IMG/VR virus record: IMGVR_UViG_3300033076_000783
Strand: one strand, 5' to 3'
From: a virus
DNA: 64,000 nucleotides
The position numbers and the translations under genes are program-made. Of the stretch, positions 1-64,000 are shown one piece after another. The notes beneath the pieces are model-generated. The model saw nothing but the letters and a program-made list of their open reading frames with translations, made no database searches and had not been told where the DNA came from. The number at the start of each line of letters is the position of its first letter. Positions within the stretch are counted from its first letter, which is position 1.

Positions 1-58
1 CCTAAGATTATTTTCTTTGAGAAAATAGAGGGTAAATCAACTTCAAACATTTTAAAAT

Positions 59-802
59 ATGACAATAACAGTAATAGGTGAATTGTGTGACGATATCTTC
101 GTTTATGGTGATGCAAAAAGATTAAGTCCCGAAGCACCCGTACCAGTTTTAACACATACACATATTGAAAAGAATTTCGGTATGGCGGGAAATGTGATGG
201 AAAATTTAAAATCATTAGACCCAACATTACGTGTTGTTTTATTTCACCAAGAAACTAAAATAAAAAAAACAAGATACGTTGATGATAAATCAAATCATAT
301 GTTTTTGAGGGTTGATGAGGGTGAAGATAATATTGATACATTTAATTTAAACACATCAAAAACAAATGCAATTAAGAATTCAGATATTGTGATTATTAGT
401 GATTATAATAAAGGATTTTTAGATGTGGAAACATTGATTGAAATTGGTAAAAATTCTAAATTATCTATAATTGACACTAAGAAAAAATTAACTAAAGAAA
501 TTATAGATGCATTTAGTTTTATTAAATTAAATGAAATTGAATATAACACCAACGAATCTATTGCAGATGAAAATAAAGAAAAATTTATCATCACATTAGG
601 TATGAAAGGTGCTAAACACAATAACATTATATATCCATCACCAGCACCAAAACAAACTATGGATGTTAGTGGTGCCGGTGATACTTTCACGGCATCTTTT
701 ATTTTAAAATATAAAGAAACAAATAACATTTCAGAATCAATAATTTTCGCCAATTCAATGGCGGCAATTGTTGTATCAAAAAGAGGAGTAACCACACCAT
801 GA
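59..802 (+). CDS. D-glycero-beta-D-manno-heptose-7-phosphate kinase-like carbohydrate kinase (HldE domain I / RfaE, pfkB family)
   Basis: N-terminus VIGELCDDIFVYGDAKRLSPEAPVPV and NFGMAGNV resemble the HldE kinase domain. GAGDTF nucleotide-binding motif near the C-terminus. 247 aa is shorter than typical. Confidence 0.7.
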   Translation: MTITVIGELCDDIFVYGDAKRLSPEAPVPVLTHTHIEKNFGMAGNVMENLKSLDPTLRVVLFHQETKIKKTRYVDDKSNHMFLRVDEGEDNIDTFNLNTSKTNAIKNSDIVIISDYNKGFLDVETLIEIGKNSKLSIIDTKKKLTKEIIDAFSFIKLNEIEYNTNESIADENKEKFIITLGMKGAKHNNIIYPSPAPKQTMDVSGAGDTFTASFILKYKETNNISESIIFANSMAAIVVSKRGVTTP

Positions 803-1614
803 AAAGAGCAATAATAACCGGAACCAAAGGGTTTATTGGTAAAAATTTATTAGAAGAAATCAAAAATGATTTCCAAGTTTTTGAAATTAACGAAGATATT
901 TTTGACACAGATAATTGGGTGGATGTCTTAAATGGAATTTTGGACGATGTAAATCCTGATGTTATTTTTCATGTAGGTGCGTGTTCAGATACATTAGAAC
1001 AAGATGCGAATTACATGATGACAAGAAATTATGAGTTCACCAAAATATTATCAGAATATACATTAAGTAATGAATGTAAATTAATTTATTCATCATCTGC
1101 GGCAAGTTATGGTACAAACAATCTCTACCCTTCAAATTTATATGGGTGGAGCAAATATGTTGCAGAACAATTTGTTTTACAAAATGGAGGTATTGCATTA
1201 AGATATTTTAATGTCTACGGACCAGGTGAAGAACATAAAGGTAGAATGTCATCAGTTGCGTTACAAATGATAAATAAAGTTAAACAAGGTGAGTTTGTTA
1301 GATTATTTCCTGGCAAACCAAGAAGAGATTTTATTTACATTAAAGATGTTGTAAGTGCAAACATATTTGCATACGAAAATTATTCAGATCTTTCATATAG
1401 TTATTATGATGTAGGGTATGGTGAAGCAAGAAGTTTTGAAGATGTATTAAACATTTTAAATATTCCTTTCACATATTTCGATGAAAAAGATGTTCCTAAA
1501 GGATACCAATATTTTACACAATGTGATAAAAAGAAATGGTTAACAGGTTGGACTCCAAAATATAATTTAGAAACAGGATTAAACGAATATCTAAACAAAT
1601 TAAACAATGCATAA
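799..1614 (+). CDS. ADP-L-glycero-D-manno-heptose 6-epimerase-like NAD-dependent epimerase (HldD/RfaD-like)
   Basis: GTKGFIGKN Rossmann motif. FHVGACSDTLEQDANYMMTRNYEFTKIL and YSSSAASYG blocks resemble HldD. 4-nt overlap with the upstream kinase gene. Confidence 0.7.
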   Translation: MKRAIITGTKGFIGKNLLEEIKNDFQVFEINEDIFDTDNWVDVLNGILDDVNPDVIFHVGACSDTLEQDANYMMTRNYEFTKILSEYTLSNECKLIYSSSAASYGTNNLYPSNLYGWSKYVAEQFVLQNGGIALRYFNVYGPGEEHKGRMSSVALQMINKVKQGEFVRLFPGKPRRDFIYIKDVVSANIFAYENYSDLSYSYYDVGYGEARSFEDVLNILNIPFTYFDEKDVPKGYQYFTQCDKKKWLTGWTPKYNLETGLNEYLNKLNNA

Positions 1615-2620
1615 ATTCACTTATTACTTTGATTCACCCGAGAAAATAACTGAGAACGATAAAATTTTAATTGGTATTGGTGATAGTTTTTGTGCCGGCC
1701 GTGGTGCGTGTTCATTAGAATTGTGGAAAAAATATGATTGGGACATGGACAGAATGTACGGCGAGGGCGGAGTTGAAGTTAATAAATCAAATTATGAAAA
1801 TTCGTGGGTAAATCAACTTTGTAAAAATCATATGCCTGATTGGAAACCTGTTAATTTAGGAATGTCAGGTAAGGGTAATAGATTTGCAGTTAATGAATTA
1901 TTTGTGTCTCCATTACTTAATCTTGAAAAGGCAAAAGAAAAAATCGTGGTGTTTGCCGTTTCAGGTTTTGAAAGATTTGATTTAGTAAATAATTTAGTTA
2001 CCGAAGAACATTTTGTCACACAATGGCCAATTTTTGACGGATGGGGTGATGGTAGAAGGATTGGTTATGCTGAGTTAACTAAAGATATCGATAACAAATC
2101 GATATATGATGAAACGTTTGTCTTATGTGAATTTATTTTAAACATAATTCATTTAACTAATTGGTGTAAATTACATAATGCGAAACTTTTATTAATCAGT
2201 GCATTTACCCCTGAATTAAATGTTGATTATTTTAGAGAAGATTTCACCAAACATTCAGGTAATCCATTTACTGAAAAAGTTGTGTGTGAATTATTAAAAT
2301 TAGTTCCTTGGGGTAAAATAATTAGACCGATGGGTTTCAGTTGTATTACTGATATGTTAATGCATTTGGAAGGTTGGGATGAGTTTATGCCAAACTACGG
2401 ATTTAGAAATATGGACATTAAAACAGTTGGCCCAAACGAATATATGACTAAGTGCCAGCACCCAACTGAAAAGGGTCATAAATTATTAGCAGAAATAATC
2501 TATGAACATATTGTCAATTATGATAATTTGGAAGATGTAAAGATTGAACCGAATTTTAAAAAGTACTATCCCGATATTGATGATAAACCTAAAAATGGTT
2601 CAAACTTCAAATTGATTTAG
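1607..2620 (+). CDS. SGNH/GDSL-like hydrolase family protein (paralog 1 of 4)
   Basis: N-terminal IGIGDSFCAGRG (GDSx block I) and GMSGKGN (block II-like glycine). Coupled to the epimerase gene by an overlapping start. Confidence 0.4.
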   Translation: MHKFTYYFDSPEKITENDKILIGIGDSFCAGRGACSLELWKKYDWDMDRMYGEGGVEVNKSNYENSWVNQLCKNHMPDWKPVNLGMSGKGNRFAVNELFVSPLLNLEKAKEKIVVFAVSGFERFDLVNNLVTEEHFVTQWPIFDGWGDGRRIGYAELTKDIDNKSIYDETFVLCEFILNIIHLTNWCKLHNAKLLLISAFTPELNVDYFREDFTKHSGNPFTEKVVCELLKLVPWGKIIRPMGFSCITDMLMHLEGWDEFMPNYGFRNMDIKTVGPNEYMTKCQHPTEKGHKLLAEIIYEHIVNYDNLEDVKIEPNFKKYYPDIDDKPKNGSNFKLI

Positions 2621-2794
2621 AATATTGCTTTAAATAAACCGTACACCAATGTACATACGGTTCCCATTAAAAGTACAGCAACACCAATTGCAAATAGGTT
2701 TACTGCGAATTCAGCGATGTTTTCTTTATTGATTTTCATATGATTCAAATATAAACAAAAATTTTGATATTACCAAGATTTTGTCTCCAGTATA

Positions 2795-2852
2795 TTCTAG
2801 TATTATTTATTTCTAGTTATCTAGTACTAGTCTAGTTCTAGATAAATACTGG
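2795..2852. repeat. Cluster of 6-7 CTAG-containing short direct/inverted repeats (TCTAGT / ACTAGT / TCTAGA)
   Basis: ttctagtattatttatttctagttatctagtactagtctagttctaga lies at the junction of the + heptose block and the - block, immediately upstream of a bidirectional terminator. Confidence 0.5.
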
Positions 2853-2860
2853 GTAAAAAT

Positions 2861-2887
2861 AAAAAAACCCCTAAAAGGGGTTTCTTT
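2861..2887. terminator. Bidirectional intrinsic terminator
   Basis: aaaaaaaCCCCTaaaAGGGGtttcttt: GC stem flanked by an A-run and a T-run, between convergent genes. Confidence 0.6.
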
Positions 2888-2902
2888 GGTTATAAATGAA
2901 GT

Positions 2903-3106
2903 TTAAAGAAATCTTCTAAAATTTGATTTAATTTTTGAGATTGATTCATTGATTTCAGTTTCCTCAACATCAATTTTTTCTGCGTCGTCATCTTTTAGTT
3001 GATTCATCTCATCAAATGTTTCTTCATTCGCTGTTTCTTGGTAAGAATGTTTTCTTTCCATTATCATTTTCAGCTGGTTCTCAGTAATCTTAATCTTTTT
3101 TGACAT
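2903..3106 (-). CDS. hypothetical acidic protein
   Basis: ORF in the minus-strand block; no recognisable domain. Confidence 0.35.
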   Translation of the reverse strand: MSKKIKITENQLKMIMERKHSYQETANEETFDEMNQLKDDDAEKIDVEETEINESISKIKSNFRRFL

Positions 3107-3141
3107 GTCTATTGTATTTGTATATAAATATCGTTTATTCG

Positions 3142-3612
3142 TTAAAAATCGTAACGATCGTAACTATCATAGTTTCTTCTGTAAATCTCTTGAATGTCGT
3201 CATCAATCCAACTCGGCAAATGTTCCACAAATTTTGTGAAGTCCTTACCATCATAAATAACAACTTCTTCCCCTTCAAAATCTTTAGTGTATCTCAAATG
3301 TTGTGGTATTAATAACCAATAACCGTCACTACCTTCAGGTGGGTCATCATACGTACCCGGTGTATAGTATGGAGTCTCCTCAATCTCATTGTCAAAAGTG
3401 AATTCTAAGGTTTCATCTTTATATGCAATAACAATGTTATCGGAACTATAATCAATTACATCAATATCACTTTGTTTTTTATATTCTTCAACATTATTCA
3501 ATACTGAAGATATGTGTTGAGTTAAATTGGTTATGTTTCTAACCAATCTCTCAGATACTTCTTCGTTTTCAATTAAACGCAAATACTGGTCTTCTTTTAA
3601 GAGAATTCTCAT
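3142..3612 (-). CDS. hypothetical protein
   Basis: 156-aa ORF in coherent minus-strand gene order. Confidence 0.45.
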   Translation of the reverse strand: MRILLKEDQYLRLIENEEVSERLVRNITNLTQHISSVLNNVEEYKKQSDIDVIDYSSDNIVIAYKDETLEFTFDNEIEETPYYTPGTYDDPPEGSDGYWLLIPQHLRYTKDFEGEEVVIYDGKDFTKFVEHLPSWIDDDIQEIYRRNYDSYDRYDF

Positions 3613-3858
3613 AACTATAAATATTAATATTAACCAAAGAGGAACTTATATAAACTTTCGAAGAATAATAGGACTTTTCTTGGTTTTGTCTTAGAAAAGT
3701 GTTATTTATATTAAAAAAACACAATATGTTAAATTTATTTATAGGATTATTTTTAGTTTGTACAAGTTTGGGAGTGAGCTTGTCGAAATTTACAAAACAA
3801 ACATTTATTAGAGGAGAAAGAAAACATGATAGACCATTAACCATTGAACGAGACGTTC

Positions 3859-4077
3859 TTAGATAATTGGTGTGTAGTTGACTTTGTCTTCGTATTCTTT
3901 GATTTTTTCTTCTAGAAACTGCATTCTGTTACTTTCACCCATTAATGAATCATAACGGGTGTATTGTTTTACAAATGACTCAAGTCCATCTCTTTCGATA
4001 TGTTCTTTCATTTGTTCCACTGATGGTAATATACATTGATTAAATCCCATTGTGAAAATATATGAAAATCCTTCCAA
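3859..4077 (-). CDS. hypothetical protein
   Basis: 72-aa ORF, tightly spaced with its neighbours. Confidence 0.35.
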   Translation of the reverse strand: MEGFSYIFTMGFNQCILPSVEQMKEHIERDGLESFVKQYTRYDSLMGESNRMQFLEEKIKEYEDKVNYTPII

Positions 4078-4095
4078 TTACGGAAGGATTTTTAA

Positions 4096-4353
4096 TTATT
4101 CTTGATTTTTCTTATTTGCTAACCAGAAATTTGCGAGTTCTACTCTTGTGTTTTCATCTGACCACGCTTCCCATGAATTTTCACCTTCGGTACCTGCAAT
4201 TTGTAATACCATATCAGGATTAAATTGATCACCTCTAGTTACTTCATGAAAACTATCGTCAACTGCCGAGTTCTTAACTGTAACCACATCAGTTGCGTCA
4301 TCGTATGCAAAAGTAATTGTGTTGTTTGCTGAGTCTAAAATTGTTTGTTCCAT
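4096..4353 (-). CDS. hypothetical protein
   Basis: 85-aa ORF. Confidence 0.35.
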   Translation of the reverse strand: MEQTILDSANNTITFAYDDATDVVTVKNSAVDDSFHEVTRGDQFNPDMVLQIAGTEGENSWEAWSDENTRVELANFWLANKKNQE

Positions 4354-4378
4354 TGTATTAATTTTCTATATAAATATC

Positions 4379-4921
4379 TTATTTGTTATATAACTCCTCG
4401 TTGACCAATTTTATTAAACCGTATTGTCTATCAAACGCATCTTTCTCCCACGGTCTTTGAGTATATTCTATCGAATTAAGTTCCAACACATTTCCTTTCC
4501 ACGTTAATGTGTTATTTGAGTATATTAAATCTTTTGACACGTATTGGTCCATATGAATGACTTCGTGGGATAATACTTCAATTGCCTCACTTCTACCCAA
4601 ATCAATTGTATAAAGATAGAAATTATTATCTTGATATCTGATGTGTGCTTTCAACTCCCCATCAAATTGCCCTTTAGCATTATCACTAAGTGGGAGTAAA
4701 TAAACATCATGCCCCGATAAACCTGATTGTTCCATCGCTATGTTTACAATTGTATCATAGTATGATGGGAATTGACCGTTTACATTTGTAATTATATTAC
4801 TATCAGATAACTCGACTTTATTAAATGGTTTATCCTTAGAAGACTTGATTATAAGGATTGTAATTAGTATTATTACAATAACACCAATAACGACTAAAAT
4901 TACATTCTTTTTCATACCCAT
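4379..4921 (-). CDS. membrane-anchored protein with HExxH motif (putative Zn-metallopeptidase)
   Basis: N-terminal hydrophobic helix (ILVVIGVIVIILITILII). HEVIH motif followed by an acidic residue-rich tail. Confidence 0.35.
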   Translation of the reverse strand: MGMKKNVILVVIGVIVIILITILIIKSSKDKPFNKVELSDSNIITNVNGQFPSYYDTIVNIAMEQSGLSGHDVYLLPLSDNAKGQFDGELKAHIRYQDNNFYLYTIDLGRSEAIEVLSHEVIHMDQYVSKDLIYSNNTLTWKGNVLELNSIEYTQRPWEKDAFDRQYGLIKLVNEELYNK

Positions 4922-4930
4922 AAATATCTA

Positions 4931-5617
4931 ATGAACCCTATCTTCTGTTTTACCGCATATGGTGATGAACATATCAATGAATATAACGTATTGGTTGACA
5001 GTCTTTTAAAGATGAATGACCAAATCAAAGTTATTGTTACCACAGATGATAAAGAGAAGATAGATAATAGGACATATAAGGTCATTGAACTAAAGGAAAC
5101 ATTTAACTACAACCTTAAAAGGGTGTCCATAGAAGAAGCATTCAAAGAAACAGATACGGTAATTTATTTGGATACCGATATTATCTTTAGAAACAATATA
5201 GATTTTCGATTTTTAGACGATTTAAGACACGATTACCTCTACATAGAGGAATTATTCCACTTGGACCATTTCAGGGACAAGAAGGGGTCATTAAACTATC
5301 TTGGTGACTACATAACCACATTATCAAATATCCATCCTGAGTTATATTTAATTAATGAGGGGATGTTTATACTAAAGACCAATAGGGGATTGGAATTTAC
5401 AAGACATTGGAAGGAGATTGATGAACAAACTCGTGGGGTACAGAAGATGAATGACCAACATTACGGTGCAATGGAGGGGTTTATTATGTGGATATCGATG
5501 ATAAAGTCATCAATTGAACCATATATAACAAAAAAAGGTGATAATATATGGGAATTTTACAGAAATATGGTCCATACGGGTCAAGATAAACAGAAATACA
5601 ATAAAACATTAATATGA
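4931..5617 (+). CDS. putative nucleotide-sugar glycosyltransferase (DxD motif, GT8-like)
   Basis: YLDTDIIF block resembles the DxD motif of retaining glycosyltransferases. Weak; no second signature recognised. Confidence 0.25.
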   Translation: MNPIFCFTAYGDEHINEYNVLVDSLLKMNDQIKVIVTTDDKEKIDNRTYKVIELKETFNYNLKRVSIEEAFKETDTVIYLDTDIIFRNNIDFRFLDDLRHDYLYIEELFHLDHFRDKKGSLNYLGDYITTLSNIHPELYLINEGMFILKTNRGLEFTRHWKEIDEQTRGVQKMNDQHYGAMEGFIMWISMIKSSIEPYITKKGDNIWEFYRNMVHTGQDKQKYNKTLI

Positions 5618-6237
5618 GAACAGTTTGGGTGTTTGGTGATTCATTTTCTGTCGATTTTGACAAGAATCCAATCAAAAATTTCTATGATTACGGACAATAT
5701 AAGGGATATTACCCAAAAACATGGGGTAAATTATTATCTGAACACTTAAATTGTGACTACAAGAACTTTGCAAGGGGTGGATGGGACAATTATTCCATTC
5801 TTCAGACATTTTGTGATAATATTCACAATTTTGGTCCCGATGATTTGGTTTTTGTGGGGTGGTCACCAGAGGAGAGAATAAGACTTGTGGGTGGTCATGG
5901 TGGATGGGTTCCATTTAATTCAGCTCCACCGAATCCTGTATATGAGATTGACCCCAATATTGTTGCCACTTTATTGGTTTCAAGAACGGAAAAGACCTCT
6001 CACGGTTATCAGGCACATAAGATTGTTCGTGAGGAGGTATATTCATGGGAGAATATGATAAGACATTCACTAAAAGATAGATTTGTCCATATATGGAGAT
6101 GGTATAGTGAAGATATATTACCGAGACACTATGATACCATTCAAAAAGAAACGAACGGACAGATTAATGACACACACTGGTCGGAGAAGGGACATCTTCA
6201 ATACGTCACAGATTTAATCTCTGAATTAAACCTTTAA
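5614..6237 (+). CDS. SGNH/GDSL-like hydrolase family protein (paralog 2)
   Basis: VWVFGDSFSVDFD N-terminal block and the KTWGKLLSEHL...ARGGWDN block are shared with the ORFs at 35282 and 36052. Confidence 0.45.
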   Translation: MRTVWVFGDSFSVDFDKNPIKNFYDYGQYKGYYPKTWGKLLSEHLNCDYKNFARGGWDNYSILQTFCDNIHNFGPDDLVFVGWSPEERIRLVGGHGGWVPFNSAPPNPVYEIDPNIVATLLVSRTEKTSHGYQAHKIVREEVYSWENMIRHSLKDRFVHIWRWYSEDILPRHYDTIQKETNGQINDTHWSEKGHLQYVTDLISELNL

Positions 6238-6390
6238 ATTTTCCCGACCCGGCCCCGGCGGGGGTAACATTCATCAACTCCGGCGTCGGAGGTTTATAAA
6301 CAAAGAAGGGATGAGGTAGCGAATCCCCATCCCCAACGGGATATGTAACTAGTCCCGGTCCTAAGCAGGGTCTTCAAACCCTGGTTCTCT
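6238..6390. terminator. GC-rich hairpin cluster between convergent genes (bidirectional terminators / structured element)
   Basis: Hairpins CTCCGgcgtCGGAG-gttt, GGGATG-14nt-CATCCC and CAGGGTttgaagACCCTG in an otherwise AT-rich genome. Confidence 0.4.
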
Positions 6391-6732
6391 TTAATACTGT
6401 GAAGTATATGTAATGTTAGTTAAAGATTCACCGTCTTTATAGAACTGATATTTCTGATCCTTAGTGAGAACTTTATCCATGGCCATAAACAAGGCATTAA
6501 ATGTTTTCACATCATAGGAGGTTTTACCGGTATTCTTTTTCTCAAGGAGTTTCTGTGCCATAGGATATATGGTCTTAGAGTTAAACATAAGACTCTTCTT
6601 AAGTTGGTCCACTGGTGTGTTCTGGAACTCGTTACTGTCACCTTTAAGAATGTGGTTTAGGAAACCCAACAGGGTTTGTTCTCCCACATTAAGTTTAGGT
6701 GACTGTTCGTTAAGTATATCTAATAATTTCAT
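6391..6732 (-). CDS. hypothetical protein
   Basis: 113-aa ORF. Confidence 0.4.
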   Translation of the reverse strand: MKLLDILNEQSPKLNVGEQTLLGFLNHILKGDSNEFQNTPVDQLKKSLMFNSKTIYPMAQKLLEKKNTGKTSYDVKTFNALFMAMDKVLTKDQKYQFYKDGESLTNITYTSQY

Positions 6733-6738
6733 ATAGTA

Positions 6739-7335
6739 TTAGTAACCTTGTCCAAGGTTTTGTCCATCAATTTTCTTTGCTCTTGACCCTAAGTCCTGTA
6801 TGTTTGTGAACGATTTTTTCATTGGAGGAAGTTCTCCACTTTTAATTCCACCATTTAAATCAATCAAATGTCCGATAATAGATATAGGGACATATGGATA
6901 TACACTGTTATATGGATCATTTGTACCCATTGAACCGTCATCATTATAAACAACCGTTTGTTCAACGTATTTTAACAAATTTTCAGGAAGTACGGTATCC
7001 TTACTTGGGTAACCCAATTCCATCTTTGTATAAGGACCTTCATCGTTTCTTGGTTCACAATATGCTGTTCTACTTGCTTGAATGGATATACTTCCACCAT
7101 TGTTGAATACTACTCTCTTATATAAAGGTTTAAACTTAGAAACTTCTTCAGGTTCTTTATAGTCAGGGTCATAATCAGGATTAGGTTCATAGAAATCTTG
7201 TCCTGTTGGAGATGTTACTCTATTAAACTTGTTCCAAGTTGATTGTTCACTTAATGGTTTCTTATATCCGTGAGACTTATGTTGTTCCATAATTTGTTGT
7301 CTCTCTTCATCAGTTAGATTAAAGTTCTTATACAT
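6739..7335 (-). CDS. hypothetical protein
   Basis: 198-aa ORF. Confidence 0.45.
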   Translation of the reverse strand: MYKNFNLTDEERQQIMEQHKSHGYKKPLSEQSTWNKFNRVTSPTGQDFYEPNPDYDPDYKEPEEVSKFKPLYKRVVFNNGGSISIQASRTAYCEPRNDEGPYTKMELGYPSKDTVLPENLLKYVEQTVVYNDDGSMGTNDPYNSVYPYVPISIIGHLIDLNGGIKSGELPPMKKSFTNIQDLGSRAKKIDGQNLGQGY

Positions 7336-7374
7336 GTCTAATTCTTTTCTATATAAATATATTATTGGTAAAAT

Positions 7375-7406
7375 AAAAAACCCTCCGTAGTTGAGGGTTC
7401 TTTGTT
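7375..7406 (-). terminator. Intrinsic terminator
   Basis: aaaaaaCCCTCcgtagttGAGGGttctttgtttt (bidirectional shape), just after the stop of the 7407-7955 gene. Confidence 0.55.
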
Positions 7407-7955
7407 TTATACTTCTTCTTCCAAACGTTCAAGTAATGGTTGAATAACTTCGTCCCAATAACTACCATCAGGATTCTCCTGTTCAAACTCTTCCCACGTT
7501 ATTTCAGGTTCATCTTCGGATTCATCCGTATTACCGATACCATAAGACGCAAATGCTCCACACGGACTAAACGTCTCATCATAGTATGTTCCTTTTGCGT
7601 ATGAGTAGTCCTCATCATTTGGGTTAACATAATCTTCCCCTTCACTTAGTTGAGATAGTTTCTCTACCATACGTTCAATTAAATCTTTAGGGGGATACCA
7701 CGCACTTTCAAATGATATAGTATATCTGTCGTCATCTTTGTACCAGTCATTTAATCTAATCCATTTAGACCCCACGATGTCGATGATTCCAGTAATGGTT
7801 CCGTCGGGTTGGGTGTCAGATTCCATTCTGAATGAATTACCGAACGCGTCTGTGATGTTTTCCGAACCCTTGATTCTTTCGACCTCGGATTCTAACCAGT
7901 TAAGGGCCTTCTCAGAGGAGAAGAATTCCACTTTTGTTGTACAGTTGTTTGCCAT
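7407..7955 (-). CDS. hypothetical highly acidic protein
   Basis: 182 aa, rich in D/E, first gene of the minus-strand block. Confidence 0.45.
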   Translation of the reverse strand: MANNCTTKVEFFSSEKALNWLESEVERIKGSENITDAFGNSFRMESDTQPDGTITGIIDIVGSKWIRLNDWYKDDDRYTISFESAWYPPKDLIERMVEKLSQLSEGEDYVNPNDEDYSYAKGTYYDETFSPCGAFASYGIGNTDESEDEPEITWEEFEQENPDGSYWDEVIQPLLERLEEEV

Positions 7956-8346
7956 AGTAAATGTTATTAAAGTTTTACAAAGGAAATATACACATAATAG
8001 TCGAATTTCCCAAAAAATTCTGGAAAATTTTTTTTTCAGTTTTACCCAAAAAAAGTCGATTTTTGGAAAAATTTCCGGAAAAATTTCAGTTAGAGCATTG
8101 TCCCCCCTATACAGACGTCAAAATACCCCCTATATAAGGGGGGATACGGGAAGGGGGGAGGGGGTACCCTACATAGGGGGTGGGCCGTTCTTTATTCGAT
8201 CTGTTGAGGAAGGTTCACCAAACGTTAATTGTTAAAGTTTAGTTAATAGGTAAAAAAAAATTAAAAAAAAGTATAAAAATATTTGGATTATATATTTCTA
8301 TACCCTATCTTTGATGTATTAAATAACACATAAACATTTAAACATT
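7956..8346. promoter_or_regulatory. Divergent intergenic control region with G-tract cluster and short direct repeats
   Basis: Divergent promoters on both strands. Repeated GGAAAAATTT units. CCCCCTatataAGGGGG hairpin. GGGGGG/GGGGG/GGGGG/GGG tracts. A half-copy of the palindrome core (GGGCCGTTCTTTATT). Confidence 0.5.
8283..8314 (+). promoter_or_regulatory. Bacteroidetes-type promoter (TTTG -33 / TAnnTTTG -7)
   Basis: TTTGG ...20 nt... TATCTTTG upstream of the 8347 gene. Confidence 0.5.
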
Positions 8347-8880
8347 ATGAAAAATTCAGTAAACACAAATGAAATCAACGTTACCAAAGATGAATTGTTA
8401 TCAATCCTTATGGAAGTTGAAAAACCAACCTTTACAAACATTATGTACAAAGTAAAGGTAAAGATGAACAAAACAAACAATCCTTATTTGGATAAGGTAT
8501 TCAAAACTACCAAAGGAAATTTCTTTATCGGTGGAAGTTATGAAGATATGGTAAACGTTCAAATTGACAAACAAGGTTTGGAAATTGAATTTGAAAGTCA
8601 AGAATGTTCAGTAGGGGAAAAAATTTCAAAGTGTGTTCAGTTCAACGAAAACCACAACAAACATTACTTACAATATTTTACCTACAAAAATTCATATCAT
8701 TCAACCGAGTATGAATTTGAGGGAAGAAACATTGACCGAGAATTGTTTAAGTCCTTTGAGGTTAAGAAGTCCGAAAGTTCAAGACAACCACAAGACAACA
8801 AAGTAAAACCACAATCTTTGACAATAGACAATATTAAGAAGATTAGTTTATTCGGTAAAAGATATAACGTAGTAGGGTAA
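8347..8880 (+). CDS. hypothetical protein
   Basis: 177-aa ORF after a consensus promoter. Confidence 0.5.
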   Translation: MKNSVNTNEINVTKDELLSILMEVEKPTFTNIMYKVKVKMNKTNNPYLDKVFKTTKGNFFIGGSYEDMVNVQIDKQGLEIEFESQECSVGEKISKCVQFNENHNKHYLQYFTYKNSYHSTEYEFEGRNIDRELFKSFEVKKSESSRQPQDNKVKPQSLTIDNIKKISLFGKRYNVVG

Positions 8881-8959
8881 TCCTACTACATTTTCCCCCA
8901 CGAAAGTCCCTTACGAAAGTGAGGGATTTTTTTTTGACCACAGACCATCTCCGTCCCGT

Positions 8960-9074
8960 CTACAATAGTGAACGGCTCCGATAGACCATCAGGACGAGAA
9001 ATCCTTCAGGGAATAATGAACGGCCCCGAAGATTGTAATACACCATCGAGCCATTCTTATTTCCCACGGGGACG
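8960..9074. repeat. Complex imperfect palindrome (intergenic repeat family, copy A)
   Basis: AATAGTGAACGGCTCC, GAATAATGAACGGCCCC and CGAGCCATTCTTATTT half-sites plus complementary outer arms CCGTCCCGTC / CACGGGGACG. Confidence 0.7.
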
Positions 9075-9191
9075 TAACCTTACATCTACTTCATTTACGT
9101 TAAGAAAATTTTAACAAAATAAATTTGGTCATATAAAAGAATTAGTATTATATTTGTCATACAAATTCACTAACAAATAAACACAAGTATT

Positions 9192-9380
9192 ATGAAAGAG
9201 TTAATCAATCTTTATTTAGACATTTTCAATTCAATGGAAACATTTGAAAAAGTATTAGTAATCTTTTGGTCATTATGTGTGGTCATGTTTTATGTGTCAT
9301 TCCTTATGATTATAAAGAACGTAATACACGACACTATCAAATCATTCTTTGTAAAGAAACCTCAACCCCAACGATTTTAG
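9192..9380 (+). CDS. small membrane protein
   Basis: 62 aa with a central hydrophobic helix. Confidence 0.4.
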   Translation: MKELINLYLDIFNSMETFEKVLVIFWSLCVVMFYVSFLMIIKNVIHDTIKSFFVKKPQPQRF

Positions 9381-9471
9381 TTGTCATCAGTCGGTTAATA
9401 TGGGTAAAGTCCTCATCAGTAATGGTGGGGATTTTTTTTTGGTAAGAAGAAATGGTTTCAGCCCCTGATCC

Positions 9472-9585
9472 AGAAAATAATGAAGGGCTCGGAGCCGTTC
9501 TTTATTACCATCCGGATCAGCTTGGACCGGGTTCATTTATGAGCCCTTCATTATTACCATCCGGATCAGCTTGGACGAGGGTGGA
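9472..9585. repeat. Intergenic palindrome family, compound copy B with 21-bp direct repeat
   Basis: AATAATGAAGGGCTCGGAGCCGTTCTTTATT and TTCATTTATGAGCCCTTCATTATT, each followed by ACCATCCGGATCAGCTTGGAC. Confidence 0.75.
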
Positions 9586-9614
9586 AAAAATATCCTAAAA
9601 AAAATCAAAATATA

Positions 9615-9646
9615 TTTGGTGGAATAGAAAAGTTGTTATATCTTTG
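9615..9646 (+). promoter_or_regulatory. Bacteroidetes-type promoter
   Basis: TTTGG ...20 nt... TATCTTTG; consensus shared with more than 12 other intergenic regions. Confidence 0.55.
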
Positions 9647-9668
9647 TATCAACAAAATAAATAATGAT

Positions 9669-9884
9669 ATGGAAAAATTAAGAGTTAAAAAATCAGATTT
9701 CAAATCCGACCTCTCATTTAACGAGTGGTGTGAGAAGTACAATTTGGGTAAGGGTTATGTACAACCTACTCAATATTTTCAAGGACACAAAAATTGGTCA
9801 ATGGAACCTATCGGAGTGGCGAAATACATTCACGAAAGTCCTATTGAAAGATTATTTAGAGTTATAAAAAGAAAATTAAAATAA
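9669..9884 (+). CDS. hypothetical protein
   Basis: ORF-track start at 9633 lies in the promoter; first plausible ATG (MEKLRVKK) is at 9669. Confidence 0.45.
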   Translation: MEKLRVKKSDFKSDLSFNEWCEKYNLGKGYVQPTQYFQGHKNWSMEPIGVAKYIHESPIERLFRVIKRKLK

Positions 9885-9888
9885 TATT

Positions 9889-10194
9889 ATGTTAGTAAAA
9901 TTAACTTATTACGGAACAGACCGACCTACATTAGTCAATATGGACAATGTGGAAAGTATCTACCAAGTGTTTGACAAGTCGTCGAAAAGATATTCGACCA
10001 AGATATGTTTTAGTGGTAACGAAAGTTTCATCAATGTTGAGGAAGATTTACAGACGATATTAAGATTGGCTCAAGAAGTCAGTATGGGTAAGTTTCAATC
10101 ACACGATTGGGAAACACCAAGTATAGAAGAAAGAATGGCGGCGTCATTCCAACGTAAATACGATACTCAATTTAATGATACATTTAATTATTAA
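9889..10194 (+). CDS. hypothetical protein
   Basis: 101-aa ORF. Confidence 0.45.
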   Translation: MLVKLTYYGTDRPTLVNMDNVESIYQVFDKSSKRYSTKICFSGNESFINVEEDLQTILRLAQEVSMGKFQSHDWETPSIEERMAASFQRKYDTQFNDTFNY

Positions 10195-10384
10195 TCCTAT
10201 GAAAGAGATGTTAAGTGTTTTTAAAGAACAATGGAACGAAGACCCAAAAGAAATGATTGGTGGGATATTGTTTATGATTGGTTGGTGTGGTATGACATAT
10301 TTCCTACTTTGGTTTGGTGCGACGTTTTGTTACGATATGTGATGTGTTTTGTGTTTATAGTTTAATTGTTAGTTCCCCTAAGAC

Positions 10385-10410
10385 CCTATCAGAAATGGTA
10401 GGGTTTTTTG
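10385..10410 (+). terminator. Intrinsic terminator
   Basis: CCCTATCagaaatGGTAGGG+TTTTTT; near-identical to the terminator at 19870. Confidence 0.6.
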
Positions 10411-10458
10411 TTTTTCGGATAGACCACCCATCGACGGTTATGGACCGGGTAATAATGA

Positions 10459-10630
10459 ACGGCCCATTCGAACTCATTACTAATCAATCTGATGTGAATC
10501 CATTTATAACATTAGTGTGAATTCTATCTGCACAGATCCTGTAAATTAATGAACGGCTCGTATTACACAGAGGTGGGATTGTATTACATGGCCGTACATT
10601 ATTCATTCCCGTCGGAACAGGTGAGATGGT
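10459..10630. repeat. Intergenic palindrome family, copies C1/C2
   Basis: ATAATGAACGGCCCATTCGAACTCATTAC and AATTAATGAACGGCTC-gtattacacagaggtgggattgtattaca-TGGCCGTACATTATTC. Confidence 0.7.
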
Positions 10631-10722
10631 CAAGAAAAATAAATTAAAAAAAAGTTGTAAAAAAGTTTGGTGGGTAAAATATAATGATTATATTTGTATG
10701 AACAATTTAAACAAATACTATT

Positions 10723-11037
10723 ATGTCACAGAAACAAATTTTAATCGAGAACATTAGTGAAACTAATGATGTAAAGAAATTGGAAATGACAATTTCAATG
10801 TTAATGTTTGGTTGGGTTATGGACGACCACAACACAAAAGAGTACGAGGAACTTATTGAAGTATCCGTAAATCGTTTGAACATTCTTATGTTGATACGAG
10901 GAGAAGAACACCCATTACAAAATGTGGATTTGGTTAGAGATAGAGAGAGAATCGAAATGAGTGTGAAGTTGTCAATGATTAAAAGTGTTATGGATATGGA
11001 AAAAATGAATCCATTACACCAAATGAGTATGAATTAA
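10723..11037 (+). CDS. hypothetical protein
   Basis: 104-aa ORF preceded by a TTTGG...TATATTTG promoter-like sequence. Confidence 0.45.
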   Translation: MSQKQILIENISETNDVKKLEMTISMLMFGWVMDDHNTKEYEELIEVSVNRLNILMLIRGEEHPLQNVDLVRDRERIEMSVKLSMIKSVMDMEKMNPLHQMSMN

Positions 11038-11063
11038 ATCTTTTTCATTGTCGTTGTTAAAAG

Positions 11064-11092
11064 GGTAGGACTTTGTTCTACCTTTTTTTTTG
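11064..11092 (+). terminator. Intrinsic terminator
   Basis: GGTAGgactttgttCTACC+TTTTTTTTT. Confidence 0.6.
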
Positions 11093-11109
11093 TCCAAGAA
11101 TTCTTTTCG

Positions 11110-11175
11110 CGCAGATCATGTGAATTAATGAACGGCCCAAGCCATACATTATTCATCAGGGACCAGCTGGATCAC
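11110..11175. repeat. Intergenic palindrome family, copy D
   Basis: GCGCAGATCATGTGAATTAATGAACGGCCCAAGCCATACATTATTCAT with outer arm CTGGATCAC. Confidence 0.7.
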
Positions 11176-11295
11176 GGTGAAAATTCATTAGGAAAACTTT
11201 AACAAAAAAAGTTGACAAAATATTTGGTAAACTAATATTATTGTTATATCTTTACATCAACAAAACAATTATTAATCCTTTAAACATTTAAAAAA

Positions 11296-11736
11296 ATGGG
11301 AACAAGAAGCACTTATCGTTTTATCGAACAATACAAAGACGATAGAAACGACACAAACGAAAATCATTTAGCCTTAGTTTACTTTCAGTACGATGGTTAC
11401 CCAAGTGGACACCCAAGTGAAACCGCGGAATGGTTAGTATCTGGTGAAGTAGTTAATGGGTTCGGAATTGGAGTTGAAAAATTACAATTCAACGGAGCGG
11501 GTTGTTTAGTCGCTCAATTCATATCCAAGTACAAAAACGGAGTAGGCGGAGTTTATGTAAATTCATTAGATAGTAGGGGTAAATGTTGGGAAGACTATCT
11601 TTATGATGTTATTGTGAAGTTGGATAATTCGATTGAGTATGTGTGTTATGAAAACGACGAAACACCTCGTGAAATTTTCAGAGGAAGTCCAAAAGATTTT
11701 CTAACGAAATATAAAAGAGAAGTAGAAGTAGAATAG
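11296..11736 (+). CDS. hypothetical protein
   Basis: 146-aa ORF after a promoter (TTTGG...TATCTTTAC). Confidence 0.5.
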   Translation: MGTRSTYRFIEQYKDDRNDTNENHLALVYFQYDGYPSGHPSETAEWLVSGEVVNGFGIGVEKLQFNGAGCLVAQFISKYKNGVGGVYVNSLDSRGKCWEDYLYDVIVKLDNSIEYVCYENDETPREIFRGSPKDFLTKYKREVEVE

Positions 11737-11759
11737 GTTTAGTGTTATTAATAAGTAAA

Positions 11760-11787
11760 AGGGTGGGATTTTATCTCACCTTTTTTT
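11760..11787 (+). terminator. Intrinsic terminator
   Basis: GGGTGGGATtttATCTCACC+TTTTTTT. Confidence 0.55.
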
Positions 11788-11825
11788 ATGCGCCAAAGTT
11801 TGCGCCGTCATGCGCGCTGCGCACT

Positions 11826-11874
11826 GTGAATAATGAATGGCTTGTATTACACCAACGAGCCGTACATTATTTTA
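11826..11874. repeat. Intergenic palindrome family, copy E (GTATTAC loop insert)
   Basis: GTGAATAATGAATGGCTtgtattacaccaacGAGCCGTACATTATTTT. Confidence 0.7.
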
Positions 11875-11989
11875 CAGACTCAGCCGGGTGAATTCCTCAA
11901 GAAAAAATAATTTAAAAAAAAATGAAAATAAATTTGTTTTATAATAAAATAGTATTATCTTTATACCAACAAAACAAAACAAATACATT

Positions 11990-12211
11990 ATGGTAACAAC
12001 AACAATTAACCCTATCAAAACAAAAAGATTGTTTTGGGGAAAGAAAGGTAAAGAAGTAAGTGGTTGGTTAAAATTAGAAGACGGAACCAAAACACATTTC
12101 TTCATTGACAAAGATGGTACTTGGGAACAATGGGGTAACACTCGTGATAATCTTACGAAGTCGATTCCGTTCCTACACGACCTAACAACATTTCTCCTTT
12201 GTGGAGAGTAG
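11990..12211 (+). CDS. hypothetical protein
   Basis: 73-aa ORF. Confidence 0.4.
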   Translation: MVTTTINPIKTKRLFWGKKGKEVSGWLKLEDGTKTHFFIDKDGTWEQWGNTRDNLTKSIPFLHDLTTFLLCGE

Positions 12212-12287
12212 ACACTCATTTTAATAAGGGTTTAAAGATAATCCCTCGGACTTTTGGTTCGGGGGATTTTTGTTTACTGAAGAAACT

Positions 12288-12348
12288 GTTTTCGCGCAGA
12301 TCATGTGAATTATGAATGGCTCGAGCCGTTCTTTATTTTCTGGATCTG
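12288..12348. repeat. Intergenic palindrome family, copy F (near-perfect)
   Basis: CGCGCAGATCATGTGAATTATGAATGGCTCGAGCCGTTCTTTATTTTCTGGATCTGCACCG; core and outer arms are both self-complementary. Confidence 0.8.
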
Positions 12349-12450
12349 CACCGTCGAAGGTGAAGAAAAATATTTTAAAAAAAACAAAGAAAAATTTTGG
12401 ATATACAGATATAATTGTTATCTTTGTATAAACATTAAAACAAACACATT

Positions 12451-13035
12451 ATGAAAAGGTATGAATTAAAAGTCGTTCAAGACGAAAGTCCGATGAATCC
12501 AAGAACAGAATGGGATAACGTAACAACAATGTTATGTTTCCATAGACGTTATGATTTGGGTGACGAAACACATTATTGTTCCAACAATTATGATGGATGG
12601 GATGAATTCGAAGAACAAATTCGAAAAGACTACAATGTACTAATGTTGAAACCATTATATCTATACGACCATAGTGGGATAACTATTAGTACGAGTCCAT
12701 TTGGTTGTATATGGGATAGTGGTCAAATTGGTTTTATTTTGATAGAAGAAAAACAGTGGGAGAAAATGATGGGCCCCGACATGGATAGAAGTGAAGAAAG
12801 ATTAGAACGTATTATCAATGGAGAGGTTGAGGATTATGATAAGTATTTGAGAGGTGACGTTTGGGGTTTTAAGTTATACGAAGTTAATGAATGTAATTTA
12901 GGACATGAACACAAAGAATTGATTGAGAGTTGTTATGGGTTTTTTGATGAAGACGATTGTAGAAGTGAAGGTGAAAGTATGTTGGAGAGTTACGAAAAAG
13001 AAAGTTTAGTAAAGTCGTCCACATCGGTATTGTAA
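12451..13035 (+). CDS. hypothetical acidic protein
   Basis: 194 aa; conserved-looking YLYDHSGITISTSPFGC block; function unknown. Confidence 0.5.
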   Translation: MKRYELKVVQDESPMNPRTEWDNVTTMLCFHRRYDLGDETHYCSNNYDGWDEFEEQIRKDYNVLMLKPLYLYDHSGITISTSPFGCIWDSGQIGFILIEEKQWEKMMGPDMDRSEERLERIINGEVEDYDKYLRGDVWGFKLYEVNECNLGHEHKELIESCYGFFDEDDCRSEGESMLESYEKESLVKSSTSVL

Positions 13036-13065
13036 ATTTGTTTTGTGTTCATAGTGATAAAATTC

Positions 13066-13092
13066 CCTCGAAGAAATTCGGGGGTTTTTTAT
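13066..13092 (+). terminator. Intrinsic terminator
   Basis: CCCTCGAAgaaaTTCGGGGG+TTTTTT. Confidence 0.6.
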
Positions 13093-13099
13093 TTCCCAC

Positions 13100-13185
13100 A
13101 GATTTCCTGCCGAAGGTTCAGGGTGAATTATGAATGGCTCGAGCCGTACATTATTCATGATGGGATCGGCAGAATCAGGATGGAA
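13100..13185. repeat. Intergenic palindrome family, copy G
   Basis: CCACAGATTTCCTGCCGAAGG...GTGAATTATGAATGGCTCGAGCCGTACATTATTCATG...GGGATCGGCAGAA. Confidence 0.75.
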
Positions 13186-13279
13186 AATCTGTAACAAAAT
13201 TTTAACAAAAAAAAATTAAATAATATTTGGTGGAACGAATTTATTGTTATATATTTGTATTACACAAACAAACACTATT

Positions 13280-13474
13280 ATGGATTACAAAATTTTAACC
13301 TCGTCAAGTCCCGAAACACTTACATCGAATGTAAGATTATTAATCAATGAAGGGTGGAAACCTATCGGTGGTCATTCAGTAGTTGAAGTTCACCGACAAA
13401 ATAGATTTCGTGGTGACCAATTAGTTGATACTATTGTTAAAGTCGAATATTCACAAACCTTAATCAAAGATTAG
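13280..13474 (+). CDS. hypothetical protein
   Basis: Track ORF starts inside the promoter; first plausible ATG (MDYKIL) is at 13280. Confidence 0.4.
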   Translation: MDYKILTSSSPETLTSNVRLLINEGWKPIGGHSVVEVHRQNRFRGDQLVDTIVKVEYSQTLIKD

Positions 13475-13476
13475 TT

Positions 13477-13692
13477 ATGTTTATCGAATTAACCTCAATC
13501 GCATCGGTGGTGAATGATGAAACACTAATGATATATGCGAAATATCAAAATGGTGGTTTTGATGTGGATAGTGGTATTCATATCAAATTAATATCTAACA
13601 ACCTTTATAATTGTTTAAAGGGTATGGATAAATTTATTGTAGACGAATTATTGTATCAAACTAAAATTTATAATTATGAAAAAGGTATCTAA
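13477..13692 (+). CDS. hypothetical protein
   Basis: 71-aa ORF. Confidence 0.4.
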   Translation: MFIELTSIASVVNDETLMIYAKYQNGGFDVDSGIHIKLISNNLYNCLKGMDKFIVDELLYQTKIYNYEKGI

Positions 13693-13894
13693 AAAATGGA
13701 GAATATTATCCCCCGATGGATTTACTATTGAGTTCGGAGTTCCACACTATTCAAGTAGTGAAAAAATGTGGGAGAGTTTTGAAAAATGGAAAGAACGTTA
13801 TAGACAACAAGGTTATTATAGTTCAACCGAATATGGTAGAATACCTTTGGACGAATTGTTTGATTATTGTTTCGTATCATGTTTAGATAATTAA
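13676..13894 (+). CDS. hypothetical protein
   Basis: 72-aa ORF overlapping the upstream gene by 17 nt. Confidence 0.4.
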   Translation: MKKVSKKWRILSPDGFTIEFGVPHYSSSEKMWESFEKWKERYRQQGYYSSTEYGRIPLDELFDYCFVSCLDN

Positions 13895-13906
13895 AACCAT
13901 AAAACT

Positions 13907-14260
13907 ATGTTAAAAGTTAAAGACCACAACAAGTATCGTTTATTCGATTACGAAAATGAAATGTCATACACCTACCAATTGGGTGATGTACTATACAAGA
14001 AATATGAGGGTGACCAAAGTCCCGAGATTGGAGTTGTAATACAGACATTCTCTGATGGTGATTTCCGTACAGATATGTGGGGTATGAGTAGTGAGTCTGA
14101 AGTTCGAGTGGCGACACTGACAGATGTGAAAAATCACCGGCCCGATTTGTTGGGTGATTTAATCATTCAAGTTGGTGTGTACCATATGGAAAATGATAAT
14201 GGTGAAGTCGTGTATGACATAGAGGAGATGACTGATGAGTTTGTTAGATTGACCATTTAA
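13907..14260 (+). CDS. hypothetical protein
   Basis: 117-aa ORF. Confidence 0.45.
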   Translation: MLKVKDHNKYRLFDYENEMSYTYQLGDVLYKKYEGDQSPEIGVVIQTFSDGDFRTDMWGMSSESEVRVATLTDVKNHRPDLLGDLIIQVGVYHMENDNGEVVYDIEEMTDEFVRLTI

Positions 14261-14347
14261 AAATTTTATAACTAAACACTTGATAATACGAGTAATATAT
14301 TTTATATTTTATTAGTGTTCATAAGTGTTTAGTGTTTGTTTAAAGTT

Positions 14348-14377
14348 GGGAACGAGAGTGTCGTTCCCTTCTTTTTT
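14348..14377 (+). terminator. Intrinsic terminator
   Basis: GGGAACGAgagtgTCGTTCCC+TTCTTTTTT. Confidence 0.6.
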
Positions 14378-14410
14378 GTCCGAACCTTCCATGTGCATCT
14401 GAGATTATTC

Positions 14411-14458
14411 AAATTATGAACGGCTCAAAGCCATACATTATTCATTCCCGTCGGAACA
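14411..14458. repeat. Intergenic palindrome family, copy H
   Basis: CAAATTATGAACGGCTCAAAGCCATACATTATTCATTCCCGTCGGAAC; the 3' flank is identical to copy C2. Confidence 0.7.
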
Positions 14459-14536
14459 GAAATCACCGTAAAAAAATTGTCACAAAAAAATAAAATAATA
14501 TTTGGTGGAATGAATTTTATTTTATAATTTTATGTC

Positions 14537-14839
14537 ATGAACAAAACAACTAAACAAGAACTTTGGATGAGGGAATCAACCGAGTTCACAATGTCAGACG
14601 GTTCGACAGTAAATGGATACCGTATCAACTTTGTTAGATTTTTAGAAGAGGGTGAAACCTTGGAGGACATCGACGAAGAATTAGAGTTCGACGAAGTAGT
14701 AGGTGGTAGTGTGGTACCAACTAATGTAGATGAGGACTACAACGAGATTAACGATGATGAGATTGATGATGAGGATATTGATATGTTCAATCCGACATTC
14801 TACATTGGAGGTTTACACGGAGTACCAATAGAGGAATAG
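14537..14839 (+). CDS. hypothetical highly acidic protein
   Basis: 100 aa with D/E-rich tail (DEDYNEINDDEIDDEDIDMF). Confidence 0.45.
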   Translation: MNKTTKQELWMRESTEFTMSDGSTVNGYRINFVRFLEEGETLEDIDEELEFDEVVGGSVVPTNVDEDYNEINDDEIDDEDIDMFNPTFYIGGLHGVPIEE

Positions 14840-14925
14840 GTTTAGAACAAAGGTTGTCTTAAAAGGGTGGGAGTTTCTCTCACCTTTTTTTTATGTCTGA
14901 AGATACCGTTAGATCAACAACAGGT

Positions 14926-14966
14926 GGAATTATGAACGGCCCAAGCCACTCATTATCCTACCTGTG
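14926..14966. repeat. Intergenic palindrome family, copy I
   Basis: GGAATTATGAACGGCCCAAGCCACTCATTATCC. Confidence 0.65.
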
Positions 14967-15194
14967 ATCAGGATCCGGGCTTGAAAAAAAAATTAAATAA
15001 TATTTGGTGAAATGAAAATTGTTTTATAATATTGTATCAGAAAATAACTTTAAAGTTGTTTGACACCAAAACCCTTGAAAACACACCAAAATAAAGGGAA
15101 TAAAAAAAAATTAAAAAAATATTGAAAAAAATTTGGTGGAAAGAAAAAAACATTATATCTTTGTATCAACAAAACGGAATTATTATTAACAACC

Positions 15195-15218
15195 AAAACG
15201 GGGACAGGTAACTGAACA
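15195..15218 (+). promoter_or_regulatory. Conserved 24-nt 5'-leader element AAAACGGGGACAGGTAACTGAACA (copy 1)
   Basis: Exact duplicate at 21080-21103, each placed 10-12 nt upstream of an ATG. Confidence 0.5.
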
Positions 15219-15228
15219 AAAACTTACT

Positions 15229-15975
15229 ATGAACAAGATAATGTCAGGTAAAAAAGTCGGAGAAATTTTTGAAACAAAAGATTATTCAATCTTCAAGTTT
15301 CGTAATGACAATCGTGTGATTGATAACAATCACGTTAAGAAACTTTCTCGTAAGATGAAAGAGAAAGGTTGGTTATCAACTTCAATCGTTACCTTAAATG
15401 GTAGTGGTGATGTAATTGACGGACAACACAGAGTTAAAGCCGCTATGGCGGTAGGTTGTCCAATTCGTTACAAAGTTACTCGTGGAGCGGGTACTGATGA
15501 AATGACCGAAATGAATACTTTACAAAAAAATTGGAGTCCATTTGACCACCTACATAAATTTGTGGAGAGAGGAAATTCAAACTACATTACATTTGATAAA
15601 TTCGTTAAGGATTATCCAATGTTTAAGTACACTGAAATTTCAATGTTGTTGAATAACAATATGACCACAATTAAGAGAGATAGTTTTGAAAGTGGTAACT
15701 ATGTTGTTAAGAATGACAAAGTAGGTCGTGAGTGGGCGAATTACATATTAGAGTTGAAACCATACTTTGAGAAGTATTACAATAAGTCAATCTTCGTGAG
15801 AGGTTTCATCAAAGTAATATCTTCTAAACCCGAGTTCGTGTTTGAGGAGTTCTTACACAAAGTGAAGTTAAGACCAAATATGTTAGTACCTTGTGGAACG
15901 GTGGAACAATATGTTCAAATGATTGAGGACATTTACAACTATCGTAGAGGTGAAAAGGTTAATTTGAGATTTTAG
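15229..15975 (+). CDS. DGQHR-domain protein (DndB-like, ParB/Srx nuclease superfamily)
   Basis: VIDGQHRVKAAMAVG motif; 248 aa. Confidence 0.5.
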   Translation: MNKIMSGKKVGEIFETKDYSIFKFRNDNRVIDNNHVKKLSRKMKEKGWLSTSIVTLNGSGDVIDGQHRVKAAMAVGCPIRYKVTRGAGTDEMTEMNTLQKNWSPFDHLHKFVERGNSNYITFDKFVKDYPMFKYTEISMLLNNNMTTIKRDSFESGNYVVKNDKVGREWANYILELKPYFEKYYNKSIFVRGFIKVISSKPEFVFEEFLHKVKLRPNMLVPCGTVEQYVQMIEDIYNYRRGEKVNLRF

Positions 15976-16003
15976 GATTTTGGTTGGTTAGTAAATAAGA
16001 ATC

Positions 16004-16031
16004 GGGGGACAGAAATGTTCCCCTTTTTTTA
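16004..16031 (+). terminator. Intrinsic terminator
   Basis: GGGGGACAgaaaTGTTCCCC+TTTTTTT. Confidence 0.6.
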
Positions 16032-16068
16032 TGTATTACAAGAAGGTTCGAGCTCAGGAAGGTATCCG

Positions 16069-16093
16069 AATAATGAATGGCCCACGGTTTTGT
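16069..16093. repeat. Intergenic palindrome family, half-copy J
   Basis: GAATAATGAATGGCCCACGG only. Confidence 0.5.
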
Positions 16094-16222
16094 TTAGTAT
16101 TATATTGGTTTAATCATGTTTTGTTTAAACTTTCATAAAAAAGATTGCACAAATTAAATATTTTTATTGTTTATTCGATTTTTTGTATTACTTTTGCAGT
16201 CGAAATCAAACTACACAATTTT

Positions 16223-16462
16223 ATGGAAACTGATAGTAGAAACAAGGCGGATAATATCAACCTTGTGGATAAGTCAAAAAAAGTGTTTGTTAGAATCCAA
16301 TTAAGTAACAATCGTAAGTATTGGGAAAAATGGATATCTAAAGACAAAAAAGATTGGGAGTTGGACGGCAAGCTGAAGAGTCTCGAAGATGTGTTAAAGT
16401 CACAACAAGATGTTATAGATAGTAACTATAATAATCTCTTCAACTTATTAGTTAGGAAATAG
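16223..16462 (+). CDS. hypothetical protein
   Basis: Track ORF starts at 16145. A TACTTTTG -7-like box at about 16190 favours the METDSRNK start at 16223. Confidence 0.35.
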   Translation: METDSRNKADNINLVDKSKKVFVRIQLSNNRKYWEKWISKDKKDWELDGKLKSLEDVLKSQQDVIDSNYNNLFNLLVRK

Positions 16463-16525
16463 TTCCATTTTAATATTTGTTTTGTTAGAGTAAGGGTGTT
16501 AGTAAGTTTTGTTCAATCCCCCAAA

Positions 16526-16552
16526 CCCCACGAGAAATTGTGGGGTTTTTTT
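16526..16552 (+). terminator. Intrinsic terminator
   Basis: CCCCACgagaaattGTGGGG+TTTTTTT. Confidence 0.6.
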
Positions 16553-16565
16553 ATGTCCACAGATT

Positions 16566-16640
16566 TTCCTGCAGATCATGCTGCACATTATGAATGGCTC
16601 GAGGCCGTTCATTATTCCCTGGCAGCTGCAGATCAGATCA
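16566..16640. repeat. Intergenic palindrome family, copy K (perfect 30-bp core)
   Basis: CATTATGAATGGCTCGAGGCCGTTCATTATT flanked by CTGCAGATCA on both sides. Confidence 0.8.
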
Positions 16641-16732
16641 CGGAGAAAAAATAATTTATATTTCTTGAAAATAATTTTGGATTATATAAAATATTGTTTT
16701 ATCTTTGTAGTGTAACAAAACAATAATACATT

Positions 16733-17578
16733 ATGGAAAGAATTAAAGAAGTACTGAACACAACTGGTTTAAACTGGAATGTTCGCAGTGAAGAATTAAC
16801 TACTGAAAGTGGAATCATTTTAAGTGGTTACAAAGCAATTGTTCGTGATGACACTAATACTGCATTATCAGTAATGAGTGACACGTATGAACCGTTTCAA
16901 AATTATGACTTGGTCGAGTTGCTAGACAAGGTGTCAAATATGACAGGCTTGGAAGTAACAAGAGGTGGGACATTTAAAGATGGTGCTCGCGTGTATGTAC
17001 AATTAAAATCGGATAACCTTAAGTTGGGTGACGATAGAATCGAGGGATATTTGACTGGCATCAATTCATTCGATGGTTCAACGAGTTTAGCATTCGGACC
17101 TAGTAACATTACAATCAGTTGTCAAAATTCATTCTTCTCAGCATTTAGAGAAATGAAAACAAAAATTCGTCACACCAAAAACATGATGATTAAAGTGGAC
17201 GAAGTATGTAGAAGTTTAGAGAATGCATTAGTGGAAGAAAAGAAAATGTTTGATAGTATCGTTCAATTAAGTGAAATCCGTTATGATGATGTAATGAAGG
17301 ATAATGTTATTCGTAAGTTATTCGACATTAAGAAAGATGTGGATTTAAAAGATGTTGATTCTATTCATACGACTACACGAAATAGACTTAGTAGATTTTA
17401 TGTTGACCTTAACGGAGAGTTGCAACAAAAGGGAGATAATATGTGGGGTTTATTTAGTGGAGTAACAAAGTACACCACACATTCATTGAGTAAAGGCAAT
17501 AGTCTTGAAACTAAAATGATGGGGACTTATGGCAAGAGAGAAAGAGAAATCTTTAGTGATATGTTAGAGTTAGTGTAA
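16733..17578 (+). CDS. DUF932 / phage-plasmid-like protein (TIGR03299-like)
   Basis: GLNWNV, RDDTNTALSVMSDTYEPFQN, GARVYVQLK and SFDGSTS blocks resemble the DUF932 family. Confidence 0.5.
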   Translation: MERIKEVLNTTGLNWNVRSEELTTESGIILSGYKAIVRDDTNTALSVMSDTYEPFQNYDLVELLDKVSNMTGLEVTRGGTFKDGARVYVQLKSDNLKLGDDRIEGYLTGINSFDGSTSLAFGPSNITISCQNSFFSAFREMKTKIRHTKNMMIKVDEVCRSLENALVEEKKMFDSIVQLSEIRYDDVMKDNVIRKLFDIKKDVDLKDVDSIHTTTRNRLSRFYVDLNGELQQKGDNMWGLFSGVTKYTTHSLSKGNSLETKMMGTYGKREREIFSDMLELV

Positions 17579-17667
17579 TACACCAATATCCATTAGAGTT
17601 AATAACCCCGATGTTTTTACATTGGGGTTTTTTAATGCTTGCAATTTTGGTTGCTGTTGCACATGCG

Positions 17668-17715
17668 CTGAATTATGAACGGCTCAACACGTATTACGAG
17701 CCACTCATTATCCTG
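17668..17715. repeat. Intergenic palindrome family, copy L (GTATTAC loop insert)
   Basis: CTGAATTATGAACGGCTCaacacgtattacGAGCCACTCATTATCCTG. Confidence 0.7.
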
Positions 17716-17773
17716 ACTGGTCCATGCCTGGATCAGGGCTAAAAAAATAATTTGAAAAAAAAGTAAATAAAAT

Positions 17774-17804
17774 TTGGTGGAATGATTTTTTTGTTATATC
17801 TTTG
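17774..17804 (+). promoter_or_regulatory. Bacteroidetes-type promoter
   Basis: TTTGGTGG ...19 nt... TATCTTTG. Confidence 0.55.
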
Positions 17805-17825
17805 TATCAACAAAAACAAATTAAT

Positions 17826-18083
17826 ATGATTAAGAAAACAAAACACACTCTGTTGTTAGGTGAGGGAGTTCACCAACACACACTCTATGGTAAGTTCGCA
17901 ATCGGTGATGGTACTGATTTTGCTGAACTTGAAGTTACGGAAGAAAGTCTATTAAAACACGAACACCCTAACGGAAATTTTGGTGAACACCAAACATTGA
18001 AGATTGAGAAGGGTGATTGGGTTATGGGTAGACAAGTTGAGTTCAACCCAATGGATAGTAAGATAACAAGAGTTTGGGACTAA
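17826..18083 (+). CDS. hypothetical protein
   Basis: Start adjusted to MIKKTKH, downstream of the promoter. Confidence 0.45.
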   Translation: MIKKTKHTLLLGEGVHQHTLYGKFAIGDGTDFAELEVTEESLLKHEHPNGNFGEHQTLKIEKGDWVMGRQVEFNPMDSKITRVWD

Positions 18084-18098
18084 TTAAAATTTAGCAAA

Positions 18099-18503
18099 AT
18101 GGCAAATCCTTTAATACATTCAAAATCGTCTGTTAAAAGATGGGGTGGTAAGGTAGAAGATTATCTACCAATACACGAACTGATTGATAGCCCAAAGGCT
18201 ACAATGAATAATAATTCTGCGAGATTGATGACACACAATACTTGGTTCGCATATACTATTGTACCGAAGATATTTGGTTACAACATTACTAATAGTGATG
18301 GTAAAAGTGTAGACACGACAGATATTGCGATGTTACATATTGCGGAAGATTTTAGAATGAAGTTCGTTCCAACACCACAGGATTACTTGAAACATTTACA
18401 AGTACAACCCTGGATGAATAATGGAGTAAAGGAACTTGATACCGAAGAAGGAAAACTTATTGTAAAACAATTAAACGAAAAATTACATTATGAGCAAGTC
18501 TAA
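18099..18503 (+). CDS. hypothetical protein
   Basis: 134-aa ORF. Confidence 0.45.
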   Translation: MANPLIHSKSSVKRWGGKVEDYLPIHELIDSPKATMNNNSARLMTHNTWFAYTIVPKIFGYNITNSDGKSVDTTDIAMLHIAEDFRMKFVPTPQDYLKHLQVQPWMNNGVKELDTEEGKLIVKQLNEKLHYEQV

Positions 18504-19146
18504 TATAATCCAATTATGGAAAGAAAATAATGTTAGAGATGTTGTATTAACATTCTCTGCGGGTGGCGACTCTATGGGTGATATGGAGTGGGCAATCTAT
18601 AACAAAGACAATGAAACTATTGATTGTCAAGAGTTGGAAGTTTATTTTGAGAGTGAGGTATTCAAAGAGGTAGAGTTCTACGAAGTATCTGATGGTCAGT
18701 ATATGGGTGAGTTTGGTGAGGTAACGATTACACTTGAAGAAGATGAGGACGAAGAAGATGGTGGTATTTTTGTGTATGACAAAGAATCTCAATCGGAGTA
18801 TGAAGAAAGTTTCTTTGAAACCGCCACTTTGGAATTGTCTGATACTGAACTTGTATTACTTGAAACCAAAATTGACAATATCAATGGTGGTGGTTGGGAT
18901 AATGAGGGTAACATAAATTACAAAGATGATTGTGTTATTACCGACGAGGAAGATGAAGTATTACAATCATTGGTAGAAAAGATTAAATCCGTTGCCGACA
19001 ATCACGAGTTTGAATTTGCTGAGGGTGATGAACAAGATGAAAGTCGTACTTATGATACTGGTGATAATGGTGAGGGTTGTGAGATTGATGGTAACGTATT
19101 ACAAATACAAGTTTCCGCAAGGTTCTATATTGTTAAATCCGAATAA
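18490..19146 (+). CDS. hypothetical highly acidic protein (DNA-mimic candidate)
   Basis: 218 aa with long D/E runs (EEDEDEEDGG, TDEEDEV, AEGDEQDESRTYDTGDNGEG). Confidence 0.5.
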   Translation: MSKSNIIQLWKENNVRDVVLTFSAGGDSMGDMEWAIYNKDNETIDCQELEVYFESEVFKEVEFYEVSDGQYMGEFGEVTITLEEDEDEEDGGIFVYDKESQSEYEESFFETATLELSDTELVLLETKIDNINGGGWDNEGNINYKDDCVITDEEDEVLQSLVEKIKSVADNHEFEFAEGDEQDESRTYDTGDNGEGCEIDGNVLQIQVSARFYIVKSE

Positions 19147-19156
19147 ATAAAAGAAA

Positions 19157-19846
19157 ATGAAAATCATAATCAATAATACTGAATTTGAATACAACATTGG
19201 TTGTAAAATTATTAAAGCGAGAGATGGTGAAGATTGTCCTAAATGGTTTAATCAACCAGATATTTGGGACGACATTGAACCGATAACTTTCAAAGACATC
19301 GCAACACAGATTACTAATCTTGAACAAAGAAGAATTGCGATAAACGCATTGGGTTTAGAAAACTTGGTGAAGGAAGTTAATCCAAAAATGATTGGCTCAG
19401 AAACAATCAGTAAGACCACTACGTTTGTTACACCAGAAGGTGAGTTGGTTACACATAACTTTAACGACACTTATAATTTATTTCAAGTTAGTGCCGAATC
19501 ACTTGGATTACAGAATAGTTGGAATAACACGAACTACTACTACATTCAATGTAAAGACACATCAACGGATAGAGAGTATTTGATTTGGGTAGATGCGTTT
19601 GAAGTGTATAGAACTAATGATGAAAATGTGAGATGGCGTTCAAGTTCTGAAAACTATGGTGAGAAGATAAATCCTATTCAGGCGATTGCTTGGACTTTCC
19701 AAACGACTATTGAGAAAGGTGGTATTGAAAAGATTGTGAGGCAAGGTGATTGTATTCTACTTAAAAAGAATAGTACCGCTAAAATCGGAAGTCAAAGACA
19801 CCTTACTGAAAAAGAGTATAGAGAGTTATTGGTATTAGAAAGTTAA
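19157..19846 (+). CDS. hypothetical protein
   Basis: 229-aa ORF. Confidence 0.5.
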   Translation: MKIIINNTEFEYNIGCKIIKARDGEDCPKWFNQPDIWDDIEPITFKDIATQITNLEQRRIAINALGLENLVKEVNPKMIGSETISKTTTFVTPEGELVTHNFNDTYNLFQVSAESLGLQNSWNNTNYYYIQCKDTSTDREYLIWVDAFEVYRTNDENVRWRSSSENYGEKINPIQAIAWTFQTTIEKGGIEKIVRQGDCILLKKNSTAKIGSQRHLTEKEYRELLVLES

Positions 19847-19869
19847 TAGTGTGTTTTGTTCCCCTAAAG

Positions 19870-19896
19870 CCCTATCAGAAATGATAGGGTTTTTTT
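19870..19896 (+). terminator. Intrinsic terminator
   Basis: CCCTATCagaaatGATAGGG+TTTTTTT. Confidence 0.6.
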
Positions 19897-19928
19897 ATGT
19901 CCACAGATTTCCCGTCTTCTAGAATCTG

Positions 19929-20075
19929 AAATATGAATGGCTCAGGCCGTTCATTTTCACACAGCATGATCTGCGCATGATCTGCTAAAAATTGCGCAGA
20001 TCTTCGCGCTGATCACAGGGACGATTATGACTGGCTCGAGGCCGTTCATTATGTTCCGACGCCGGCAGATCAGAT
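19929..20075. repeat. Intergenic palindrome family, compound copy M (two cores around a GATCTGCGCA...TGCGCAGATC palindrome)
   Basis: CTGAAATATGAATGGCTCAGGCCGTTCATTTTC, then CATGATCTGCGCATGATCTGC...GCGCAGATCTTCGCGCTGATCAC, then GATTATGACTGGCTCGAGGCCGTTCATTATG. Confidence 0.75.
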
Positions 20076-20168
20076 CATGAAAAAATATTTTAAAAAAAGT
20101 TTAAAAAATATTTGGTAAAATGATATAAGTGTTATATCTTTGTATCGAACAAATAAAATAACACTATT

Positions 20169-20927
20169 ATGATTTACACAAACAAAGCAACCGCAAAAAG
20201 ATTAACAGGTATTAACTACTTAGGATCCGTTAATCTAACGACCAAACATCAGAAGGCGTACAAGTACGATGAGTTAACCTACAGTTTGTACCTGGCACCT
20301 GCAAAAATGAGTGGCTACGAAGTTTGTCCCATGAGAACAAAAGAATGTACAAAGTTATGTTTGAATGAATCGGGGATGAACACCATGAACATGAACGGTG
20401 ACAAAATTAATCAGTCACGTATAAAGAAAACTAAATTGTTTTTCGAACACCGTGAATTCTTTGTCAATTGGTTAATCGATGAAATTTATTCAGCTAAACT
20501 TAAGGCAGAAAAATTAGGATACCAATTCAGTGTTCGTCTGAATAATACATCAGATATTCCCCCGACATTATTTAGTGTGAACTATAAAGGAGAACAAAGA
20601 AACATCCTTGAAATATTTCCAATGGTTCAATTCTACGATTACACAAAAGTGTATAACAGAATCGAGTTAACAAAGAAGTATAAAAACTACGATTTAACAT
20701 TTAGTTACAGTGGCGAGAACTTAGACCATTGCCACCAAGCATTGAATAACAATGTGAGAGTTGCCGTTGTATTCAAGAAACTACCTACAGAGTTTTGGGG
20801 TCGTAAAGTTATCGATGGTGATGCATATGACATGAGATACAAAGATGATAAGGATGTTATTGTAGGTTTGAAGTTCAAACGTGTGAGAAACAAATTAGCA
20901 AGTACAAGTAAGTTTGTAATACAGTAA
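20169..20927 (+). CDS. hypothetical protein
   Basis: 252-aa ORF after a TTTGG...TATCTTTG promoter. Confidence 0.5.
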   Translation: MIYTNKATAKRLTGINYLGSVNLTTKHQKAYKYDELTYSLYLAPAKMSGYEVCPMRTKECTKLCLNESGMNTMNMNGDKINQSRIKKTKLFFEHREFFVNWLIDEIYSAKLKAEKLGYQFSVRLNNTSDIPPTLFSVNYKGEQRNILEIFPMVQFYDYTKVYNRIELTKKYKNYDLTFSYSGENLDHCHQALNNNVRVAVVFKKLPTEFWGRKVIDGDAYDMRYKDDKDVIVGLKFKRVRNKLASTSKFVIQ

Positions 20928-20928
20928 G

Positions 20929-21000
20929 ATCACGGGACGGTCACGAATATGACCGGCTCATGTATTACGGGCCGGTCATTTTTAACAGTGTGATCAGATC
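20929..21000. repeat. Intergenic palindrome family, variant copy N (ATGACCGGC core)
   Basis: GATCACGGGACGGTCACGAATATGACCGGCTCatgtattacGGGCCGGTCATTTTTAACAGTGTGATC; a near-perfect 70-bp palindrome. Confidence 0.7.
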
Positions 21001-21079
21001 CCTGAAAAAAATAAAAAAACTTTGAGAAAAATTTGGTGGAAGAATATAAATGTTATATCTTTGTACTGAACAAAACTTA

Positions 21080-21103
21080 AAAACGGGGACAGGTAACTGA
21101 ACA
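21080..21103 (+). promoter_or_regulatory. Conserved 24-nt 5'-leader element AAAACGGGGACAGGTAACTGAACA (copy 2)
   Basis: Identical to 15195-15218. Confidence 0.5.
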
Positions 21104-21112
21104 CTAAACACT

Positions 21113-21661
21113 ATGGGACTAGATATGTATTTGTCTAAAAAGACGTATGTTAAACGTTGGTCACACCAACAAAAGAAAGACCAATTTACTGTAACAGTTA
21201 AAAGAGGGTCAAAGAAGTTTGATAAGATTAACCCTGAACGTGTGTCATACATTGTTGAGGAAGTTATGTATTGGAGAAAGGCGAATCAAATTCATGGTTG
21301 GTTCGTGGATAACACAGAGGAAATCTCGGATAACGTGAAGTACTATGTTACTCATGAAGATTTGGTTAACTTGGTTGACACGTGTAAGAAGGTGGTCGAA
21401 ATTCTAAACAACACTCCTACTAAAAAGAAACAGGTGTGTGTGGGTTGGAAGAATGGTGAGGAGTGGTACGAGGATATAGATGTGTATGACAACGTGGATG
21501 AGGTTATGAAAATACTTCCTCCTACACGTGGATGTTTCTTTGGTTCGGATGAAATTGATAAATGGTACAAGGAAGAACTTGAAAACACTATCGAAGTTCT
21601 AACAAAGGAACTTGAAATTAGTGACAAGTACGATGAGTACGAGTACTACGCCTCATGGTAA
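21113..21661 (+). CDS. hypothetical protein
   Basis: 182-aa ORF. Confidence 0.5.
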   Translation: MGLDMYLSKKTYVKRWSHQQKKDQFTVTVKRGSKKFDKINPERVSYIVEEVMYWRKANQIHGWFVDNTEEISDNVKYYVTHEDLVNLVDTCKKVVEILNNTPTKKKQVCVGWKNGEEWYEDIDVYDNVDEVMKILPPTRGCFFGSDEIDKWYKEELENTIEVLTKELEISDKYDEYEYYASW

Positions 21662-21666
21662 ATCAT

Positions 21667-21691
21667 ATGGGGGAGAAATCCCCCAATTTTT
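21667..21691 (+). terminator. Intrinsic terminator
   Basis: GGGGGAgaaaTCCCCC+AATTTTT. Confidence 0.55.
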
Positions 21692-21705
21692 AAACTTCAA
21701 AATTA

Positions 21706-22005
21706 ATGATCATGGAATCAAGATTATCACTGGCCTTTAAGGACCTTAGAAAACATGGATATTTCGCTCGTCAAAACTTTATGTGTTGTCAATCATGTGG
21801 ATGGGCGGCTGTACCCGAGGGTAAAGAAGAAAAAGTAGTATTCTTTCACAATCAGGATAACGAAGAAAGAAAGAGAGGGTTACCACTTTATTTAGCGTGG
21901 AGTGGAGATGGTGAGATTATTAAATCTGTCTTTGAACACCACGGAATAGATGTGGAGTGGAATGGTAGTGAGTCCACAAGAATACGAGTATCGAATTATG
22001 TATAA
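21706..22005 (+). CDS. hypothetical protein
   Basis: 99-aa ORF with Cys cluster (CCQSCGW). Confidence 0.4.
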   Translation: MIMESRLSLAFKDLRKHGYFARQNFMCCQSCGWAAVPEGKEEKVVFFHNQDNEERKRGLPLYLAWSGDGEIIKSVFEHHGIDVEWNGSESTRIRVSNYV

Positions 22006-22061
22006 AATAATAACAGGGATATCGTTTGGTAAAATGGTATCCTTGTTTTAACTTTGCAAAA

Positions 22062-22448
22062 ATGAAGAGCATTAAAGTTAGATTCAATCTTGGGAGAGGT
22101 AAGAACTATATGAAGTGGAAGGTTATGTATCCTGACAAACCATCCGAGTACTTGGACCCGAGTCAGGTTCAATTGGTTATGACCGACTGTAGACTCAGGA
22201 ACAACAGGAGGACCGCAGAGAAGATTATGAGTGGCCAACACAAGACAGTGTGTGCGTGGGTTCTTTGTGAATCGATAGAATTAAAAACAGATGCGTATTA
22301 CACGGTCGACGATATGGTACCTCTGAAGTATAATCCAAGAGTTACCCCCAATTGGGTGTATGAAGGAACTCGTGGTCCCATGAATGTGGACAACATATAC
22401 TTCAGGTCAGTGGTATCTGATGGAAAGAAATTATTTTGTAAATTATAA
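22062..22448 (+). CDS. hypothetical protein
   Basis: Start adjusted to MKSIKV, downstream of the TTTGG...TAACTTTG promoter at about 22024-22058. Confidence 0.45.
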   Translation: MKSIKVRFNLGRGKNYMKWKVMYPDKPSEYLDPSQVQLVMTDCRLRNNRRTAEKIMSGQHKTVCAWVLCESIELKTDAYYTVDDMVPLKYNPRVTPNWVYEGTRGPMNVDNIYFRSVVSDGKKLFCKL

Positions 22449-22461
22449 AAACCAAATAAAC

Positions 22462-22944
22462 ATGGGTAGAGTGAACAAGTTGACAGAAGGGGTATTCACG
22501 GAGTTAGTGGGTACATCAACACAAATCAGTAAGTATGATGAATTCATCAACAACATCGGTGCGAAACCATCTAAGGAGTTGAAGTCTCTGAAGACGTCAT
22601 ATGTGGATGTAATCAACAAGAATAAGGAGATGTTCCGCAAATTAGCAATGACAGAGGAGGTGATCATGCAGATCAGATCAAGGGACGAGATTATGACCGG
22701 CTCAACTGATGATATCAAATTGTCATTGGTGCGTGAATATCTCTACGCACGTTTCCCGTTCTATAGAAAAGGGATGACCACTAAGGACATCAGGGTGATT
22801 GTGGACAAGTCAGAATTCTGGGGTGAGGATTTAAATATCCTAATCAAGAACAAGGACTTCATGACAAAGGCGAAAGAGAAGTTGTCTCAGGCGATGAGTG
22901 TGGAGATTAACAACAATCTACACGAACTCAAGAAGATCGGATGA
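22462..22944 (+). CDS. hypothetical protein
   Basis: Start adjusted to the internal MGRVNKL to avoid a 65-nt overlap. Confidence 0.45.
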   Translation: MGRVNKLTEGVFTELVGTSTQISKYDEFINNIGAKPSKELKSLKTSYVDVINKNKEMFRKLAMTEEVIMQIRSRDEIMTGSTDDIKLSLVREYLYARFPFYRKGMTTKDIRVIVDKSEFWGEDLNILIKNKDFMTKAKEKLSQAMSVEINNNLHELKKIG

Positions 22945-23032
22945 TCTACCTGTCGTGATTATGACTGGCCTTAAAAAAAATATCTCAAAAAAAATTTGGT
23001 ATATTCCAAAAAATCATTAAATTTACATCGTT

Positions 23033-23338
23033 ATGAGTTTAAGTAAGGAAGTATTGAGATTACGTGACACACTTCACTGTAATATTGTTCAGGAGGCAAC
23101 AGTTAGAAATTGTCTTAATGAAAAGGAATCAGGTGTTTTAAATCTGTTTGAACCCATAGAACTTCGTAACCACATTGTCGACGGTGTATGTTGTAATACA
23201 GGTTTATTACTATACGGTGAGGATAAGATAATTCCTTACAGGTTATTAACGTTGGAGGACCTCGCTGTAATACACAGACAGGTGGTGGAGTTGAAGTCAT
23301 ATGAAGTAGTCATCGATAAAACCCCACAATATGCATAA
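23033..23338 (+). CDS. hypothetical protein
   Basis: 101-aa ORF. Confidence 0.4.
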   Translation: MSLSKEVLRLRDTLHCNIVQEATVRNCLNEKESGVLNLFEPIELRNHIVDGVCCNTGLLLYGEDKIIPYRLLTLEDLAVIHRQVVELKSYEVVIDKTPQYA

Positions 23339-23522
23339 CGATTTATATATTAAGATTTGGGCCTCACAGAAGATTAGTGAGCTTGCCAGGGAATTCGAGG
23401 TGTGTAATACACTCAAGGAATCCTACATCATTGAAGGTAAGGTACAGCTCCTCCACCAAATGTTGGATGAGTTCGAACTTAACAAAGTAAAAGACGATAG
23501 TGTAATCCATAAAGATTTCTAA
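23331..23522 (+). CDS. hypothetical protein
   Basis: 63-aa ORF. Confidence 0.35.
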   Translation: MHNDLYIKIWASQKISELAREFEVCNTLKESYIIEGKVQLLHQMLDEFELNKVKDDSVIHKDF

Positions 23523-23523
23523 T

Positions 23524-24099
23524 ATGAATATCATCCATCTACAGAAAGAGGTAATGGTCAGTGACCCAACCTACAGCGAACCTACGTGGTGTCAAATCAA
23601 ATTGAAGACAGTTAAACCAGGTGAATACTATTCATTCTGTAAAACCCACGACACGGGTTTTGCTGGTGTGAGGAATTCAATGTTATTAGTTGTCCATAAG
23701 GACCATATCAATGACGTCCTACAGTGGAAGAAACATCAGGGTGAAGTGGGTGTTGACTCGGGTCAAGCAGGAATCTTTTCCTATGAGACCTACAGGAAGG
23801 ATGGATTGGAGATGGAAGTTCCGACGATCGGATACGACGGTAGGAATTTTGACTGGCTCGATTTACCTGGTGAAGTTATGCCAGGTGATGATTGGTACAA
23901 GAAGATGTGTAAGTTCACTTTAGCTGAATTGTCATATGGATCATATGATAATGGTATTGTATGTAGAAGTGGATTCGGGGACGGTGGATATGAACTATTC
24001 ACGGCGTCTAAGAGTAGAAAGATCATTGCAATGGCCATTGACTTCGGTGTGGAGGATGGACCATATATTGAATTTGACTGGTATAAAGAATTAGTATAA
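23524..24099 (+). CDS. hypothetical protein
   Basis: 191-aa ORF. Confidence 0.5.
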   Translation: MNIIHLQKEVMVSDPTYSEPTWCQIKLKTVKPGEYYSFCKTHDTGFAGVRNSMLLVVHKDHINDVLQWKKHQGEVGVDSGQAGIFSYETYRKDGLEMEVPTIGYDGRNFDWLDLPGEVMPGDDWYKKMCKFTLAELSYGSYDNGIVCRSGFGDGGYELFTASKSRKIIAMAIDFGVEDGPYIEFDWYKELV

Positions 24100-24134
24100 A
24101 CTTCAGGGTCCGATCATGATCACACTGTAGAATT

Positions 24135-24344
24135 ATGACCGGCCCATTAACCTTCACAGATCCTATGAAAAAATTATTAAAGAACCTCGAGTACTATTGG
24201 GACTACGTCGTAGTATATCTCATGTGTAATCCTCATTATCTCCACAGGTACCATCTATGGATGTACAAGAAGTGGGGTGAAAGATACTGCACCAAGGAAG
24301 ATCTTATGAATCACATCGAGTCTGATCAGGATCCTGAATTATGA
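24135..24344 (+). CDS. hypothetical small protein whose start and stop codons lie inside palindrome-repeat cores
   Basis: ATG is within ATTATGACCGGCCC (24128-24151). Stop TGA is within AATTATGAGTGGCCC (24336-). Confidence 0.3.
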   Translation: MTGPLTFTDPMKKLLKNLEYYWDYVVVYLMCNPHYLHRYHLWMYKKWGERYCTKEDLMNHIESDQDPEL

Positions 24345-24404
24345 GTGGCCCACACTCACCTTCGCAGATCACCTGAACCGATTATGACCGGCCCATTACT
24401 AACA
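24336..24404. repeat. Intergenic palindrome family, two tandem half-copies
   Basis: TGAATTATGAGTGGCCCAC...CGATTATGACCGGCCCATTACTAAC. Confidence 0.55.
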
Positions 24405-24420
24405 TTTAAAACATGACCAC

Positions 24421-24840
24421 ATGTATATACAAACATTGAAACCGTCCCAATGGACAAACCTTGGATATCTTATAGTAGGTATTGTCTTATCACCATTAGC
24501 GGGGGTATCCTTATTAATCCCAATATGGAAATACATAGAGACCTACTGTACCAAGTACGAATTCTACGAGGACCGAATAATATACCGAAGAGGAGTCTTC
24601 AGAGTAGTAACCGACGAGATCCTATTATACAGGGTAAAGGCAATCAACTTAGACGAACCCTTCCTATACAGATTGGTAAGTATTGCCAACATGAACCTAA
24701 TCACCTCAGACAGGTTCGTGGGTAGTATCACCCTAAAGGCCATACCCGTGGGAATAGAATTCAGAAACATCCTAAGGGAGATGGTAGAACACAACCGTAA
24801 TATCAAAGGTGTCAAGGAATTCGACCTATATGATCTGTAG
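24421..24840 (+). CDS. bPH_2 (bacterial PH-like, YdbS/YdbT-type) membrane protein
   Basis: Two N-terminal hydrophobic helices followed by YEDRIIYRRGVFRVVTDEILLYRVKAINLDEPFLYRL, typical of bPH_2. Confidence 0.45.
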   Translation: MYIQTLKPSQWTNLGYLIVGIVLSPLAGVSLLIPIWKYIETYCTKYEFYEDRIIYRRGVFRVVTDEILLYRVKAINLDEPFLYRLVSIANMNLITSDRFVGSITLKAIPVGIEFRNILREMVEHNRNIKGVKEFDLYDL

Positions 24841-24842
24841 TT

Positions 24843-24870
24843 CAATTATGAACGGCCTGTGTATTACACC
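24843..24870. repeat. Intergenic palindrome family, half-copy with GTATTAC
   Basis: TTCAATTATGAACGGCCtgtgtattacacc. Confidence 0.5.
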
Positions 24871-24950
24871 AAAAAATATTTTACGTCAGATTTTTTTTTA
24901 CGGAAGATAAAGGTTATATTTTAATATAAACTTAATAAATAATAAAAATT

Positions 24951-25142
24951 ATGGCAACAAAAACAAACTCAGGTTACACCAACCTTGGTAACAACATCTA
25001 CCAAGTGTCAACAGGTGTAGGTAATCGTTACCGTGTACGTGTATCGATTAATGGAACTCGTTACGATGAGTACTTCACAAGTAAGACTAAGGCTATGAAG
25101 TTCCGTAAAGAACTTTACAACCGTCGTAAGGCAACAGTTTAA
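24951..25142 (+). CDS. small AP2/integrase-type DNA-binding-domain-like protein
   Basis: YRVRVSINGTRYDEYFTSKTKAMKFRKEL resembles the AP2/Arm DNA-binding fold; 63 aa. Confidence 0.3.
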   Translation: MATKTNSGYTNLGNNIYQVSTGVGNRYRVRVSINGTRYDEYFTSKTKAMKFRKELYNRRKATV

Positions 25143-25929
25143 TATACCGTTGTTTTCCACAACATTAAGGTCCGGACCAGTAAGGGGGTTCGGACCTTTT
25201 TTGTTTAACCCTTACGTGTATTACTTAAACAAACCTAATCATTAAAGACCGGCTTCGGGCCAGTCTTATTTGTATTACGAATAGTTGTTACAACAACTAA
25301 ATTATGACCGGCCCATTTACTCTATTACGGGCCTCCCCTATCGGGTCGGCCCTTCATCCCGTATTACATCCCATATGTATAACATCCTATTGCGGGGGAC
25401 CTTCGGTCCCCCTTCATCCCGTATGTATGACACCGTATATGTAAGACATAAATAGGATTATTCTAAGGGACCTTAAAAAAATCCCTAAGGGTTTTTCTAA
25501 AAACCATAGTACTATTTCTAGAACACCCTGAAGGGCCGAACGAAGTGAGGCCCGTATAATGAAATAACTAATATATATGTATATAATATAAATGTATTAC
25601 ATGTATACTGTATGACATTATAATGATATAATCTGGATATTTTTTAAAACTAAGTCGTGATTCAGACAAGGGACAATCCCCCACTAATTAACACTTTCTC
25701 CCACTTTGTTTCAAAAATATGGCTGGTGTATATTAGAACGGGAATTTTGACTTGATCTGACAAAAAGTCTATATATAAAATGATCACGATAAAATATGTC
25801 AAAAAGACATACTAATTTTATGGTGTTTTTAGGGTTAAAAACGGGAATAAATTAGGGGTGTTTTTGTGGGTAATCTGGTACCCAATAGAGTATACGGGCC
25901 TCCCTTCGGTCGGCCCTTCAGGGGAGAAT
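25143..25929. other. 790-bp noncoding island between convergent gene blocks, with UUCG-loop GC hairpins and iterated CCTTCATCCCGTAT / GTATTAC motifs
   Basis: GGGGGACCttcgGTCCCCC (perfect hairpin). GGGCCTCCCttcggTCGGCCC and GGGCCTCCCctatcGGGTCGGCCC. CCCTTCATCCCGTAT twice. AT-rich TGTAT/ATACA mirror repeats. No ORF of 60 aa or more. Confidence 0.6.
25169..25202 (+). terminator. Intrinsic terminator
   Basis: GGTCCGgaccagtaagggggttCGGACC+TTTTTT. Confidence 0.55.
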
Positions 25930-26277
25930 TTAGGATAGATTATCTATTATAATAGGTTCATCACAGTGGGGACAATCCTTTAGTACAAGTAAATTATTCA
26001 TATGAAAACTCCACTTCTCTACTTGTGGTTTTTCCATGCTGGAGAGTTTTCTGAACCCATCCTGATTATCTACTTCACCATATATGTCATAGTACTTTCC
26101 CTTATACCTTGTGATGATATGATTCCCATTTGTGTATGGTATACAACCTTTATACATCTTACTTAAAAGGAGGTGAAACTTATAACAACCTCCTTTTGTA
26201 TAGATGTGATGAATATACCTATCAGTATTCCTTAGTTCATCTATGAAGTTTAGAATATTCATATTAATCCTTCCCAA
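25930..26277 (-). CDS. hypothetical protein
   Basis: 115-aa ORF, last gene of the long minus-strand block. Confidence 0.45.
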   Translation of the reverse strand: MGRINMNILNFIDELRNTDRYIHHIYTKGGCYKFHLLLSKMYKGCIPYTNGNHIITRYKGKYYDIYGEVDNQDGFRKLSSMEKPQVEKWSFHMNNLLVLKDCPHCDEPIIIDNLS

Positions 26278-27260
26278 TAGTCCATTTCTACTTCTGATTC
26301 TCCGGGTTCAGGTTTATATCTATCCAACCATTCATTCAACTCAATTCTTTCCCTATAACCCATATCCTCCCATGAATTCCATGGAGTTTTATTATCATGT
26401 GAATACTTAAAATTATTTACCGCAATTGCAATATCTATTGCCTCATCCAATTCTTTAATATGACCATCCATTTCCTTATATTCAAAGATTTTATTTTTGG
26501 TCTCCTTTGTTTCGATAATAACTTTAAATCCACCGAAACCAATATAATCTACATATGTTCTAACCTTTTCAATATTGATTGGGGTCATTAGATAGTTTGT
26601 TTGGGTATGATATGTACGGTATTCTATTCCGTCCTCCGTCTTCTCAACATCCCATTTATACTCTTGACTCTTATTAATCGGTTTATGAAATATAATTAAA
26701 TGAGAAAATCTCTTAACGTTATGTGAACAAAGATAATCCACAAAATGTAAGAAGTTTATATCATTTCTACCACAAAAGGATTTAACATTATCCCCCACGA
26801 TTTTTTCACCACAAACAAATAACATGTCATCAAATGTCATCTCCGTTTTATATCTAATATATAATAACCTGGAATGAATTCCCGCCAACCATTTACCCGA
26901 ATTCTTTATATCCTCAATGATTAAATCCAATTCCTTGAAAACAATCTGAACAAATATCTTTGATAACACATTCGAATACTTTACCTTAAAAAATGGTCCC
27001 TCTATCCCATCTACTTTTTTAACCACGGTTGCCGTCTTTTGGTCAAAATATAACCCCTGACATGTAAAATCACCACGATTAGACGATTTATTATCTGTTT
27101 TAACCATCCTATAAAAATAGTCCAAACATATTTCCTCCGCGGTAGAAGAATCAAAAGTTTTGTGGGCAACAAATTCTTTACCATATACCTCATGCAAATC
27201 AACCGTCTTAAAAAATTCTAACGGTTTCTTTAATCCAAATATTTTTTCGGGTAGTGCCAT
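26259..27260 (-). CDS. hypothetical protein
   Basis: 333-aa ORF; no domain recognised. Confidence 0.5.
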   Translation of the reverse strand: MALPEKIFGLKKPLEFFKTVDLHEVYGKEFVAHKTFDSSTAEEICLDYFYRMVKTDNKSSNRGDFTCQGLYFDQKTATVVKKVDGIEGPFFKVKYSNVLSKIFVQIVFKELDLIIEDIKNSGKWLAGIHSRLLYIRYKTEMTFDDMLFVCGEKIVGDNVKSFCGRNDINFLHFVDYLCSHNVKRFSHLIIFHKPINKSQEYKWDVEKTEDGIEYRTYHTQTNYLMTPINIEKVRTYVDYIGFGGFKVIIETKETKNKIFEYKEMDGHIKELDEAIDIAIAVNNFKYSHDNKTPWNSWEDMGYRERIELNEWLDRYKPEPGESEVEMDYWEGLI

Positions 27261-27424
27261 GTTGTTTAATTGTTTTATACCACAAATATATAATATATTT
27301 TAGTATATTCCAAAAAATAATGAATGAATATATGACCCACCGGAACCGGGTCTGAAATTAATACACAAAAATATTTGTCATTTAAAATATATTGTTTAAC
27401 TTTACATTATAAAACTTAAACAAA

Positions 27425-27607
27425 ATGAAAGGAATATCATACCGACCATTATCCGATATGCACACTGATGGTGTATACTTTGACAAAGATGAATTACTTC
27501 AGTTAGGTGACGAATCCTTATGTCAATACAGTGGATTACCCTCCGTACAATCCTATGTGGAAGAAGAAAAGAAAGAAGAATACTACTTAGAGTTAGGTCA
27601 CTCTTAA
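27425..27607 (+). CDS. hypothetical small acidic protein
   Basis: 60-aa ORF; lone plus-strand ORF in the minus block. Confidence 0.25.
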   Translation: MKGISYRPLSDMHTDGVYFDKDELLQLGDESLCQYSGLPSVQSYVEEEKKEEYYLELGHS

Positions 27608-27912
27608 AATAAACTCTGTAAAATAAACGATAGTTTATATCCCGTGAATGCCCCGAGAGCTGAGGGTATTGGGAACACGATTAACTTACCGAGGTCCGTA
27701 ATATACCTGGGTCTGTTCTGTATTCTACCTAACATATAGTAATAAGAAAGATAACCCACTAATACCATGACATCGACTCTGGTGGAGATGAATACCACAA
27801 TCGTCGCACCCAAGAATCCAAAGAAAAAGTTATCCCTTATACCTACCCAAACTTCCATAGGTGTTGCCTCGTTCCATTCCTTTACAATCTTCTGTAGTTT
27901 CTTTTTTGCCAT
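27604..27912 (-). CDS. small membrane protein
   Basis: 102 aa with two hydrophobic segments. Confidence 0.4.
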   Translation of the reverse strand: MAKKKLQKIVKEWNEATPMEVWVGIRDNFFFGFLGATIVVFISTRVDVMVLVGYLSYYYMLGRIQNRPRYITDLGKLIVFPIPSALGAFTGYKLSFILQSLF

Positions 27913-27918
27913 AATGTT

Positions 27919-28278
27919 TTATTGTTCCCTACTTAACATATACCTATGATATGTTTCCTCTATTATTACTTCGTGTAGTTGATCATCAATTGGGTCATAT
28001 GTGTTTAAATCCACACCCAAATCTATTAATACGTTTTCAAGACTAAGTCTATAATAACTTCTAATTTCACTAAACTCTGTTAACAAACCCTGACTAATAA
28101 ATTCTGTGGTTGTATTGTACACATCCAACACAATGTTGTAATGTTCGTAGTCATATCTTATTTCAAATAGTTCCTCATACCTATCATGAAGAATCCTATG
28201 ATATTCCCTTAGTAAAGTATTGTTGGAGATTAGTCTTATCTCCTCTGTTATCCCTCTGAAAAATTTGAAATTATCCAT
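27919..28278 (-). CDS. hypothetical protein
   Basis: 119-aa ORF. Confidence 0.4.
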   Translation of the reverse strand: MDNFKFFRGITEEIRLISNNTLLREYHRILHDRYEELFEIRYDYEHYNIVLDVYNTTTEFISQGLLTEFSEIRSYYRLSLENVLIDLGVDLNTYDPIDDQLHEVIIEETYHRYMLSREQ

Positions 28279-29674
28279 TTACCACCGTCGGATTCTCTTT
28301 ACCCTCTTTATACCACTTGGATGTTCTCTTATTACTTGCTTGTGTCTGAGCATCGGCCCATCTACAATTCCCTGGTTCGTAGTTACCGTCAGGATTGATT
28401 CTATCATTGGTTAAGTCCCACGATTCAGGAATCCCCATATCCTCAATGAAATTATATGGTGACTCCCTCCATCTCTCACATACTTCAATACCTCTTGCCC
28501 CATAATGTTTGTAACCTGGGTCCCTTTCATTATAACATCTATTCATCATTCCCTTCCACCTCTGATACATACGTCTTTGTTCCTCCGTCCCATGTAAATC
28601 CCAAGTCGAAGTGTGACTCTTACATCCACAAGACTTTACATAATGTAACAATATATCCTTATACCTATACGTTTCAACACTACCACAATCACATTCACAC
28701 TCCACCATCCTTTGAATATAATCCTTCCCATCTTTATCTGTGTAGTATACCTCAGACTCAACCTCCCTTACAATCTTTAAACTATGATACTTCTCCTTAT
28801 GAATCTCCTGTGATGAAAGTTTATCAATGGTTGTCTTGGTTATTAAACAACCACAATGATCAGGATTGGATTCGTGCATGAATCTTCTTAGTGTCATCTC
28901 CTCCACATGGTCACAACTATTACATTTAACCATCACATATCTTATGGTCGATAATACCCCACCATTTTTTGGATTAATCTTTGTTACCTTCTCCGTCTCT
29001 TCTAACAATACCAAATGACCTCTTGATTGTCCAATCTCAATATCAAATGAGTTTACCTCACTGGACTTCTCACGAGCGTAACAACCACAAGAGGTTGTCT
29101 TCCCACTTGTTAAATCTCCCACCCTTATTTTCTTTACAACACCACACTCACATTTACATTCCAATACTCTGGCAATTGAACCACCAGCCTTTCTTGCACC
29201 ATCCACTTCCCTAATAACTGTTAGTCTACCAAACACCTTCCCATCATATAGGATTTTTCCCTTTCTCTCACTGTTGTTTAACTTATTACATCCACACGAT
29301 TTCGAATTACCTGTTCTCAATGATACCAACGATAATTCTATTACGTTTCCACAATCACATTGTGCTCTTACCCATCTAGTAGATGCATTGAAAGTATTCC
29401 TTCTTCTTGGTAACTCCTCTAAGATGGTAAACTTATGATACCTATCACCTGGTTTAACCTCCACACTGGGTCCCTTTCTTCCTGTTTGACACCCACAAGA
29501 TTTAGTGTCCCCTCGGGAAACACATCCTATTCTTTTTTCTGTAACTTTACCACATGAACATTCGAACTCACCCATACGGGAAAATTTACCGTTGGATTCT
29601 ATTTTCGGTTCAGTCTCTTTAATGAAGGTTAACTCTCCGAAGATATCCCCCGGATTCATGATAATTTTGGCCAT
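28271..29674 (-). CDS. Cys-rich zinc-ribbon-repeat protein with C-terminal HNH-type nuclease-associated module
   Basis: Four or more repeats of C-x-C-G-x(14-18)-SCGC (for example CSCGKVTEKRIGCVSRGDTKSCGC). C-terminus MMNRCYNERDPGYKHYGARGIEVCERW...DRINPDGNYEPGNCRWA matches the phage HNH endonuclease-associated signature. Confidence 0.55.
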   Translation of the reverse strand: MAKIIMNPGDIFGELTFIKETEPKIESNGKFSRMGEFECSCGKVTEKRIGCVSRGDTKSCGCQTGRKGPSVEVKPGDRYHKFTILEELPRRRNTFNASTRWVRAQCDCGNVIELSLVSLRTGNSKSCGCNKLNNSERKGKILYDGKVFGRLTVIREVDGARKAGGSIARVLECKCECGVVKKIRVGDLTSGKTTSCGCYAREKSSEVNSFDIEIGQSRGHLVLLEETEKVTKINPKNGGVLSTIRYVMVKCNSCDHVEEMTLRRFMHESNPDHCGCLITKTTIDKLSSQEIHKEKYHSLKIVREVESEVYYTDKDGKDYIQRMVECECDCGSVETYRYKDILLHYVKSCGCKSHTSTWDLHGTEEQRRMYQRWKGMMNRCYNERDPGYKHYGARGIEVCERWRESPYNFIEDMGIPESWDLTNDRINPDGNYEPGNCRWADAQTQASNKRTSKWYKEGKENPTVVNG

Positions 29675-29737
29675 AAAAAAATCGTATATGAAAATAATAT
29701 ACGATTTTATTTTGATAAAAACAAGTAGGCTCGAACG

Positions 29738-30472
29738 TTATTTTTTAATCGATAATTGAATGTTAGTTATGTTAAAATGTTTTAATAGTTTGTTCACATT
29801 CTTTACCTTCACCTCATTATTATTACCCGTAAAAATAAAATGATTCTCATATGGTTTTAGTTGTGCTGGGTTGGCACTTGGATTTCTCTCCGATAACTCC
29901 TTTAAATTCTTTGTTACCCTTATCTCTTTCTCCATCACCTTGTCCCATCCAACAACATCAGCAATTAGTTTGTGGACCAACATATAAGTTTCTGTTGAAT
30001 TCTCTTGTGAAATATCCTCACCATTATGGATTAATGATAGTCTAGTCTTAGAGTTTCTAAATGTATTGATGATTTTTGCCTTATCAATATCATTAATATC
30101 GGTATCTTGTTTGATATCCTCAGTTAAATCTATCTCAGTAGTGTTGGGTAGATTTTTAATTAATTTATCTATTCGATTATATAATACTTCTTCATCGTCA
30201 ACATAAAACCATTCAGTTCTTTTCTTTTTCTTATCGTCATATACCATAACGATTCTATAATCCTCGAAACATGTGTGAAGAATGGCTTCGGTCGACGCCA
30301 TGTTATCAGTTCCAAATACTCTAACCAATAAGACATCGAACGGCATGTTGGTTGAGTTAAGTTGTTTCTCCCTAATGGAGTATTGTTTTGATTTACCTAA
30401 TTTATAATATCCTTCTAAAAATTCATTCTTGTGGTTTAGTAATCTAGCAACGTAAACGTACTGTTCATTCAT
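29738..30472 (-). CDS. T5orf172 (GIY-YIG-like) domain protein
   Basis: YYKLGKSKQYSIREKQL...AILHTCFEDYRI...EWFYV pattern of the T5orf172/MUG113 family. Confidence 0.5.
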   Translation of the reverse strand: MNEQYVYVARLLNHKNEFLEGYYKLGKSKQYSIREKQLNSTNMPFDVLLVRVFGTDNMASTEAILHTCFEDYRIVMVYDDKKKKRTEWFYVDDEEVLYNRIDKLIKNLPNTTEIDLTEDIKQDTDINDIDKAKIINTFRNSKTRLSLIHNGEDISQENSTETYMLVHKLIADVVGWDKVMEKEIRVTKNLKELSERNPSANPAQLKPYENHFIFTGNNNEVKVKNVNKLLKHFNITNIQLSIKK

Positions 30473-31026
30473 ATTAAATTTAAATTATTCCTATATCTTT
30501 TATCATTATTAAACATATCCAAATATCTTGCTTCGTCTATCTTAAATTTATCCATTACTCTATAGAGATCTTGATTTGTTTTATACAAACCTTCATATGT
30601 AATTTGAAAAGAGTCTTTGATGTTTCTAGTGTAATCACTCATCAATCTTAATACCACACAATCCATTTCGATTGCTTCGGAATTATCCTCAATCCATTTA
30701 TTATCTATATTATATGGTTTAATGAAATTATTTGTTTGTTTTGCCTTTGCGAAACTAATTGCACTATCCATAACATCTACTCTAGTTAGTCCAATGATTA
30801 CATCAAACCTTTCAAATAGTTCTTCATCAAAAAGTACATTCTCCCACTCCCTCGGAACTACTTTAACAACTACATTGTCCATAGTCATTACATGTTCCAT
30901 ATTAAAAATTTGTGCGTGGTTAGGATTAAATGGTTCGTGAACCCAACGATAGTTAAGTTCATCACTTAACCATCTAGAGAATGTTCTCCCTCCTGTCCTT
31001 GCTGGTGCGACAACTAATATTCTCAT
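30469..31026 (-). CDS. P-loop protein, sulfotransferase-like (putative PAPS-binding 5'-PSB and 3'-PB motifs)
   Basis: VVAPARTGGRTFSRWL resembles PKSGTTW. LTRVDVMDSAIS resembles the RxxxDxxxS 3'-PB motif. Tentative. Confidence 0.3.
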   Translation of the reverse strand: MRILVVAPARTGGRTFSRWLSDELNYRWVHEPFNPNHAQIFNMEHVMTMDNVVVKVVPREWENVLFDEELFERFDVIIGLTRVDVMDSAISFAKAKQTNNFIKPYNIDNKWIEDNSEAIEMDCVVLRLMSDYTRNIKDSFQITYEGLYKTNQDLYRVMDKFKIDEARYLDMFNNDKRYRNNLNLI

Positions 31027-31340
31027 TACCCCGCTTCACATGTTTGGTGGTTATAGTCTTCGACTACTTCTTCAATATATGGTTGGTCACCTAACTTCTC
31101 AATAACAATATTGATTGCTTCGGGATAATGTGTGTCACCACCTCGAAAGTATATACCCACTAATCCTAACACCTCATTGTTAATGTAGTGACGATTCTTA
31201 CCTTTACCATTCACAATCTCGTGATCCATTGAAACATCATTCCAATCTTCCAACACACATTCGTGACCACCTTTGATTTTGTAATGTAATCTCACAATAT
31301 TATTGTGAGAGAACTGTTTGATGAATTCTCCTAATTTCAT
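31026..31340 (-). CDS. hypothetical protein
   Basis: 104-aa ORF. Confidence 0.4.
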   Translation of the reverse strand: MKLGEFIKQFSHNNIVRLHYKIKGGHECVLEDWNDVSMDHEIVNGKGKNRHYINNEVLGLVGIYFRGGDTHYPEAINIVIEKLGDQPYIEEVVEDYNHQTCEAG

Positions 31341-31498
31341 ATTATAATTTTAATCGGTTACGTCAACGTGAAAGAATAATGAATCAAATTTCGAATGGGC
31401 CATAAAACGTGTTCCATCTTTACATTCATAAAGATTAACATCTCTACCATTCACAATGTCTGTGAATCTATACTCTATGAACTTTGCAAATAATCTTT

Positions 31499-31747
31499 TC
31501 ATTTTTTCTCTTCTTCTCTTTCATATATTAATGTGTAGTCACCATTAATACATACGTTTCTTTTTTCTACATCCCTGAAGTAAATGGTGTTTCCCGTTAC
31601 TTGGAATTCATTACAATAATATATCTTATTTGCTGCATAAATTGTATACTTTGCGGGTTTTTCTGAGAAAAATAATGATACGATTTTGATAAACACAAAA
31701 AAGATTGCAATAACCATTACTGGTATTAACATTTTTCTTACGAACAT
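31499..31747 (-). CDS. small membrane protein
   Basis: 82 aa with an N-terminal hydrophobic helix. Confidence 0.35.
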   Translation of the reverse strand: MFVRKMLIPVMVIAIFFVFIKIVSLFFSEKPAKYTIYAANKIYYCNEFQVTGNTIYFRDVEKRNVCINGDYTLIYEREEEKK

Positions 31748-31773
31748 GATTTTTTTGTTAAATGTTTCTGAAA

Positions 31774-31962
31774 TTAACCAAATATTTGCAACATCTCAAT
31801 GTGTCTTTCAACCACCTCAAGTGTCACCTCTTCTTCAGATAGAACTCTGAAAGGTCTCTCGGGAAATGATTCCGATGTTACCTTATAATGTTTAAGGGAA
31901 CCGTCTTCATCTAAAACCTCTTCAATTTGGACTGTATGTTGTCCTAATGTCTTTTGTGTCAT
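31774..31962 (-). CDS. hypothetical protein
   Basis: 62-aa ORF. Confidence 0.35.
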   Translation of the reverse strand: MTQKTLGQHTVQIEEVLDEDGSLKHYKVTSESFPERPFRVLSEEEVTLEVVERHIEMLQIFG

Positions 31963-31973
31963 AATAATAAATA

Positions 31974-32639
31974 TTAGTAAAACTTTCTTAATACTTCAAT
32001 AACATCCCAAGCATCTTCCAATGCGTTATGGGTAACAATACCGGTTACACCTGAACGTTCTTTACATTGTGTTAAGTTTGGTAAAGAAGTGTCATTCTTC
32101 CAATCAACACACAGAATTGCGGGATCCAATACTCTTTGACGAGTACGAATTAACTTTTGCCACCAGGGTAGTTCTTGTAAGAATAACTTATCGAATGTTC
32201 CAAAGTTTTTACCTGCAACATTTAATGTGATGGGTTTGGTACCGTTATTAATTGCTGGTCTCATATATCCATCGTTCATTGTGATATAACCACCGCTATT
32301 ATTTGGTTGGAAATATCCATTGGACTCTAACCACCAATAAAACTCTTTAACGATTTCATCCTTCTCATAAAAACTATAATCAGAATGTGTCTGAAGATTT
32401 TGTCTAGTCTCATCGTCACCCTCAAGATATAATCCAATCATTGAAATTAAGTCTTTATTCATTGTGATGGCACGTGGTGAACCAACAATCTCTCTTTGAA
32501 GAATTACTCCGTTGAACTTAGGACATTCTTCATATGGTAATTTTTTCTCGGTGTCCTCAATGATGGCACCAATTGAAAGTACACAATTCTTTTCGTGGTC
32601 TAATCCACTTGTCTCGATGTCTATTGAAACATAAATCAT
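31974..32639 (-). CDS. DnaQ-like 3'-5' exonuclease (DEDDh family)
   Basis: Exo I motif VSIDIETSGLD. Exo III motif HNALEDAWDV. Confidence 0.6.
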   Translation of the reverse strand: MIYVSIDIETSGLDHEKNCVLSIGAIIEDTEKKLPYEECPKFNGVILQREIVGSPRAITMNKDLISMIGLYLEGDDETRQNLQTHSDYSFYEKDEIVKEFYWWLESNGYFQPNNSGGYITMNDGYMRPAINNGTKPITLNVAGKNFGTFDKLFLQELPWWQKLIRTRQRVLDPAILCVDWKNDTSLPNLTQCKERSGVTGIVTHNALEDAWDVIEVLRKFY

Positions 32640-32649
32640 ATATTATAGT

Positions 32650-32907
32650 TTAAGGTTTAATTTTTTTGTATTGAACAATCGGTACATCTTCACCATACAT
32701 TTGTTTGTAGATGAATAACTCCGCAGAATTTACATCAACAAACATCTCCCTATCAAAATCTTCCCATTCAAATAATGTTCTTTTCTGTGGGAAATAATAT
32801 TTCTGTTCACCACTCGTTATGATTTTTAATCTGTAACTTGTGCAAGATTGTAATGTTAATACTCCCATCAACATCACCAACAAGAAATGTTTTATGTTAT
32901 TCTTCAT
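32650..32907 (-). CDS. putative lipoprotein
   Basis: Signal peptide with LTLQSC lipobox. Confidence 0.4.
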   Translation of the reverse strand: MKNNIKHFLLVMLMGVLTLQSCTSYRLKIITSGEQKYYFPQKRTLFEWEDFDREMFVDVNSAELFIYKQMYGEDVPIVQYKKIKP

Positions 32908-33075
32908 CTTCTTTTTTAGACAACATTAAGAACCAACCAAACAACAGTAAAGTTGTTATCCATCTGTATGCCTCAATTGGCTCATTGTATTTAAATTCTT
33001 TTGTTATATACACACCTAACAAAATCGCCAAACCATATGACAATAACGTAGCAACCTTTTTCATTTTAATTAAAT

Positions 33076-33588
33076 TTAAAGTTTGATATAACTGATTCCA
33101 CCTTGAGTTCCTTTCAGTGGATCACTATACTTTCTTTCCGCAACATCTCTAGGTATCATCTTACCATTCTTATGAAACAATGCCCACTTCCACTCTTTGT
33201 TAGGTCTGTAACCTGGTCCCTTCCAATGGTGATGAACACTCTTCTCATATTTTTCTAATTTGGTAATTGTTGCCTCTAATACGTAATCATCCGCAATTTC
33301 TAAATAAACCATACCTTCATAAATCTTATCTCTCTTAGGACAATTATACATAACAGCATAACCACAACCTTTAGAGATATCTAAGTCTTCATTACTACGA
33401 CCACTAATCACAATTGCAAGTTGGTCGTGAGTAACCTCAACTTTTTTCTTAGTAACTTTAGGTAGAACTTCAACCAATTTAGAAATGTTACCTCTGTGTG
33501 CTCTCAAGGCATCTTGTCTGGTTTCATACAACTGTGGTGATGTTGAACCATTTAACAACACGACTTGATAAAGTTTTTCTTGTATCAT
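33076..33588 (-). CDS. hypothetical protein
   Basis: 170-aa ORF. Confidence 0.45.
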   Translation of the reverse strand: MIQEKLYQVVLLNGSTSPQLYETRQDALRAHRGNISKLVEVLPKVTKKKVEVTHDQLAIVISGRSNEDLDISKGCGYAVMYNCPKRDKIYEGMVYLEIADDYVLEATITKLEKYEKSVHHHWKGPGYRPNKEWKWALFHKNGKMIPRDVAERKYSDPLKGTQGGISYIKL

Positions 33589-33594
33589 GATATT

Positions 33595-34047
33595 TTATTT
33601 TAAAAGTGTAACTTTCACGTTTGATAATTTAATCGGACTCCTTTCTTCACCAACCAAGACGTCAATTCTTTTACGATGTCTTTTATTCATAACGTCTTTA
33701 ATAGTGTAAACACCATTGTATCTTCCTGCACCTTTTATTCTTACTTTCTTATTGAATTTCCAACCTCTTCTTTTAAGATCCCTTGAGACTGCAATGATTT
33801 TATGTTTACCAGGATTATTTTTATCAATTTTAAAACCTGATGCCGTTATGTTTGGCGTTGAATCTGTTTCAGATTCTGAAGGTGAATATGTCGTCAATGT
33901 TACAACTTCAGATGGTAATTCGTACACCTTCTTTTCTTCAATTTTTGGTTCGGGTAAAAAGTTTAAATTGTCACCCATACTTCCATTATTGATTGATAAT
34001 GGTAAGAAAACCAGAAATAAATTAATTATTCTCATACGATTTTTCAT
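33595..34047 (-). CDS. secreted 3D-domain protein (MltA-like cell-wall-binding / lytic fold)
   Basis: Signal peptide. NITASGF...IIAVSRDL...VRIKGAGRYNGVYTIKDVMNKRHRKRIDVLV matches the 3D domain. Confidence 0.5.
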   Translation of the reverse strand: MKNRMRIINLFLVFLPLSINNGSMGDNLNFLPEPKIEEKKVYELPSEVVTLTTYSPSESETDSTPNITASGFKIDKNNPGKHKIIAVSRDLKRRGWKFNKKVRIKGAGRYNGVYTIKDVMNKRHRKRIDVLVGEERSPIKLSNVKVTLLK

Positions 34048-34110
34048 TTATTTACTAGATTACAATACAAAGATAACGAATTTTTTTTGATATTCCAAAA
34101 AAAATCGCGA
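34048..34110 (-). promoter_or_regulatory. Bacteroidetes-type promoter (minus strand)
   Basis: Reverse complement reads TTTTGGAATATCAAAAAAAATTCGTTATCTTTGTATTG (TTTGG...TATCTTTG). Confidence 0.5.
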
Positions 34111-34111
34111 T

Positions 34112-34144
34112 AAAAAAACCCCGAGAGTTTCGGGGTTATATTTT
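34112..34144 (-). terminator. Intrinsic terminator
   Basis: aaaaaaaCCCCGAgagtttCGGGGttatatttt. Confidence 0.55.
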
Positions 34145-34158
34145 GGGGGAATTAGTGT

Positions 34159-34458
34159 TTATTTTTGTTTGGGTTTTCTACCTTTTTTTGGTTTACCCGC
34201 CGCCGCGTCGGCTACTTCATTAACTTCTTTAACTACTTTTTTTGCTACTTTTGCAACGTCTTTTACTTCTTTTGCTACGTTTTTCGCTCTTTTCTTAACC
34301 TCAACGATTACTTCTTTAGCTTCCTCAATTTTTTCTTCTACTTTATCGGGGATACCATTCTTATCTTCGTCTTTAAATAGATTTAAGTATTTGGTTGCAA
34401 CGAATACTCCGATTGCCCCCACTGCGATTACAATTAAAATAATTAACGATGTTTCCAT
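34159..34458 (-). CDS. membrane-anchored K/E-rich low-complexity protein
   Basis: N-terminal TM (LIILIVIAVGAIGVFVA) then VKEVKDVAKVAKKVVKEV repeats. Opposite-strand ORFs here are low-complexity artefacts. Confidence 0.4.
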   Translation of the reverse strand: METSLIILIVIAVGAIGVFVATKYLNLFKDEDKNGIPDKVEEKIEEAKEVIVEVKKRAKNVAKEVKDVAKVAKKVVKEVNEVADAAAGKPKKGRKPKQK

Positions 34459-34684
34459 ATATTATATTTTTATATAAATATACGAAAAAATGGTTAAAGT
34501 TCCAAATCCTAACCAACAAACATCTCCTCGACAAGTTTGTCCCCCTTAAATTCTTTTCTAACCAAGTAACAATCCAACTCCGAAGATCTTAGTGATTTCA
34601 CCTTTTTTTCCGCCTGTTCGAGTGATTCACATTCGATAATCTCTTCCCCGTTTACTACCTCGTATTTATATTTTATTTTGATTT

Positions 34685-35230
34685 TCACGACTTATATAAT
34701 CTTAAATTGTTATAGTATGCTACCGAATTTTCTTCTGCAATTAATCCATATTCATTTTTAACATTATCATAAATGGTTTCGGTGTTCTCATTTATGTATT
34801 TTGAAATAATGTTAACAAATCCGTAATTTGATTCGTCGACAACTTCTTGTGGTGTACCAGGTAAACCACAGTAACTCGCCTCACCAACCTCACTGATGAA
34901 CATCCCACTATAAAACCCCTTCAATTGATATTGATTAACGAATCTATCGGCGTTACACCAAATAAACACATTATCGGTTTTCTTTTCTAAATGTGGAACA
35001 AGTGATTGGTCAATGATGTACCCATTTGAAGTATCAAATCGACCAACTGAGAATAGTCCGAATGGTGAACCGTGCCCCATCATCATAATTCTATCGTGAG
35101 ATTCAATTAAATCAACTAACTCTTTTTTAGAAATCCCACCAGTGATTATGGTTTTGTTTTCTATTGTTTGATAAACGATATCCAAAAAGGATGTCGATTC
35201 ATCTTTCGGATGTATAATTAATGTTTTCAT
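34685..35230 (-). CDS. hypothetical protein
   Basis: 181-aa ORF. Confidence 0.45.
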   Translation of the reverse strand: MKTLIIHPKDESTSFLDIVYQTIENKTIITGGISKKELVDLIESHDRIMMMGHGSPFGLFSVGRFDTSNGYIIDQSLVPHLEKKTDNVFIWCNADRFVNQYQLKGFYSGMFISEVGEASYCGLPGTPQEVVDESNYGFVNIISKYINENTETIYDNVKNEYGLIAEENSVAYYNNLRLYKS

Positions 35231-35281
35231 ACCACAAAGATAATAATATTTTTGAATATACCAAAAAAATTCTAGTATTTT

Positions 35282-36052
35282 TTAAATAATTTGTTTTGTA
35301 TTGATTTTCAAATAGTTAGTGATATAATCATAAAACAAATTTGCTTGAACTTGGTGTCCTGATTCTCCCATATGACCACCATCATGAATAGTAAAATTTG
35401 TTTCCTCCTCAATCGTTTTTCCGCCATGTTTTTTTATGACGTCAAACAGAGTTCTAACTTTATCATGGTGTATGTTAAGTGGTGGTATTTTAACTATTTC
35501 ATCATTTAAAATATATTTGTCATTAAGTAATTCTTTATTCGGTAAACAATTGATAATATCAACATCTGCTGACCAAAAAAATAAATGAAACTTTTTTACT
35601 GATGCATATTCCAATAAGAGTTTTTGATATGAATATATTTCATCAATTTGAATTTGGTGGATTCGGTTTGATGCAATGGCCTCTCTAACATTTTCATCTA
35701 TGTACCTTCCGTCAGTTTTGGATAATGAGAATCTTCTCCATCGATATTCGAAAAGATCGTCATCCCAAGTGACCCATCTGAATCTATGATTAAATGTCCA
35801 ATTAACTATCACAATGTCACCAAAACCAAACTCGTGTGATTTTTCACATATTGTATTGAATATTTCGGGATTAGACATACCAGCAACCGCGTTATTGAGT
35901 ACATTCATATTCAATTTGATTGACAATATATCGGACCAAGGTAACGGTAAATCGGTACCACGATATTCTCTCCATTCTTTATATGGTGGGAAAGTTGTAT
36001 CAAGTAAATGACCTTGTGTGTAACTATCCCCAAACAAATGTAAACGAGTCAT
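35282..36052 (-). CDS. SGNH/GDSL-like hydrolase family protein (paralog 3)
   Basis: HLFGDSYTQGHLLD N-terminus and LPWSDILSIKLNMNVLNNAVAGMSNPEIF, aligned to the ORFs at 5614 and 36052. Confidence 0.45.
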   Translation of the reverse strand: MTRLHLFGDSYTQGHLLDTTFPPYKEWREYRGTDLPLPWSDILSIKLNMNVLNNAVAGMSNPEIFNTICEKSHEFGFGDIVIVNWTFNHRFRWVTWDDDLFEYRWRRFSLSKTDGRYIDENVREAIASNRIHQIQIDEIYSYQKLLLEYASVKKFHLFFWSADVDIINCLPNKELLNDKYILNDEIVKIPPLNIHHDKVRTLFDVIKKHGGKTIEEETNFTIHDGGHMGESGHQVQANLFYDYITNYLKINTKQII

Positions 36053-36765
36053 TATTGATTATTAGTTATGTGTTCCAAAAATAAATCACATTGAATTTGA
36101 TGTCCGGTTTCTCCCATATGTAAATCAAATATCAAGTCATTAGTTTCTTCTTTTATTCTTTGTCCTCCCCTTCTAAAAATTTCGTTAAAGATACTATCAT
36201 CGTCATCATCAACAAAATAGTCTAAACATAAATAATGTTTTTTCGTATCGTCACCAATATTATTGTAATAGTTTTTATCAACACCACCAGACCAAAAAAA
36301 CACATCAAATCCACAAGATTTAGATAGTGAAAGAATCATATTTTCAAAGTCACGTAATTGATAGTAATATTGTATATTTTCTCTATTAATACATATTTCA
36401 GAATTTGTAACCTCACTAAGAAATTGTTTTTCGAGTTCACCATAATGTGGTGAAAATCTTAACCAATGGTCGTGAATTTTAGGATGTGCCCATCTATATC
36501 TGGTCATATATGTCCAACCAATTATTACAACATCTCCCCTTTTAAATTCATTCGATTTATTACAAATTCTTTGGAATATTTCATCATTACCGATGCCTCC
36601 CGTGGCATAATTTACATGATTTAAATTTAATTTTTCAGATAATAATTCCGACCATGTTTTAGGAAAATTACCCCCTCTAAATTTTTTATATTCCACATAT
36701 GGTTTATATAAGTAATCTTCATATCCTGCAGTGTAACTACAACCAAATAAAAATAAATCGTTCAT
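36052..36765 (-). CDS. SGNH/GDSL-like hydrolase family protein (paralog 4)
   Basis: FLFGCSYTAGYEDYL and KTWSELLSEKLNLNHVNYATGGIGNDEIF; tandem with paralog 3 (ATGA start/stop overlap). Confidence 0.45.
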   Translation of the reverse strand: MNDLFLFGCSYTAGYEDYLYKPYVEYKKFRGGNFPKTWSELLSEKLNLNHVNYATGGIGNDEIFQRICNKSNEFKRGDVVIIGWTYMTRYRWAHPKIHDHWLRFSPHYGELEKQFLSEVTNSEICINRENIQYYYQLRDFENMILSLSKSCGFDVFFWSGGVDKNYYNNIGDDTKKHYLCLDYFVDDDDDSIFNEIFRRGGQRIKEETNDLIFDLHMGETGHQIQCDLFLEHITNNQ

Positions 36766-36768
36766 AAA

Positions 36769-38178
36769 TTATTTAAGTAATTCTTTTGGAACAGTAATTT
36801 CATAAATCCCAATTCTATTGGCTGCGAAATCACTTTTTGTCCCTATAAATTTAAATACTCCATTAACCATATATCCTTTTAAAAAATCGGGGTTAACGTT
36901 TTTAACTTCTATTTTGGTTTGCAATTGTGAAAATTTAGTACCATCATTTCTCCAAAATAAATTCTCCAAGTACACGGATGTTTTATCTGAACTTCTAAAT
37001 TTTTTACCATTATGAAATGGATTAAGAACAACATCCAAATCACCATCATTATCGAAATCTACTAAATTAAATTCTCTAAATTCCATGTCACCCATTGGAT
37101 CAGAATTAGTTGGCGAATTGAATTTCAATATGTCATCAGAACTTGTTGTAAAATTAAAATTACCGTTGTTTCTATAAATTTGGATTCCTGTGTATTCTCC
37201 CTCGAATGCTAATGCTAAATCAATATCACCATCTTTATCAAAGTCATTTGCTTGAATCGATGTTGTACCGATATTTGGGTTATCATAAATTCCTAATTGT
37301 GTTGTTTCAGAAACTACTTCATATTGTCCTGATGATTTATTAAAAGAATAAATTAAAATACTATATCTTTTTTCAGAATTAATTTTACCATATGTTGCCT
37401 TTATAATTTCAGGTCTACCATCATTATTCAAATCTTGAACTTGGATTGCACCATTACTATTGTACCAATTATAACCACCCTTGTCATGGTTTACTAAATT
37501 TCTATTTTCAACAAATTTTCCGTCAGTTGTTTGTGTGAACGTGTGAAATGTTGCACCCCAGTCATGGTTTTTGATTCCCATATGGATACCAACAACATCA
37601 GTCAAACCATCACCATTTATGTCACCGGTTGATACATCATGATAAAAACTTTTTCCATTCCCAACTGATATTTTAGTCCAATTGATGTCTCCATTATTAA
37701 ACTTACCATAGTATAAATCACCAAATGGTCTTGGTTCACCTTCATACCCATGGTCAGCATATACAATACCATCTCTAGTAAACTCATAGTTCCTACCAAT
37801 ACCCATTTGACAATCGTTAAATGTTTTTGAGTTAGTCCATACCCCGTTTACTTTTTTCAATTGAATTGTGGGATATGAAACCGTTGAACTAGATGCTGTT
37901 CTACTTAAAAGAATGTATTCGTTACCACCATCTTGATAATATGTCATCGGACTAACGTGATGAGCATAATCACTATTGATTTCCCCCGGTACATCAACAT
38001 AAAAAACAGTTGGGGAAGTTGTTGAGGTTTTTGTTGTATCTGTTACCTGAATCGGTGTGGGTACTATTGGTTGAATGTCGTCTTTCTCACAACCAAATAA
38101 TACTAACGAAATGAAGATAAATAAAAATGTTCTCATCTTTTGTTTTTTTGTTGGTACAAAGATAAGAACATTTTTCAA
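36769..38178 (-). CDS. lipoprotein with FG-GAP/VCBS-type beta-propeller repeats
   Basis: Lipobox LVLFGC. Repeated DINGDGLTDVV, DLNNDGRPEI, DFDKDGDIDLA, DFDNDGDLDVV calcium-binding FG-GAP motifs. Confidence 0.55.
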   Translation of the reverse strand: MKNVLIFVPTKKQKMRTFLFIFISLVLFGCEKDDIQPIVPTPIQVTDTTKTSTTSPTVFYVDVPGEINSDYAHHVSPMTYYQDGGNEYILLSRTASSSTVSYPTIQLKKVNGVWTNSKTFNDCQMGIGRNYEFTRDGIVYADHGYEGEPRPFGDLYYGKFNNGDINWTKISVGNGKSFYHDVSTGDINGDGLTDVVGIHMGIKNHDWGATFHTFTQTTDGKFVENRNLVNHDKGGYNWYNSNGAIQVQDLNNDGRPEIIKATYGKINSEKRYSILIYSFNKSSGQYEVVSETTQLGIYDNPNIGTTSIQANDFDKDGDIDLALAFEGEYTGIQIYRNNGNFNFTTSSDDILKFNSPTNSDPMGDMEFREFNLVDFDNDGDLDVVLNPFHNGKKFRSSDKTSVYLENLFWRNDGTKFSQLQTKIEVKNVNPDFLKGYMVNGVFKFIGTKSDFAANRIGIYEITVPKELLK

Positions 38179-38205
38179 TATATTCCAAAAAAATCTAGAA
38201 TATTT

Positions 38206-38571
38206 TTATACTTTTGAACGTATCTCGTTGATAATCAATTCAGTATGTTTTTTATATTCCGGTTCAGTTTCACATCTATTTTGATGTGTTCTCAAAGAAT
38301 GGATTGCCGTTGTGTGGTCTCTTCCACCCACCATTTCACCAACAGATTCGAATGTATATCCGAATTCTTTCTTCATTATTGAACAATAAATGTGTCTTGC
38401 TTCAACAATAGTACCCTTTCTTGACCTTGAAAGTACTTGTTCGGGTGTGACACCACAATATTCAGAGATGATCTCTAAAATGACCTTAGAATTAACTCTG
38501 GACCTTTTGTGGGTTTTTAATACGGGTAAATCTTTAGATTTAATACCTGGAAATACATAGGGACTTATCAT
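38206..38571 (-). CDS. DnaA C-terminal domain IV-like DNA-binding protein (stand-alone)
   Basis: SRSRKGTIVEARHIYCSIMKKEFGYTFESVGEMVGGRDHTTAIHSLRT matches the Bac_DnaA_C helix-turn-helix; only 121 aa. Confidence 0.55.
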   Translation of the reverse strand: MISPYVFPGIKSKDLPVLKTHKRSRVNSKVILEIISEYCGVTPEQVLSRSRKGTIVEARHIYCSIMKKEFGYTFESVGEMVGGRDHTTAIHSLRTHQNRCETEPEYKKHTELIINEIRSKV

Positions 38572-38602
38572 ACGTTTTGTTTTGAACGAAGATAAGGTAT
38601 TT

Positions 38603-38836
38603 TTAGTATTGACCGGTCAAAAATACATAAATAACTTCAGGAATTTTTGTACAAATAACTTCGTTACCTTCTTTGTCTGTACAAGGTATAAAGGGTAAAT
38701 CCTTTACGAACTTTCTAAGTTCTCTTGGACCTCTTCTAATTCTATCAACCACATAGTTTCTACTATACAGTTTTTCAGAATCATAGTATTCCAAAATCAA
38801 GGAATTATATTGTTCTTCAGATAAGATAATTTTCAT
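38603..38836 (-). CDS. hypothetical protein
   Basis: 77-aa ORF. Confidence 0.35.
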   Translation of the reverse strand: MKIILSEEQYNSLILEYYDSEKLYSRNYVVDRIRRGPRELRKFVKDLPFIPCTDKEGNEVICTKIPEVIYVFLTGQY

Positions 38837-38856
38837 ACCTATAAATATATCTATCC

Positions 38857-39870
38857 TTATAAGTTTTCACTACCATCCCTAAATACTATGTCACCTTCAC
38901 CCATACCCGACAATGTTGAGGTTATTAAATGGTTATCCACCTCTTCCTCTGTAACCTCTCTCACCAACTCGTCGTATGCTCTTTCAGTTGCACGTCTAAT
39001 ATAATTAGTTCTTGGTGCTTCTTCCATAACAGGTTCAATCGGTTCTTTATGTCCGATTGAAAAATGTCTCAATAATTTTTCTTCTTTATTTCTTTCTTCG
39101 TCAGATAATAAAAAACGATTGGTTTTTGCGTCCTTAGATTTAGATTCATTATAAATTATTTTTCTTAATTCATCTGTTAGCTCAGTATCTAATGAATCAA
39201 CTCTCGAATCTTTTTGATTCCAAAAAGAAAATTCGGGATCTCCTTTATCTAATGAATAAAATGATGCAACTTTATAACCCGTTTCTTTATTGATGCAATA
39301 AATCAAGACCCCTCTTTTTGAATATTTTAAAAAGTAATCAGGATTATTTTCTGTGGTTGTACACCACTTAGTATTGGAACCGTATTTTTTTGATGAGTGA
39401 TAAGTTAATGGTCGAAGTAATAACCACGTATCATCTTCATAAACAATTTTAATTTGTTTCTCCAAATCTTTGTGGTCACTAATTAATTCGGCAAGACTTA
39501 GTGAATTCATCACCTCATCAAATGAATTGTATTTACTTAAATCATTTTGTTTTATTAAACCTCGTTCATTTAAATCACAAAACTTAATAAACGACTTTAA
39601 ATCTGACATATTGAACATATCTATCATTCGATAGAAGAGTAACAATTCCATTTTTTCCAAACCATCAAACACCGACTTATCAATACCCAAATCGTGTTGC
39701 AACCTTTCTTTGACCTCCGCTGAATATCTTTCAATATCGGGTGTCTTTTTAATAATTCTAAGTAATGTTTCGGTATACTTAGTTTTTTGTTCTGGTACCA
39801 ATGTGGATAACACTTTAAATAAATTAATGTTATTCTCAGGTAATGTTTTTAAGTCTTTTGTTCTTGACAT
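38857..39870 (-). CDS. hypothetical protein
   Basis: 337-aa ORF. Confidence 0.5.
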   Translation of the reverse strand: MSRTKDLKTLPENNINLFKVLSTLVPEQKTKYTETLLRIIKKTPDIERYSAEVKERLQHDLGIDKSVFDGLEKMELLLFYRMIDMFNMSDLKSFIKFCDLNERGLIKQNDLSKYNSFDEVMNSLSLAELISDHKDLEKQIKIVYEDDTWLLLRPLTYHSSKKYGSNTKWCTTTENNPDYFLKYSKRGVLIYCINKETGYKVASFYSLDKGDPEFSFWNQKDSRVDSLDTELTDELRKIIYNESKSKDAKTNRFLLSDEERNKEEKLLRHFSIGHKEPIEPVMEEAPRTNYIRRATERAYDELVREVTEEEVDNHLITSTLSGMGEGDIVFRDGSENL

Positions 39871-39872
39871 AA

Positions 39873-40193
39873 TTAAAACTTTTTGGGGTTATACTTTAAT
39901 CCATAAAATTCATAATTTTTGTGTACTGATTCCTCGTCACCAAAAAATATTGCATCTTTCTCCGTTGGGTATATTGCATCAACTGGACATTCGGGTACAC
40001 ATGCACCACAATCAATACATAAGTCGGGGTTGATATAAAGTTGTTTTCCTACTTTTTCAACATTCGACATGGTATCTAATTCTTGTGCCATTTTATCTGT
40101 GTAGATTGGTCCATTGATACAATCAATGGGACAAACAGTTACACATGCACCGTCAATACAACTAATACATTTATTACCGATTATATATGACAT
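39873..40193 (-). CDS. 2x[4Fe-4S] ferredoxin
   Basis: CISCIDGACVTVCP and CIDCGACVPECP cluster-binding motifs. Confidence 0.75.
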   Translation of the reverse strand: MSYIIGNKCISCIDGACVTVCPIDCINGPIYTDKMAQELDTMSNVEKVGKQLYINPDLCIDCGACVPECPVDAIYPTEKDAIFFGDEESVHKNYEFYGLKYNPKKF

Positions 40194-40194
40194 A

Positions 40195-40701
40195 TTACAA
40201 ATTTAATACTTTTAATTGATCTAATGTGTGTTTAGTATTCACATGATGAATACCTATTCCACCTGAGTCCCTCCAACCTTGAATGTTTTCCAATCTATCA
40301 TCAATCAAGATAGCGTTTTTTTCTGCTAAATCCTTTTTATTTTTAGCATACTTTAAAATTAATTCGGTGCCAGGTAACTCCCTCTCAACCCACTGAATTT
40401 TACCGATTCTAGATTCAACATGTCTAGATGGTGCAGACAATATTTTAGGGTTATGTTTCTTTATATAATTCCACAATCTTTTACCATCATTCTTCCAATC
40501 CATTTCAGACCAGAAACCCACACCGGCCTTGTTTATTGGGTCCCAAAATTCGGGTCCATCGTGAAATTTATTACCGATATCAATACCCGTTAATTTCTGA
40601 TATGCCTTATCAAAGTCAGTTAAAACTCCGTCAAGATCACAATAAATTTTATATGTTTCATCCATATTATAAAATATAATAAAAAAAAATTTAAAAAACA
40701 A
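40195..40701 (-). CDS. HAD-superfamily 5'(3')-deoxyribonucleotidase-like (NT5C family)
   Basis: IYCDLDGVLTDFD (motif I DxDGV) and ILIDDR block resemble NT5C. Confidence 0.55.
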   Translation of the reverse strand: MFFKFFFIIFYNMDETYKIYCDLDGVLTDFDKAYQKLTGIDIGNKFHDGPEFWDPINKAGVGFWSEMDWKNDGKRLWNYIKKHNPKILSAPSRHVESRIGKIQWVERELPGTELILKYAKNKKDLAEKNAILIDDRLENIQGWRDSGGIGIHHVNTKHTLDQLKVLNL

Positions 40702-40727
40702 AAAAACCCCAAAAAAATTGGGGTTTT
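40701..40727 (-). terminator. Intrinsic terminator
   Basis: aaaaaaCCCCAaaaaaaTTGGGGtttt. Confidence 0.55.
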
Positions 40728-40749
40728 AATATAATAGGAATAATTTTAT

Positions 40750-41007
40750 TTATTTTGTTTTCAATACTATTTCAGGATTTTCTTCGTCGCCATTTTTCAT
40801 AACGTAGAAATTACCGTCCGCGTCCTGACCTAAAGATAATTCAACTTGTGCCTCGTATTCATCGGCACCTGGTGCTTCCTCAGGTCCTTGTTGTCCTAAT
40901 TGCATAATTTCGGGGTCAGTTGAACCCTTCCATTCTTCATTTTCCTTTAAAATGTTCTCAACAATCTTTTGAATATCGGATTGTTTTAATTTTATAACTT
41001 TAGCCAT
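40750..41007 (-). CDS. hypothetical acidic protein
   Basis: 85-aa ORF. Confidence 0.4.
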   Translation of the reverse strand: MAKVIKLKQSDIQKIVENILKENEEWKGSTDPEIMQLGQQGPEEAPGADEYEAQVELSLGQDADGNFYVMKNGDEENPEIVLKTK

Positions 41008-41162
41008 ATCATTAATCTTTATATATAAATACTACAAATTAGGACTTCTTTCTGTGTAAACCTTTTTTTTGGTTTAGTTTTCTCGACGTTTTAGCCATTT
41101 TAATCCTATTCTTATCTTTTTTTTCTCTTTTTGTCATGTAAATAAATATAACCAAAGAGTAT

Positions 41163-41202
41163 AAAAAACCCCGATTTACATGTCATAATCGGGGTTTATT
41201 TT
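41163..41202 (-). terminator. Intrinsic terminator
   Basis: aaaaaaCCCCGATTtacatgtcatAATCGGGGtttatttt. Confidence 0.55.
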
Positions 41203-41204
41203 AA

Positions 41205-42119
41205 TTAATTTATACCTTTAAATAATTGTGGTGTTTGACCATATACAGGAAGTTTACCATCCCACTTCTCAATCCACAATTGTTGTAATAATAACGAATT
41301 CAAAGTGGATTGTTTCATTCTGTTTGCCTCAGATTCAGCCTTAGCCGTTGTTAACATTGCCTGAGCATTACCTTCGGCGGTTGCAACTTTAATCTTTGCC
41401 TCAGCCTCGGCCTGTTTAACTTTGTTCTCGGCCATTAATGCTGCTTGAACTGCGTTGTTTTTAGCATTAATTGCGTTCTTAAATGATTCGGGATATAATA
41501 AATTAGATGTAAATTGGTTTACCACAAACCCCTCATGTAACAATTGACCCTCCAATAATTTGCGAACTTCGATTTCAAATTGTGCACGATTACTAATTAA
41601 TTCATCGGCCGTGTATTTGTTTGTTGCCAATCTAAATGCATCAAACACTGCTGTCTTTAAGAATCCTTCTTCAATTTGTTCTAAACTTCTACGGTACTTA
41701 GCAAAAATTGATGGTACTTTTTCTCTTTGTACTGAGTAGTTGATAATTGGGGACACATGGAATTCACTACCGTCTCTACTGTTAACAATGAATGAGTTAT
41801 CACCAGTATATTCTTTATGTTGAATAAAGGTTGGAAACTCGTAAATGTTGTGTGTGATTGGATTAAAGAATACCATACCAGTGACTTCCGTCACATCACT
41901 AACACCTTTGTTATCACCATAAAGGTTTACTTTAACACCAACGTGTCCTGCGTCAATTCTCTCACAAGAGAAGAATAAAAATGTTAATGTAAAAAATCCG
42001 ATAACTCCTAATAAAATGTTTCTCATAATTTGTTTTTGTTTAATTTTTGTTAATAATTCTCTTTCTTCTCGTTCTTTTTCTTGACGAGCATATCTTTCTT
42101 CAAATGTTTCGTATGCCAT
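41205..42119 (-). CDS. SPFH/band-7 (stomatin/prohibitin-like) membrane protein
   Basis: N-terminal TM, GHVGVKVNLYG SPFH core, C-terminal Ala/Lys/Glu coiled-coil (AEAEAKIKVATAEGNAQAM). Confidence 0.55.
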   Translation of the reverse strand: MAYETFEERYARQEKEREERELLTKIKQKQIMRNILLGVIGFFTLTFLFFSCERIDAGHVGVKVNLYGDNKGVSDVTEVTGMVFFNPITHNIYEFPTFIQHKEYTGDNSFIVNSRDGSEFHVSPIINYSVQREKVPSIFAKYRRSLEQIEEGFLKTAVFDAFRLATNKYTADELISNRAQFEIEVRKLLEGQLLHEGFVVNQFTSNLLYPESFKNAINAKNNAVQAALMAENKVKQAEAEAKIKVATAEGNAQAMLTTAKAESEANRMKQSTLNSLLLQQLWIEKWDGKLPVYGQTPQLFKGIN

Positions 42120-42124
42120 ATTAT

Positions 42125-42502
42125 TTAAAATTTATTTGTTTTTAATCTTTTAGTGTTTTCTCTCACCAATTCATGTGAGTATCTTTCCTTCATCCCAATT
42201 ATTCGATGAAAATCTCTATATGCAACCGGGTGATAATCTTTTAAATAAGATAACCCCATTTCATATTCTGAAATAACATCTTCATATCTTCTTTCCCTAC
42301 TATCGAATCCATCTTCTTGGAATTCCAATTCGGTGTTCAATGAATCTATAACATATTCTAAAGAATCAACCTTTAACACCAATTGATCGTAGTGTGATGG
42401 TGTTGGTAATTCCTCAACACGGTTTTCGGTTGTATAAATAACAACACCAAGACCAGATAATACGATAATGAATATTGCTAATAATAAATCACTTGGTTTC
42501 AT
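42125..42502 (-). CDS. small membrane protein (upstream of SPFH gene)
   Basis: N-terminal TM helix; overlaps the next gene by 14 nt. Confidence 0.4.
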   Translation of the reverse strand: MKPSDLLLAIFIIVLSGLGVVIYTTENRVEELPTPSHYDQLVLKVDSLEYVIDSLNTELEFQEDGFDSRERRYEDVISEYEMGLSYLKDYHPVAYRDFHRIIGMKERYSHELVRENTKRLKTNKF

Positions 42503-42845
42503 TTTTTTTTCTTGGTTGATGTGGTGGCATTGGAAATTCAGATTTAGTCACTTTCTTTTTTTTCTTTTTCTTAGTTACTTTTTCAATGTCTTCTTTTGGA
42601 ATGTAATCTAATTCTGTTTCACCTGGATGAATTGATATTGGTGTGAAAAATCTATCACCATCGATATAAAAGAAAAGAAAAAGTAATGTGATTGCCCCAA
42701 TAACCCCACCTAAAATATTCAATATGGTGTTAGATGCTGTTAAAAACGGAAAAACCGCAAATGTGAATATAGAGAATACAATTATACCTACACTAAGTGA
42801 AACTGCAATTTTTGTACAGAAAATTTTTTTAATAATATTTTTCAT
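42489..42845 (-). CDS. small multi-TM membrane protein (possible NfeD-like partner)
   Basis: 2-3 hydrophobic helices then a short soluble C-terminal segment and Lys-run; directly upstream of the SPFH gene. Confidence 0.35.
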   Translation of the reverse strand: MKNIIKKIFCTKIAVSLSVGIIVFSIFTFAVFPFLTASNTILNILGGVIGAITLLFLFFYIDGDRFFTPISIHPGETELDYIPKEDIEKVTKKKKKKKVTKSEFPMPPHQPRKKNETK

Positions 42846-43062
42846 TTTGTTTTGTTTAGAGTATGGTTGGGTTCAAAATTTCAATTAAATAAATCTTAAA
42901 GGAGTTTTAAAGTTTGACGATTAACTGTTGACTTGTTGATTTTTAATTTTTGAATTCATAAACATCATCAAGTTATCAGACTTTAGCAGATAGTATGTTT
43001 CAAATGATACGAGACCATTCGTCTTGATTTATTAATCTCCACTTATCCCCCAACCAATATTT

Positions 43063-43500
43063 TTAATCAATCAACGTGTTGTGATTCCATTGGTCTAACT
43101 CATCTTGTAAAGATTCAATTCTTGCTTCCAAGTTTTTAACCATTTTATCTTTCTCAACGATGTTGATTTCCGCATGTTTAACCACTGGTTCACCTTCACC
43201 CCATCTTCCACCATTTACCTTACCTGATGTACAATTAAGTAATTTCAAGTGTTTAACTTGGTTCTTTAATTCTGACAACTCAAAAATTTTATCATAAACC
43301 GGAAGATTTGCTTTATGAATTTGAGTTTTTAAAACGATTAAATCGTTTGTTAATTCCATCCACCTACCAATTGATTCTGTTGCAGAATATGGACGTGGGT
43401 TACCTTCATCAACAACATTATATTGTGATGCTTTCTGAAACTCCTCGTTAATCATTCCAACGAGTTTGTTTTTCTTTTTTAATGCCTGTTTAATATTCAT
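43063..43500 (-). CDS. hypothetical protein
   Basis: 145-aa ORF. Confidence 0.45.
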   Translation of the reverse strand: MNIKQALKKKNKLVGMINEEFQKASQYNVVDEGNPRPYSATESIGRWMELTNDLIVLKTQIHKANLPVYDKIFELSELKNQVKHLKLLNCTSGKVNGGRWGEGEPVVKHAEINIVEKDKMVKNLEARIESLQDELDQWNHNTLID

Positions 43501-43509
43501 GATTCTATT

Positions 43510-43845
43510 TTAAATTACTTCTGTTAATATTCTCCATTCTTTTAACATCATACCATCAAACGAACACTCAACAGGTATTCCTTTTAATTGGTCAACACTA
43601 CTTACTTTGGCCTCTTTCAATAATTTAGAAAGAAATCTCATGGTGTCCGCATATGATTTATCTCTTTCTTCCTCACTCCATTTACTATATTCACTATGTT
43701 TAATTAATTCGGCATCCCAACCACCTTTGAAATCACCAACACCCCATCCTTTTGCGGATAATGTGACAGATAAACCAAGACAAGCGTCTTGATATCCTCC
43801 GTGTCCAAATCTAACTGATTCAATTTTACCTAATTTCTTTTCCAT
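43510..43845 (-). CDS. hypothetical protein
   Basis: 111-aa ORF. Confidence 0.45.
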   Translation of the reverse strand: MEKKLGKIESVRFGHGGYQDACLGLSVTLSAKGWGVGDFKGGWDAELIKHSEYSKWSEEERDKSYADTMRFLSKLLKEAKVSSVDQLKGIPVECSFDGMMLKEWRILTEVI

Positions 43846-43880
43846 ATTAAAATATAATAAAATTATTTGAAATAAAAAAA

Positions 43881-44534
43881 TTATCTATCAACATTTTGCA
43901 TATCATCCATGTGATGATCTAACGGACCCAACTCACTTCCGATTTGTTTCTTCTTCAGGAGTTTAATAACTTCACTTAATTCATATGGTTCAAAGTCTGG
44001 ATGCCCATCCATACCAATATCCATTCTCCTACCATTAGTAATTTTTTGACTATGTGGTAAATGGCAATGACCATGTAAGTGAATTCTACCTTTGCGTAAA
44101 CTATTCCAACTAGAGATTGGGTAATGGCACATTTCAATAGTGTCACCTTGATACTCAAATTGGTCGAACCAACTCACTGTCTTAAATAATTTTCTAACAT
44201 CACCACGATTTCTATCAATGTGGTGGTCGTGGTTACCAAGAATTAAATGTATGTTCTTACATATTAATCTGTTGTGAAACTCTTCAATATTTTCAAAACC
44301 ACCAAAAGACCAATCACCTAAATGAATTAACACATCATCTTGACCAACACAATTATTAATGTTATTAACAATTGCACTGTTCATTCTTTCTATTGTTTCA
44401 AAGGGACGTGTTTGTGCTTCAGGAATATCACCATTTGGTAATCTCCAATTAGTCGTCCCTCTACATATATTCTTATGAGAATAGTGTGTATCGGATGTTA
44501 TCCATACTTTTATATTATTATCTATTTTTATCAT
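43881..44534 (-). CDS. calcineurin-like metallophosphoesterase
   Basis: WITSDTHYSH, IHLGDWSFGG, ILGNHDHH and GHCH metal-binding motifs. Confidence 0.7.
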   Translation of the reverse strand: MIKIDNNIKVWITSDTHYSHKNICRGTTNWRLPNGDIPEAQTRPFETIERMNSAIVNNINNCVGQDDVLIHLGDWSFGGFENIEEFHNRLICKNIHLILGNHDHHIDRNRGDVRKLFKTVSWFDQFEYQGDTIEMCHYPISSWNSLRKGRIHLHGHCHLPHSQKITNGRRMDIGMDGHPDFEPYELSEVIKLLKKKQIGSELGPLDHHMDDMQNVDR

Positions 44535-45405
44535 TCTCTAATGTTTTAAAATAATCTTTAATCAGCAAGTTTCCCCATTTAGTTTTATCCCCACTTCTAC
44601 TTGATGGTGAGAAATATTTTTCAACCGCATTAATATAAAATGAATGCTCACCCTGATTAAACTCTTCCCATTTATCATCTGTTAGGAAACGTTTAATGTT
44701 AAGTTGTTCGAGTCCTAAGTTATCAAACGACACAACATCTTTTGTATCAATCAATTTCTTAACCCACCAATACCATTGCTGAATGTTTTTCTTAACTTCG
44801 TCCGAATAGTATTCAACACCAAATCCAAATGTCTTGTAACCTAATACAAGAACTTTCTTAATTGGATTTACAATAATGTCATCCACGCTATCAATGCCAG
44901 CAATAACATGAAGAACGACGCGAGGATGATTAACAAAATATCCATCAATTCCAAAAGGATAATCTTTACGGTATGAAATACCGAGACCATAAATTGTTTC
45001 ATCTTCTAATAAACTTCTAAGTACAACTCTATCTCTATTCATGTGGAGATGATTAACAGTAAGATTACAAATGTATCCTTCGTTCTTCGCCCACGTTAAA
45101 AAATTAATCAACCCTAATGTAATTTTGTTACCACCAATTGCAAGTTCAATACCTTTAGGTAAACCTTGGAGTTTGTCTTTTAATTCTTGATAATCACATT
45201 CTTCACCATCGGTTCTTGCCGATTCGTGACAGAAAGAACACGTTGCTTTTCCTGTCTTAGGATTATACCCTAATGAACATGCAGTGCTAACACGAATATC
45301 GATGTTCAAAGGATATTCCAATTGAAGTTCATCTTCAAATGAAATAATCCTTGTTCCATCGTGGTGTAATTCCACAAAACTATTACCGTTTTGATATTGT
45401 ATCAT
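44518..45405 (-). CDS. hypothetical protein with Cx12CxxC cluster (radical-SAM-like, QueE-variant-like?)
   Basis: IRVSTACSLGYNPKTGKATCSFCHE resembles the Cx14CxxC radical-SAM variant; weak. Confidence 0.3.
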   Translation of the reverse strand: MIQYQNGNSFVELHHDGTRIISFEDELQLEYPLNIDIRVSTACSLGYNPKTGKATCSFCHESARTDGEECDYQELKDKLQGLPKGIELAIGGNKITLGLINFLTWAKNEGYICNLTVNHLHMNRDRVVLRSLLEDETIYGLGISYRKDYPFGIDGYFVNHPRVVLHVIAGIDSVDDIIVNPIKKVLVLGYKTFGFGVEYYSDEVKKNIQQWYWWVKKLIDTKDVVSFDNLGLEQLNIKRFLTDDKWEEFNQGEHSFYINAVEKYFSPSSRSGDKTKWGNLLIKDYFKTLENDKNR

Positions 45406-45611
45406 TTTTTTAATCTTATTACTGTTTGTTCCAACAATGATGCTAGTTGTCCCACTTCTTCAAATGTGAGATATATACTACTTTCTGAGGTACCGTCCAT
45501 TTCCGATGTACGTAAAATTACTCCGTTATCAGTTTCATTTGGTTGAATTGACACAATTTGTTCTGTGTCAGTAAACATTCTTGTTTCTATAAATGCCATC
45601 TTATAATTCAT
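45402..45611 (-). CDS. hypothetical protein
   Basis: 69-aa ORF, overlap-coupled. Confidence 0.35.
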   Translation of the reverse strand: MNYKMAFIETRMFTDTEQIVSIQPNETDNGVILRTSEMDGTSESSIYLTFEEVGQLASLLEQTVIRLKK

Positions 45612-46575
45612 TTAAGGTGAACTTCTTAATTAACGTAACCCCATCAAGTTTTCTCATTTCTTCTGAAACAACTTTATGTTTTTCATCATAATTCAAACCG
45701 GTTAACTTATCTTCAATCTGTTTTTCAAATTGATAATCGTTGAATGATTCTTGAAATAGAATAATCTCATTATTAGAATAGTCTTGATATCTATACCCAA
45801 GTTGGAACATGTTTCGTTGTCTCGTAACTTGCCAAATGATATTGTTATCCATGTTAGATGGTTGACCGTTACCATAGAACATTTCATTACCAATCAAAGA
45901 TTCAATACCAACACGAAGATCTTCTTCTGTTGGGTAAGTTAAGTACTTGGTAGTTTTATTAACACCTTCAATAACTAACTCGTATTTGTATTCAGGAAGA
46001 ATTACTTTACCTTCACGAATTTCAGGTACATGATAGAATGTCGGGTCAGCTTCAGAATTATCGTTACCACCAAACAACCAAGAGTTCTTATTGAAAATGA
46101 AGTTCTTTAATTCATATGCACTTTTACCAACAATACCATATGATTCGTGGTCAACATAACCATCATTAAGTCCTTCAAAGATTACTCTTTTGGCCCCTGT
46201 TTGTTCTTTGATAACATATTCCAATGTTTCTAACGCGTTGTCGTCATTGGCAAATTGTTGTGCCGCATATGAGGCTTTGGTTTCAGCATCATTATGTTTA
46301 AACCATTCCCAACCAAACTCATCACCACGAACAATAATTGTCCCGTGTTGGTCCGGATAGATAGTATCAAGAACAAACTCTTTGTCCTCTGTTGCAATCG
46401 CAATCGAATGTGCCGACGAACTATTTGTCTCGAACACCCCTTTTCTAATTAGTTTTTTCATATTAATAAATTCCGTATTTACCTTTAATTTTAAAGAAAA
46501 TTGAATACCCGAATAATCTGATACCTTGGTATCCGTTCCTTCTCGAAAATATACAATCCTCAAGTTTCTTAACAC
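45601..46575 (-). CDS. hypothetical protein
   Basis: 324-aa ORF; FETNSSSAHS block. Confidence 0.5.
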   Translation of the reverse strand: MLRNLRIVYFREGTDTKVSDYSGIQFSLKLKVNTEFINMKKLIRKGVFETNSSSAHSIAIATEDKEFVLDTIYPDQHGTIIVRGDEFGWEWFKHNDAETKASYAAQQFANDDNALETLEYVIKEQTGAKRVIFEGLNDGYVDHESYGIVGKSAYELKNFIFNKNSWLFGGNDNSEADPTFYHVPEIREGKVILPEYKYELVIEGVNKTTKYLTYPTEEDLRVGIESLIGNEMFYGNGQPSNMDNNIIWQVTRQRNMFQLGYRYQDYSNNEIILFQESFNDYQFEKQIEDKLTGLNYDEKHKVVSEEMRKLDGVTLIKKFTLNEL

Positions 46576-46589
46576 TAAAGAAAAAAATT

Positions 46590-46874
46590 CTATTGTTGAT
46601 TTCCATCACTTTGATGATTTTTACAATTACCTTTATGACATAAAACCGTACCATTTCCCCAAGGACCGTATAGATATTCACAACTATCTATAACCACAAC
46701 AGTTAAGGGAATAGAACTAAACTCAACTTCAATATTTCTCGGTATGTTTAATGAATCTTTCTTTGTTGAATCTGTTGATTCGGGGTGATTAACAGGATAA
46801 CCAACATTAGGTTCAACACACGATATTAATGATAGTAAAATCAACCCTACAATAATACCAAATAATGTTTTCAT
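46590..46874 (-). CDS. putative lipoprotein
   Basis: Signal peptide plus LSLISC lipobox. Confidence 0.4.
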   Translation of the reverse strand: MKTLFGIIVGLILLSLISCVEPNVGYPVNHPESTDSTKKDSLNIPRNIEVEFSSIPLTVVVIDSCEYLYGPWGNGTVLCHKGNCKNHQSDGNQQ

Positions 46875-46875
46875 A

Positions 46876-47220
46876 TTAACCTTCTTTAATTGTGATATTG
46901 TTTGTTGTATACGTCACTTTGCGTCTATCTTTTAATTCTGACCACCCACGAACATAACGTTTAGAAGGTATTAAACCAAATAAACTTGGTCGTGATGTGA
47001 AAACATGATTATCAATAACCTTATTAACCACTTCAGGATTGAATTCATCATAAAGAAAACAATCCCACTTTGATTGTTCTGCTGTTATGGTATAAACATC
47101 ATTGTTTTTTTCAACAATGACATTGTAATGTCTAAGTGTTGCTTGATAATGATTAACATTAATTTCAACACCAGATTCACTTGAGTACACTCCAGCATCG
47201 TCCGATTTAAAAATAACCAT
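46876..47220 (-). CDS. hypothetical protein
   Basis: 114-aa ORF. Confidence 0.4.
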   Translation of the reverse strand: MVIFKSDDAGVYSSESGVEINVNHYQATLRHYNVIVEKNNDVYTITAEQSKWDCFLYDEFNPEVVNKVIDNHVFTSRPSLFGLIPSKRYVRGWSELKDRRKVTYTTNNITIKEG

Positions 47221-47221
47221 A

Positions 47222-47416
47222 TTAAGAATCTTTTATTAATGCGTTTATTGTTCCTGTTGTTGAACTAAATGCAAACATTAAGTATAAAATTTTAGTGAAC
47301 CAATGCCATTCGAATAGACTTGGTTGATTAGTCAAAAACCAAAATATGAGATACCAAAACCCAAATCCAAAAATGAATCCGAGAATAAATAAAAATATTA
47401 CTTTTATTGTTTCCAT
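47222..47416 (-). CDS. small membrane protein
   Basis: 64 aa, two hydrophobic helices. Confidence 0.35.
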   Translation of the reverse strand: METIKVIFLFILGFIFGFGFWYLIFWFLTNQPSLFEWHWFTKILYLMFAFSSTTGTINALIKDS

Positions 47417-47422
47417 ATTAAT

Positions 47423-47722
47423 TTATTTACCACAACCACAATCAACATAGAATGTTGCCGGTTGTGTAATAGTATCTATTTTAGTTTCCCAACCTAATAA
47501 TGATTTGGTTCTCGTTTCTTTTGTTTCCCATTTCATTATTACGTTTTTACCTTCACGAGGTTGGATTCCCGATTGTGAAATTTCAGTATCATTTAATTCA
47601 CGTTCGTGTTTACGATACTTAACTTCTTCACTACCTGATTTGTATGTTGCAGTTGCCTTAACCACAAGGAATGTCAATAAGAACATCCCAACAAAGTAAC
47701 TTCCGATGATTATCTTTTTCAT
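47423..47722 (-). CDS. secreted/membrane-anchored protein
   Basis: N-terminal hydrophobic helix. Confidence 0.4.
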   Translation of the reverse strand: MKKIIIGSYFVGMFLLTFLVVKATATYKSGSEEVKYRKHERELNDTEISQSGIQPREGKNVIMKWETKETRTKSLLGWETKIDTITQPATFYVDCGCGK

Positions 47723-48549
47723 TATCTTGTTAATTTTTTATCTGAATTCCAATTTGTTTTACTAAAAAATCCTCCAATTGCTTCGAACTCATCTTGTTTC
47801 CAAACACCAAAACACAAATGTGCAAACACAAAACTAAATAAAGAAATTGCCAACGTATTTGCAATATAATGATTTTCAAACTGAGCCGCAGGGGTTTCAA
47901 AACACATAAACCAAATGAATGCAACAATTGGCATCAACATTACAGTGTTAAACAATTGATGTGACCACCAAGATTTCCAACGAAACCCTTCAATCAATCT
48001 AAAGATTGTAAAATCATCACCCCATTTATGAATCAAACGATAATGTTTCTCGTCAATTTGATAAAAAATTGCTGGATCTTGTCTTCTTCTTATTTCAGCT
48101 TTTGAAATATATTTTTCAGTTGTCAATTGAAACATTTCTTTAGGTGCCATCATAAAGAATCTTCTTTCCAATGACCACTCATCAATCGATGTGTTAGTTG
48201 TTTTTGAAAAATCTTTAATCTTTGCTGCAACTTCTACATCATATGAACCTGTATAAAATCTACTTTGTAGAAATCTTAAACGATAGTCAACACAAAGTTT
48301 TTCGATTTGGTCAATCGTAAACACCTTACCATCGTATTCGTTTTCGATGTTCTCTAATTCTAATTGTTTACCTCTAAGGTTTTCAATTCGATTGAAGTGT
48401 GAGTTTTTAGATAAACCTCTTAGAATTCTGGCGTCTTCTGTTGCGTTACCTTCTAAAAGTAATTTAACTTCGTTTAATGGGTCAAGAGTAAACTTTTGTT
48501 TATCCTCTTGTGAAACTTTTTCAAGTTCTTTTTCAATTGATACTTTCAT
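47722..48549 (-). CDS. hypothetical protein with C-terminal membrane segments
   Basis: 275-aa ORF; the C-terminal third is hydrophobic. Confidence 0.45.
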   Translation of the reverse strand: MKVSIEKELEKVSQEDKQKFTLDPLNEVKLLLEGNATEDARILRGLSKNSHFNRIENLRGKQLELENIENEYDGKVFTIDQIEKLCVDYRLRFLQSRFYTGSYDVEVAAKIKDFSKTTNTSIDEWSLERRFFMMAPKEMFQLTTEKYISKAEIRRRQDPAIFYQIDEKHYRLIHKWGDDFTIFRLIEGFRWKSWWSHQLFNTVMLMPIVAFIWFMCFETPAAQFENHYIANTLAISLFSFVFAHLCFGVWKQDEFEAIGGFFSKTNWNSDKKLTR

Positions 48550-48560
48550 ATGTTTTAGTT

Positions 48561-49016
48561 TTAAATTTCTACTTCAATTTCTTTAATTTCGTGAATGATG
48601 GTTCTATTGACAGGATAACACCCTATATATTTTGTTTCCCCGTTGTTACTTTCCCTATCGATAAAATAATAATATCCACTACTACTCGCATCGTATTTGT
48701 CACATTCTATTTCAATTTCATCAGTGTGAAATCCTGACAACCACAGTGTTATTCTTTTCTTTCGAATTGTTTTTTTCTTTGGTTCGGGTTTAGAATTTGA
48801 TTCAGATGCAACATACGGAACAGCCCATCTATATGGGAATTCATGTGTATTCTCAATATGGAAGTCGACTTCATGTAGATTTTGCAAATATACACCTACA
48901 CGATTCAAATCGTCAATTCGACCAGGTCTAACATCAATGAGGATTGTTCTACCATCTTCATTATATTCAACCACCCATTTTTTTGAATCCTCATCAAAAT
49001 ATAAAACACCTTTCAT
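48561..49016 (-). CDS. hypothetical protein
   Basis: 151-aa ORF. Confidence 0.45.
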   Translation of the reverse strand: MKGVLYFDEDSKKWVVEYNEDGRTILIDVRPGRIDDLNRVGVYLQNLHEVDFHIENTHEFPYRWAVPYVASESNSKPEPKKKTIRKKRITLWLSGFHTDEIEIECDKYDASSSGYYYFIDRESNNGETKYIGCYPVNRTIIHEIKEIEVEI

Positions 49017-49069
49017 AAAACAAAATTAAACTTTTAATTTGATAAAATATTCAGTATTTATACTGAATT

Positions 49070-49570
49070 TTAACAGAATTCTGTCGCTGAAGAAACTCGT
49101 AATCCGTCAATGATTATGTCATCATATCTTGGGTCATCAAAGAATGAACCTTTACCTTTCATTCTTTCTGATTTACGATACTTTTCGTCAACAATTAAAC
49201 CATCGGGTTCCCCCCATTCAAGCGCCATTGTGATAAACTCTTCAACATTCTGTTCTTCACCATACTCATCAACCACACGACCATTCCGAATGAAATCAAG
49301 AAGTTCGTCTTTGTTTGAATAGTACTTATTCTTATGAAAGTTCCAACAAAATTTCCACCCACTACTCCGTTTACCAAGATGTATGTTGGTGTCTTCTAAA
49401 AACATTTCCCACGGTGAAAACCATTCCCATTCTTTTCTTGGACTAATGAATCTAAATCCACCCTCAATGTTCTCCGGTGATAATTCAAGGTTATTGATAA
49501 ATCCAATTAAAACCTCTTTACGAGTAACCATTTCCTCGTGTTTTGGTATTCTATAATAATTTGTCCCCAT
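49070..49570 (-). CDS. hypothetical protein
   Basis: 166-aa ORF. Confidence 0.45.
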   Translation of the reverse strand: MGTNYYRIPKHEEMVTRKEVLIGFINNLELSPENIEGGFRFISPRKEWEWFSPWEMFLEDTNIHLGKRSSGWKFCWNFHKNKYYSNKDELLDFIRNGRVVDEYGEEQNVEEFITMALEWGEPDGLIVDEKYRKSERMKGKGSFFDDPRYDDIIIDGLRVSSATEFC

Positions 49571-49631
49571 TTGTTAGTAAGTTCTTTTGGTACAAATATA
49601 GATATTTTTTTTGATATTCCAAAAAATTTCA

Positions 49632-49658
49632 AAAAAAAATCCCCACATTTCTGTGGGG
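49632..49658 (-). terminator. Intrinsic terminator
   Basis: aaaaaaaaaTCCCCACAtttcTGTGGGGA; T-run on the minus strand. Confidence 0.5.
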
Positions 49659-49712
49659 ATATTACTTACATCCAATTCGGATCAATCACTGACAAGTAGT
49701 CAGGACAGGTAA

Positions 49713-50987
49713 CTATTTTTTATTTTGTTTGATTATGTCTTTAATTAAACTATCAAACATACCTTCATTCATTCTTCTTCTACCACCCTCAATCTCGGAT
49801 CTTGTTGGTGTTGCTTTTCTTAACACACTCTCAGGGCTGATTTGTGACATTTTAGATTTAAATTGATTAATTGCTTCAACCAAACCTTCCACAATTTCAG
49901 GATTATCCATTATTGTATATTGCGGTGTGAATTGTATACCTGGTTCAAGTTGAACGTTCTTAATTGCACTAACTTGTTTACCGTCAACTAACGAACCTGG
50001 GTTATATTCTACAGGTTCCAATCTTCCATCAACACGACTCGATTGTGGTTTTCTTCTGGCAAACTTATTAACTAAAATAATTGTCCATACAAAGGAGTTA
50101 TCACCAACCATTTCACCCACAACTCTAAATGTCATTTCCAAGAATACTTCGTTCTCACTTCCCTCAACATAACCATATTTACGTTGTTTATATACGTCAG
50201 TAACTCCATAATCTTGTGTACTTCCTTTCTTTTCCTCAGCATCCCAACGAGAATATTCTGTATTGAATTGTCTAGCTAAGTGTTGTGTATCCATTTCTGG
50301 AGTATCTTCACCGAAGATTCTATCTGCAACCAATTGGTTGAATTCTTCGTTAGACTTATACACATTGTAACTTAAAGTAGTAAATTCTACTTTTGTGTTA
50401 GTCCATATATCAGTATGTCTATCGAAATATTTTCTATTATCAAGTTCAATACCTGGTACACTTCTTTGGTTTAAAACTTTATTGAAGTTATCTTCTGATC
50501 TTGTAATGTTATTTCTAAGTGCAGATAATAATTTTGTTTTGATTCTTGTTGAACCTTCTAATTTTTTACCTGTTGAAACATCTTTAGATGTTTGTTTAAT
50601 TGTACTAATAGGTTCACCTTCCTCACCTGGTAATGGTTTACCAACTCTCACATCTCTGTGTGGTCTATCTGATGGACATTTTGTATCTGACCATTTAAAT
50701 GTACCAAAGTCATTCTTAAGTTTCTCAACAACATCTGGATGTTGTTCTAAAAATGATTGGATATCACAAGTGAAAACAATTTGAACCCTCTCAGAATCAG
50801 GGTCTTCACTAAATGGGTCAACCATCATATCGTAACCAATTAGATTACCGTCATTGTCATATAGTTTACTTGATGCAACCTTTTTACCTGGTTGTTTCTT
50901 CGACCAATATCTCGCCATTTCATCGATATCGGCGATATAGTTGTTTTCAGATAACAAGGAAATAAGTTTTTCTTTAGAAATTTCCAT
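49713..50987 (-). CDS. hypothetical protein
   Basis: Start trimmed to the internal MEISKEKL to remove a 170-nt overlap with the upstream gene; 424 aa. Confidence 0.45.
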   Translation of the reverse strand: MEISKEKLISLLSENNYIADIDEMARYWSKKQPGKKVASSKLYDNDGNLIGYDMMVDPFSEDPDSERVQIVFTCDIQSFLEQHPDVVEKLKNDFGTFKWSDTKCPSDRPHRDVRVGKPLPGEEGEPISTIKQTSKDVSTGKKLEGSTRIKTKLLSALRNNITRSEDNFNKVLNQRSVPGIELDNRKYFDRHTDIWTNTKVEFTTLSYNVYKSNEEFNQLVADRIFGEDTPEMDTQHLARQFNTEYSRWDAEEKKGSTQDYGVTDVYKQRKYGYVEGSENEVFLEMTFRVVGEMVGDNSFVWTIILVNKFARRKPQSSRVDGRLEPVEYNPGSLVDGKQVSAIKNVQLEPGIQFTPQYTIMDNPEIVEGLVEAINQFKSKMSQISPESVLRKATPTRSEIEGGRRRMNEGMFDSLIKDIIKQNKK

Positions 50988-51015
50988 TATAATTCGTATT
51001 TTATTTATATAAATA

Positions 51016-51510
51016 TTAAGAAAACCAATTAGGGACCACCCCATTTTTCCATTTACTAAAATGTTTTTTCTCCGTGAGATAATAATTTCTGTAAGATAGG
51101 ATTGCACTGTCCCCAATTTTACAATAATCAGGCATGGCCAAAGGAGGTTCGAAAAATTTACCATCTGGTAAATTCGGTACATTATCACAACACCATAGTA
51201 TCACTTGATATGATTTATGTGTTTTCAAGTATCTTCTTCTATATTCCCATGATAACTCAATACCCAACATACATAACCAACGATATGTTTCAATGTTAGT
51301 TCTTGTCCAAATTGCACAGGGGTGGTTAATGTGTGAGGGTTTATATGGTGCTTCTGAACCAGTTGCCCAATGGGCACCACAAAGGAGTTGTGCGGTTTCT
51401 AATATCATTTTGACTACGTGTTTATCATTGTGATATTTTGCACATACACGAGGATTCTTATCTAAAAAGAATATATTCATTATTTTTTCAATTCTGAGTT
51501 TAAAATACAA
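51016..51510 (-). CDS. conserved hypothetical protein
   Basis: 164-aa ORF. An alternative start MNIFFLD at 51480 would give a TAATG coupling with the upstream gene. Confidence 0.45.
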   Translation of the reverse strand: MYFKLRIEKIMNIFFLDKNPRVCAKYHNDKHVVKMILETAQLLCGAHWATGSEAPYKPSHINHPCAIWTRTNIETYRWLCMLGIELSWEYRRRYLKTHKSYQVILWCCDNVPNLPDGKFFEPPLAMPDYCKIGDSAILSYRNYYLTEKKHFSKWKNGVVPNWFS

Positions 51511-51725
51511 GAAATATGATCGGTACCACTTAGGTAATCGTATTCAACTTCGGAAGTTGGGTTGCCACATAAAGAACAAATCATATCAGGTTCACGTAAA
51601 TTAAATGTAGACCAATAACGATTCCTAACAAATGCACCTAATTCGTTATCGTTTGATTTGTTAATTATTTCCTCCCCTGAAATTGTGATGTGACTTAATC
51701 TATGTTTCATTAATTCATTTGACAT
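51480..51725 (-). CDS. small zinc-ribbon protein
   Basis: CSLCGNP plus upstream Cys/His residues. Confidence 0.35.
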   Translation of the reverse strand: MSNELMKHRLSHITISGEEIINKSNDNELGAFVRNRYWSTFNLREPDMICSLCGNPTSEVEYDYLSGTDHISCILNSELKK

Positions 51726-51784
51726 AATGGTTATTTTAATGTAAAAATAACTAATATATCTTAAAAAAACAATAAATATTTTAA

Positions 51785-53194
51785 TTATGCAGAAACAACT
51801 TGTTGTGAAATCTTGTTAACGTCACCAGATATTTTACCTAACATTTGTTCGTAACTACCTGCAGATGCATATCTGTTACCACTTTTGTTAACGAAATTGT
51901 TCACCAAGTCTTTAGCGGTTTTACCACCACGTAAGTAATCTTTAGCAATTAAATCGTAATATCTGTCAATACCGTCTTGTACCGAACCTGCATTCCAATT
52001 AGCACCACTATCGGTGTTACCTACATTAAATGGGTTCTTTGTTTTGATTGGTCTTGCATTAGGGTCATTTGAGAATCCACCCTCCGTTGTTAATTGTGCA
52101 AGTGCCAATTCAGGTGGTACATATTTGTGATGTCTTTCAAACGCTTTAATTGCACCTGACGCCATCATTGCACCTGTTATGTTTAATAAATTACTTTGTT
52201 TTGTTGATATATATTTTTGACAGATTTCAGCATACATTCTTTTACCTTCGTCTGTTGTTAAATCTAAGTCAGTAAATTGTGCACCTCCACCTGTTGCAAC
52301 TGTGTCGATGTATTTCTTTAAATCTTCTGATGTTATTCCTTTTTGTTGTAAAAGTTCTATCAACTTATTTAACATTTCAGGTGTTGCCGTTTCACCTTTT
52401 ACAGATGAAGATACTGACCCACCATATTGTAAATGAAAATGTCCTCCAGTTGATGCTGATGATGGATTAGTATATTCGTCAATATAATTAAATTTACTAT
52501 TTTTACTTTTGTAGGAATTTAATATGTTTTTGAATGTTGTTGCGTTGTCACTATTATATGGTTGTAAAACTAAATCCACAGCGTTACCTTCACTATGTTT
52601 ACTAGTGTAACCAACATTCTTATGGAACTTATCATTACCCGATGTCACCACAACTTTCACATCTGGTTTTTGTGCTTTAAAATCTTTTAAAATCTTATCA
52701 ACAATTGAACTAATATCATCTGTGATATTACCACCAGATGTTAACTGACCATTTTTTTCACTATATCCTAATGATGATAAAGTACTTCTTAATTCACTTG
52801 CATCTTCATTTAATATTGAGTTATCAGATTTGAATTTTTTAACCACAGCTCCTGTTTCAGGACCAAATAAACCATCTATACCATATTTTGGTAATTGATA
52901 TCCTAAATGAACTAAACCTATTTGCATGGATTCAACTTCCTTTTGGAAATTCATTGAACCTCTTTCTTGTTGTGAAATACCTCCATCAGCAGCCGCCTTT
53001 TGAAGTGTGTCAAAAAACACCTTAACATCGTCACTAACCAAATCAGCCTTCTTAGGGTCATCAACCTTTTTATTGTCACCCTTAAGTCCAACACCTTTAA
53101 GTATTCTATCTAATAACCCTTGTTCTTCGATAACTTCTTTACCGTAGGTTATTGTGTGTATTCTCTCTAATTCTTCTGATATGGTCCTTTTCAT
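51785..53194 (-). CDS. peptidoglycan hydrolase: PG_binding_1 domain + M15 (VanY / L-Ala-D-Glu peptidase-like) domain
   Basis: LVHLGYQLPKYGIDGLFGPETGAVVKKFKSDN (PG_binding_1). SKHSEGNAVDL and GGHFHLQ (M15 SxHxxGxAxD / H-x-H). Confidence 0.55.
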   Translation of the reverse strand: MKRTISEELERIHTITYGKEVIEEQGLLDRILKGVGLKGDNKKVDDPKKADLVSDDVKVFFDTLQKAAADGGISQQERGSMNFQKEVESMQIGLVHLGYQLPKYGIDGLFGPETGAVVKKFKSDNSILNEDASELRSTLSSLGYSEKNGQLTSGGNITDDISSIVDKILKDFKAQKPDVKVVVTSGNDKFHKNVGYTSKHSEGNAVDLVLQPYNSDNATTFKNILNSYKSKNSKFNYIDEYTNPSSASTGGHFHLQYGGSVSSSVKGETATPEMLNKLIELLQQKGITSEDLKKYIDTVATGGGAQFTDLDLTTDEGKRMYAEICQKYISTKQSNLLNITGAMMASGAIKAFERHHKYVPPELALAQLTTEGGFSNDPNARPIKTKNPFNVGNTDSGANWNAGSVQDGIDRYYDLIAKDYLRGGKTAKDLVNNFVNKSGNRYASAGSYEQMLGKISGDVNKISQQVVSA

Positions 53195-53209
53195 ATTAAT
53201 ATAAATATT

Positions 53210-53611
53210 TCATATATCTACTTTCACCCATTTTTGTGTGGAATCTAATTTAAAAGATCCAATATACTTTTTATTCCATAGATTTGGGGCTATTAATGAT
53301 AGAAATGTTGTATCATCATCTTTTATGTAAAGATGGTATATTTCATTCATTACAGGAATAAAAGAATAAGACGATGAATATACCATGTCATTCCAATTAA
53401 CCTCATCAATAAGTTTACGAAACTCTTCTTTAAGTTCGTCATATTTTGATTTGAATTGTTTATTTGCAACATTGGCCTGCATTTGTTTCCAACCACCAAC
53501 GTCTTCTAATTTAATCGCGGGTGCTCCTTGATTACTACCATAGGTTAGTTCTCTTTGATAATACCCCTTCTCTTCATCCCATACTACTAAATCCGGTTTC
53601 TTTTTACCCAT
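53210..53611 (-). CDS. hypothetical protein
   Basis: 133-aa ORF. Confidence 0.45.
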   Translation of the reverse strand: MGKKKPDLVVWDEEKGYYQRELTYGSNQGAPAIKLEDVGGWKQMQANVANKQFKSKYDELKEEFRKLIDEVNWNDMVYSSSYSFIPVMNEIYHLYIKDDDTTFLSLIAPNLWNKKYIGSFKLDSTQKWVKVDI

Positions 53612-53784
53612 TACCTATTTGATTTTTATCATTCTCATCAAACTCACCAAACAAATCGTCACCCTTATAATCGGGATGATTCTTCATCATGTAATCGATA
53701 CCAACAACCCATCTCCAAGAGATGAATACTACCACGATAAACATTACAACAAACACAATTAAATGTTCCATTTTATATTTTAGT

Positions 53785-53970
53785 TTAAGATATATCTTCT
53801 TCCCAAGAATAAATGTCAGTTTCGATTGGATTTGATACGCCAGGTATATATTCGGGATTCTTTACAGACTTCCATTTCATACCACACCTTTTACACACAC
53901 ATTTTGACGGCATCCACCCAAAGTTGTAAGAATACTTGTGTCCGAATACTTTACAAATCAACTTCTTCAT
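53785..53970 (-). CDS. small zinc-ribbon protein
   Basis: CxxC...CVCKRC pattern. Confidence 0.35.
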   Translation of the reverse strand: MKKLICKVFGHKYSYNFGWMPSKCVCKRCGMKWKSVKNPEYIPGVSNPIETDIYSWEEDIS

Positions 53971-54563
53971 TATTGTAAAAACTTTAAAACCTTTTCTTTA
54001 ATTCCACTTTGTTTTATGCCTTCAGAACCTAAAGGAGTTTCAACAAAATTATCTAAACCCCATTCATGTTCATATGAAATTGAAAAATCTAAACCGGTTT
54101 TACCCATTCTTAAATCGTCAATCGAAACCCAATGAGTTATTTCAGGATGGTCATGTAGATATTGTTTAATCTCAATACATCTTGTTTGTTCTAATTCCCA
54201 TGCTCTAGACCAAATAAATCCTGCAGGATATGCACCAATATACCATGTACATTGTCCTAAGTTAGGTGTGAAGTCTATTGGTTTCTTTTTGATTCCTTGC
54301 GACTCATAATATTCACCCATCTCCTCAACGTCCGCCCATCTTTTCCAATCAGATGAGACAACAATTTCGGCACCTGTTTCTTCCAATATTTCATTTAAAA
54401 CCTTGATTGCCTTTTTATTAAAGTTATCAAAACGGGACATCACCGGTAATGACGCAACAGATTGTGATAGTTTCCTACCAGCCTCTCTTTGTTTTTTAAA
54501 CCTACCTCCCCATTCTGTCGATAAACAAATCACACCGTCGTGATCAAGAAATATTACTTTCAT
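53970..54563 (-). CDS. HAD-like hydrolase
   Basis: KVIFLDHDGVICL motif I (DxDG). Confidence 0.4.
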   Translation of the reverse strand: MKVIFLDHDGVICLSTEWGGRFKKQREAGRKLSQSVASLPVMSRFDNFNKKAIKVLNEILEETGAEIVVSSDWKRWADVEEMGEYYESQGIKKKPIDFTPNLGQCTWYIGAYPAGFIWSRAWELEQTRCIEIKQYLHDHPEITHWVSIDDLRMGKTGLDFSISYEHEWGLDNFVETPLGSEGIKQSGIKEKVLKFLQ

Positions 54564-54879
54564 CTTCCCTTTTTATTAATATTCTAAATGTATTAAAAAT
54601 TCCTAACAACATAAAGATTTGCACAGGCCAAAATGGTAAATTTTGTAACTCATGCAACATCCAAAATATATTCATGAATACCCATGACGTTAATGTGATG
54701 TTAGTATTTCTATTGTTTTTTTCTGTTATCAGAATATAAATGGTTAAAATTGATGTTGGGATGGCCATAAAAGTGGCGAACCAAGTTAACTTAAGACACC
54801 AAAATATATCTTTTAACAACCACGAAGTTACGTGAATTTCTTGTATATTCCAATTTTTTCTAGGATATTTCATCAACAT
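54544..54879 (-). CDS. membrane protein
   Basis: 111 aa, three hydrophobic helices. Confidence 0.4.
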   Translation of the reverse strand: MLMKYPRKNWNIQEIHVTSWLLKDIFWCLKLTWFATFMAIPTSILTIYILITEKNNRNTNITLTSWVFMNIFWMLHELQNLPFWPVQIFMLLGIFNTFRILIKREDESNIS

Positions 54880-55285
54880 ATCCCAATTGTGGGTTCCAAA
54901 ATCCTTCGGATATTACTTTAGGTGAATCATTTCTATCAATCATTACCCACTCATATTTAACAATTCCCCATGGTTCGAATTGTTCTAACACATCCTCCAA
55001 ACTAAAACATTTACAACTGTAGATGTCAAACTGAGCCATTGCTGGTTCATGATGATCCCATATGTGAATTGATGAGTGTGATGTTGCCAATGTTACAGTT
55101 CCTGTTAATCCTTCATTACCCGGATAATCAACATAAACACTTGTTGGTCCACCAACAACTTCCATCTTTACTTTGTGGACTAAATCAATAAACCATTTAT
55201 TAAGAACATCCACCTCTTTTGGTGGGTTAGTAATCCAAATCTTCATTAAAAGATGTTGGTGAAACGGTACAAACTCTTCTTGCAT
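54860..55285 (-). CDS. speD: S-adenosylmethionine decarboxylase proenzyme (pyruvoyl-dependent, SpeD/SpeH class)
   Basis: GLTGTVTLATSHSSIHIWDHH matches the self-processing-site region G-V-[ST]-G-V-V-x-[IL]-[AS]-E-SH-[IL]-[ST]-IH-[TS]-[WF]-PE-x. DIYSCK corresponds to the DVYTCG block. Confidence 0.6.
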   Translation of the reverse strand: MQEEFVPFHQHLLMKIWITNPPKEVDVLNKWFIDLVHKVKMEVVGGPTSVYVDYPGNEGLTGTVTLATSHSSIHIWDHHEPAMAQFDIYSCKCFSLEDVLEQFEPWGIVKYEWVMIDRNDSPKVISEGFWNPQLGYVDEIS

Positions 55286-55335
55286 TATATGTATTTTACT
55301 AATACATATATATCACAAAATAGGATTTTTTCAAG

Positions 55336-55686
55336 TTATCTAAAATAAATATGTTTTGGGAAATAGTCACCAAAAACATACTTAGTTACATCACATAACC
55401 ACATCTCCAAATCATATCTTATACCCTTATAATTTTTACAAACGTACCAAGCACCTTCACCTAACTCCCATCCCTCTAATCTACCAAACTTGGTAAAAAT
55501 TAAACAATCCGAACCTTCAAATGGTGTTGAGGATAATGTTAAATAAAAATCATTTTCACCTTGTGCAATTATATCACAAAAAGTATCTGCACCTGAAACC
55601 ATTTGTAACTCAGATTTAGTAAATCCTGCACCTGGTAAATCTATAAACCATCCTAAATCATCTTTATAAAATCTATAGATTCTCAT
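55336..55686 (-). CDS. hypothetical protein
   Basis: 116-aa ORF. Confidence 0.4.
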   Translation of the reverse strand: MRIYRFYKDDLGWFIDLPGAGFTKSELQMVSGADTFCDIIAQGENDFYLTLSSTPFEGSDCLIFTKFGRLEGWELGEGAWYVCKNYKGIRYDLEMWLCDVTKYVFGDYFPKHIYFR

Positions 55687-56369
55687 TTTCTAAATTCTTT
55701 GAATATTTTTATGAATGGTTTTTCATATTTTTCAATCTCTTTAATATCTAAACCATTATAAAGACCGGTTGATAGAAATGCTTGTGCCTCATCATCTAAA
55801 ATCTTTCTATCATTTACATAACCCATTTTGATGAGTTTCTTGTCTATTTTATCCATAGTCTTTTTAGGGATTAAAGATAATTGATACGTCATTCTTAATT
55901 TATATTCTTTATTTGTGTAATATAAACCATGAGCAATCTCGTGATTCATAGTACCTTTATCTTTAGAACTTGCACCAATCAAATACCAATCATGTCTTGT
56001 CCCATTATTTTTATTTTGAGCATCTAACGCACAATGAAAATAAATGTCGTTCATGATTGTATCATATTCAGTTTCTTTATAAAACTTATCATGAGCATGT
56101 TCTAAAACATCAGATGGGATATTATAACCAGACCAATCTTCAGGATATGTGAATGTCTTTTTTTTCCAAAAATCTTTATAGAACCTCATATATTCCATCC
56201 ATGTGAAATATTTTCCTCTGAATTGTTTATATGGTGATTCATAAAATTCTTGGTAACGACAAAACAACATTGCTCTGTCGTAGTTGTCATCAACCTCAAC
56301 ACAATAGATAAATGGTTTTATTTCTTTTACTATTCCTTTAACTAAAGGATGTTTGATTTTCATAGGCAA
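55683..56369 (-). CDS. hypothetical protein with HExxH motif
   Basis: NHEIAHGLYY; possible metallopeptidase. Confidence 0.3.
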   Translation of the reverse strand: MPMKIKHPLVKGIVKEIKPFIYCVEVDDNYDRAMLFCRYQEFYESPYKQFRGKYFTWMEYMRFYKDFWKKKTFTYPEDWSGYNIPSDVLEHAHDKFYKETEYDTIMNDIYFHCALDAQNKNNGTRHDWYLIGASSKDKGTMNHEIAHGLYYTNKEYKLRMTYQLSLIPKKTMDKIDKKLIKMGYVNDRKILDDEAQAFLSTGLYNGLDIKEIEKYEKPFIKIFKEFRK

Positions 56370-56974
56370 CTTTTTAAAACTTCATAACAAAGTTCATCAG
56401 GTATTTTACTTCTTTCATATGGATTTGATCTACCTTGTGTTCCTGTTCTACTTCCTCTTGGTGCTGCAACGTGACACGGGTCACCATTCTTACACATCTT
56501 ACGAGGAACCCACACATCACTGTTTGTCCATATATCAGTTGGTTTCATTCTGTCATCACCATATTGACAATATGTGACAGTATTCCGTTTCAAATCTTTT
56601 ACCACATCCATTTTTCTAAGGACACCTCTTGGGTTCTCCATAAACCAATACTTTGGTTTGTAGTAATCAATAATCTCCAACGTCTTCTTAACCAATTCAA
56701 TACCTAATCTCGCAGTGTCGGTTTTAGGTACGTATGCACCTTTTCCCCCACCCCAATGATGACCGATTGCAGCAACACTAAAACCAGTACATGGTGGTGA
56801 TGCCCAAATTACATCAGGAATAAATGGTACCTTAGAGTAATCAAATTCTAAAATATTAACAACATAGTTAATACCTTCGAAATCGTTGATATCCGATGAG
56901 AACACCTCCATTCCCAACGATTCGGCTTGTTTACCGATGGATCTACTTCCGGCAAATAACTCTAAAACTTTCAT
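56360..56974 (-). CDS. short atypical C5-cytosine methyltransferase-like protein
   Basis: Motif I LELFAGSRS. Motif IV ASPPCTGFS (PCT instead of PCQ). Motif VI-like FMENPRG. 204 aa; no obvious target-recognition domain. Confidence 0.45.
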   Translation of the reverse strand: MKVLELFAGSRSIGKQAESLGMEVFSSDINDFEGINYVVNILEFDYSKVPFIPDVIWASPPCTGFSVAAIGHHWGGGKGAYVPKTDTARLGIELVKKTLEIIDYYKPKYWFMENPRGVLRKMDVVKDLKRNTVTYCQYGDDRMKPTDIWTNSDVWVPRKMCKNGDPCHVAAPRGSRTGTQGRSNPYERSKIPDELCYEVLKSCL

Positions 56975-57255
56975 TAACGGATGTGTTGGAATTTATTTGC
57001 TAAATTATTGATGAAGTTTTCTTCTTCTAATGATAGAAGATCCCTACACTTTGCTAATTTATCAAGACTTTCCCAAAAACGTTGGTCGTTAATGTTTGGT
57101 CTACGAACACCATTACTACCGTTTCTTGTGTCTTGGTCTGGTTGGATGTCACCATCTTCGATAAGGATTTCTACTAATCTTTGTCTTTCTCTTCTACTAC
57201 AAGAGTCAACAAATTCACTTGGATCAACGTCCACTTCTGCTGTAAATTCTGGCAT
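56974..57255 (-). CDS. hypothetical protein
   Basis: 93-aa ORF. Confidence 0.35.
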   Translation of the reverse strand: MPEFTAEVDVDPSEFVDSCSRRERQRLVEILIEDGDIQPDQDTRNGSNGVRRPNINDQRFWESLDKLAKCRDLLSLEEENFINNLANKFQHIR

Positions 57256-57509
57256 GATATTATGTTTTATTGTTTAATAAAAATATACAGAAAATTTTTG
57301 ATAAAAAAAAATAAACGGTCTCCCGTTTATTTAATTTTATTAACTAAAGAATCAAGTGTTTTTTTATCTGTCTTAATTTCTTTAACGACCTGTGATTCTT
57401 TTCTTAATCTTGCTAACTCTCTTTGTTGAAAGTAACATATTAACAAGAGTACTAACGCGGCACCCATTGTTACGTTCTTTTGGTTTTTTTTAAAAAATTC
57501 TATCATAAT

Positions 57510-57770
57510 TTATTCTATTAAATCTTCAATGTCAATATTATGGTCGCTGATTGTTTTAAGTATGTTATCCATACACATATCAATAACATCATAAACCTCA
57601 ACGTCCTCATTTTTAAACTCTTTGAATTCTAATTCTCTTTCGAGTCTCTTTCTTAGATTCATTTCAATCTCCCAAAGAGCAAGTGCTAGGTCTGTTGATT
57701 TGATAGCACGTTTGTGTGCCATTTTATCATCATGGTCATTTAAGTCAAACTCTAAAATCGCTTTCGCCAT
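57510..57770 (-). CDS. hypothetical protein
   Basis: 86-aa ORF. Confidence 0.35.
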   Translation of the reverse strand: MAKAILEFDLNDHDDKMAHKRAIKSTDLALALWEIEMNLRKRLERELEFKEFKNEDVEVYDVIDMCMDNILKTISDHNIDIEDLIE

Positions 57771-57899
57771 AGGTCACTTATTTTTTTACCTGGTTTAATT
57801 ATTTTACCTGTTTCTTCGTCCATCATTGGTGCTCTCCACATTTCGAAGGCAATCCAAAGTCCAACAAATATTAGGGTTACTGCTAGTACTTTCATAATT

Positions 57900-58214
57900 T
57901 TAACTTTGTAATGTGGTGTATTTTGATTTCCAAAATTGCCACCATTTTCTTTCAACAATAGGTTTACACTCTGAAAAAGGATTATCCCCAAATGAGGCCT
58001 TGTTCATATATTTTGATGTTAATACGTTGTAAAAAATCTCGTGATGTTTTTTATCTATGGTGGCAAAATCTGCCAACACTTCAACATTTAAACTTACGGG
58101 ACCATCTTCAGTATAAACAATGAATTGTTCATACAATTTAACAACGTTAGTGGTTTTAATGTTAATAAACTGACCATTCCCAATATGGAATTCCTGTTCA
58201 TTTTTTTTACTCAT
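57900..58214 (-). CDS. hypothetical protein
   Basis: 104-aa ORF. Confidence 0.35.
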   Translation of the reverse strand: MSKKNEQEFHIGNGQFINIKTTNVVKLYEQFIVYTEDGPVSLNVEVLADFATIDKKHHEIFYNVLTSKYMNKASFGDNPFSECKPIVERKWWQFWKSKYTTLQS

Positions 58215-58215
58215 T

Positions 58216-58533
58216 TTACTCTGTTTGTGTTGTTAATATTAATTCGAACTCATCGGCTGCCTTTTGATTTTTTTCCTTTAAAATTTCTAAAGCAATTTCA
58301 TAACGACCAACCTCTGTTGATTTAATGAATAACTCATTTTGTAAACTATCCACAGTTTCTTGTAGATTTGCCTTTTGGATATCACCGCCCAAAACAAATC
58401 CTTTATCGGTTTGACATTTTTTTAATTCATCAATCGTGTTTACATATTTGATTGATATTACCGTAAACCCTATTAAAAGACTTACGATGTAAAATTTTAC
58501 TTGTGATGACATTTTATAAATTTTGTATTTCAA
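58216..58533 (-). CDS. membrane-anchored coiled-coil protein
   Basis: N-terminal TM then heptad-like region. Confidence 0.35.
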   Translation of the reverse strand: MKYKIYKMSSQVKFYIVSLLIGFTVISIKYVNTIDELKKCQTDKGFVLGGDIQKANLQETVDSLQNELFIKSTEVGRYEIALEILKEKNQKAADEFELILTTQTE

Positions 58534-58846
58534 TTAATAATTCACTTACTTCATCTTCTGATAGATGTCCTCTTACATCGCCTTGAGCAACCGGATTCTC
58601 ATAGTGTAATTCACCTTCAGAATCTAAAACCGCCAACTCATATAAACCAAGTGAACCCCCATAAGAATATGTGTGAGATACAACGGATGCCCCCCAACCA
58701 TTTTCGAAAGTTACTCGGCATCTTTTTCCTTTGATGAATTCATCCGATATATCTTCAAACTCTAAGTCTTTAAATGTTTTCATTTTAATTTTTTTTACGA
58801 ATGCTCGTGTTAAATAAAAGTTCATACTAAAATATTTCTTCGGCAA
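58514..58846 (-). CDS. hypothetical protein
   Basis: 110-aa ORF. Confidence 0.35.
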   Translation of the reverse strand: MPKKYFSMNFYLTRAFVKKIKMKTFKDLEFEDISDEFIKGKRCRVTFENGWGASVVSHTYSYGGSLGLYELAVLDSEGELHYENPVAQGDVRGHLSEDEVSELLIEIQNL

Positions 58847-59032
58847 TACCTAAGGATTCTGCCACCCCTAATAAAATTGCAGCAACTTCTAAATGTCCTT
58901 GGAAAAGTGAAAAACAGGCACCAAATCTGATGCCTGATTTTACAATACTTATCCAAAAATGACTATTCGATTTCGATTCTTTTGGTTGTATCATGATAAT
59001 AATATACTTAAAATAATTGAAAATTCAAAAAA

Positions 59033-59992
59033 TTATTTATCCTTCAATAAACTTTTAATAACGTGTGATCCTACAGGAATTGACCATCCATTTCCACACA
59101 TTTTTTCTCTTGCGGTTTTTGTAATCCCATCAACATGAGTGTGACCAGGTTTTAAACCCATTAACATTTCACCTTGTTCTATTGTTAATTTATGGATTTT
59201 ATTTCTTTTATCAACATAATATCCGGTACCATGACCCTGTCCATTAGTAACATTAGAACCAAATTTTGTAACAACACAATTTGATTTGTTATCTTTTCTA
59301 ACGGTAAGAGGGTAACTATAAAAGTCTTGTTTGTTCATTTTTCTTCCTCTGAAACCCGCACCGTTTACTGCGTTTTCGATTACATCACTTAGAGATATTC
59401 CTTTATCTTTAGGAATGGTGATTGTTGGTCTACTACCCCAAAACAATCTAACTCTACTTTGTGCACTTAATAATGCTGCATCTATTTTGACAGGTTTAAC
59501 ACCTAATGCCGAACTAAGTATGTTCTCCCATTTTTTAGTCATTTTAACATTCTCAACCACAAAGTCTGCAACAGGTAATCCCTTTTTCTTTTGTAATTTG
59601 GTGATTCCTTTGATAAGTCTATCAACTTCCCAAAACAAATATGATTGTCCTTCAAATTCAAAACCCTCTGCCTTTAATTTTTCATATTGTTCTAAAGTGT
59701 AGACCTCAACATTTGTGGTTGTTGACATTCCCTTTCTTTTACCCGCCATTGAAAATGATTGACATGGTGAACCCGCACATATTAGATTCACATCTAAAAA
59801 ATCTTTTGGGTTTAAGTTTCTAACATCACCGACGAAAACCGCCTTAGGGAAATTCTTTTTAAGAACTTTAAGTGCGTTAGGGTCAATTTCACTAATATAA
59901 CTTTTAGTGATTTTGAATCCCGCCGATTTTACGGACAATTCTGCTCCGCCATAACCAGCGAATAAGTCAAGAAGTACGATTTCTTTTTTCAT
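59033..59992 (-). CDS. DNA (cytosine-5)-methyltransferase
   Basis: Motif I LLDLFAGYGG. Motif IV ICAGSPCQSFSMAG. Motif VI FVVENV. C-terminal GNGWSIPV. Start set to MKKEIV, downstream of a TTTG...TAGATTTG promoter. Confidence 0.8.
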   Translation of the reverse strand: MKKEIVLLDLFAGYGGAELSVKSAGFKITKSYISEIDPNALKVLKKNFPKAVFVGDVRNLNPKDFLDVNLICAGSPCQSFSMAGKRKGMSTTTNVEVYTLEQYEKLKAEGFEFEGQSYLFWEVDRLIKGITKLQKKKGLPVADFVVENVKMTKKWENILSSALGVKPVKIDAALLSAQSRVRLFWGSRPTITIPKDKGISLSDVIENAVNGAGFRGRKMNKQDFYSYPLTVRKDNKSNCVVTKFGSNVTNGQGHGTGYYVDKRNKIHKLTIEQGEMLMGLKPGHTHVDGITKTAREKMCGNGWSIPVGSHVIKSLLKDK

Positions 59993-60082
59993 GTTGTTAT
60001 AAGTTTTGTTTGTACGATACAAATCTACGAATATTTTTTAATATACAAAAATATTTTTAAAAAAATTATAACTAACTGATTA

Positions 60083-61591
60083 TTAGGAATTTATATTGTC
60101 GTATTTGGTTTTAACCCACTTAATATCACCGTATTTTTTGAATTTTTTGTTTAAAATATCGATGAAACCTAAAAATATACTAGGTGTTGTGGTATTTGTC
60201 TTTCCATATGACTGAACTAATTCACCTTTTCTATACTGTAAATTAATTGTCTTTTTGTTGTGGGTTGCGGTTAAATAAACATATAATAAACCGTTTGAAA
60301 ATTGTTTGGACATACAGTTTTTCATCTTAAAACCTTCTTGGATAAATTCTTCTTCAGTTGTTAATATTTTAACATTAAAGACTAAATCATTTATCTTTAT
60401 TTCGGTTTCAATGTCTTTAACAAATTCATCAGGATATGAATATTTTAATTTATATCCTCTTTTATAATATTGTTTTAGGTTTGTTAATCTATCGAATGTG
60501 TTATTAAACTGTGCATCATTTTTAGGTGTTAGTTTAATATCTAATCCATATTTTTCTAAATCAGACCTCAACATAAGAAGTTTCTCGATACTATAAAATA
60601 ATGGATCTAAATTTATTTCACCCTTACTCCAATTATTAATTAGTTTTACAAAACTATTCTTTTCAAATTCATTCTTCAGTTCTTGAATTTTTAATCTCGG
60701 TTGATATACGTCTACACAATGTGATTTCCAATCCATCTTTTTTAAGTAGTCTAAATGATTATCACCAAATAGTTTACAGAAGTATTTTACCGCGGTTATA
60801 TTAAGTGGTATTTCGGATGTGTTTAACTCTTTGATTAGATATTTTGATTTAATACCGTATGAATCTAAAACCGCAGGTAGGAATTTATTATCATTGTTTT
60901 TTAAATGTTTCTTTGTTGGGTATACATCCATTATGTCGAAGTAAACATAATCATGTCCTTTAATGTTTTTTTGATTTAAATGAAAGTCGACGATGATATC
61001 AAACAATTCATTAACGGAGTTTTTGTTTTTATATGACTTAGTTGAATAAAAATCTTCTTTAAATTTCGTTTTTAATTTATTGGTGATTAACAACACGATA
61101 TTGTTTAATGCTCTTTCGTATTTAACTCCCCAATAGTTTAATCTTTTCTCACCTCTATAAAATCCATTATCAATCAATTCACCCAACATTTTAAAATCAT
61201 TCTTTTTGATTTTTTGTGTTGATTTAAAAGATTTTTCATCTGTCAAATTATTGTTATCAATTTTATATGTGACATCAATGTCTCCTGTGTTTAAATTGAT
61301 TTCTAATTTATGAATGAACGTAACGTGTTTTTTTGTTCCGTATCTATGATATTCTAAATTAAAATCACAACACAAAATAACTACATCATCTCCACCGAAT
61401 AATTTCAAATCACAGATGGAAGTTGCACTACTCTTTCTATCTTTTTTATTTTGATTATGTCTAAATAATAAATCCACATATAAAATATATGTGGATTTAT
61501 TTACAAAGTATATAGTTAAGTTATTGTAAAAAGTCTTCAAAGGTATAACCGAATAAACTCGTTGGGGTTTCTTTTTTAACCTCAATTCCAT
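60083..61591 (-). CDS. large hypothetical protein (paralog of the upstream gene)
   Basis: Shares YPTKKHLKNNDNKFLPAVLDSYGIKSKYLIKEL and C-terminal TEEEFIQEGFKMKNC blocks with the 61521-63386 product. Confidence 0.45.
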   Translation of the reverse strand: MELRLKKKPQRVYSVIPLKTFYNNLTIYFVNKSTYILYVDLLFRHNQNKKDRKSSATSICDLKLFGGDDVVILCCDFNLEYHRYGTKKHVTFIHKLEINLNTGDIDVTYKIDNNNLTDEKSFKSTQKIKKNDFKMLGELIDNGFYRGEKRLNYWGVKYERALNNIVLLITNKLKTKFKEDFYSTKSYKNKNSVNELFDIIVDFHLNQKNIKGHDYVYFDIMDVYPTKKHLKNNDNKFLPAVLDSYGIKSKYLIKELNTSEIPLNITAVKYFCKLFGDNHLDYLKKMDWKSHCVDVYQPRLKIQELKNEFEKNSFVKLINNWSKGEINLDPLFYSIEKLLMLRSDLEKYGLDIKLTPKNDAQFNNTFDRLTNLKQYYKRGYKLKYSYPDEFVKDIETEIKINDLVFNVKILTTEEEFIQEGFKMKNCMSKQFSNGLLYVYLTATHNKKTINLQYRKGELVQSYGKTNTTTPSIFLGFIDILNKKFKKYGDIKWVKTKYDNINS

Positions 61592-63386
61592 TAATTTTAA
61601 CAGGTACCTTAATTTTTTCTGATGCGTGTAGTAGACCTAATCTTGCATATCTTTTCACTTTTGGTGATAAGTCATTTATGATGACGTGTTCAATATCTGC
61701 AGGTGGTTGTTTATTACAAAAATGTCTAGCTTGAATTAACATACCATCTTGACAATTAAATTCACACGTAACTCTGTCTGTACCATCTTCAGTTCTTACT
61801 GATATAATAATTGATCTGTCCTTATCAGAATATGATGCAACACAGTGATGCATGAAATCACCCTCTTCAATATACTCTTCTTCTCTCTTCAATATTGTTG
61901 GGTAAAATGAAACACCTAAGTCTTCACCATATATTGGTTCAACTTCCGTCCCTAAATTTACTTTTAATGGTATTGGTTTCTCAACATCCTCAACCATTTT
62001 TTCATTAAACTTGTATTCAATGACCCAACCTTTTTTAATTGCTTGGATTATTTTTGTTAACTCTCTATGTTCATCATGAAATTCACCAATGGTTCTGGCA
62101 TTCATTCTAATATTTTCTTGATATGGTCTAATTTTTTCTATCATATTAAAATGGTCAACAATCAATTGGATATTTCTCTGTGAAATAAAAGTCGTGGTTC
62201 CATAAGTGCCCGAATTAATTATCTTTATAAGATTTTCTTTTTCAATCGGAGTTAGTTTTAAATTAGTCGGTGTACTATTCAATAAGATTTGTTTATTATT
62301 ATAATCCGATTCGATGGTTGATCTAACTGAATTATATTCAAAAATTAAAGGATTTATATTACCAACATACTTTGGGAAATCGTCACCTAAAATTTTACAA
62401 ATCATATATAGACCATATAAACTCATGTCAGTATTGCTGTGTAAAATTTTGTTTGTTATTTTACTTTTTATACCTAAACAGTCTAATATAGAAACTAATA
62501 ATTTTCTGTCGTTTTTCTTCAAATATTTTTCTGTGGGATAGAAATTTGTTAACCAACTGTGGTAGTCACCATTTGGTAATTTAATTTCTTTCTTTTTAAC
62601 AAACCATTCTGTGAAATCAACAAAGAATTGTTTTTGATTAGATGCATATGATGGAACCCCTAAACTCACACCTAAAATATTTTGAAATTTTTGACTGAAC
62701 TCTATGTTATCAAAAATTTTCTCATACTCCGATTTTAAATTTTTTTCACTGATGAGTGAATGTATATTAAAAACTTGGTCGATTAGAACTAAACGCCCAA
62801 ATGAATTTGTTCTAAAAGTATTTGATTGTGCTCCACGTATTTTATTTGATGATAAAATGGTGAAATTACCATTTACTAAATTAATCGTGATTGACGTTAC
62901 TTGGAAACTTTTCTTAAAATAAATCGAATTAAACCCTCGGCTCTTTGTTCCTATGTAAATTTTTAAGGTTACTTTATCTCCGTGTTGTCTAATCGACCTC
63001 TCAATGGTTTTAATCGTTATTGAAGAAAATGGTCTACCGTAATGGTTTTTGATATGTCTATTCGATGTTGTATGAAAGGAGGTACGATTATTTTTATCAA
63101 TGTAGGCATAATCCAAAACAAAATTTTCTTGTACGTCATCGTCAGTACTAAAATAATTTACTTTTCTTTTTTTTCTTTTTGGTAACGAATAAATTCTACC
63201 ACCTATTTTATTTGATAGTTTTTCTCTATCGGTAAAGAATGTAATTTCATTATCGTCGGAATCTGATAAATTTGGGAGTTCATCGTTAATTCTTCGAATA
63301 TTTCTCTTTCTCTCATCTAATCTACAATAATCTCTATATGAAAGTATTGTTGCCACCGTGATTTTCTGTGTTATAATATCCACCAT
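61521..63386 (-). CDS. large hypothetical protein (paralog)
   Basis: YPTEKYLKKNDRKLLVSILDCLGIKSKITNKIL and REEEYIEEGDFMHHC blocks; 621 aa. Confidence 0.45.
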   Translation of the reverse strand: MVDIITQKITVATILSYRDYCRLDERKRNIRRINDELPNLSDSDDNEITFFTDREKLSNKIGGRIYSLPKRKKRKVNYFSTDDDVQENFVLDYAYIDKNNRTSFHTTSNRHIKNHYGRPFSSITIKTIERSIRQHGDKVTLKIYIGTKSRGFNSIYFKKSFQVTSITINLVNGNFTILSSNKIRGAQSNTFRTNSFGRLVLIDQVFNIHSLISEKNLKSEYEKIFDNIEFSQKFQNILGVSLGVPSYASNQKQFFVDFTEWFVKKKEIKLPNGDYHSWLTNFYPTEKYLKKNDRKLLVSILDCLGIKSKITNKILHSNTDMSLYGLYMICKILGDDFPKYVGNINPLIFEYNSVRSTIESDYNNKQILLNSTPTNLKLTPIEKENLIKIINSGTYGTTTFISQRNIQLIVDHFNMIEKIRPYQENIRMNARTIGEFHDEHRELTKIIQAIKKGWVIEYKFNEKMVEDVEKPIPLKVNLGTEVEPIYGEDLGVSFYPTILKREEEYIEEGDFMHHCVASYSDKDRSIIISVRTEDGTDRVTCEFNCQDGMLIQARHFCNKQPPADIEHVIINDLSPKVKRYARLGLLHASEKIKVPVKINGIEVKKETPTSLFGYTFEDFLQ

Positions 63387-63465
63387 ATCTAATATTTGTA
63401 TGTTTTGTTCGTGACAAATATAATGAAAAAATTTAGAATATATGTATTTATATAGAAAAATATTA

Positions 63466-63597
63466 TGGCAAAGGCAAAAGGATCATCCTCAAACTCAATG
63501 AAGATTTCTTTCGGTAAGAAAGGTAAGGGTAAATTTAAAAAATCTTACGGACCAAAGTCCCAAAAACCAAAAAGATACAGGGGTCAGGGTCGTTAAT
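63466..63597 (+). CDS. small highly basic protein (Lys/Gly-rich)
   Basis: ATG..TAA ORF of 43 aa, MAKAKGSSSNSMKISFGKKGKGKFKKSYGPKSQKPKRYRGQGR. Opposite strand to its neighbours; not in the 60-aa-minimum ORF track. Confidence 0.25.
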
Positions 63598-63991
63598 TTA
63601 AACGACCACCTCCTTTAAAGTTGTTTTTGTAACGGGGTTCGGATAAGGAACTTATTTTGACCCCTTCACTTTTGTTTGCTGCATGTACAAATGTGTCTTC
63701 CCCTAAGTAAATTCCACAATGCCAACCACTAGGACTTTGTCTACTTCTAAAAAAAACGATGTCCCCAACCACCAAACTATCTCTTTTAATTCTTTGAGTT
63801 TGATTCCATTGTTTAGAACAATTGTCACCTAATTTTTTATTGTACACCTCACCATATAATTTCTTAGTGAATTGGGAACAGTCAATACCTTTTTTGGTTG
63901 ACCCACCTAATCTATATTTAACACCATACCACTCCATAACAAAGGAATGTAATGGTTTTGTTGTTTGACCATAACAAGTCATAACAACCAT
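63593..63991 (-). CDS. NlpC/P60 family cell-wall peptidase
   Basis: GIDCSQFT (catalytic Cys) and WHCGIYLGEDTFVHAA (His block). Confidence 0.7.
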   Translation of the reverse strand: MVVMTCYGQTTKPLHSFVMEWYGVKYRLGGSTKKGIDCSQFTKKLYGEVYNKKLGDNCSKQWNQTQRIKRDSLVVGDIVFFRSRQSPSGWHCGIYLGEDTFVHAANKSEGVKISSLSEPRYKNNFKGGGRLN

Positions 63992-64000
63992 GAACAGTAC

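Follow-up and report, generated by a model that had tools for sequence, protein, structure and literature searches.

Promoter-early stem-loops (PeSLs) of T4-type phages combine a terminator with a strong early promoter and lie between small genes (PMC2839356, PMC4122927). In plasmid RK2, the ParB-CTPase KorB acts as a global repressor, which binds 12 palindromic OB sites on the plasmid and silences promoters at a distance (PMC11790492).

The DNA analyzed here (the window, 64,000 nt) is part of an uncultivated giant (jumbo) phage with Bacteroidota-type promoters. In giant phages, small early genes of unknown function form long arrays, and many of these genes probably counter host defences. To our knowledge, the regulation and the fast turnover of such arrays are poorly understood outside the T4 group. 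A search of INPHARED gave no DNA match and only distant protein matches of at most 26% identity; consequently, the phage has no cultured relative.

Early-gene array and its intergenic modules

The early-gene array spans 8.9–25.4 kb of the window and contains about 30 genes, which are small and for the most part unknown and lie without exception on the + strand. At nearly every boundary between these genes, we found a module of approximately 200 bp in the order terminator–palindrome–promoter. It starts with an intrinsic terminator and a short post-terminator motif, continues with a GC-richer spacer in which GATC motifs surround a 30-bp imperfect dyad, and ends with an A-tract UP element followed by a Bacteroidota-type promoter (TTTGG-N20-TAnnTTTG). 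Judging from repeat families and intergenic sequences of the window, the modules are direct repeats of one another. The same design is present in IMG/VR phage contigs of 180–334 kb.

The repeat family comprises 16 copies of the dyad, which were collected in a looser search than the strict core pattern and lie in one strand block, and nine solo arms, all at 8.9–25.4 kb on the + strand (Table 1). The strict core pattern itself matched three times against 0.01 expected matches, which excludes chance. Within the window, the arms read ATGAAYGGC (left) and GCCRTWCAT (right), and the full inverted arms extend over 12–13 bp (AATTATGAAYGGC and GCCRTWCATTATT). They are usually 4–5 bp apart and sometimes 13–36 bp, in which case GTATTAC is found in between. 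Every copy takes the same position in the same module and one orientation relative to the genes, and no copy occurs in the 38-kb − strand region of the window. Taken together with the solo arms, which are common, arm spacers of 3 to >50 nt are unusual for the dimer site of a ParB-type protein and speak against an operator.

In a promoter scan, arms were detected 50–110 nt upstream of 12 of the 14 early-class + strand promoters and of no − strand promoter. The distance between right arm and −33 element has a mode at 61–66 nt when 11 genomes are pooled and is not strictly phased. Helical phasing of dyad and −33 element, suggested by the window values alone (52, 61–66 and 73–74 nt), was rejected, since the pooled mode is broad. 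Solo arms precede the −33 element by 7–9 or 18–20 nt, with none at a distance of 10–17 nt (310 unique promoters). This phasing is clear, but two inherited lengths of the UP element could also cause it. A few arms are located at gene boundaries lacking a promoter (24135, 24341, 24384), a placement less suited to an operator than to a site of recombination or a boundary; the final codons and the stop codon of gene 24135–24344 fall within the arm that starts at 24341.

Table 1. Dyads, solo arms and associated features of the early-gene array (positions in the window).
Feature	Position	Strand	Basis or remark
Solo left arm	8968..8976	+	
Dyad, 25-nt spacer	9016..9058	+	Spacer with GTAATAC (GTATTAC on − strand)
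Compound copy	9472..9585	+	Left arm 9480–9488, right arm 1 9494–9502, right arm 2 9543–9551
Dyad, 33-nt spacer	10549..10599	+	Spacer with two GTATTAC; solo left arm 94 nt upstream (10455–10463)
Dyad, 4-nt spacer	11128..11149	+	
Dyad, 17-nt spacer	11833..11867	+	Spacer with GTATTAC
Dyad, 4-nt spacer	12312..12333	+	
Dyad, 4-nt spacer	13130..13151	+	
Dyad, 5-nt spacer	14416..14438	+	Left flank replaced by (GATCA)3 in relative L057
Dyad, 4-nt spacer	14932..14953	+	Upstream of ParB-like gene, inside cassette 14532–14985 missing from L057
Early gene, ParB/KorB-fold protein, candidate arm binder	15229..15975	+	PHROG 12305, AF2, Foldseek, co-occurrence
Copy K dyad, arms 16590–16598 / 16604–16612	16566..16640	+	Between CTGCAGATCA at 16569 and 16626
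Dyad, 16-nt spacer	17675..17708	+	Spacer with GTATTAC
Intrinsic terminator after gene 19157–19846, stem CCCTATC/GATAGGG and T-run	19870..19896	+	Repeated terminator family D5
Post-terminator motif TCCACAGATTTCC	19900..19912	+	Recurs after terminators at 8936, 13095, 16556, 19900
Dyad 1, arms 19933–19941 / 19946–19954, 4-nt spacer	19929..19958	+	ssDNA fold −9.7 kcal/mol
GATC-rich joint of two modules	19965..20016	+	L086 homology switches between 19916 and 19999
Dyad 2, arms 20027–20035 / 20041–20049, 5-nt spacer	20023..20053	+	
Right flank with tandem GATC (GGCAGATCAGATCATG)	20062..20078	+	
A-tract UP element, −33 TTTGG (20111), −7 TATCTTTG (20135–20142)	20079..20142	+	Families D1/D2, promoter scan
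Dyad, 13-nt spacer	20949..20979	+	Spacer with GTATTAC; both arms = ATGACCGGC
Dyad AAGACCGGC ttcgg GCCAGTCTT	25245..25267	+	GTATTAC on both sides at 25218 and 25272
Further solo left arms	16073–16081, 22961–22969, 24135–24143, 24341–24349, 24384–24392, 24848–24856, 25304–25312	+	

Compound copies and recombination between modules

The initial annotation had described positions 19929–20075 as two full cores around a GATC-rich palindrome, and this arrangement is indeed present. Four GATC sites (19968, 19979, 19999, 20011) and a perfect 10-nt inverted repeat, GATCTGCGCA (19968) and TGCGCAGATC (19993), lie between the two dyads. The stretch is composed of the right flank of dyad 1 (GATCTGC twice), a short A-run and the left flank of dyad 2 (GCGCAGATC...GATCAC). 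Thus, the inverted repeat exists because the right flank of one module abuts the left flank of the next. The two sides match different sites in the relative L086: window 19848–19916 corresponds to the terminator upstream of GP88, with which the terminator of Table 1 is homologous, and window 19999–20158 to the module downstream of GP88 (87% identity, 135/156). Dyad 2 is further in register with the module at 16560–16648 (74% identity, family D12), and the promoter following it serves a GP88-family gene (20169–20927; Pfam GP88). From these alignments, the region is evidently a mosaic, in which recombination has joined two different modules.

For the copy at 9472–9585, two cores had been proposed, each followed by an identical 21-mer. 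The 21-mer (ACCATCCGGATCAGCTTGGAC, at 9507 and 9556) is repeated identically and forms part of a true repeat of 26 nt (9502–9527, 9551–9576). However, the second core is not full and consists of a second right arm only, so that left arm and right arm 1 are followed by the 26-nt repeat, right arm 2 and again the 26-nt repeat. This second right arm (GAGCCCTTCAT, 9541–9551) is the perfect complement of the sole left arm (9480–9490). L001, a relative with 98% identity, lacks exactly one unit of 49 bp (9502–9550). The copy carries a 49-bp duplication between 26-bp repeats, which stems from recombination.

Copy K had been taken for a perfect core with a flanking direct repeat that resembles a target-site duplication. 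Its layout is as described and its core equals the family consensus exactly, but the palindrome is imperfect at one T·G position. As for the flanking repeat, CTGCAGATCA turned out to be a motif of the module itself. GCAGATCA is found seven times and CAGATC 15 times in total, almost all of them adjoining cores, and the supposed target-site duplication is evidently two copies of the module's own GCAGATCA motif.

That the elements duplicate and recombine was confirmed by unit-sized and whole-cassette differences between relatives. Presence/absence polymorphism, which the initial annotation had proposed to look for, is seen in L001 for the 49-bp unit mentioned above and in L057 for the cassette 14532–14985; the latter crossover falls within AAATAATATTTGGTG, which is common to two promoters. 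L087 and L086 differ in a 46-nt unit of arm and GATC spacer, bounded by arms, at the place of window 24341–24392. Between L021 and L026, four cassette indels were detected, whose crossovers map to the left arm. The differences of the pairs L015/L014 and L017/L032 are events in flank plus arm, or in the UP element. Hence, close relatives differ in the presence of entire cassettes, the crossovers lying within modules, and the cassette order is permuted between clades. By our own tally, about six of the ten mapped indel junctions are on arms, three are in the UP element or promoter and one is ambiguous within 40 nt; the arms could themselves be recombination sites. Apparent deletions in L052 were rejected as polymorphisms, as they are scaffolding runs of N next to repeats, and the intergenic DNA of the window and L012 is too diverged for breakpoint mapping. 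Sequence comparison shows that close relatives differ through unequal recombination or slippage between modules, and it is in this way that compound copies arise.

A candidate reader of the arms and the rival explanations

Arm complementarity was compared within and between copies. In the window, the complementarity of a left arm is not higher with the right arm of the same copy than with those of other copies (6.75 vs 6.83, p=0.69), and an excess for the own arm was significant in none of ten genomes. Arm changes at 20949, 25245 and 9480/9541 looked compensated; this impression was discarded, as there was no excess over all copies in ten genomes. A long hairpin was rejected as well: the flanks look complementary by eye, but the comparison of copies with their flanks, another check proposed in the initial annotation, gave no copy-specific relation (own vs other flank, p=0.60), and shared motifs are the cause. 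Left and right arms differ systematically in several clades (e.g., ATGACCGGC vs ATGAATGGC in L086). Since copy-specific compensation is missing and the two arms differ systematically, we infer that a protein reads the arms as half-sites on double-stranded DNA and that they are not a selected hairpin; the positions of solo arms relative to the −33 element fit this reading.

A candidate for this protein is encoded in the array itself (15229–15975). Searches in Pfam, NCBIfam and PDB sequences did not recognize it, and the only matches came from PHROG 12305 (ParB-like, E = 8e-26) and from fold comparison. Its AF2 model (pLDDT 86.7) was aligned by Foldseek with ParB-CDP/CTP, RK2 KorB and Spo0J over 200–240 columns with a probability of 1.0. 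The same replicon encodes a ParB-fold protein that combines a helical DNA-binding domain with a GxxRxxA box (DGQHRVKAA, residues 64–72); no variation was seen in the DGQHR/GxxRxxA box. A ParB-like protein is encoded in all 26 loci with TGnnYGGC arms at 12–25 per 10 kb, and arm density is at background (0–4.4 per 10 kb) in all 12 loci without it, a co-occurrence for which both phylogeny and the 20-kb reach of the loci are confounders. Among the 12 are the close jumbo relatives L030 and L033, which have kept the module design with unrelated arms. A simple co-variation of recognition region and arm sequence was not supported, since L031 and L012 have near-identical putative recognition regions, yet their arms are TTGTCTGGC and ATGAAYGGC, respectively. 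Consequently, a putative readout would be limited to the shared TG..YGGC positions at most.

The best explanation overall, which we hold with slightly better than even confidence, is that of recombining terminator–dyad–promoter modules with arms acting as ParB/KorB-type half-sites. The ParB/KorB-fold protein would most likely be the binder of the arms, and our best guess is that the dyads form its KorB-like multi-copy operator. It may then act as a global regulator of the early promoter class, probably in early shut-off or feedback control. The repetition needed for regulation would at the same time turn the array into a recombination playground, in which cassettes are shuffled as with the PeSLs of T4-type phages.

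The arm comparisons also bear on the idea that the dyads act as single-strand stem-loops, be it an HUH-type origin or nick site (GTATT/AC), a hairpin promoter or an element for the processing or stability of RNA, to which we assign very little probability. It draws on GTATTAC or GTATGAC, one of which is present in the arm spacer in all clades, including those with unrelated arms (L030 TTTACTGGA, L033 GATTTTGTCTAGTTTT, L055 hairpin AACTGC-aaatGTATTACc-GCAGTT). The motif occurs 20 times on the + strand against approximately 5 expected and is 2.3–3.5 times likelier than random positions to sit in perfect stems of at least 6–7 bp. NAGTATTAC in a loop is described in the literature as the Rep nick site of circovirus and nanovirus origins, and the folding energy of some copies is −9 to −10 kcal/mol (z = −4 to −5). 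However, fold energies of the dyads as ssDNA are only in the range of −5 to −10 kcal/mol, just 6 of the 16 window dyads have GTATTAC in their spacer, and most GTATKAC motifs are outside stems, many within genes or antisense. The stems are weak or mismatched. The lack of copy-specific compensation, the systematic arm mismatches in several clades and the many solo arms also argue against selected hairpins. Wobble pairs have no strand bias (T·G vs C·A at arm position 6 is 6:6, + strand), contrary to an RNA element, and the dyads are mostly untranscribed, since they follow terminators and precede promoters. Rfam 15 gave no relevant match, neither at the gathering score nor with the E limit relaxed to 1, no tRNA was detected in a scan, and no HUH gene is present within the 64-kb window. 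A different emphasis would make the GATC clusters the functional heart, as a Dam-type methylation sensor upstream of early promoters (cf. Mu mom, pap, agn43) that tells injected from replicated DNA; both parts of this proposal appear improbable to us. GATC is depleted in the whole window (86 observed vs 222 expected, 0.39), yet 25 of the 26 sites at 9.4–21 kb are in the intergenic module, which makes up about 31% of that sequence. GATC density up to 45 nt from dyads is 4–50 times that elsewhere in eight genomes, and (GATCA)n runs vary between relatives by slippage. The sister phages L021 and L028, however, have kept modules, arms and promoters with no GATC in 20.8 kb (54–67 expected), GATCACGG being replaced by GAGTCACGG; GATC is therefore not essential to the module design. 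Further, GATC positions vary relative to the arms, and only C5 methylases, but no adenine methyltransferase, were found in the window.

Another reading, unlikely in our estimate, takes the arms for core sites of a site-specific, integron- or attC-like cassette recombination system. Cleavage at the inner ...TGGC end of an arm would be the work of a recombinase of the phage, and insertion of a circular cassette with a full dyad at a solo arm would give the order dyad – promoter – ORF – terminator – solo arm; both details are as unlikely as the whole. The layout expected on this reading ("dyad ... solo arm") is exactly that of the extra cassette of L026. Cassette boundaries are marked by arms even if promoter or terminator is missing, and arms enclose the 46-nt unit of L087/L086. 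With their inverted orientation, variable central region and systematic left/right difference, with uniformity within and divergence between genomes, and with cassettes shuffled between clades, they would suit such sites. Moreover, the four L021/L026 indels switch source within about 8–13 nt at the left arm despite one-sided homology of 30–50 nt. Nevertheless, homology alone can explain arm junctions, because arm plus A-run is often the longest identical stretch, and the relatives compared are 8% diverged, so that the parental repeats can only be approximated. Three crossovers are in A-tract or promoter (L057 and two of L017/L032), and L015/L014 is the junction ambiguous within 40 nt. No integrase, transposase or HUH gene was found within the 64-kb window, and arms without compensation give no sign of folded-strand recognition. 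A comprehensive version, in our view rather unlikely, would regard the arms as phage-borne integron-like core sites, at whose ...TGGC small early (anti-host) cassettes with their own promoter and terminator enter, leave and are reshuffled. It is rather unlikely, too, in its further elements, namely a phage-encoded enzyme, a spread over a large group of uncultivated jumbo Bacteroidota phages and GTATKAC as part of the machinery. In a weaker form, the dyads would be hr-like dual elements, that is, a ParB/KorB-type operator turned into a preferred crossover point. Finally, a MITE- or REP-like element transposing with target-site duplications is highly improbable. Short inverted arms (12–13 nt), multiple intergenic copies, direct repeats beside some of them and unit-sized indels between close relatives are in its favor, and the initial annotation had considered MITE-like insertion. 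This found no support: the "duplications" are recurrent module motifs instead of copy-specific target sequence, and the window contains no transposase. Copies are confined to cassette boundaries of one array, in one module position and one orientation, with none in the 38-kb − strand region, and the indels are bounded by repeated arm or flank, as slippage or unequal crossover predicts. A MITE or REP origin from a host genome was rejected too, as the core pattern gave only 24 lone chance matches and no repeated family in 185,579 GTDB bacterial genomes.

Comparison with known systems

Like MITEs and REP/BIMEs, the dyads are short, intergenic, multi-copy inverted repeats. They differ in having a fixed place within a larger module, without target-site duplications, transposase or RAYT, and in being absent from bacterial genomes. 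Integron attC sites, including those of species-specific VCR-type arrays, are imperfect inverted repeats which separate co-oriented small cassettes. The likeness consists in conserved outer cores around a variable center at cassette ends, uniform within a genome and divergent between genomes. In contrast, searches of the 64-kb window yielded neither an integrase nor attI or Pc, and every cassette is equipped with a promoter and a terminator. The mapped crossovers do not seem restricted to a single position, and recognition of a folded strand has no support. If the arms were true recombination sites, they would represent a new kind of cassette-exchange system in viruses. Baculovirus hrs are dispersed imperfect palindromes of about 30 bp which are bound by IE1 and serve as early-promoter enhancers and recombination hot spots. 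The dyads resemble them as many dispersed imperfect palindromes of this size in a large DNA virus, by analogy only, since virus, host domain and protein family are all different.

As in PeSLs, a strong early promoter of the host type is repeated together with an intrinsic terminator, and this composite separates small ORFan genes of a hyperplastic region. Common to both are also indels and replacements by which close relatives differ, crossovers that fall into the repeats and a shuffling of cassettes. However, the phage lineage is unrelated by DNA and protein and is not a T4-type myovirus, and the promoter is of the Bacteroidota −33/−7 type (TTTG/TAnnTTTG) instead of the sigma70-type Pearly consensus. 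PeSLs also lack the extra GC-richer block with its 30-bp lineage-specific dyad, GATC and often GTATTAC. Thus, a PeSL-like cassette architecture extends to an unrelated, uncultivated jumbo-phage lineage of Bacteroidota, and its new component is a lineage-specific inverted-repeat site which co-occurs perfectly with a ParB/KorB-fold early protein.

The comparison with KorB and OB differs in several respects: variable spacers and solo half-sites, no sequence similarity to OB (TTTAGCSGCTAAA), no KorA or TrbA partner identified here, and a phage replicon instead of a plasmid. On the other hand, a ParB-fold protein, whose predicted structure matches KorB and ParB, is encoded among the genes putatively controlled, and at least about a dozen palindromic sites are present on one replicon, many of them tens of bp upstream of promoters. 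If the proposed pairing is true, motif and candidate protein would provide a handle for the early regulon in metagenomic phage genomes, and control of an entire gene array from many sites, in the style of KorB, would then be known from a phage.

Boundary modules in an array of small genes

The AT-rich window (GC about 33%) carries about 30 small plus-strand genes, the majority without a known family and the others assigned to DUF932, DUF6915, GP88, DUF6891, L5 gp82-like, bPH_2 and ParB-like proteins, while the remainder is a minus-strand block with genes for an HNH endonuclease, C5 methylases, an SPFH protein, a peptidoglycan-binding protein and a tail-protein fragment. Almost all intergenic regions of the plus-strand array show one fixed order of parts: an intrinsic terminator belonging to one of two repeated families, a short motif (CCACAGATTTCC or CCAAGAA), a GC-richer block of 60–120 nt with a 30-bp dyad of two inverted arms in its middle, an A-tract, and a promoter of the form TTTGG-N20-TAnnTTTG, which we take to be the Bacteroidota primary-sigma type. 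In a promoter scan of the window, arms were located 50–110 nt upstream in 12 of 14 early-class plus-strand promoters and in none of the minus-strand promoters, which differ in flavour (T-rich upstream, TTTGGWATAT). A second promoter class (T-rich upstream, TTTGGWATATTC or ATATC...TAnnTTTG; no A-tract, no dyad) presumably represents a temporal class other than the early array. One of two C5-cytosine methyltransferase genes appears split, and no adenine methylase was found within the 64-kb window.

A strict core pattern matched three times in the window (0.01 expected), far above chance, and looser searches brought the number of dyads to 16 and added 9 solo left arms, without exception on the plus-strand side. 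All three layouts that the initial annotation had read as MITE-like or recombination elements were found (see table). However, the second of the "two cores" in the upstream compound copy is a lone right arm (GAGCCCTTCAT), the perfect complement of the sole left arm there, and the "perfect" core of copy K, with its exact match to the family consensus, forms an imperfect palindrome.

Relatives were obtained through exact-protein look-ups and IMG/VR scans, and INPHARED gave no DNA matches and protein matches of at most 26% identity. Three sets were distinguished: near-identical contigs (L001–L009, L052–L061), an intermediate clade (L086–L088), and about a dozen more distant clades with contigs of 180–334 kb, i.e., jumbo-phage size. 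The module design is common to all three sets and the arm sequence is lineage-specific: ATGAAYGGC in the window and L012, ATGACCGGC (left) and ATGAATGGC (right) in L086, ATGTTTGGC and ATGATTGGC in L017 and L032, TTGGTTGGC and TTGTTTGGC in L013 and L021, TTGATTGGC in L028, and TTGTCTGGC and TTGTGTGGC in L031 and L034. These arm types share TG-NN-Y-GGC; two close relatives have unrelated arms (L030, TTTACTGGA; L033, GATTTTGTCTAGTTTT). In 185,579 bacterial and archaeal species genomes, the core pattern was not found as a repeated family; four of 24 lone matches, including both from Bacteroidota, were checked and showed neither a family nor similarity to the window.

Coordinates of features (window positions unless a related contig is named)
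Feature	Position	Strand
Array of small genes	8.3–25.4 kb	+
Dyads and solo left arms	8.9–25.4 kb	+
Upstream compound copy	9472–9585	
Its lone right arm	9541–9551	
49-bp unit absent from L001	9502–9550	
Copy K	16566–16640	
Module resembling module 2 of the downstream copy	16560–16648	
Downstream compound copy	19929–20075	
Cassette absent from L057	14532–14985	
ParB-like gene	15229–15975	
ParB-like gene of L031	L031 8367–9113	
63-nt promoter deletion	17735–17797 (L061 200)	
Gene behind the deleted promoter	17826–18083	
Gene ending in an arm	24135–24344	
Arm as gene 3′ end, GAATTATGA	24341–24349; L012 19200–19215	
Two-arm form of the 46-nt unit	24341–24392	
GATCA/CAGAT runs	14391–14410; 16628–16640; 20065–20077; L057 825–845; L087 9733	
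100-N runs	L052 1450–1549; L052 6214–6313	
GTATKAC motifs	4203–25610	both
Non-coding strand-switch region	25143–25930	
Very AT-rich part	25560–25640	
Block free of GTATKAC	26000–64000	−
Second-class promoters	27314, 34099, 35265, 38189, 49623, 60049	−
Second-class promoter	22995	+
C5 methyltransferase, apparently split	55683–56974 (ORFs 56360–56974, N-terminal part, and 55683–56369)	−
C5 methyltransferase	59033–60022	−

Compound copies and cassette exchange

The near-identical contig L001 (98%) lacks exactly one 49-bp unit of the upstream compound copy, flanked by 26-nt direct repeats, and the event is a duplication or deletion through slippage or unequal crossover. In the downstream compound copy, the left end (to 19916) is homologous to the L086 terminator upstream of GP88, and from 19999 onward dyad 2, right flank, UP element, promoter and 5′ leader are identical at 135 of 156 positions to another L086 module, located downstream of GP88; a further window module aligns to this stretch in register at 74% identity. 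Since its two halves match different L086 modules, the copy is a tandem of two modules. Its GATC-rich "palindrome", noted between the cores, is where module 1 with its right flank (GATCTGC) abuts module 2 with its left flank (GCGCAGATC); both flank motifs recur in single modules. The orthologous L086 region is likewise compound (a full dyad, 75 nt with two GATC, a solo arm), and tandem sites at the GP88-upstream position are therefore old.

Among further relatives, L057 lacks one gene together with the terminator and dyad belonging to it, with a crossover point inside AAATAATATTTGGTG, which two promoters have in common; L055 has different cassettes after GP88, and L061 misses 63 nt of a promoter. 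Five cassette indels distinguish L021 from L026 (92% identical); four of them were mapped, and each has its change of source in or at the left arm. A 931-nt cassette difference between 81-nt repeats separates L015 from L014 (100% identical), two events between L017 and L032 have their crossover inside the A-tract, and L087 and L086 differ in a 46-nt unit of arm and GATC spacer, bounded by GAATTATGACYGGC repeats; in the window this unit is in its two-arm form. Between clades, gene order is permuted with all genes still on one strand. The 49-bp unit, the two-module joint and the cassette indels bear out the earlier proposal that these elements recombine and duplicate. Its other half, MITE-like insertion with a target-site duplication around copy K, is not supported, as the flanking repeat is a recurrent motif (the window has seven GCAGATCA and 15 CAGATC, almost always next to cores) and a module component.

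A less likely reading is that the arms act as integron-like, site-specific recombination sites. In its favour, about six of ten mapped junctions fall on arms by our tally, and arms also occur at cassette boundaries without a promoter; against it, no recombinase was found within the 64-kb window. In the window and L012, an arm provides the 3′ end of a gene, its final two codons plus stop (...EL*), showing that arms and cassette ends can coincide to the nucleotide.

Several smaller changes were observed. The L061 deletion (97% identical contig) lies between ATC microhomologies and removes UP element and −33 together with the greater part of the −7 box; this copy also has GTATTAT for GTATTAC. Between 97–98% identical relatives, GATCA/CAGAT pentamer runs beside cores either differ in copy number or give way to other sequence outright, which points to flanks altered by slippage or gene conversion. 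In the ENA scaffold L052, 100-N runs start and stop exactly at ATTATG/ATGAACGGC repeats; this repeat family breaks short-read assemblies, and apparent deletions beside repeats should therefore be viewed with caution.

GTATKAC, GATC and the strand switch

GTATTAC or GTATGAC (GTATKAC), often within TGTATKACA, is similar to the circovirus/nanovirus Rep nick site and to the phiKZ early promoter motif TATATTAC. On the plus strand of the window, 20 copies of GTATTAC were counted (about 5 expected), and the 38-kb minus-strand block has no GTATKAC in either orientation. In the inter-arm spacer the motif is kept in all related clades, including L030, L033 and L055 with their unrelated arms. At the gene-strand switch, about 790 bp of non-coding DNA hold six plus-strand copies in a 400-bp stretch, along with several short hairpins rich in GC (e.g., GGGGGACCTTCGGTCCCCC, GGGCCTCCCTTCGGTCGGCCC) and CCCTTCATCCCGTAT twice. 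This region may represent an origin of replication or encode a non-coding RNA; an Rfam search of it gave nothing above threshold.

GATC is strongly concentrated in modules of GATC-depleted genomes. It is absent from the entire 20.8-kb loci of both L021 and L028 (54–67 expected), whereas depletion is only partial in the window and other clades, which suggests hosts with different GATC-directed restriction. The module motif GAGTCACGG of L021 corresponds to GATCACGG in the window.

Putative recognition of the arms and comparison with known systems

Left and right arms of the same window copy match each other about as well as those of different copies (6.75 vs. 6.83 of 10, p = 0.69), and copy-specific arm compensation was significant in none of ten genomes tested. 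Because left and right arms belong to different variants in L017, L031 and L034, the match within a copy is poorer there than between copies; the L086 arm types would leave two adjacent mismatches in a 9-bp stem. No copy-specific complementarity was detected in flanks beyond the arms (p = 0.60). At a recurrent T.G/C.A position, the copies in the window divide equally between strands (6:6), so that neither RNA strand is favoured, and ssDNA folding energies of the dyads are modest (−5 to −10 kcal/mol). Solo arms are frequent and, in sister clades, placed at two discrete distances to the −33: among 310 unique promoters, 7–9 nt (n = 8) and 18–20 nt (n = 14), with none at 10–17 nt. These results speak against a selected hairpin; together, the compensation, flank, strand, stability and solo-arm tests point to half-sites with sequence-specific recognition on duplex DNA.

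A candidate binder is encoded by an early gene matching PHROG 12305, "ParB-like partition protein" (8e-26), with DGQHR invariant inside its GxxRxxA box. Its AlphaFold model (mean pLDDT 86.7) retrieved ParB-CDP/CTP structures, RK2 KorB, pNOB8 ParB and Spo0J in Foldseek (200–240 columns, probability 1.0); the low TM-scores (0.3–0.4) are consistent with a different domain arrangement. The gene is present in all 26 loci with 12–25 TGnnYGGC arms per 10 kb, and all 12 loci without it are at background arm density, including L030 and L033, which by DUF932 identity are as close as L028 and L034. The putative recognition regions of the L031 and L012 proteins are near-identical although their arm variants differ; therefore, only the shared TG..YGGC could be read by the protein. 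Arms of most clades (TTGTTTGGC) resemble what we take to be the parS half-site (TGTTTCAC). The module probably contains, in addition, a ParB/KorB-type operator. The ParB-like proteins of the window and L031 are 79% identical, whereas the neighbouring DUF932 proteins share only 62%, indicating that the early array is mosaic at the gene level too.

On RK2, KorB binds 12 palindromic operators and forms a CTP-dependent clamp that silences promoters at a distance (PMC11790492). This is the closest mechanistic model for the putative pairing of ParB-like protein and arms; the variable spacers and solo arms of these dyads are atypical of ParB sites. Cassette indels and crossovers in repeats are the behaviour of PeSLs in T4-type phages (PMC2839356, PMC4122927), and module recombination here behaves alike. 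We conclude that the element is a PeSL-like boundary module that carries, as an addition, a probable operator of ParB/KorB type; the phage represents a novel jumbo lineage.

Follow-up and report, generated by a model that had tools for sequence, protein, structure and literature searches.

The DNA analysed here, a 64-kb stretch of a viral genome (hereafter the window), carries a gene-free island of about 790 bp between two convergent gene blocks: the last gene of the plus-strand, early-type block ends at position 25142, and the last gene of the minus-strand block ends at 25930. The longest open reading frame of the island codes for only 56 amino acids (25285-25455, TTG start), below the limit of 60, and is not kept as an ORF in the closest relative, contig L044. 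The features of the island and its candidate partner genes are listed in table 1. The original prediction, made from the letters of the sequence, had placed an ORF-free island rich in hairpins and iterated motifs at this convergent junction; every sequence feature that it named was found, each far above chance.

A megablast search of positions 24400-26600 against 50,697 phage records gave no match, and the lineage is therefore an uncultured one; a tblastn search of the neighbouring 333-amino-acid protein against the same records gave no match either. The window is part of an uncultured jumbo-phage (giant-phage) lineage with related contigs of 287-334 kb and promoters of the Bacteroidota type. 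A first IMG/VR search with a single protein and a search for the exact-repeat pattern found nothing, a scan of JGI metagenomes returned mostly the L009 clade again, and matches to an HNH endonuclease were promiscuous and uninformative. At least seven diverged clades have this ORF-free island at the corresponding convergent junction; between them the neighbouring 333-amino-acid protein is only 38-58% identical. No PDB fold matches the AF2 model of this protein (pLDDT 87), and its reading as a PD-(D/E)XK nuclease or a primase was dropped. Poor conservation among relatives, which would have spoken against the original prediction, is not observed: position, order and spacing of the elements are kept in at least seven clades. 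The island is genuine, a single-copy control region that is strongly conserved in this lineage.

Table 1. Features of the gene-free island and genes of its candidate partner proteins (positions in the window; R and F, orientation of the hairpin units).
Feature	Position	Strand	Description
Gene of 63-aa basic protein	24951-25142	+	last gene of the plus-strand (early-type) block
Intrinsic terminator of the plus-strand block	25167-25205	+	12-bp hairpin, then TTTTTTGT; terminator scan
Imperfect GC hairpin	25245-25267		AAGACCGGC-TTCG-GGCCAGTCTT, then GTATTAC at 25272
Early-block repeat core, last copy	25301-25314	+	ATTATGAMYGGCYC; 20 copies at 9013-25314
Unit F1	25323-25367		TATTAC - GGGCC/TC/CCC-TATC-GGG/TC/GGCCC - TTCATCCC - GTATTAC
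Unit F2	25390-25431		perfect 8-bp hairpin (25394-25412) with TTC triloop, then TTCATCCCGTAT, GTATGAC
Optional block	25457-25521		between direct repeats ATTATTCTAAG and ACTATTTCTAG
Unit R	25524-25561		inverted orientation; G.A strand is the plus strand
AT-rich stretch	25557-25653 (approx.)		about 80% A+T; GTATTAC at 25594, GTATGAC at 25610
Single-copy core, 26 nt	25654-25679	+	GTCGTGATTC-N10-CAATCC
Three (C/A)CAC boxes	25677-25705		10-bp phase: +27, +37, +47 from core start
ACGAYAAAA motif	25783-25794	+	ATCACGATAAAA; complementary to core start GTCGTGAT; fixed distance
Short hairpin	25796-25810		ATGTC-AAAAA-GACAT, T-rich run after
Conserved block	25826-25860	+	TTTTTAGGG..AAAAACGGGAATAAATTAGGGGTG; kept across relatives
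Unit F3	25891-25926		hairpin 25896-25916, then TTCAGGGG
Gene of stand-alone DnaA domain IV protein, 121 aa	38206-38571	-	DnaA-box-binding HTH; 12.5 kb from the island

The left half of the island is dominated by GC-rich hairpins. A GC hairpin followed immediately by a T run, the signature of intrinsic termination, is found only at the end of the plus-strand block. A bidirectional-terminator-like sequence, AAAAAAATCCCTAAGGGTTTTT (25475-25496), lies inside the optional block, which L005 and L039 have and L044 lacks; a weak Rfam match of this block to the Histone3 stem-loop was set aside as noise. No T run follows any of the four hairpin units (F1, F2, R and F3), which are therefore not intrinsic terminators. 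The perfect hairpin claimed by the original prediction, GGGGGACCTTCGGTCCCCC, is indeed present in F2, but RNAfold gives it 8 bp and a TTC triloop in place of the UUCG tetraloop register. The two related hairpins, GGGCCTCCCCTATCGGGTCGGCCC (25329-25352) and GGGCCTCCCTTCGGTCGGCCC (25896-25916), were also located, as was CCCTTCATCCCGTAT at both of its sites (25350 and 25410). These related hairpins are composed of 5 bp, a 2x2 TC/TC internal loop, 2-3 bp and a TNC triloop. Read on the opposite strand, the TC/TC loop becomes a tandem G.A and the tip a c-GNA-g triloop, giving a CCGAAGG 'mini-hairpin'; unit F3, for example, reads GGGCCGA-CCGAAGG-GAGGCCC on the minus strand. The argument drawn from the stability of UUCG loops in RNA thus fails, as the c-GNA-g loops and tandem G.A pairs belong to the complementary strand, which is 2-4 kcal/mol more stable in the units.

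The hairpin units are real structured elements, as their covariation demonstrates. In 11 distinct class-1 copies, all 77 cells are paired, four of the seven pairs show compensatory changes (values reached by none of 500 shuffles) and the TC/TC internal loop is invariant; the stem of F2 is fully recoded in L044 (GGGGACAC/GTGTCCCC). All four copies of the 64-kb window lie within 25323-25926, and in the eight loci scanned the units are likewise confined to the island, so that the many dispersed genome copies typical of REP or BIME elements are seen neither in the window nor in these loci. The reverse complement of unit R is identical to unit F3 at 31 of 33 positions (hand count), and the two form inverted repeats bracketing the AT-rich segment, the core and the boxes. 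The same R...F layout is present in L044, L039, L005, L013 and L016. Many unrelated viral contigs have the same hairpin design, a tandem G.A with a GNA triloop, on variable stems; an Rfam search at the same hairpin in 14 other loci gave no matches, and hammerhead, K-turn and boxB motifs, compared by eye, do not fit the flanks of the units.

The 'several' GTATTAC sites of the original prediction amount to four GTATTAC and two GTATGAC heptamers, all on the plus strand (six GTATKAC against 0.23 expected, a number reached by none of 300 shuffles). Along the 17-kb early block the sense strand carries about one heptamer per kb, and in the island the motif is 26-fold over expectation. It is absent from both strands of the 38-kb minus-strand block (0 against about 10 expected), and relatives have no site or one in about 53 kb of their other block. 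Five early-block hairpins carry GTATTAC in their loops, and the island copies are outside the stems. The repeat core ATTATGACCGGCCC, also reported earlier, proves to be the last of the early-block copies, all of which are on the plus strand (0.07 expected); this repeat is specific to the window and is not present in the relatives. GTATTAC resembles the nonanucleotide (..GTATTAC) in the hairpin loop of HUH-Rep rolling-circle origins, as in CRESS viruses; no Rep, HUH or Y1 domain was found in the window. The partition of the heptamer between genome domains is kept across clades and therefore suggests a recognition system that separates early DNA. It is conceivable, if decidedly doubtful, that the heptamers and the hairpin units they flank constitute a partition code of the early domain, purged elsewhere and read by a small arm-type protein. 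Such a code would be previously undescribed and would set apart and govern a part of the chromosome that is distinct physically or in time, with stepwise DNA entry, domain-specific silencing or domain-specific replication as possible roles.

The right half of the island is organized differently. The AT-rich stretch, announced by the original prediction, is a candidate DNA-unwinding element: nowhere in the 64 kb is a 100-bp duplex less stable than at 25555-25654, nearly all of which lies in this stretch. The AT-rich segment of L044 is near the least stable too, whereas those of more distant clades are not: extreme AT-richness upstream of the core is not kept in L005, L039, L009, L013 and L016, and other clades are moderate. 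No dif/Xer site was recognized by eye in this stretch. The adjoining core is unique in the window, and the same pattern is present in L002, L009, L018, L039 and L044. In bacterial genomes the pattern, with its 16 specified bases, has at least 120 matches against about 280 expected by chance; among the matches listed, none has ACGAYAAA at +132. A GTG ORF across the core (25657-25755) was judged by eye not to be coding: in L018 and L005 it is interrupted by a break or a stop, and in L009 its frame is shifted.

The (C/A)CAC boxes that follow the core resemble weak DnaA boxes. All clades have three to five of them, in 10-bp steps and at conserved positions, the footprint being either CCAC at +27/37/47(/57) or flipped GTGG at +45/55/65; the flipped form is found in three clades (L005, L018 and L039). 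The array is thus, from its sequence, a phased direct-repeat array of the type found at iteron and DnaA-box origins. At the distal end of the array, L044 (TTATCCACA) and L018 and L008 (TGTGGATAA) have perfect DnaA boxes, L005 and L002 have boxes one mismatch from the consensus, and L009 and L016 have none. AA/TT dinucleotides show a periodicity peak at 9.5-10 bp, with summed power of 9.2/7.2 against a shuffle 95% level of 3.0. The distance from the end of the core (CAATCC or CAATAT) to the ACGAYAAAA motif is 115 nt in six sequences and 117 nt in L016, and ACGA stands at +132 from GTCGTG in nine IMG/VR loci; this spacing is fixed despite the flipping of the boxes. The short hairpin beyond the motif covaries (AGTAC/GTACT in L018, L044 and L005; GACA/TGTC in L002 and L009).

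Nine right-half sequences from seven clades were aligned. The 148-nt stretch has the same length, without indels, in eight of the nine, at a mean column identity of about 60%. For this alignment RNAalifold returned no consensus pair on the plus strand and, on the minus strand, only one 3-bp helix whose energy (-0.4 kcal/mol) is negligible, so the structural comparison with relatives suggested earlier yields no supported consensus fold in the right half. A long-range helix between GTCGTGAT and ATCACGAY can be drawn in the window, L018, L002 and L009 and was discarded; it cannot be drawn in L005, L013 and L016, and RNAalifold does not support it. The inversion of the boxes in place in three clades fits the binding of a protein to duplex DNA and not an RNA fold. 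The behaviour of the right half is that of a DNA platform of fixed geometry, not that of a folded RNA.

Two proteins are candidate partners of the island. The AF2 model of the 63-amino-acid basic protein (pLDDT 82) comprises four strands and one helix, and its best fold matches are the arm-binding domains of integrases (3rmp_C, probability 0.87, TM 0.60; 3jtz), with E values above 0.2. The model thus suggests an arm-type/AP2-like DNA-binding fold and makes this protein a candidate binder of GTATKAC. Only eight close homologues were found; small homologous genes adjoin the island in L002, L007, L013, L039 and L044 and are syntenic in all clades. Searched against the PDB with a sequence profile, the protein had no matches but spurious ones to gelsolin. 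The second, distal candidate is the stand-alone DnaA domain IV protein (PF08299, E=6.4e-18, 65 bits), which is kept in the contigs carrying L044 (73% identity) and L036 (50% identity).

The best-supported option of the original prediction is that of a replication site. Conservation, phased boxes and fixed spacing speak for it; the origin role itself we infer. On this interpretation, which we regard as plausible while holding it a little short of probable, the island would be a conserved, single-copy, cis-acting DNA locus at the junction of the early-type plus-strand block with the minus-strand block, origin-like in character and shielded on both sides by hairpins and terminators. A protein with a DnaA-type HTH (host DnaA, the phage domain IV protein or both), another initiator, or the two together, would bind the 10-bp box array and the 26-nt core. 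Binding on one face of the helix would build a complex of DNA and protein with a fixed geometry, its anchors 148 bp apart, and the AT-rich segment beside the core would then melt. The stable hairpin units might form on the exposed single strands or extrude as cruciforms, and with their CCGAAGG-type tips, tandem G.A and conserved flanks they could act as single-strand initiation signals, like ssiA and ssiB of RSF1010. Unit R, functional on the plus strand, would direct synthesis leftward and unit F3, functional on the minus strand, rightward; the GTATKAC heptamers flanking the hairpins may be bound by the small arm-type protein of the adjacent gene.

One of the closest parallels is the oriV of the IncQ plasmid RSF1010, where iterons are combined with two inverted 40-nt ssi hairpins on complementary strands (PMC8567376). 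CCGAAGG is the 'mini-hairpin' of its ssiA, and related mini-hairpins (GCGAAAGC, GCGGAGC) are known from the complementary-strand origin of phage G4 and the hairpin promoters of phage N4 (PMC13037366); such hairpins extrude at physiological supercoiling (PMC4496689). Like the island, oriV has phased repeats beside an easily melted segment, and its ssiA and ssiB, primed by RepB', are two near-identical hairpins inverted on complementary strands, as R and F3 are; in both systems the hairpin is about 21 nt long, with a CCGAAGG tip and conserved single-stranded flanks. Beyond that tip the sequences are not similar. The island hairpins also differ in their invariant tandem mismatch, their GTATKAC flanks and their number, which exceeds two. 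Genes for a cognate RepB'-type primase, RepC and RepA were not found in the window, no primase domain was detected among its 91 ORFs scanned against Pfam, and a phage of about 300 kb is compared with a small plasmid. A bacterial oriC shares with the island low-affinity boxes of one orientation in helical phase, which a strong distal box anchors in L044, L018, L008 and L005; both also have an AT-rich segment nearby and a DnaA domain IV protein, here phage-encoded. However, the island period is 10 bp and not 11 bp, the window has weak boxes only, the box orientation flips between clades, and the 121-amino-acid protein lacks the AAA+ domain that DnaA needs for unwinding. The promoters of the N4 virion RNA polymerase resemble the units in being small, extrudable GC hairpins with a 3-nt purine loop, a sheared G:A and conserved flanks. 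They precede early genes at the genome end, whereas the units follow the last genes of both blocks, where transcripts would be antisense; moreover, the early genes of the present phage have host-type promoters, and the window has no gene for a virion RNA polymerase.

Elsewhere, hairpins with the same tip are found within iteron arrays of unrelated viral contigs and, in L249, directly after a gene for a Toprim and AAA_25 primase-helicase; these contexts favour the origin interpretation. Several observations run against it. Forks leaving the island would meet both convergent gene blocks head-on, and the cumulative GC skew peaks at the island as at a terminus, although skew is confounded with gene orientation. 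No replication gene adjoining the island was found in any clade, the gene of the domain IV protein being 12.5 kb distant, and the extreme AT content upstream of the core is not shared by the five relatives named above. In the array of the window itself, no box comes closer than four mismatches to TTATCCACA; the only boxes of the island region within one mismatch of it (25153 and 25865) lie outside the array, and the 34 DnaA boxes of the whole window are no enrichment over the 30 expected. L002 lacks the inverted R unit.

A second explanation, credible though unlikely, is that of a boundary element, in which a protein platform and hairpins would insulate the two convergent programmes and/or control an early-late switch or stepwise DNA entry. 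The 17-kb block, made up of small genes whose promoters and terminators are of the host type, ends exactly at the island, the island contains a canonical terminator and the bidirectional-terminator-like element, and the heptamer marks the early block and the island while being purged from both strands of the other block. Units R and F3 turn their more stable strand towards incoming transcripts, an orientation that fits an RNA-level insulator as well as it fits an origin. By analogy, the injection-stop (iss) region of phage T5, at the inner end of its pre-early block, may be comparable: it is a conserved untranslated region of about 1.2 kb with repeats, inverted repeats, palindromes, DnaA boxes and a fixed 52-bp spacer (bioRxiv 10.1101/866236). 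Like it, the island is large, conserved and untranslated and lies at the edge of an early block; both contain nested repeats, inverted repeats, palindromes, a fixed-length spacer and boxes of the DnaA type. The two sequences are unrelated, however, and the paired DnaA boxes of T5, 3 bp apart, are not seen in the 10-bp phased array; terminal repeats and two-step injection are features of T5, and the likeness of the island is one of position and repeat richness. Unlike every recognizable terminator of this phage, the hairpin units have no U-run, and insulation by itself leaves the single-copy core and the fixed 148-bp geometry unexplained.

Action at the RNA level, the units being transcribed in long 3' UTRs of both blocks or from internal promoters as 3'-end stabilizers, processing sites or small stable RNAs, appears rather unlikely. 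The left half of the island folds far better than shuffled sequence (z=-5.7 on the plus strand, -6.5 on the minus strand), the stems covary, two reverse units (L005 and L016) have G.T only on the G.A strand, unit F3 lies 4 nt past the stop codon of the last minus-block gene and its hairpin 14 nt past it, and the same tip occurs in mRNA leaders over the ribosome-binding sites of L235 and L256, a position that also weighs against the origin interpretation. A single host-type promoter-like site (25705-25736) matches nine of ten consensus positions but is not conserved, so it was not retained as a promoter of an island RNA. The small structured RNAs envisaged by the original prediction have lost ground on several counts: Rfam gives no gathering-score hit in the 64 kb and only noise at E<=10 in 24800-26100, ARAGORN finds no tRNA or tmRNA gene in the window, the right half has no conserved structure and its boxes are inverted in place. 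Furthermore, the number of units differs between clades, the 77 cells of the class-1 units contain no G.U pair, and the heptamers flanking the hairpins are depleted elsewhere on both strands, which points to recognition of DNA.

A packaging or terminus site (pac/cos or the edge of a terminal repeat), the other option first put forward, is quite improbable and has no specific support, because no terminase gene is found nearby. The island is a single-copy non-coding region with phased repeats and bent-DNA-like A-tracts, the related contig L018 ends inside it, and in L220 and L251 the same tip precedes terminase genes by a few hundred nt, which again counts against an origin. However, the ORFs scanned near the island, in the window and in relatives, include no terminase or structural genes, and the large related contigs start at varied positions with no break at the island. 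That the units are decaying or selfish repeats (REP/BIME-like or MITE-like) gathered in a tolerant gap is hardly credible: they occur in both orientations, as in BIMEs, the optional block between direct repeats is present or absent among relatives and the ATTATGA repeat family is window-specific, but the units occupy one locus per genome region examined, and their order, spacing and invariant loop nucleotides persist across clades with 38-58% identity of the protein.

Hardly any origin, boundary or other cis-acting site is known from jumbo phages, and this holds above all for uncultured lineages with Bacteroidota-like hosts. The locus described here is a precisely delimited candidate of about 790 bp, with named sub-elements and two candidate trans-acting proteins. 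If it is an origin, the construction of replicons and the estimation of activity from marker frequency in metagenomes would become possible for these phages.

The island stands at the junction of two gene blocks, the early block (approx. 8.3–25.1 kb), on the + strand, and the region 25930–64000, in which every gene is on the − strand; the cumulative GC skew reaches its maximum at this junction. All the elements listed in the original prediction were found in the sequence and their exact coordinates fixed, and the island is free of ORFs as claimed, the longest being 56 aa. An ORF-free island occupies the same convergent junction in the related loci L002–L004, L005–L008, L009–L012, L013, L016, L018, L039 and L044 (the closest relative). 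The order of its parts is constant across these loci; from left to right, they are the gene of a small basic protein, preceded by a strong promoter, a terminator, the forward hairpin units, the inverted unit, an A+T-rich stretch carrying GTATKAC, the core GTCGTGATTC-N10-CAATCC, the phased boxes, ACGAYAAAA, a short hairpin with covarying stem and T-rich run, the TTTTAGGGG/GGGAATAAATTAG block and, directly past the final − strand gene, the last hairpin unit. Poor conservation among relatives had been named as grounds for rejection; the island is kept in both place and part order, so this refutation fails.

Features of the island and of the neighbouring − strand genes
Feature	Position	Strand	Remarks
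Hairpin unit F1	25323-25367		forward
Hairpin unit F2	25390-25431		forward; 'perfect' hairpin
Block between direct repeats	25457-25521		repeats ATTATTCTAAG and ACTATTTCTAG; holds bidirectional-terminator-like AAAAAAATCCCTAAGGGTTTTT
Hairpin unit R	25524-25561		inverted
Least stable duplex in the window	25555-25654		100 bp just upstream of core
Core	25654-25679		26 nt, single copy
Boxes	25677-25705
ACGAYAAAA	25783-25794
Hairpin unit F3	25891-25926		last unit
YunG-like gene	25930-26277	-
Second exact copy of core decamer GGGACAATCC	25969-25978		290 nt downstream of the first, inside 3' end of YunG-like gene
333-aa protein	26259-27260	-	24 homologues
HNH endonuclease	28271-29674	-	phrog_374, E=5e-77
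T5orf172/MUG113-domain protein	29738-30472	-
Stand-alone DnaA domain IV protein	38206-38571	-	121 aa; Pfam, E=6.4e-18

The window is phage-like DNA of about 33 per cent G+C, and no cultured relative was found in the phage collection searched. Related contigs, reached through homologues of the neighbouring 333-aa protein and a motif scan, measure 287–334 kb, which makes the lineage one of uncultured jumbo phages. The 333-aa family has many invariant D/E/K/H residues and a confident structure model (pLDDT 87, pTM 0.84), with no match in Pfam or PHROG and no fold match in the PDB. The two homing-endonuclease-type genes lie 2.3–4.5 kb from the island and may cause local differences in gene content among relatives. 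The window, L005 and L039 have the block between direct repeats, L044 lacks it, and it is therefore possibly a small insertion. At the position of the second decamer copy, none was seen in L044.

The early block consists of small genes in repeated cassettes, in which a gene is followed by its intrinsic terminator, a long hairpin, an A-rich upstream region and the promoter TTTG-N20-TAnnTTTG, of a type known from Bacteroidota. At least 12 copies of an 80-nt promoter cassette (window 8251–22056, e.g. 17742–17821) carry the A-rich region followed by TTTGG..N20..TATCTTTG; each is preceded by a GC-hairpin/T-run terminator (family D4), so that the block is a chain of near-identical transcription units. 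The repeat ATTATGAMYGGCYC occurs 20 times (0.07 expected), always on the + strand, between 9013 and 25314, the last copy being inside the island. In about half of the copies, pairing with a downstream GRGCCRKTCATTAT gives a long hairpin, placed between the terminator and the promoter that follows; GATC-rich inverted repeats often border these hairpins, and five have GTATTAC in the loop. This family was not found in any relative examined.

The hairpin followed by CCCTTCA(TCCCG/GGGG) occurs four times in 64 kb, always inside 25323–25926. In an alignment of 11 distinct class-1 copies from seven clades, the stems are paired in all 77 cells, with compensatory double changes in four of the seven pairs, and all four nucleotides of a 2×2 internal loop (5'-TC-3' opposite 5'-TC-3') are invariant; none of 500 shuffles reached these values, and slid controls collapse. 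The F2 stem is wholly recoded among relatives (GGGGGACC, GGGGACAC, GGGGGTCC, GGGTCCCC and others) between unchanged flanks. A second class has the same GG-TC-GG/CC-TC-CC module with the loop on the opposite side. Read from the complementary strand, the module consists of tandem G·A/A·G mismatches and a c-GNA-g triloop (GAA, GTA, GCA, GGA); this G·A strand is more stable by 2–4 kcal/mol and is the sole carrier of G·T wobbles. R and F3 (31/33 identical) form an inverted repeat that encloses the box array, with the two units on complementary strands. The tip of the units, CCGAAGG, is the 'mini-hairpin' described in ssiA of the IncQ plasmid RSF1010, with related sequences in the phage G4 origin and the N4 hairpin promoters (PMC13037366); such hairpins extrude from duplex DNA under physiological supercoiling (PMC4496689).

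The tip CCTCCCTNCGGTCGG also sits on lower stems of varying sequence and perfect complementarity in numerous unrelated viral contigs of 34–70% G+C (L226:1784-1814, L249:4665-4695, L235:304-334 and 934-964, L256:13714-13738 and others). Of the 107 distinct matches among those listed, 34 have two or more additional pairs and 11 have four or more; a composition-matched control pattern gave 6/87 and 0/87. Given the differing contexts (iteron regions, upstream of terminase genes, ribosome-binding sites), the module seems to be a generic hairpin of very high stability. It has no Rfam family, and the string was not mentioned in the literature searched.

Each of the units is flanked by heptamers, one, (G)TATTAC, directly at the 5' foot and another, GTATKAC, after TTCATCCC. 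Counted per strand (+/−) against shuffled expectations, GTATKAC occurs 18/11 times in the early block (2.7/2.6 expected; 7-fold and 4-fold enriched), 6/0 times in the island (0.23/0.21; 26-fold) and 0/0 times in the 38-kb − block (4.9/5.3); none of 300 shuffles of the latter was as poor (approx. 10 expected on both strands). Five relatives (L002, L005, L009, L013, L016) repeat the partition: 0–1 sites in about 53 kb to the − block side of the junction, 4–10 in each island with both strands counted, and roughly one per kb to the early side. That the heptamer is depleted from both strands speaks for recognition of DNA.

From core to ACGAYAAAA, nine sequences from seven clades align without indels, eight with identical length, most intervening columns being variable. 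In this right half of the island, RNAalifold detected no consensus pairing on the + strand and, on the − strand, a single 3-bp helix of negligible energy; the stretch behaves like a DNA platform. Three to five boxes follow the core at 10-bp steps: (C/A)CAC at +27/+37/+47(/+57) from the core start in the window, L044, L002, L009 and L013, and GTGG at +45/+55/+65 in L005, L018 and L039, that is, the same footprints in flipped orientation. By sequence they are weak DnaA boxes (3–4 mismatches, CAC core retained). L044 (TTATCCACA) and L018/L008 (TGTGGATAA) have a perfect distal box, L005 and L002 one with a single mismatch; the window's own array has no strong DnaA-type box. AA/TT dinucleotides recur every 9.5–10 bp. 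The extreme low duplex stability upstream of the core is common only to the window and its closest relative.

The DnaA domain IV protein, a candidate trans-acting factor, came to light when 53 further window ORFs were scanned in bulk against Pfam; it keeps the GGRDHTT signature and has conserved counterparts in the contigs carrying L044 and L036; weaker homologues (27–40% identity) occur in many viral contigs of 35–50 kb. A second candidate, the 63-aa protein encoded immediately upstream of the island, has a confident model (four strands and a helix), its best fold matches, statistically weak, being integrase arm-type DNA-binding domains. Among the 91 window ORFs scanned, none showed a Rep/HUH, primase, helicase or terminase domain.

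A single-copy locus with a fixed-geometry array of DnaA-type boxes, a meltable segment and bracketing, very stable inverted-repeat hairpins suggests a replication-initiation region. We hold this reading as tentative and somewhat doubtful. Against it, forks leaving the island would travel head-on into both gene blocks, the skew maximum resembles that of a terminus, the boxes in the window are weak, the extreme AT-richness lacks conservation, no gene for replication adjoins the island, and the hairpin tip is not diagnostic. The rival readings, each less probable, are a boundary between early and late regions like the untranslated injection-stop region (iss) of phage T5, roles of the hairpins at the RNA level, a packaging site and inert repeats. 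Identically tipped hairpins within the iteron arrays of two unrelated viral contigs, L226 and L249 (in L249 directly after a Toprim + AAA_25 primase-helicase gene), lend the origin reading independent support. The nearest described architecture is RSF1010 oriV, with iterons, an AT-rich region and the ssiA/ssiB hairpins on opposite strands (PMC8567376). If the units act like ssi signals through their G·A strand, priming would run leftward from R and rightward from F3.
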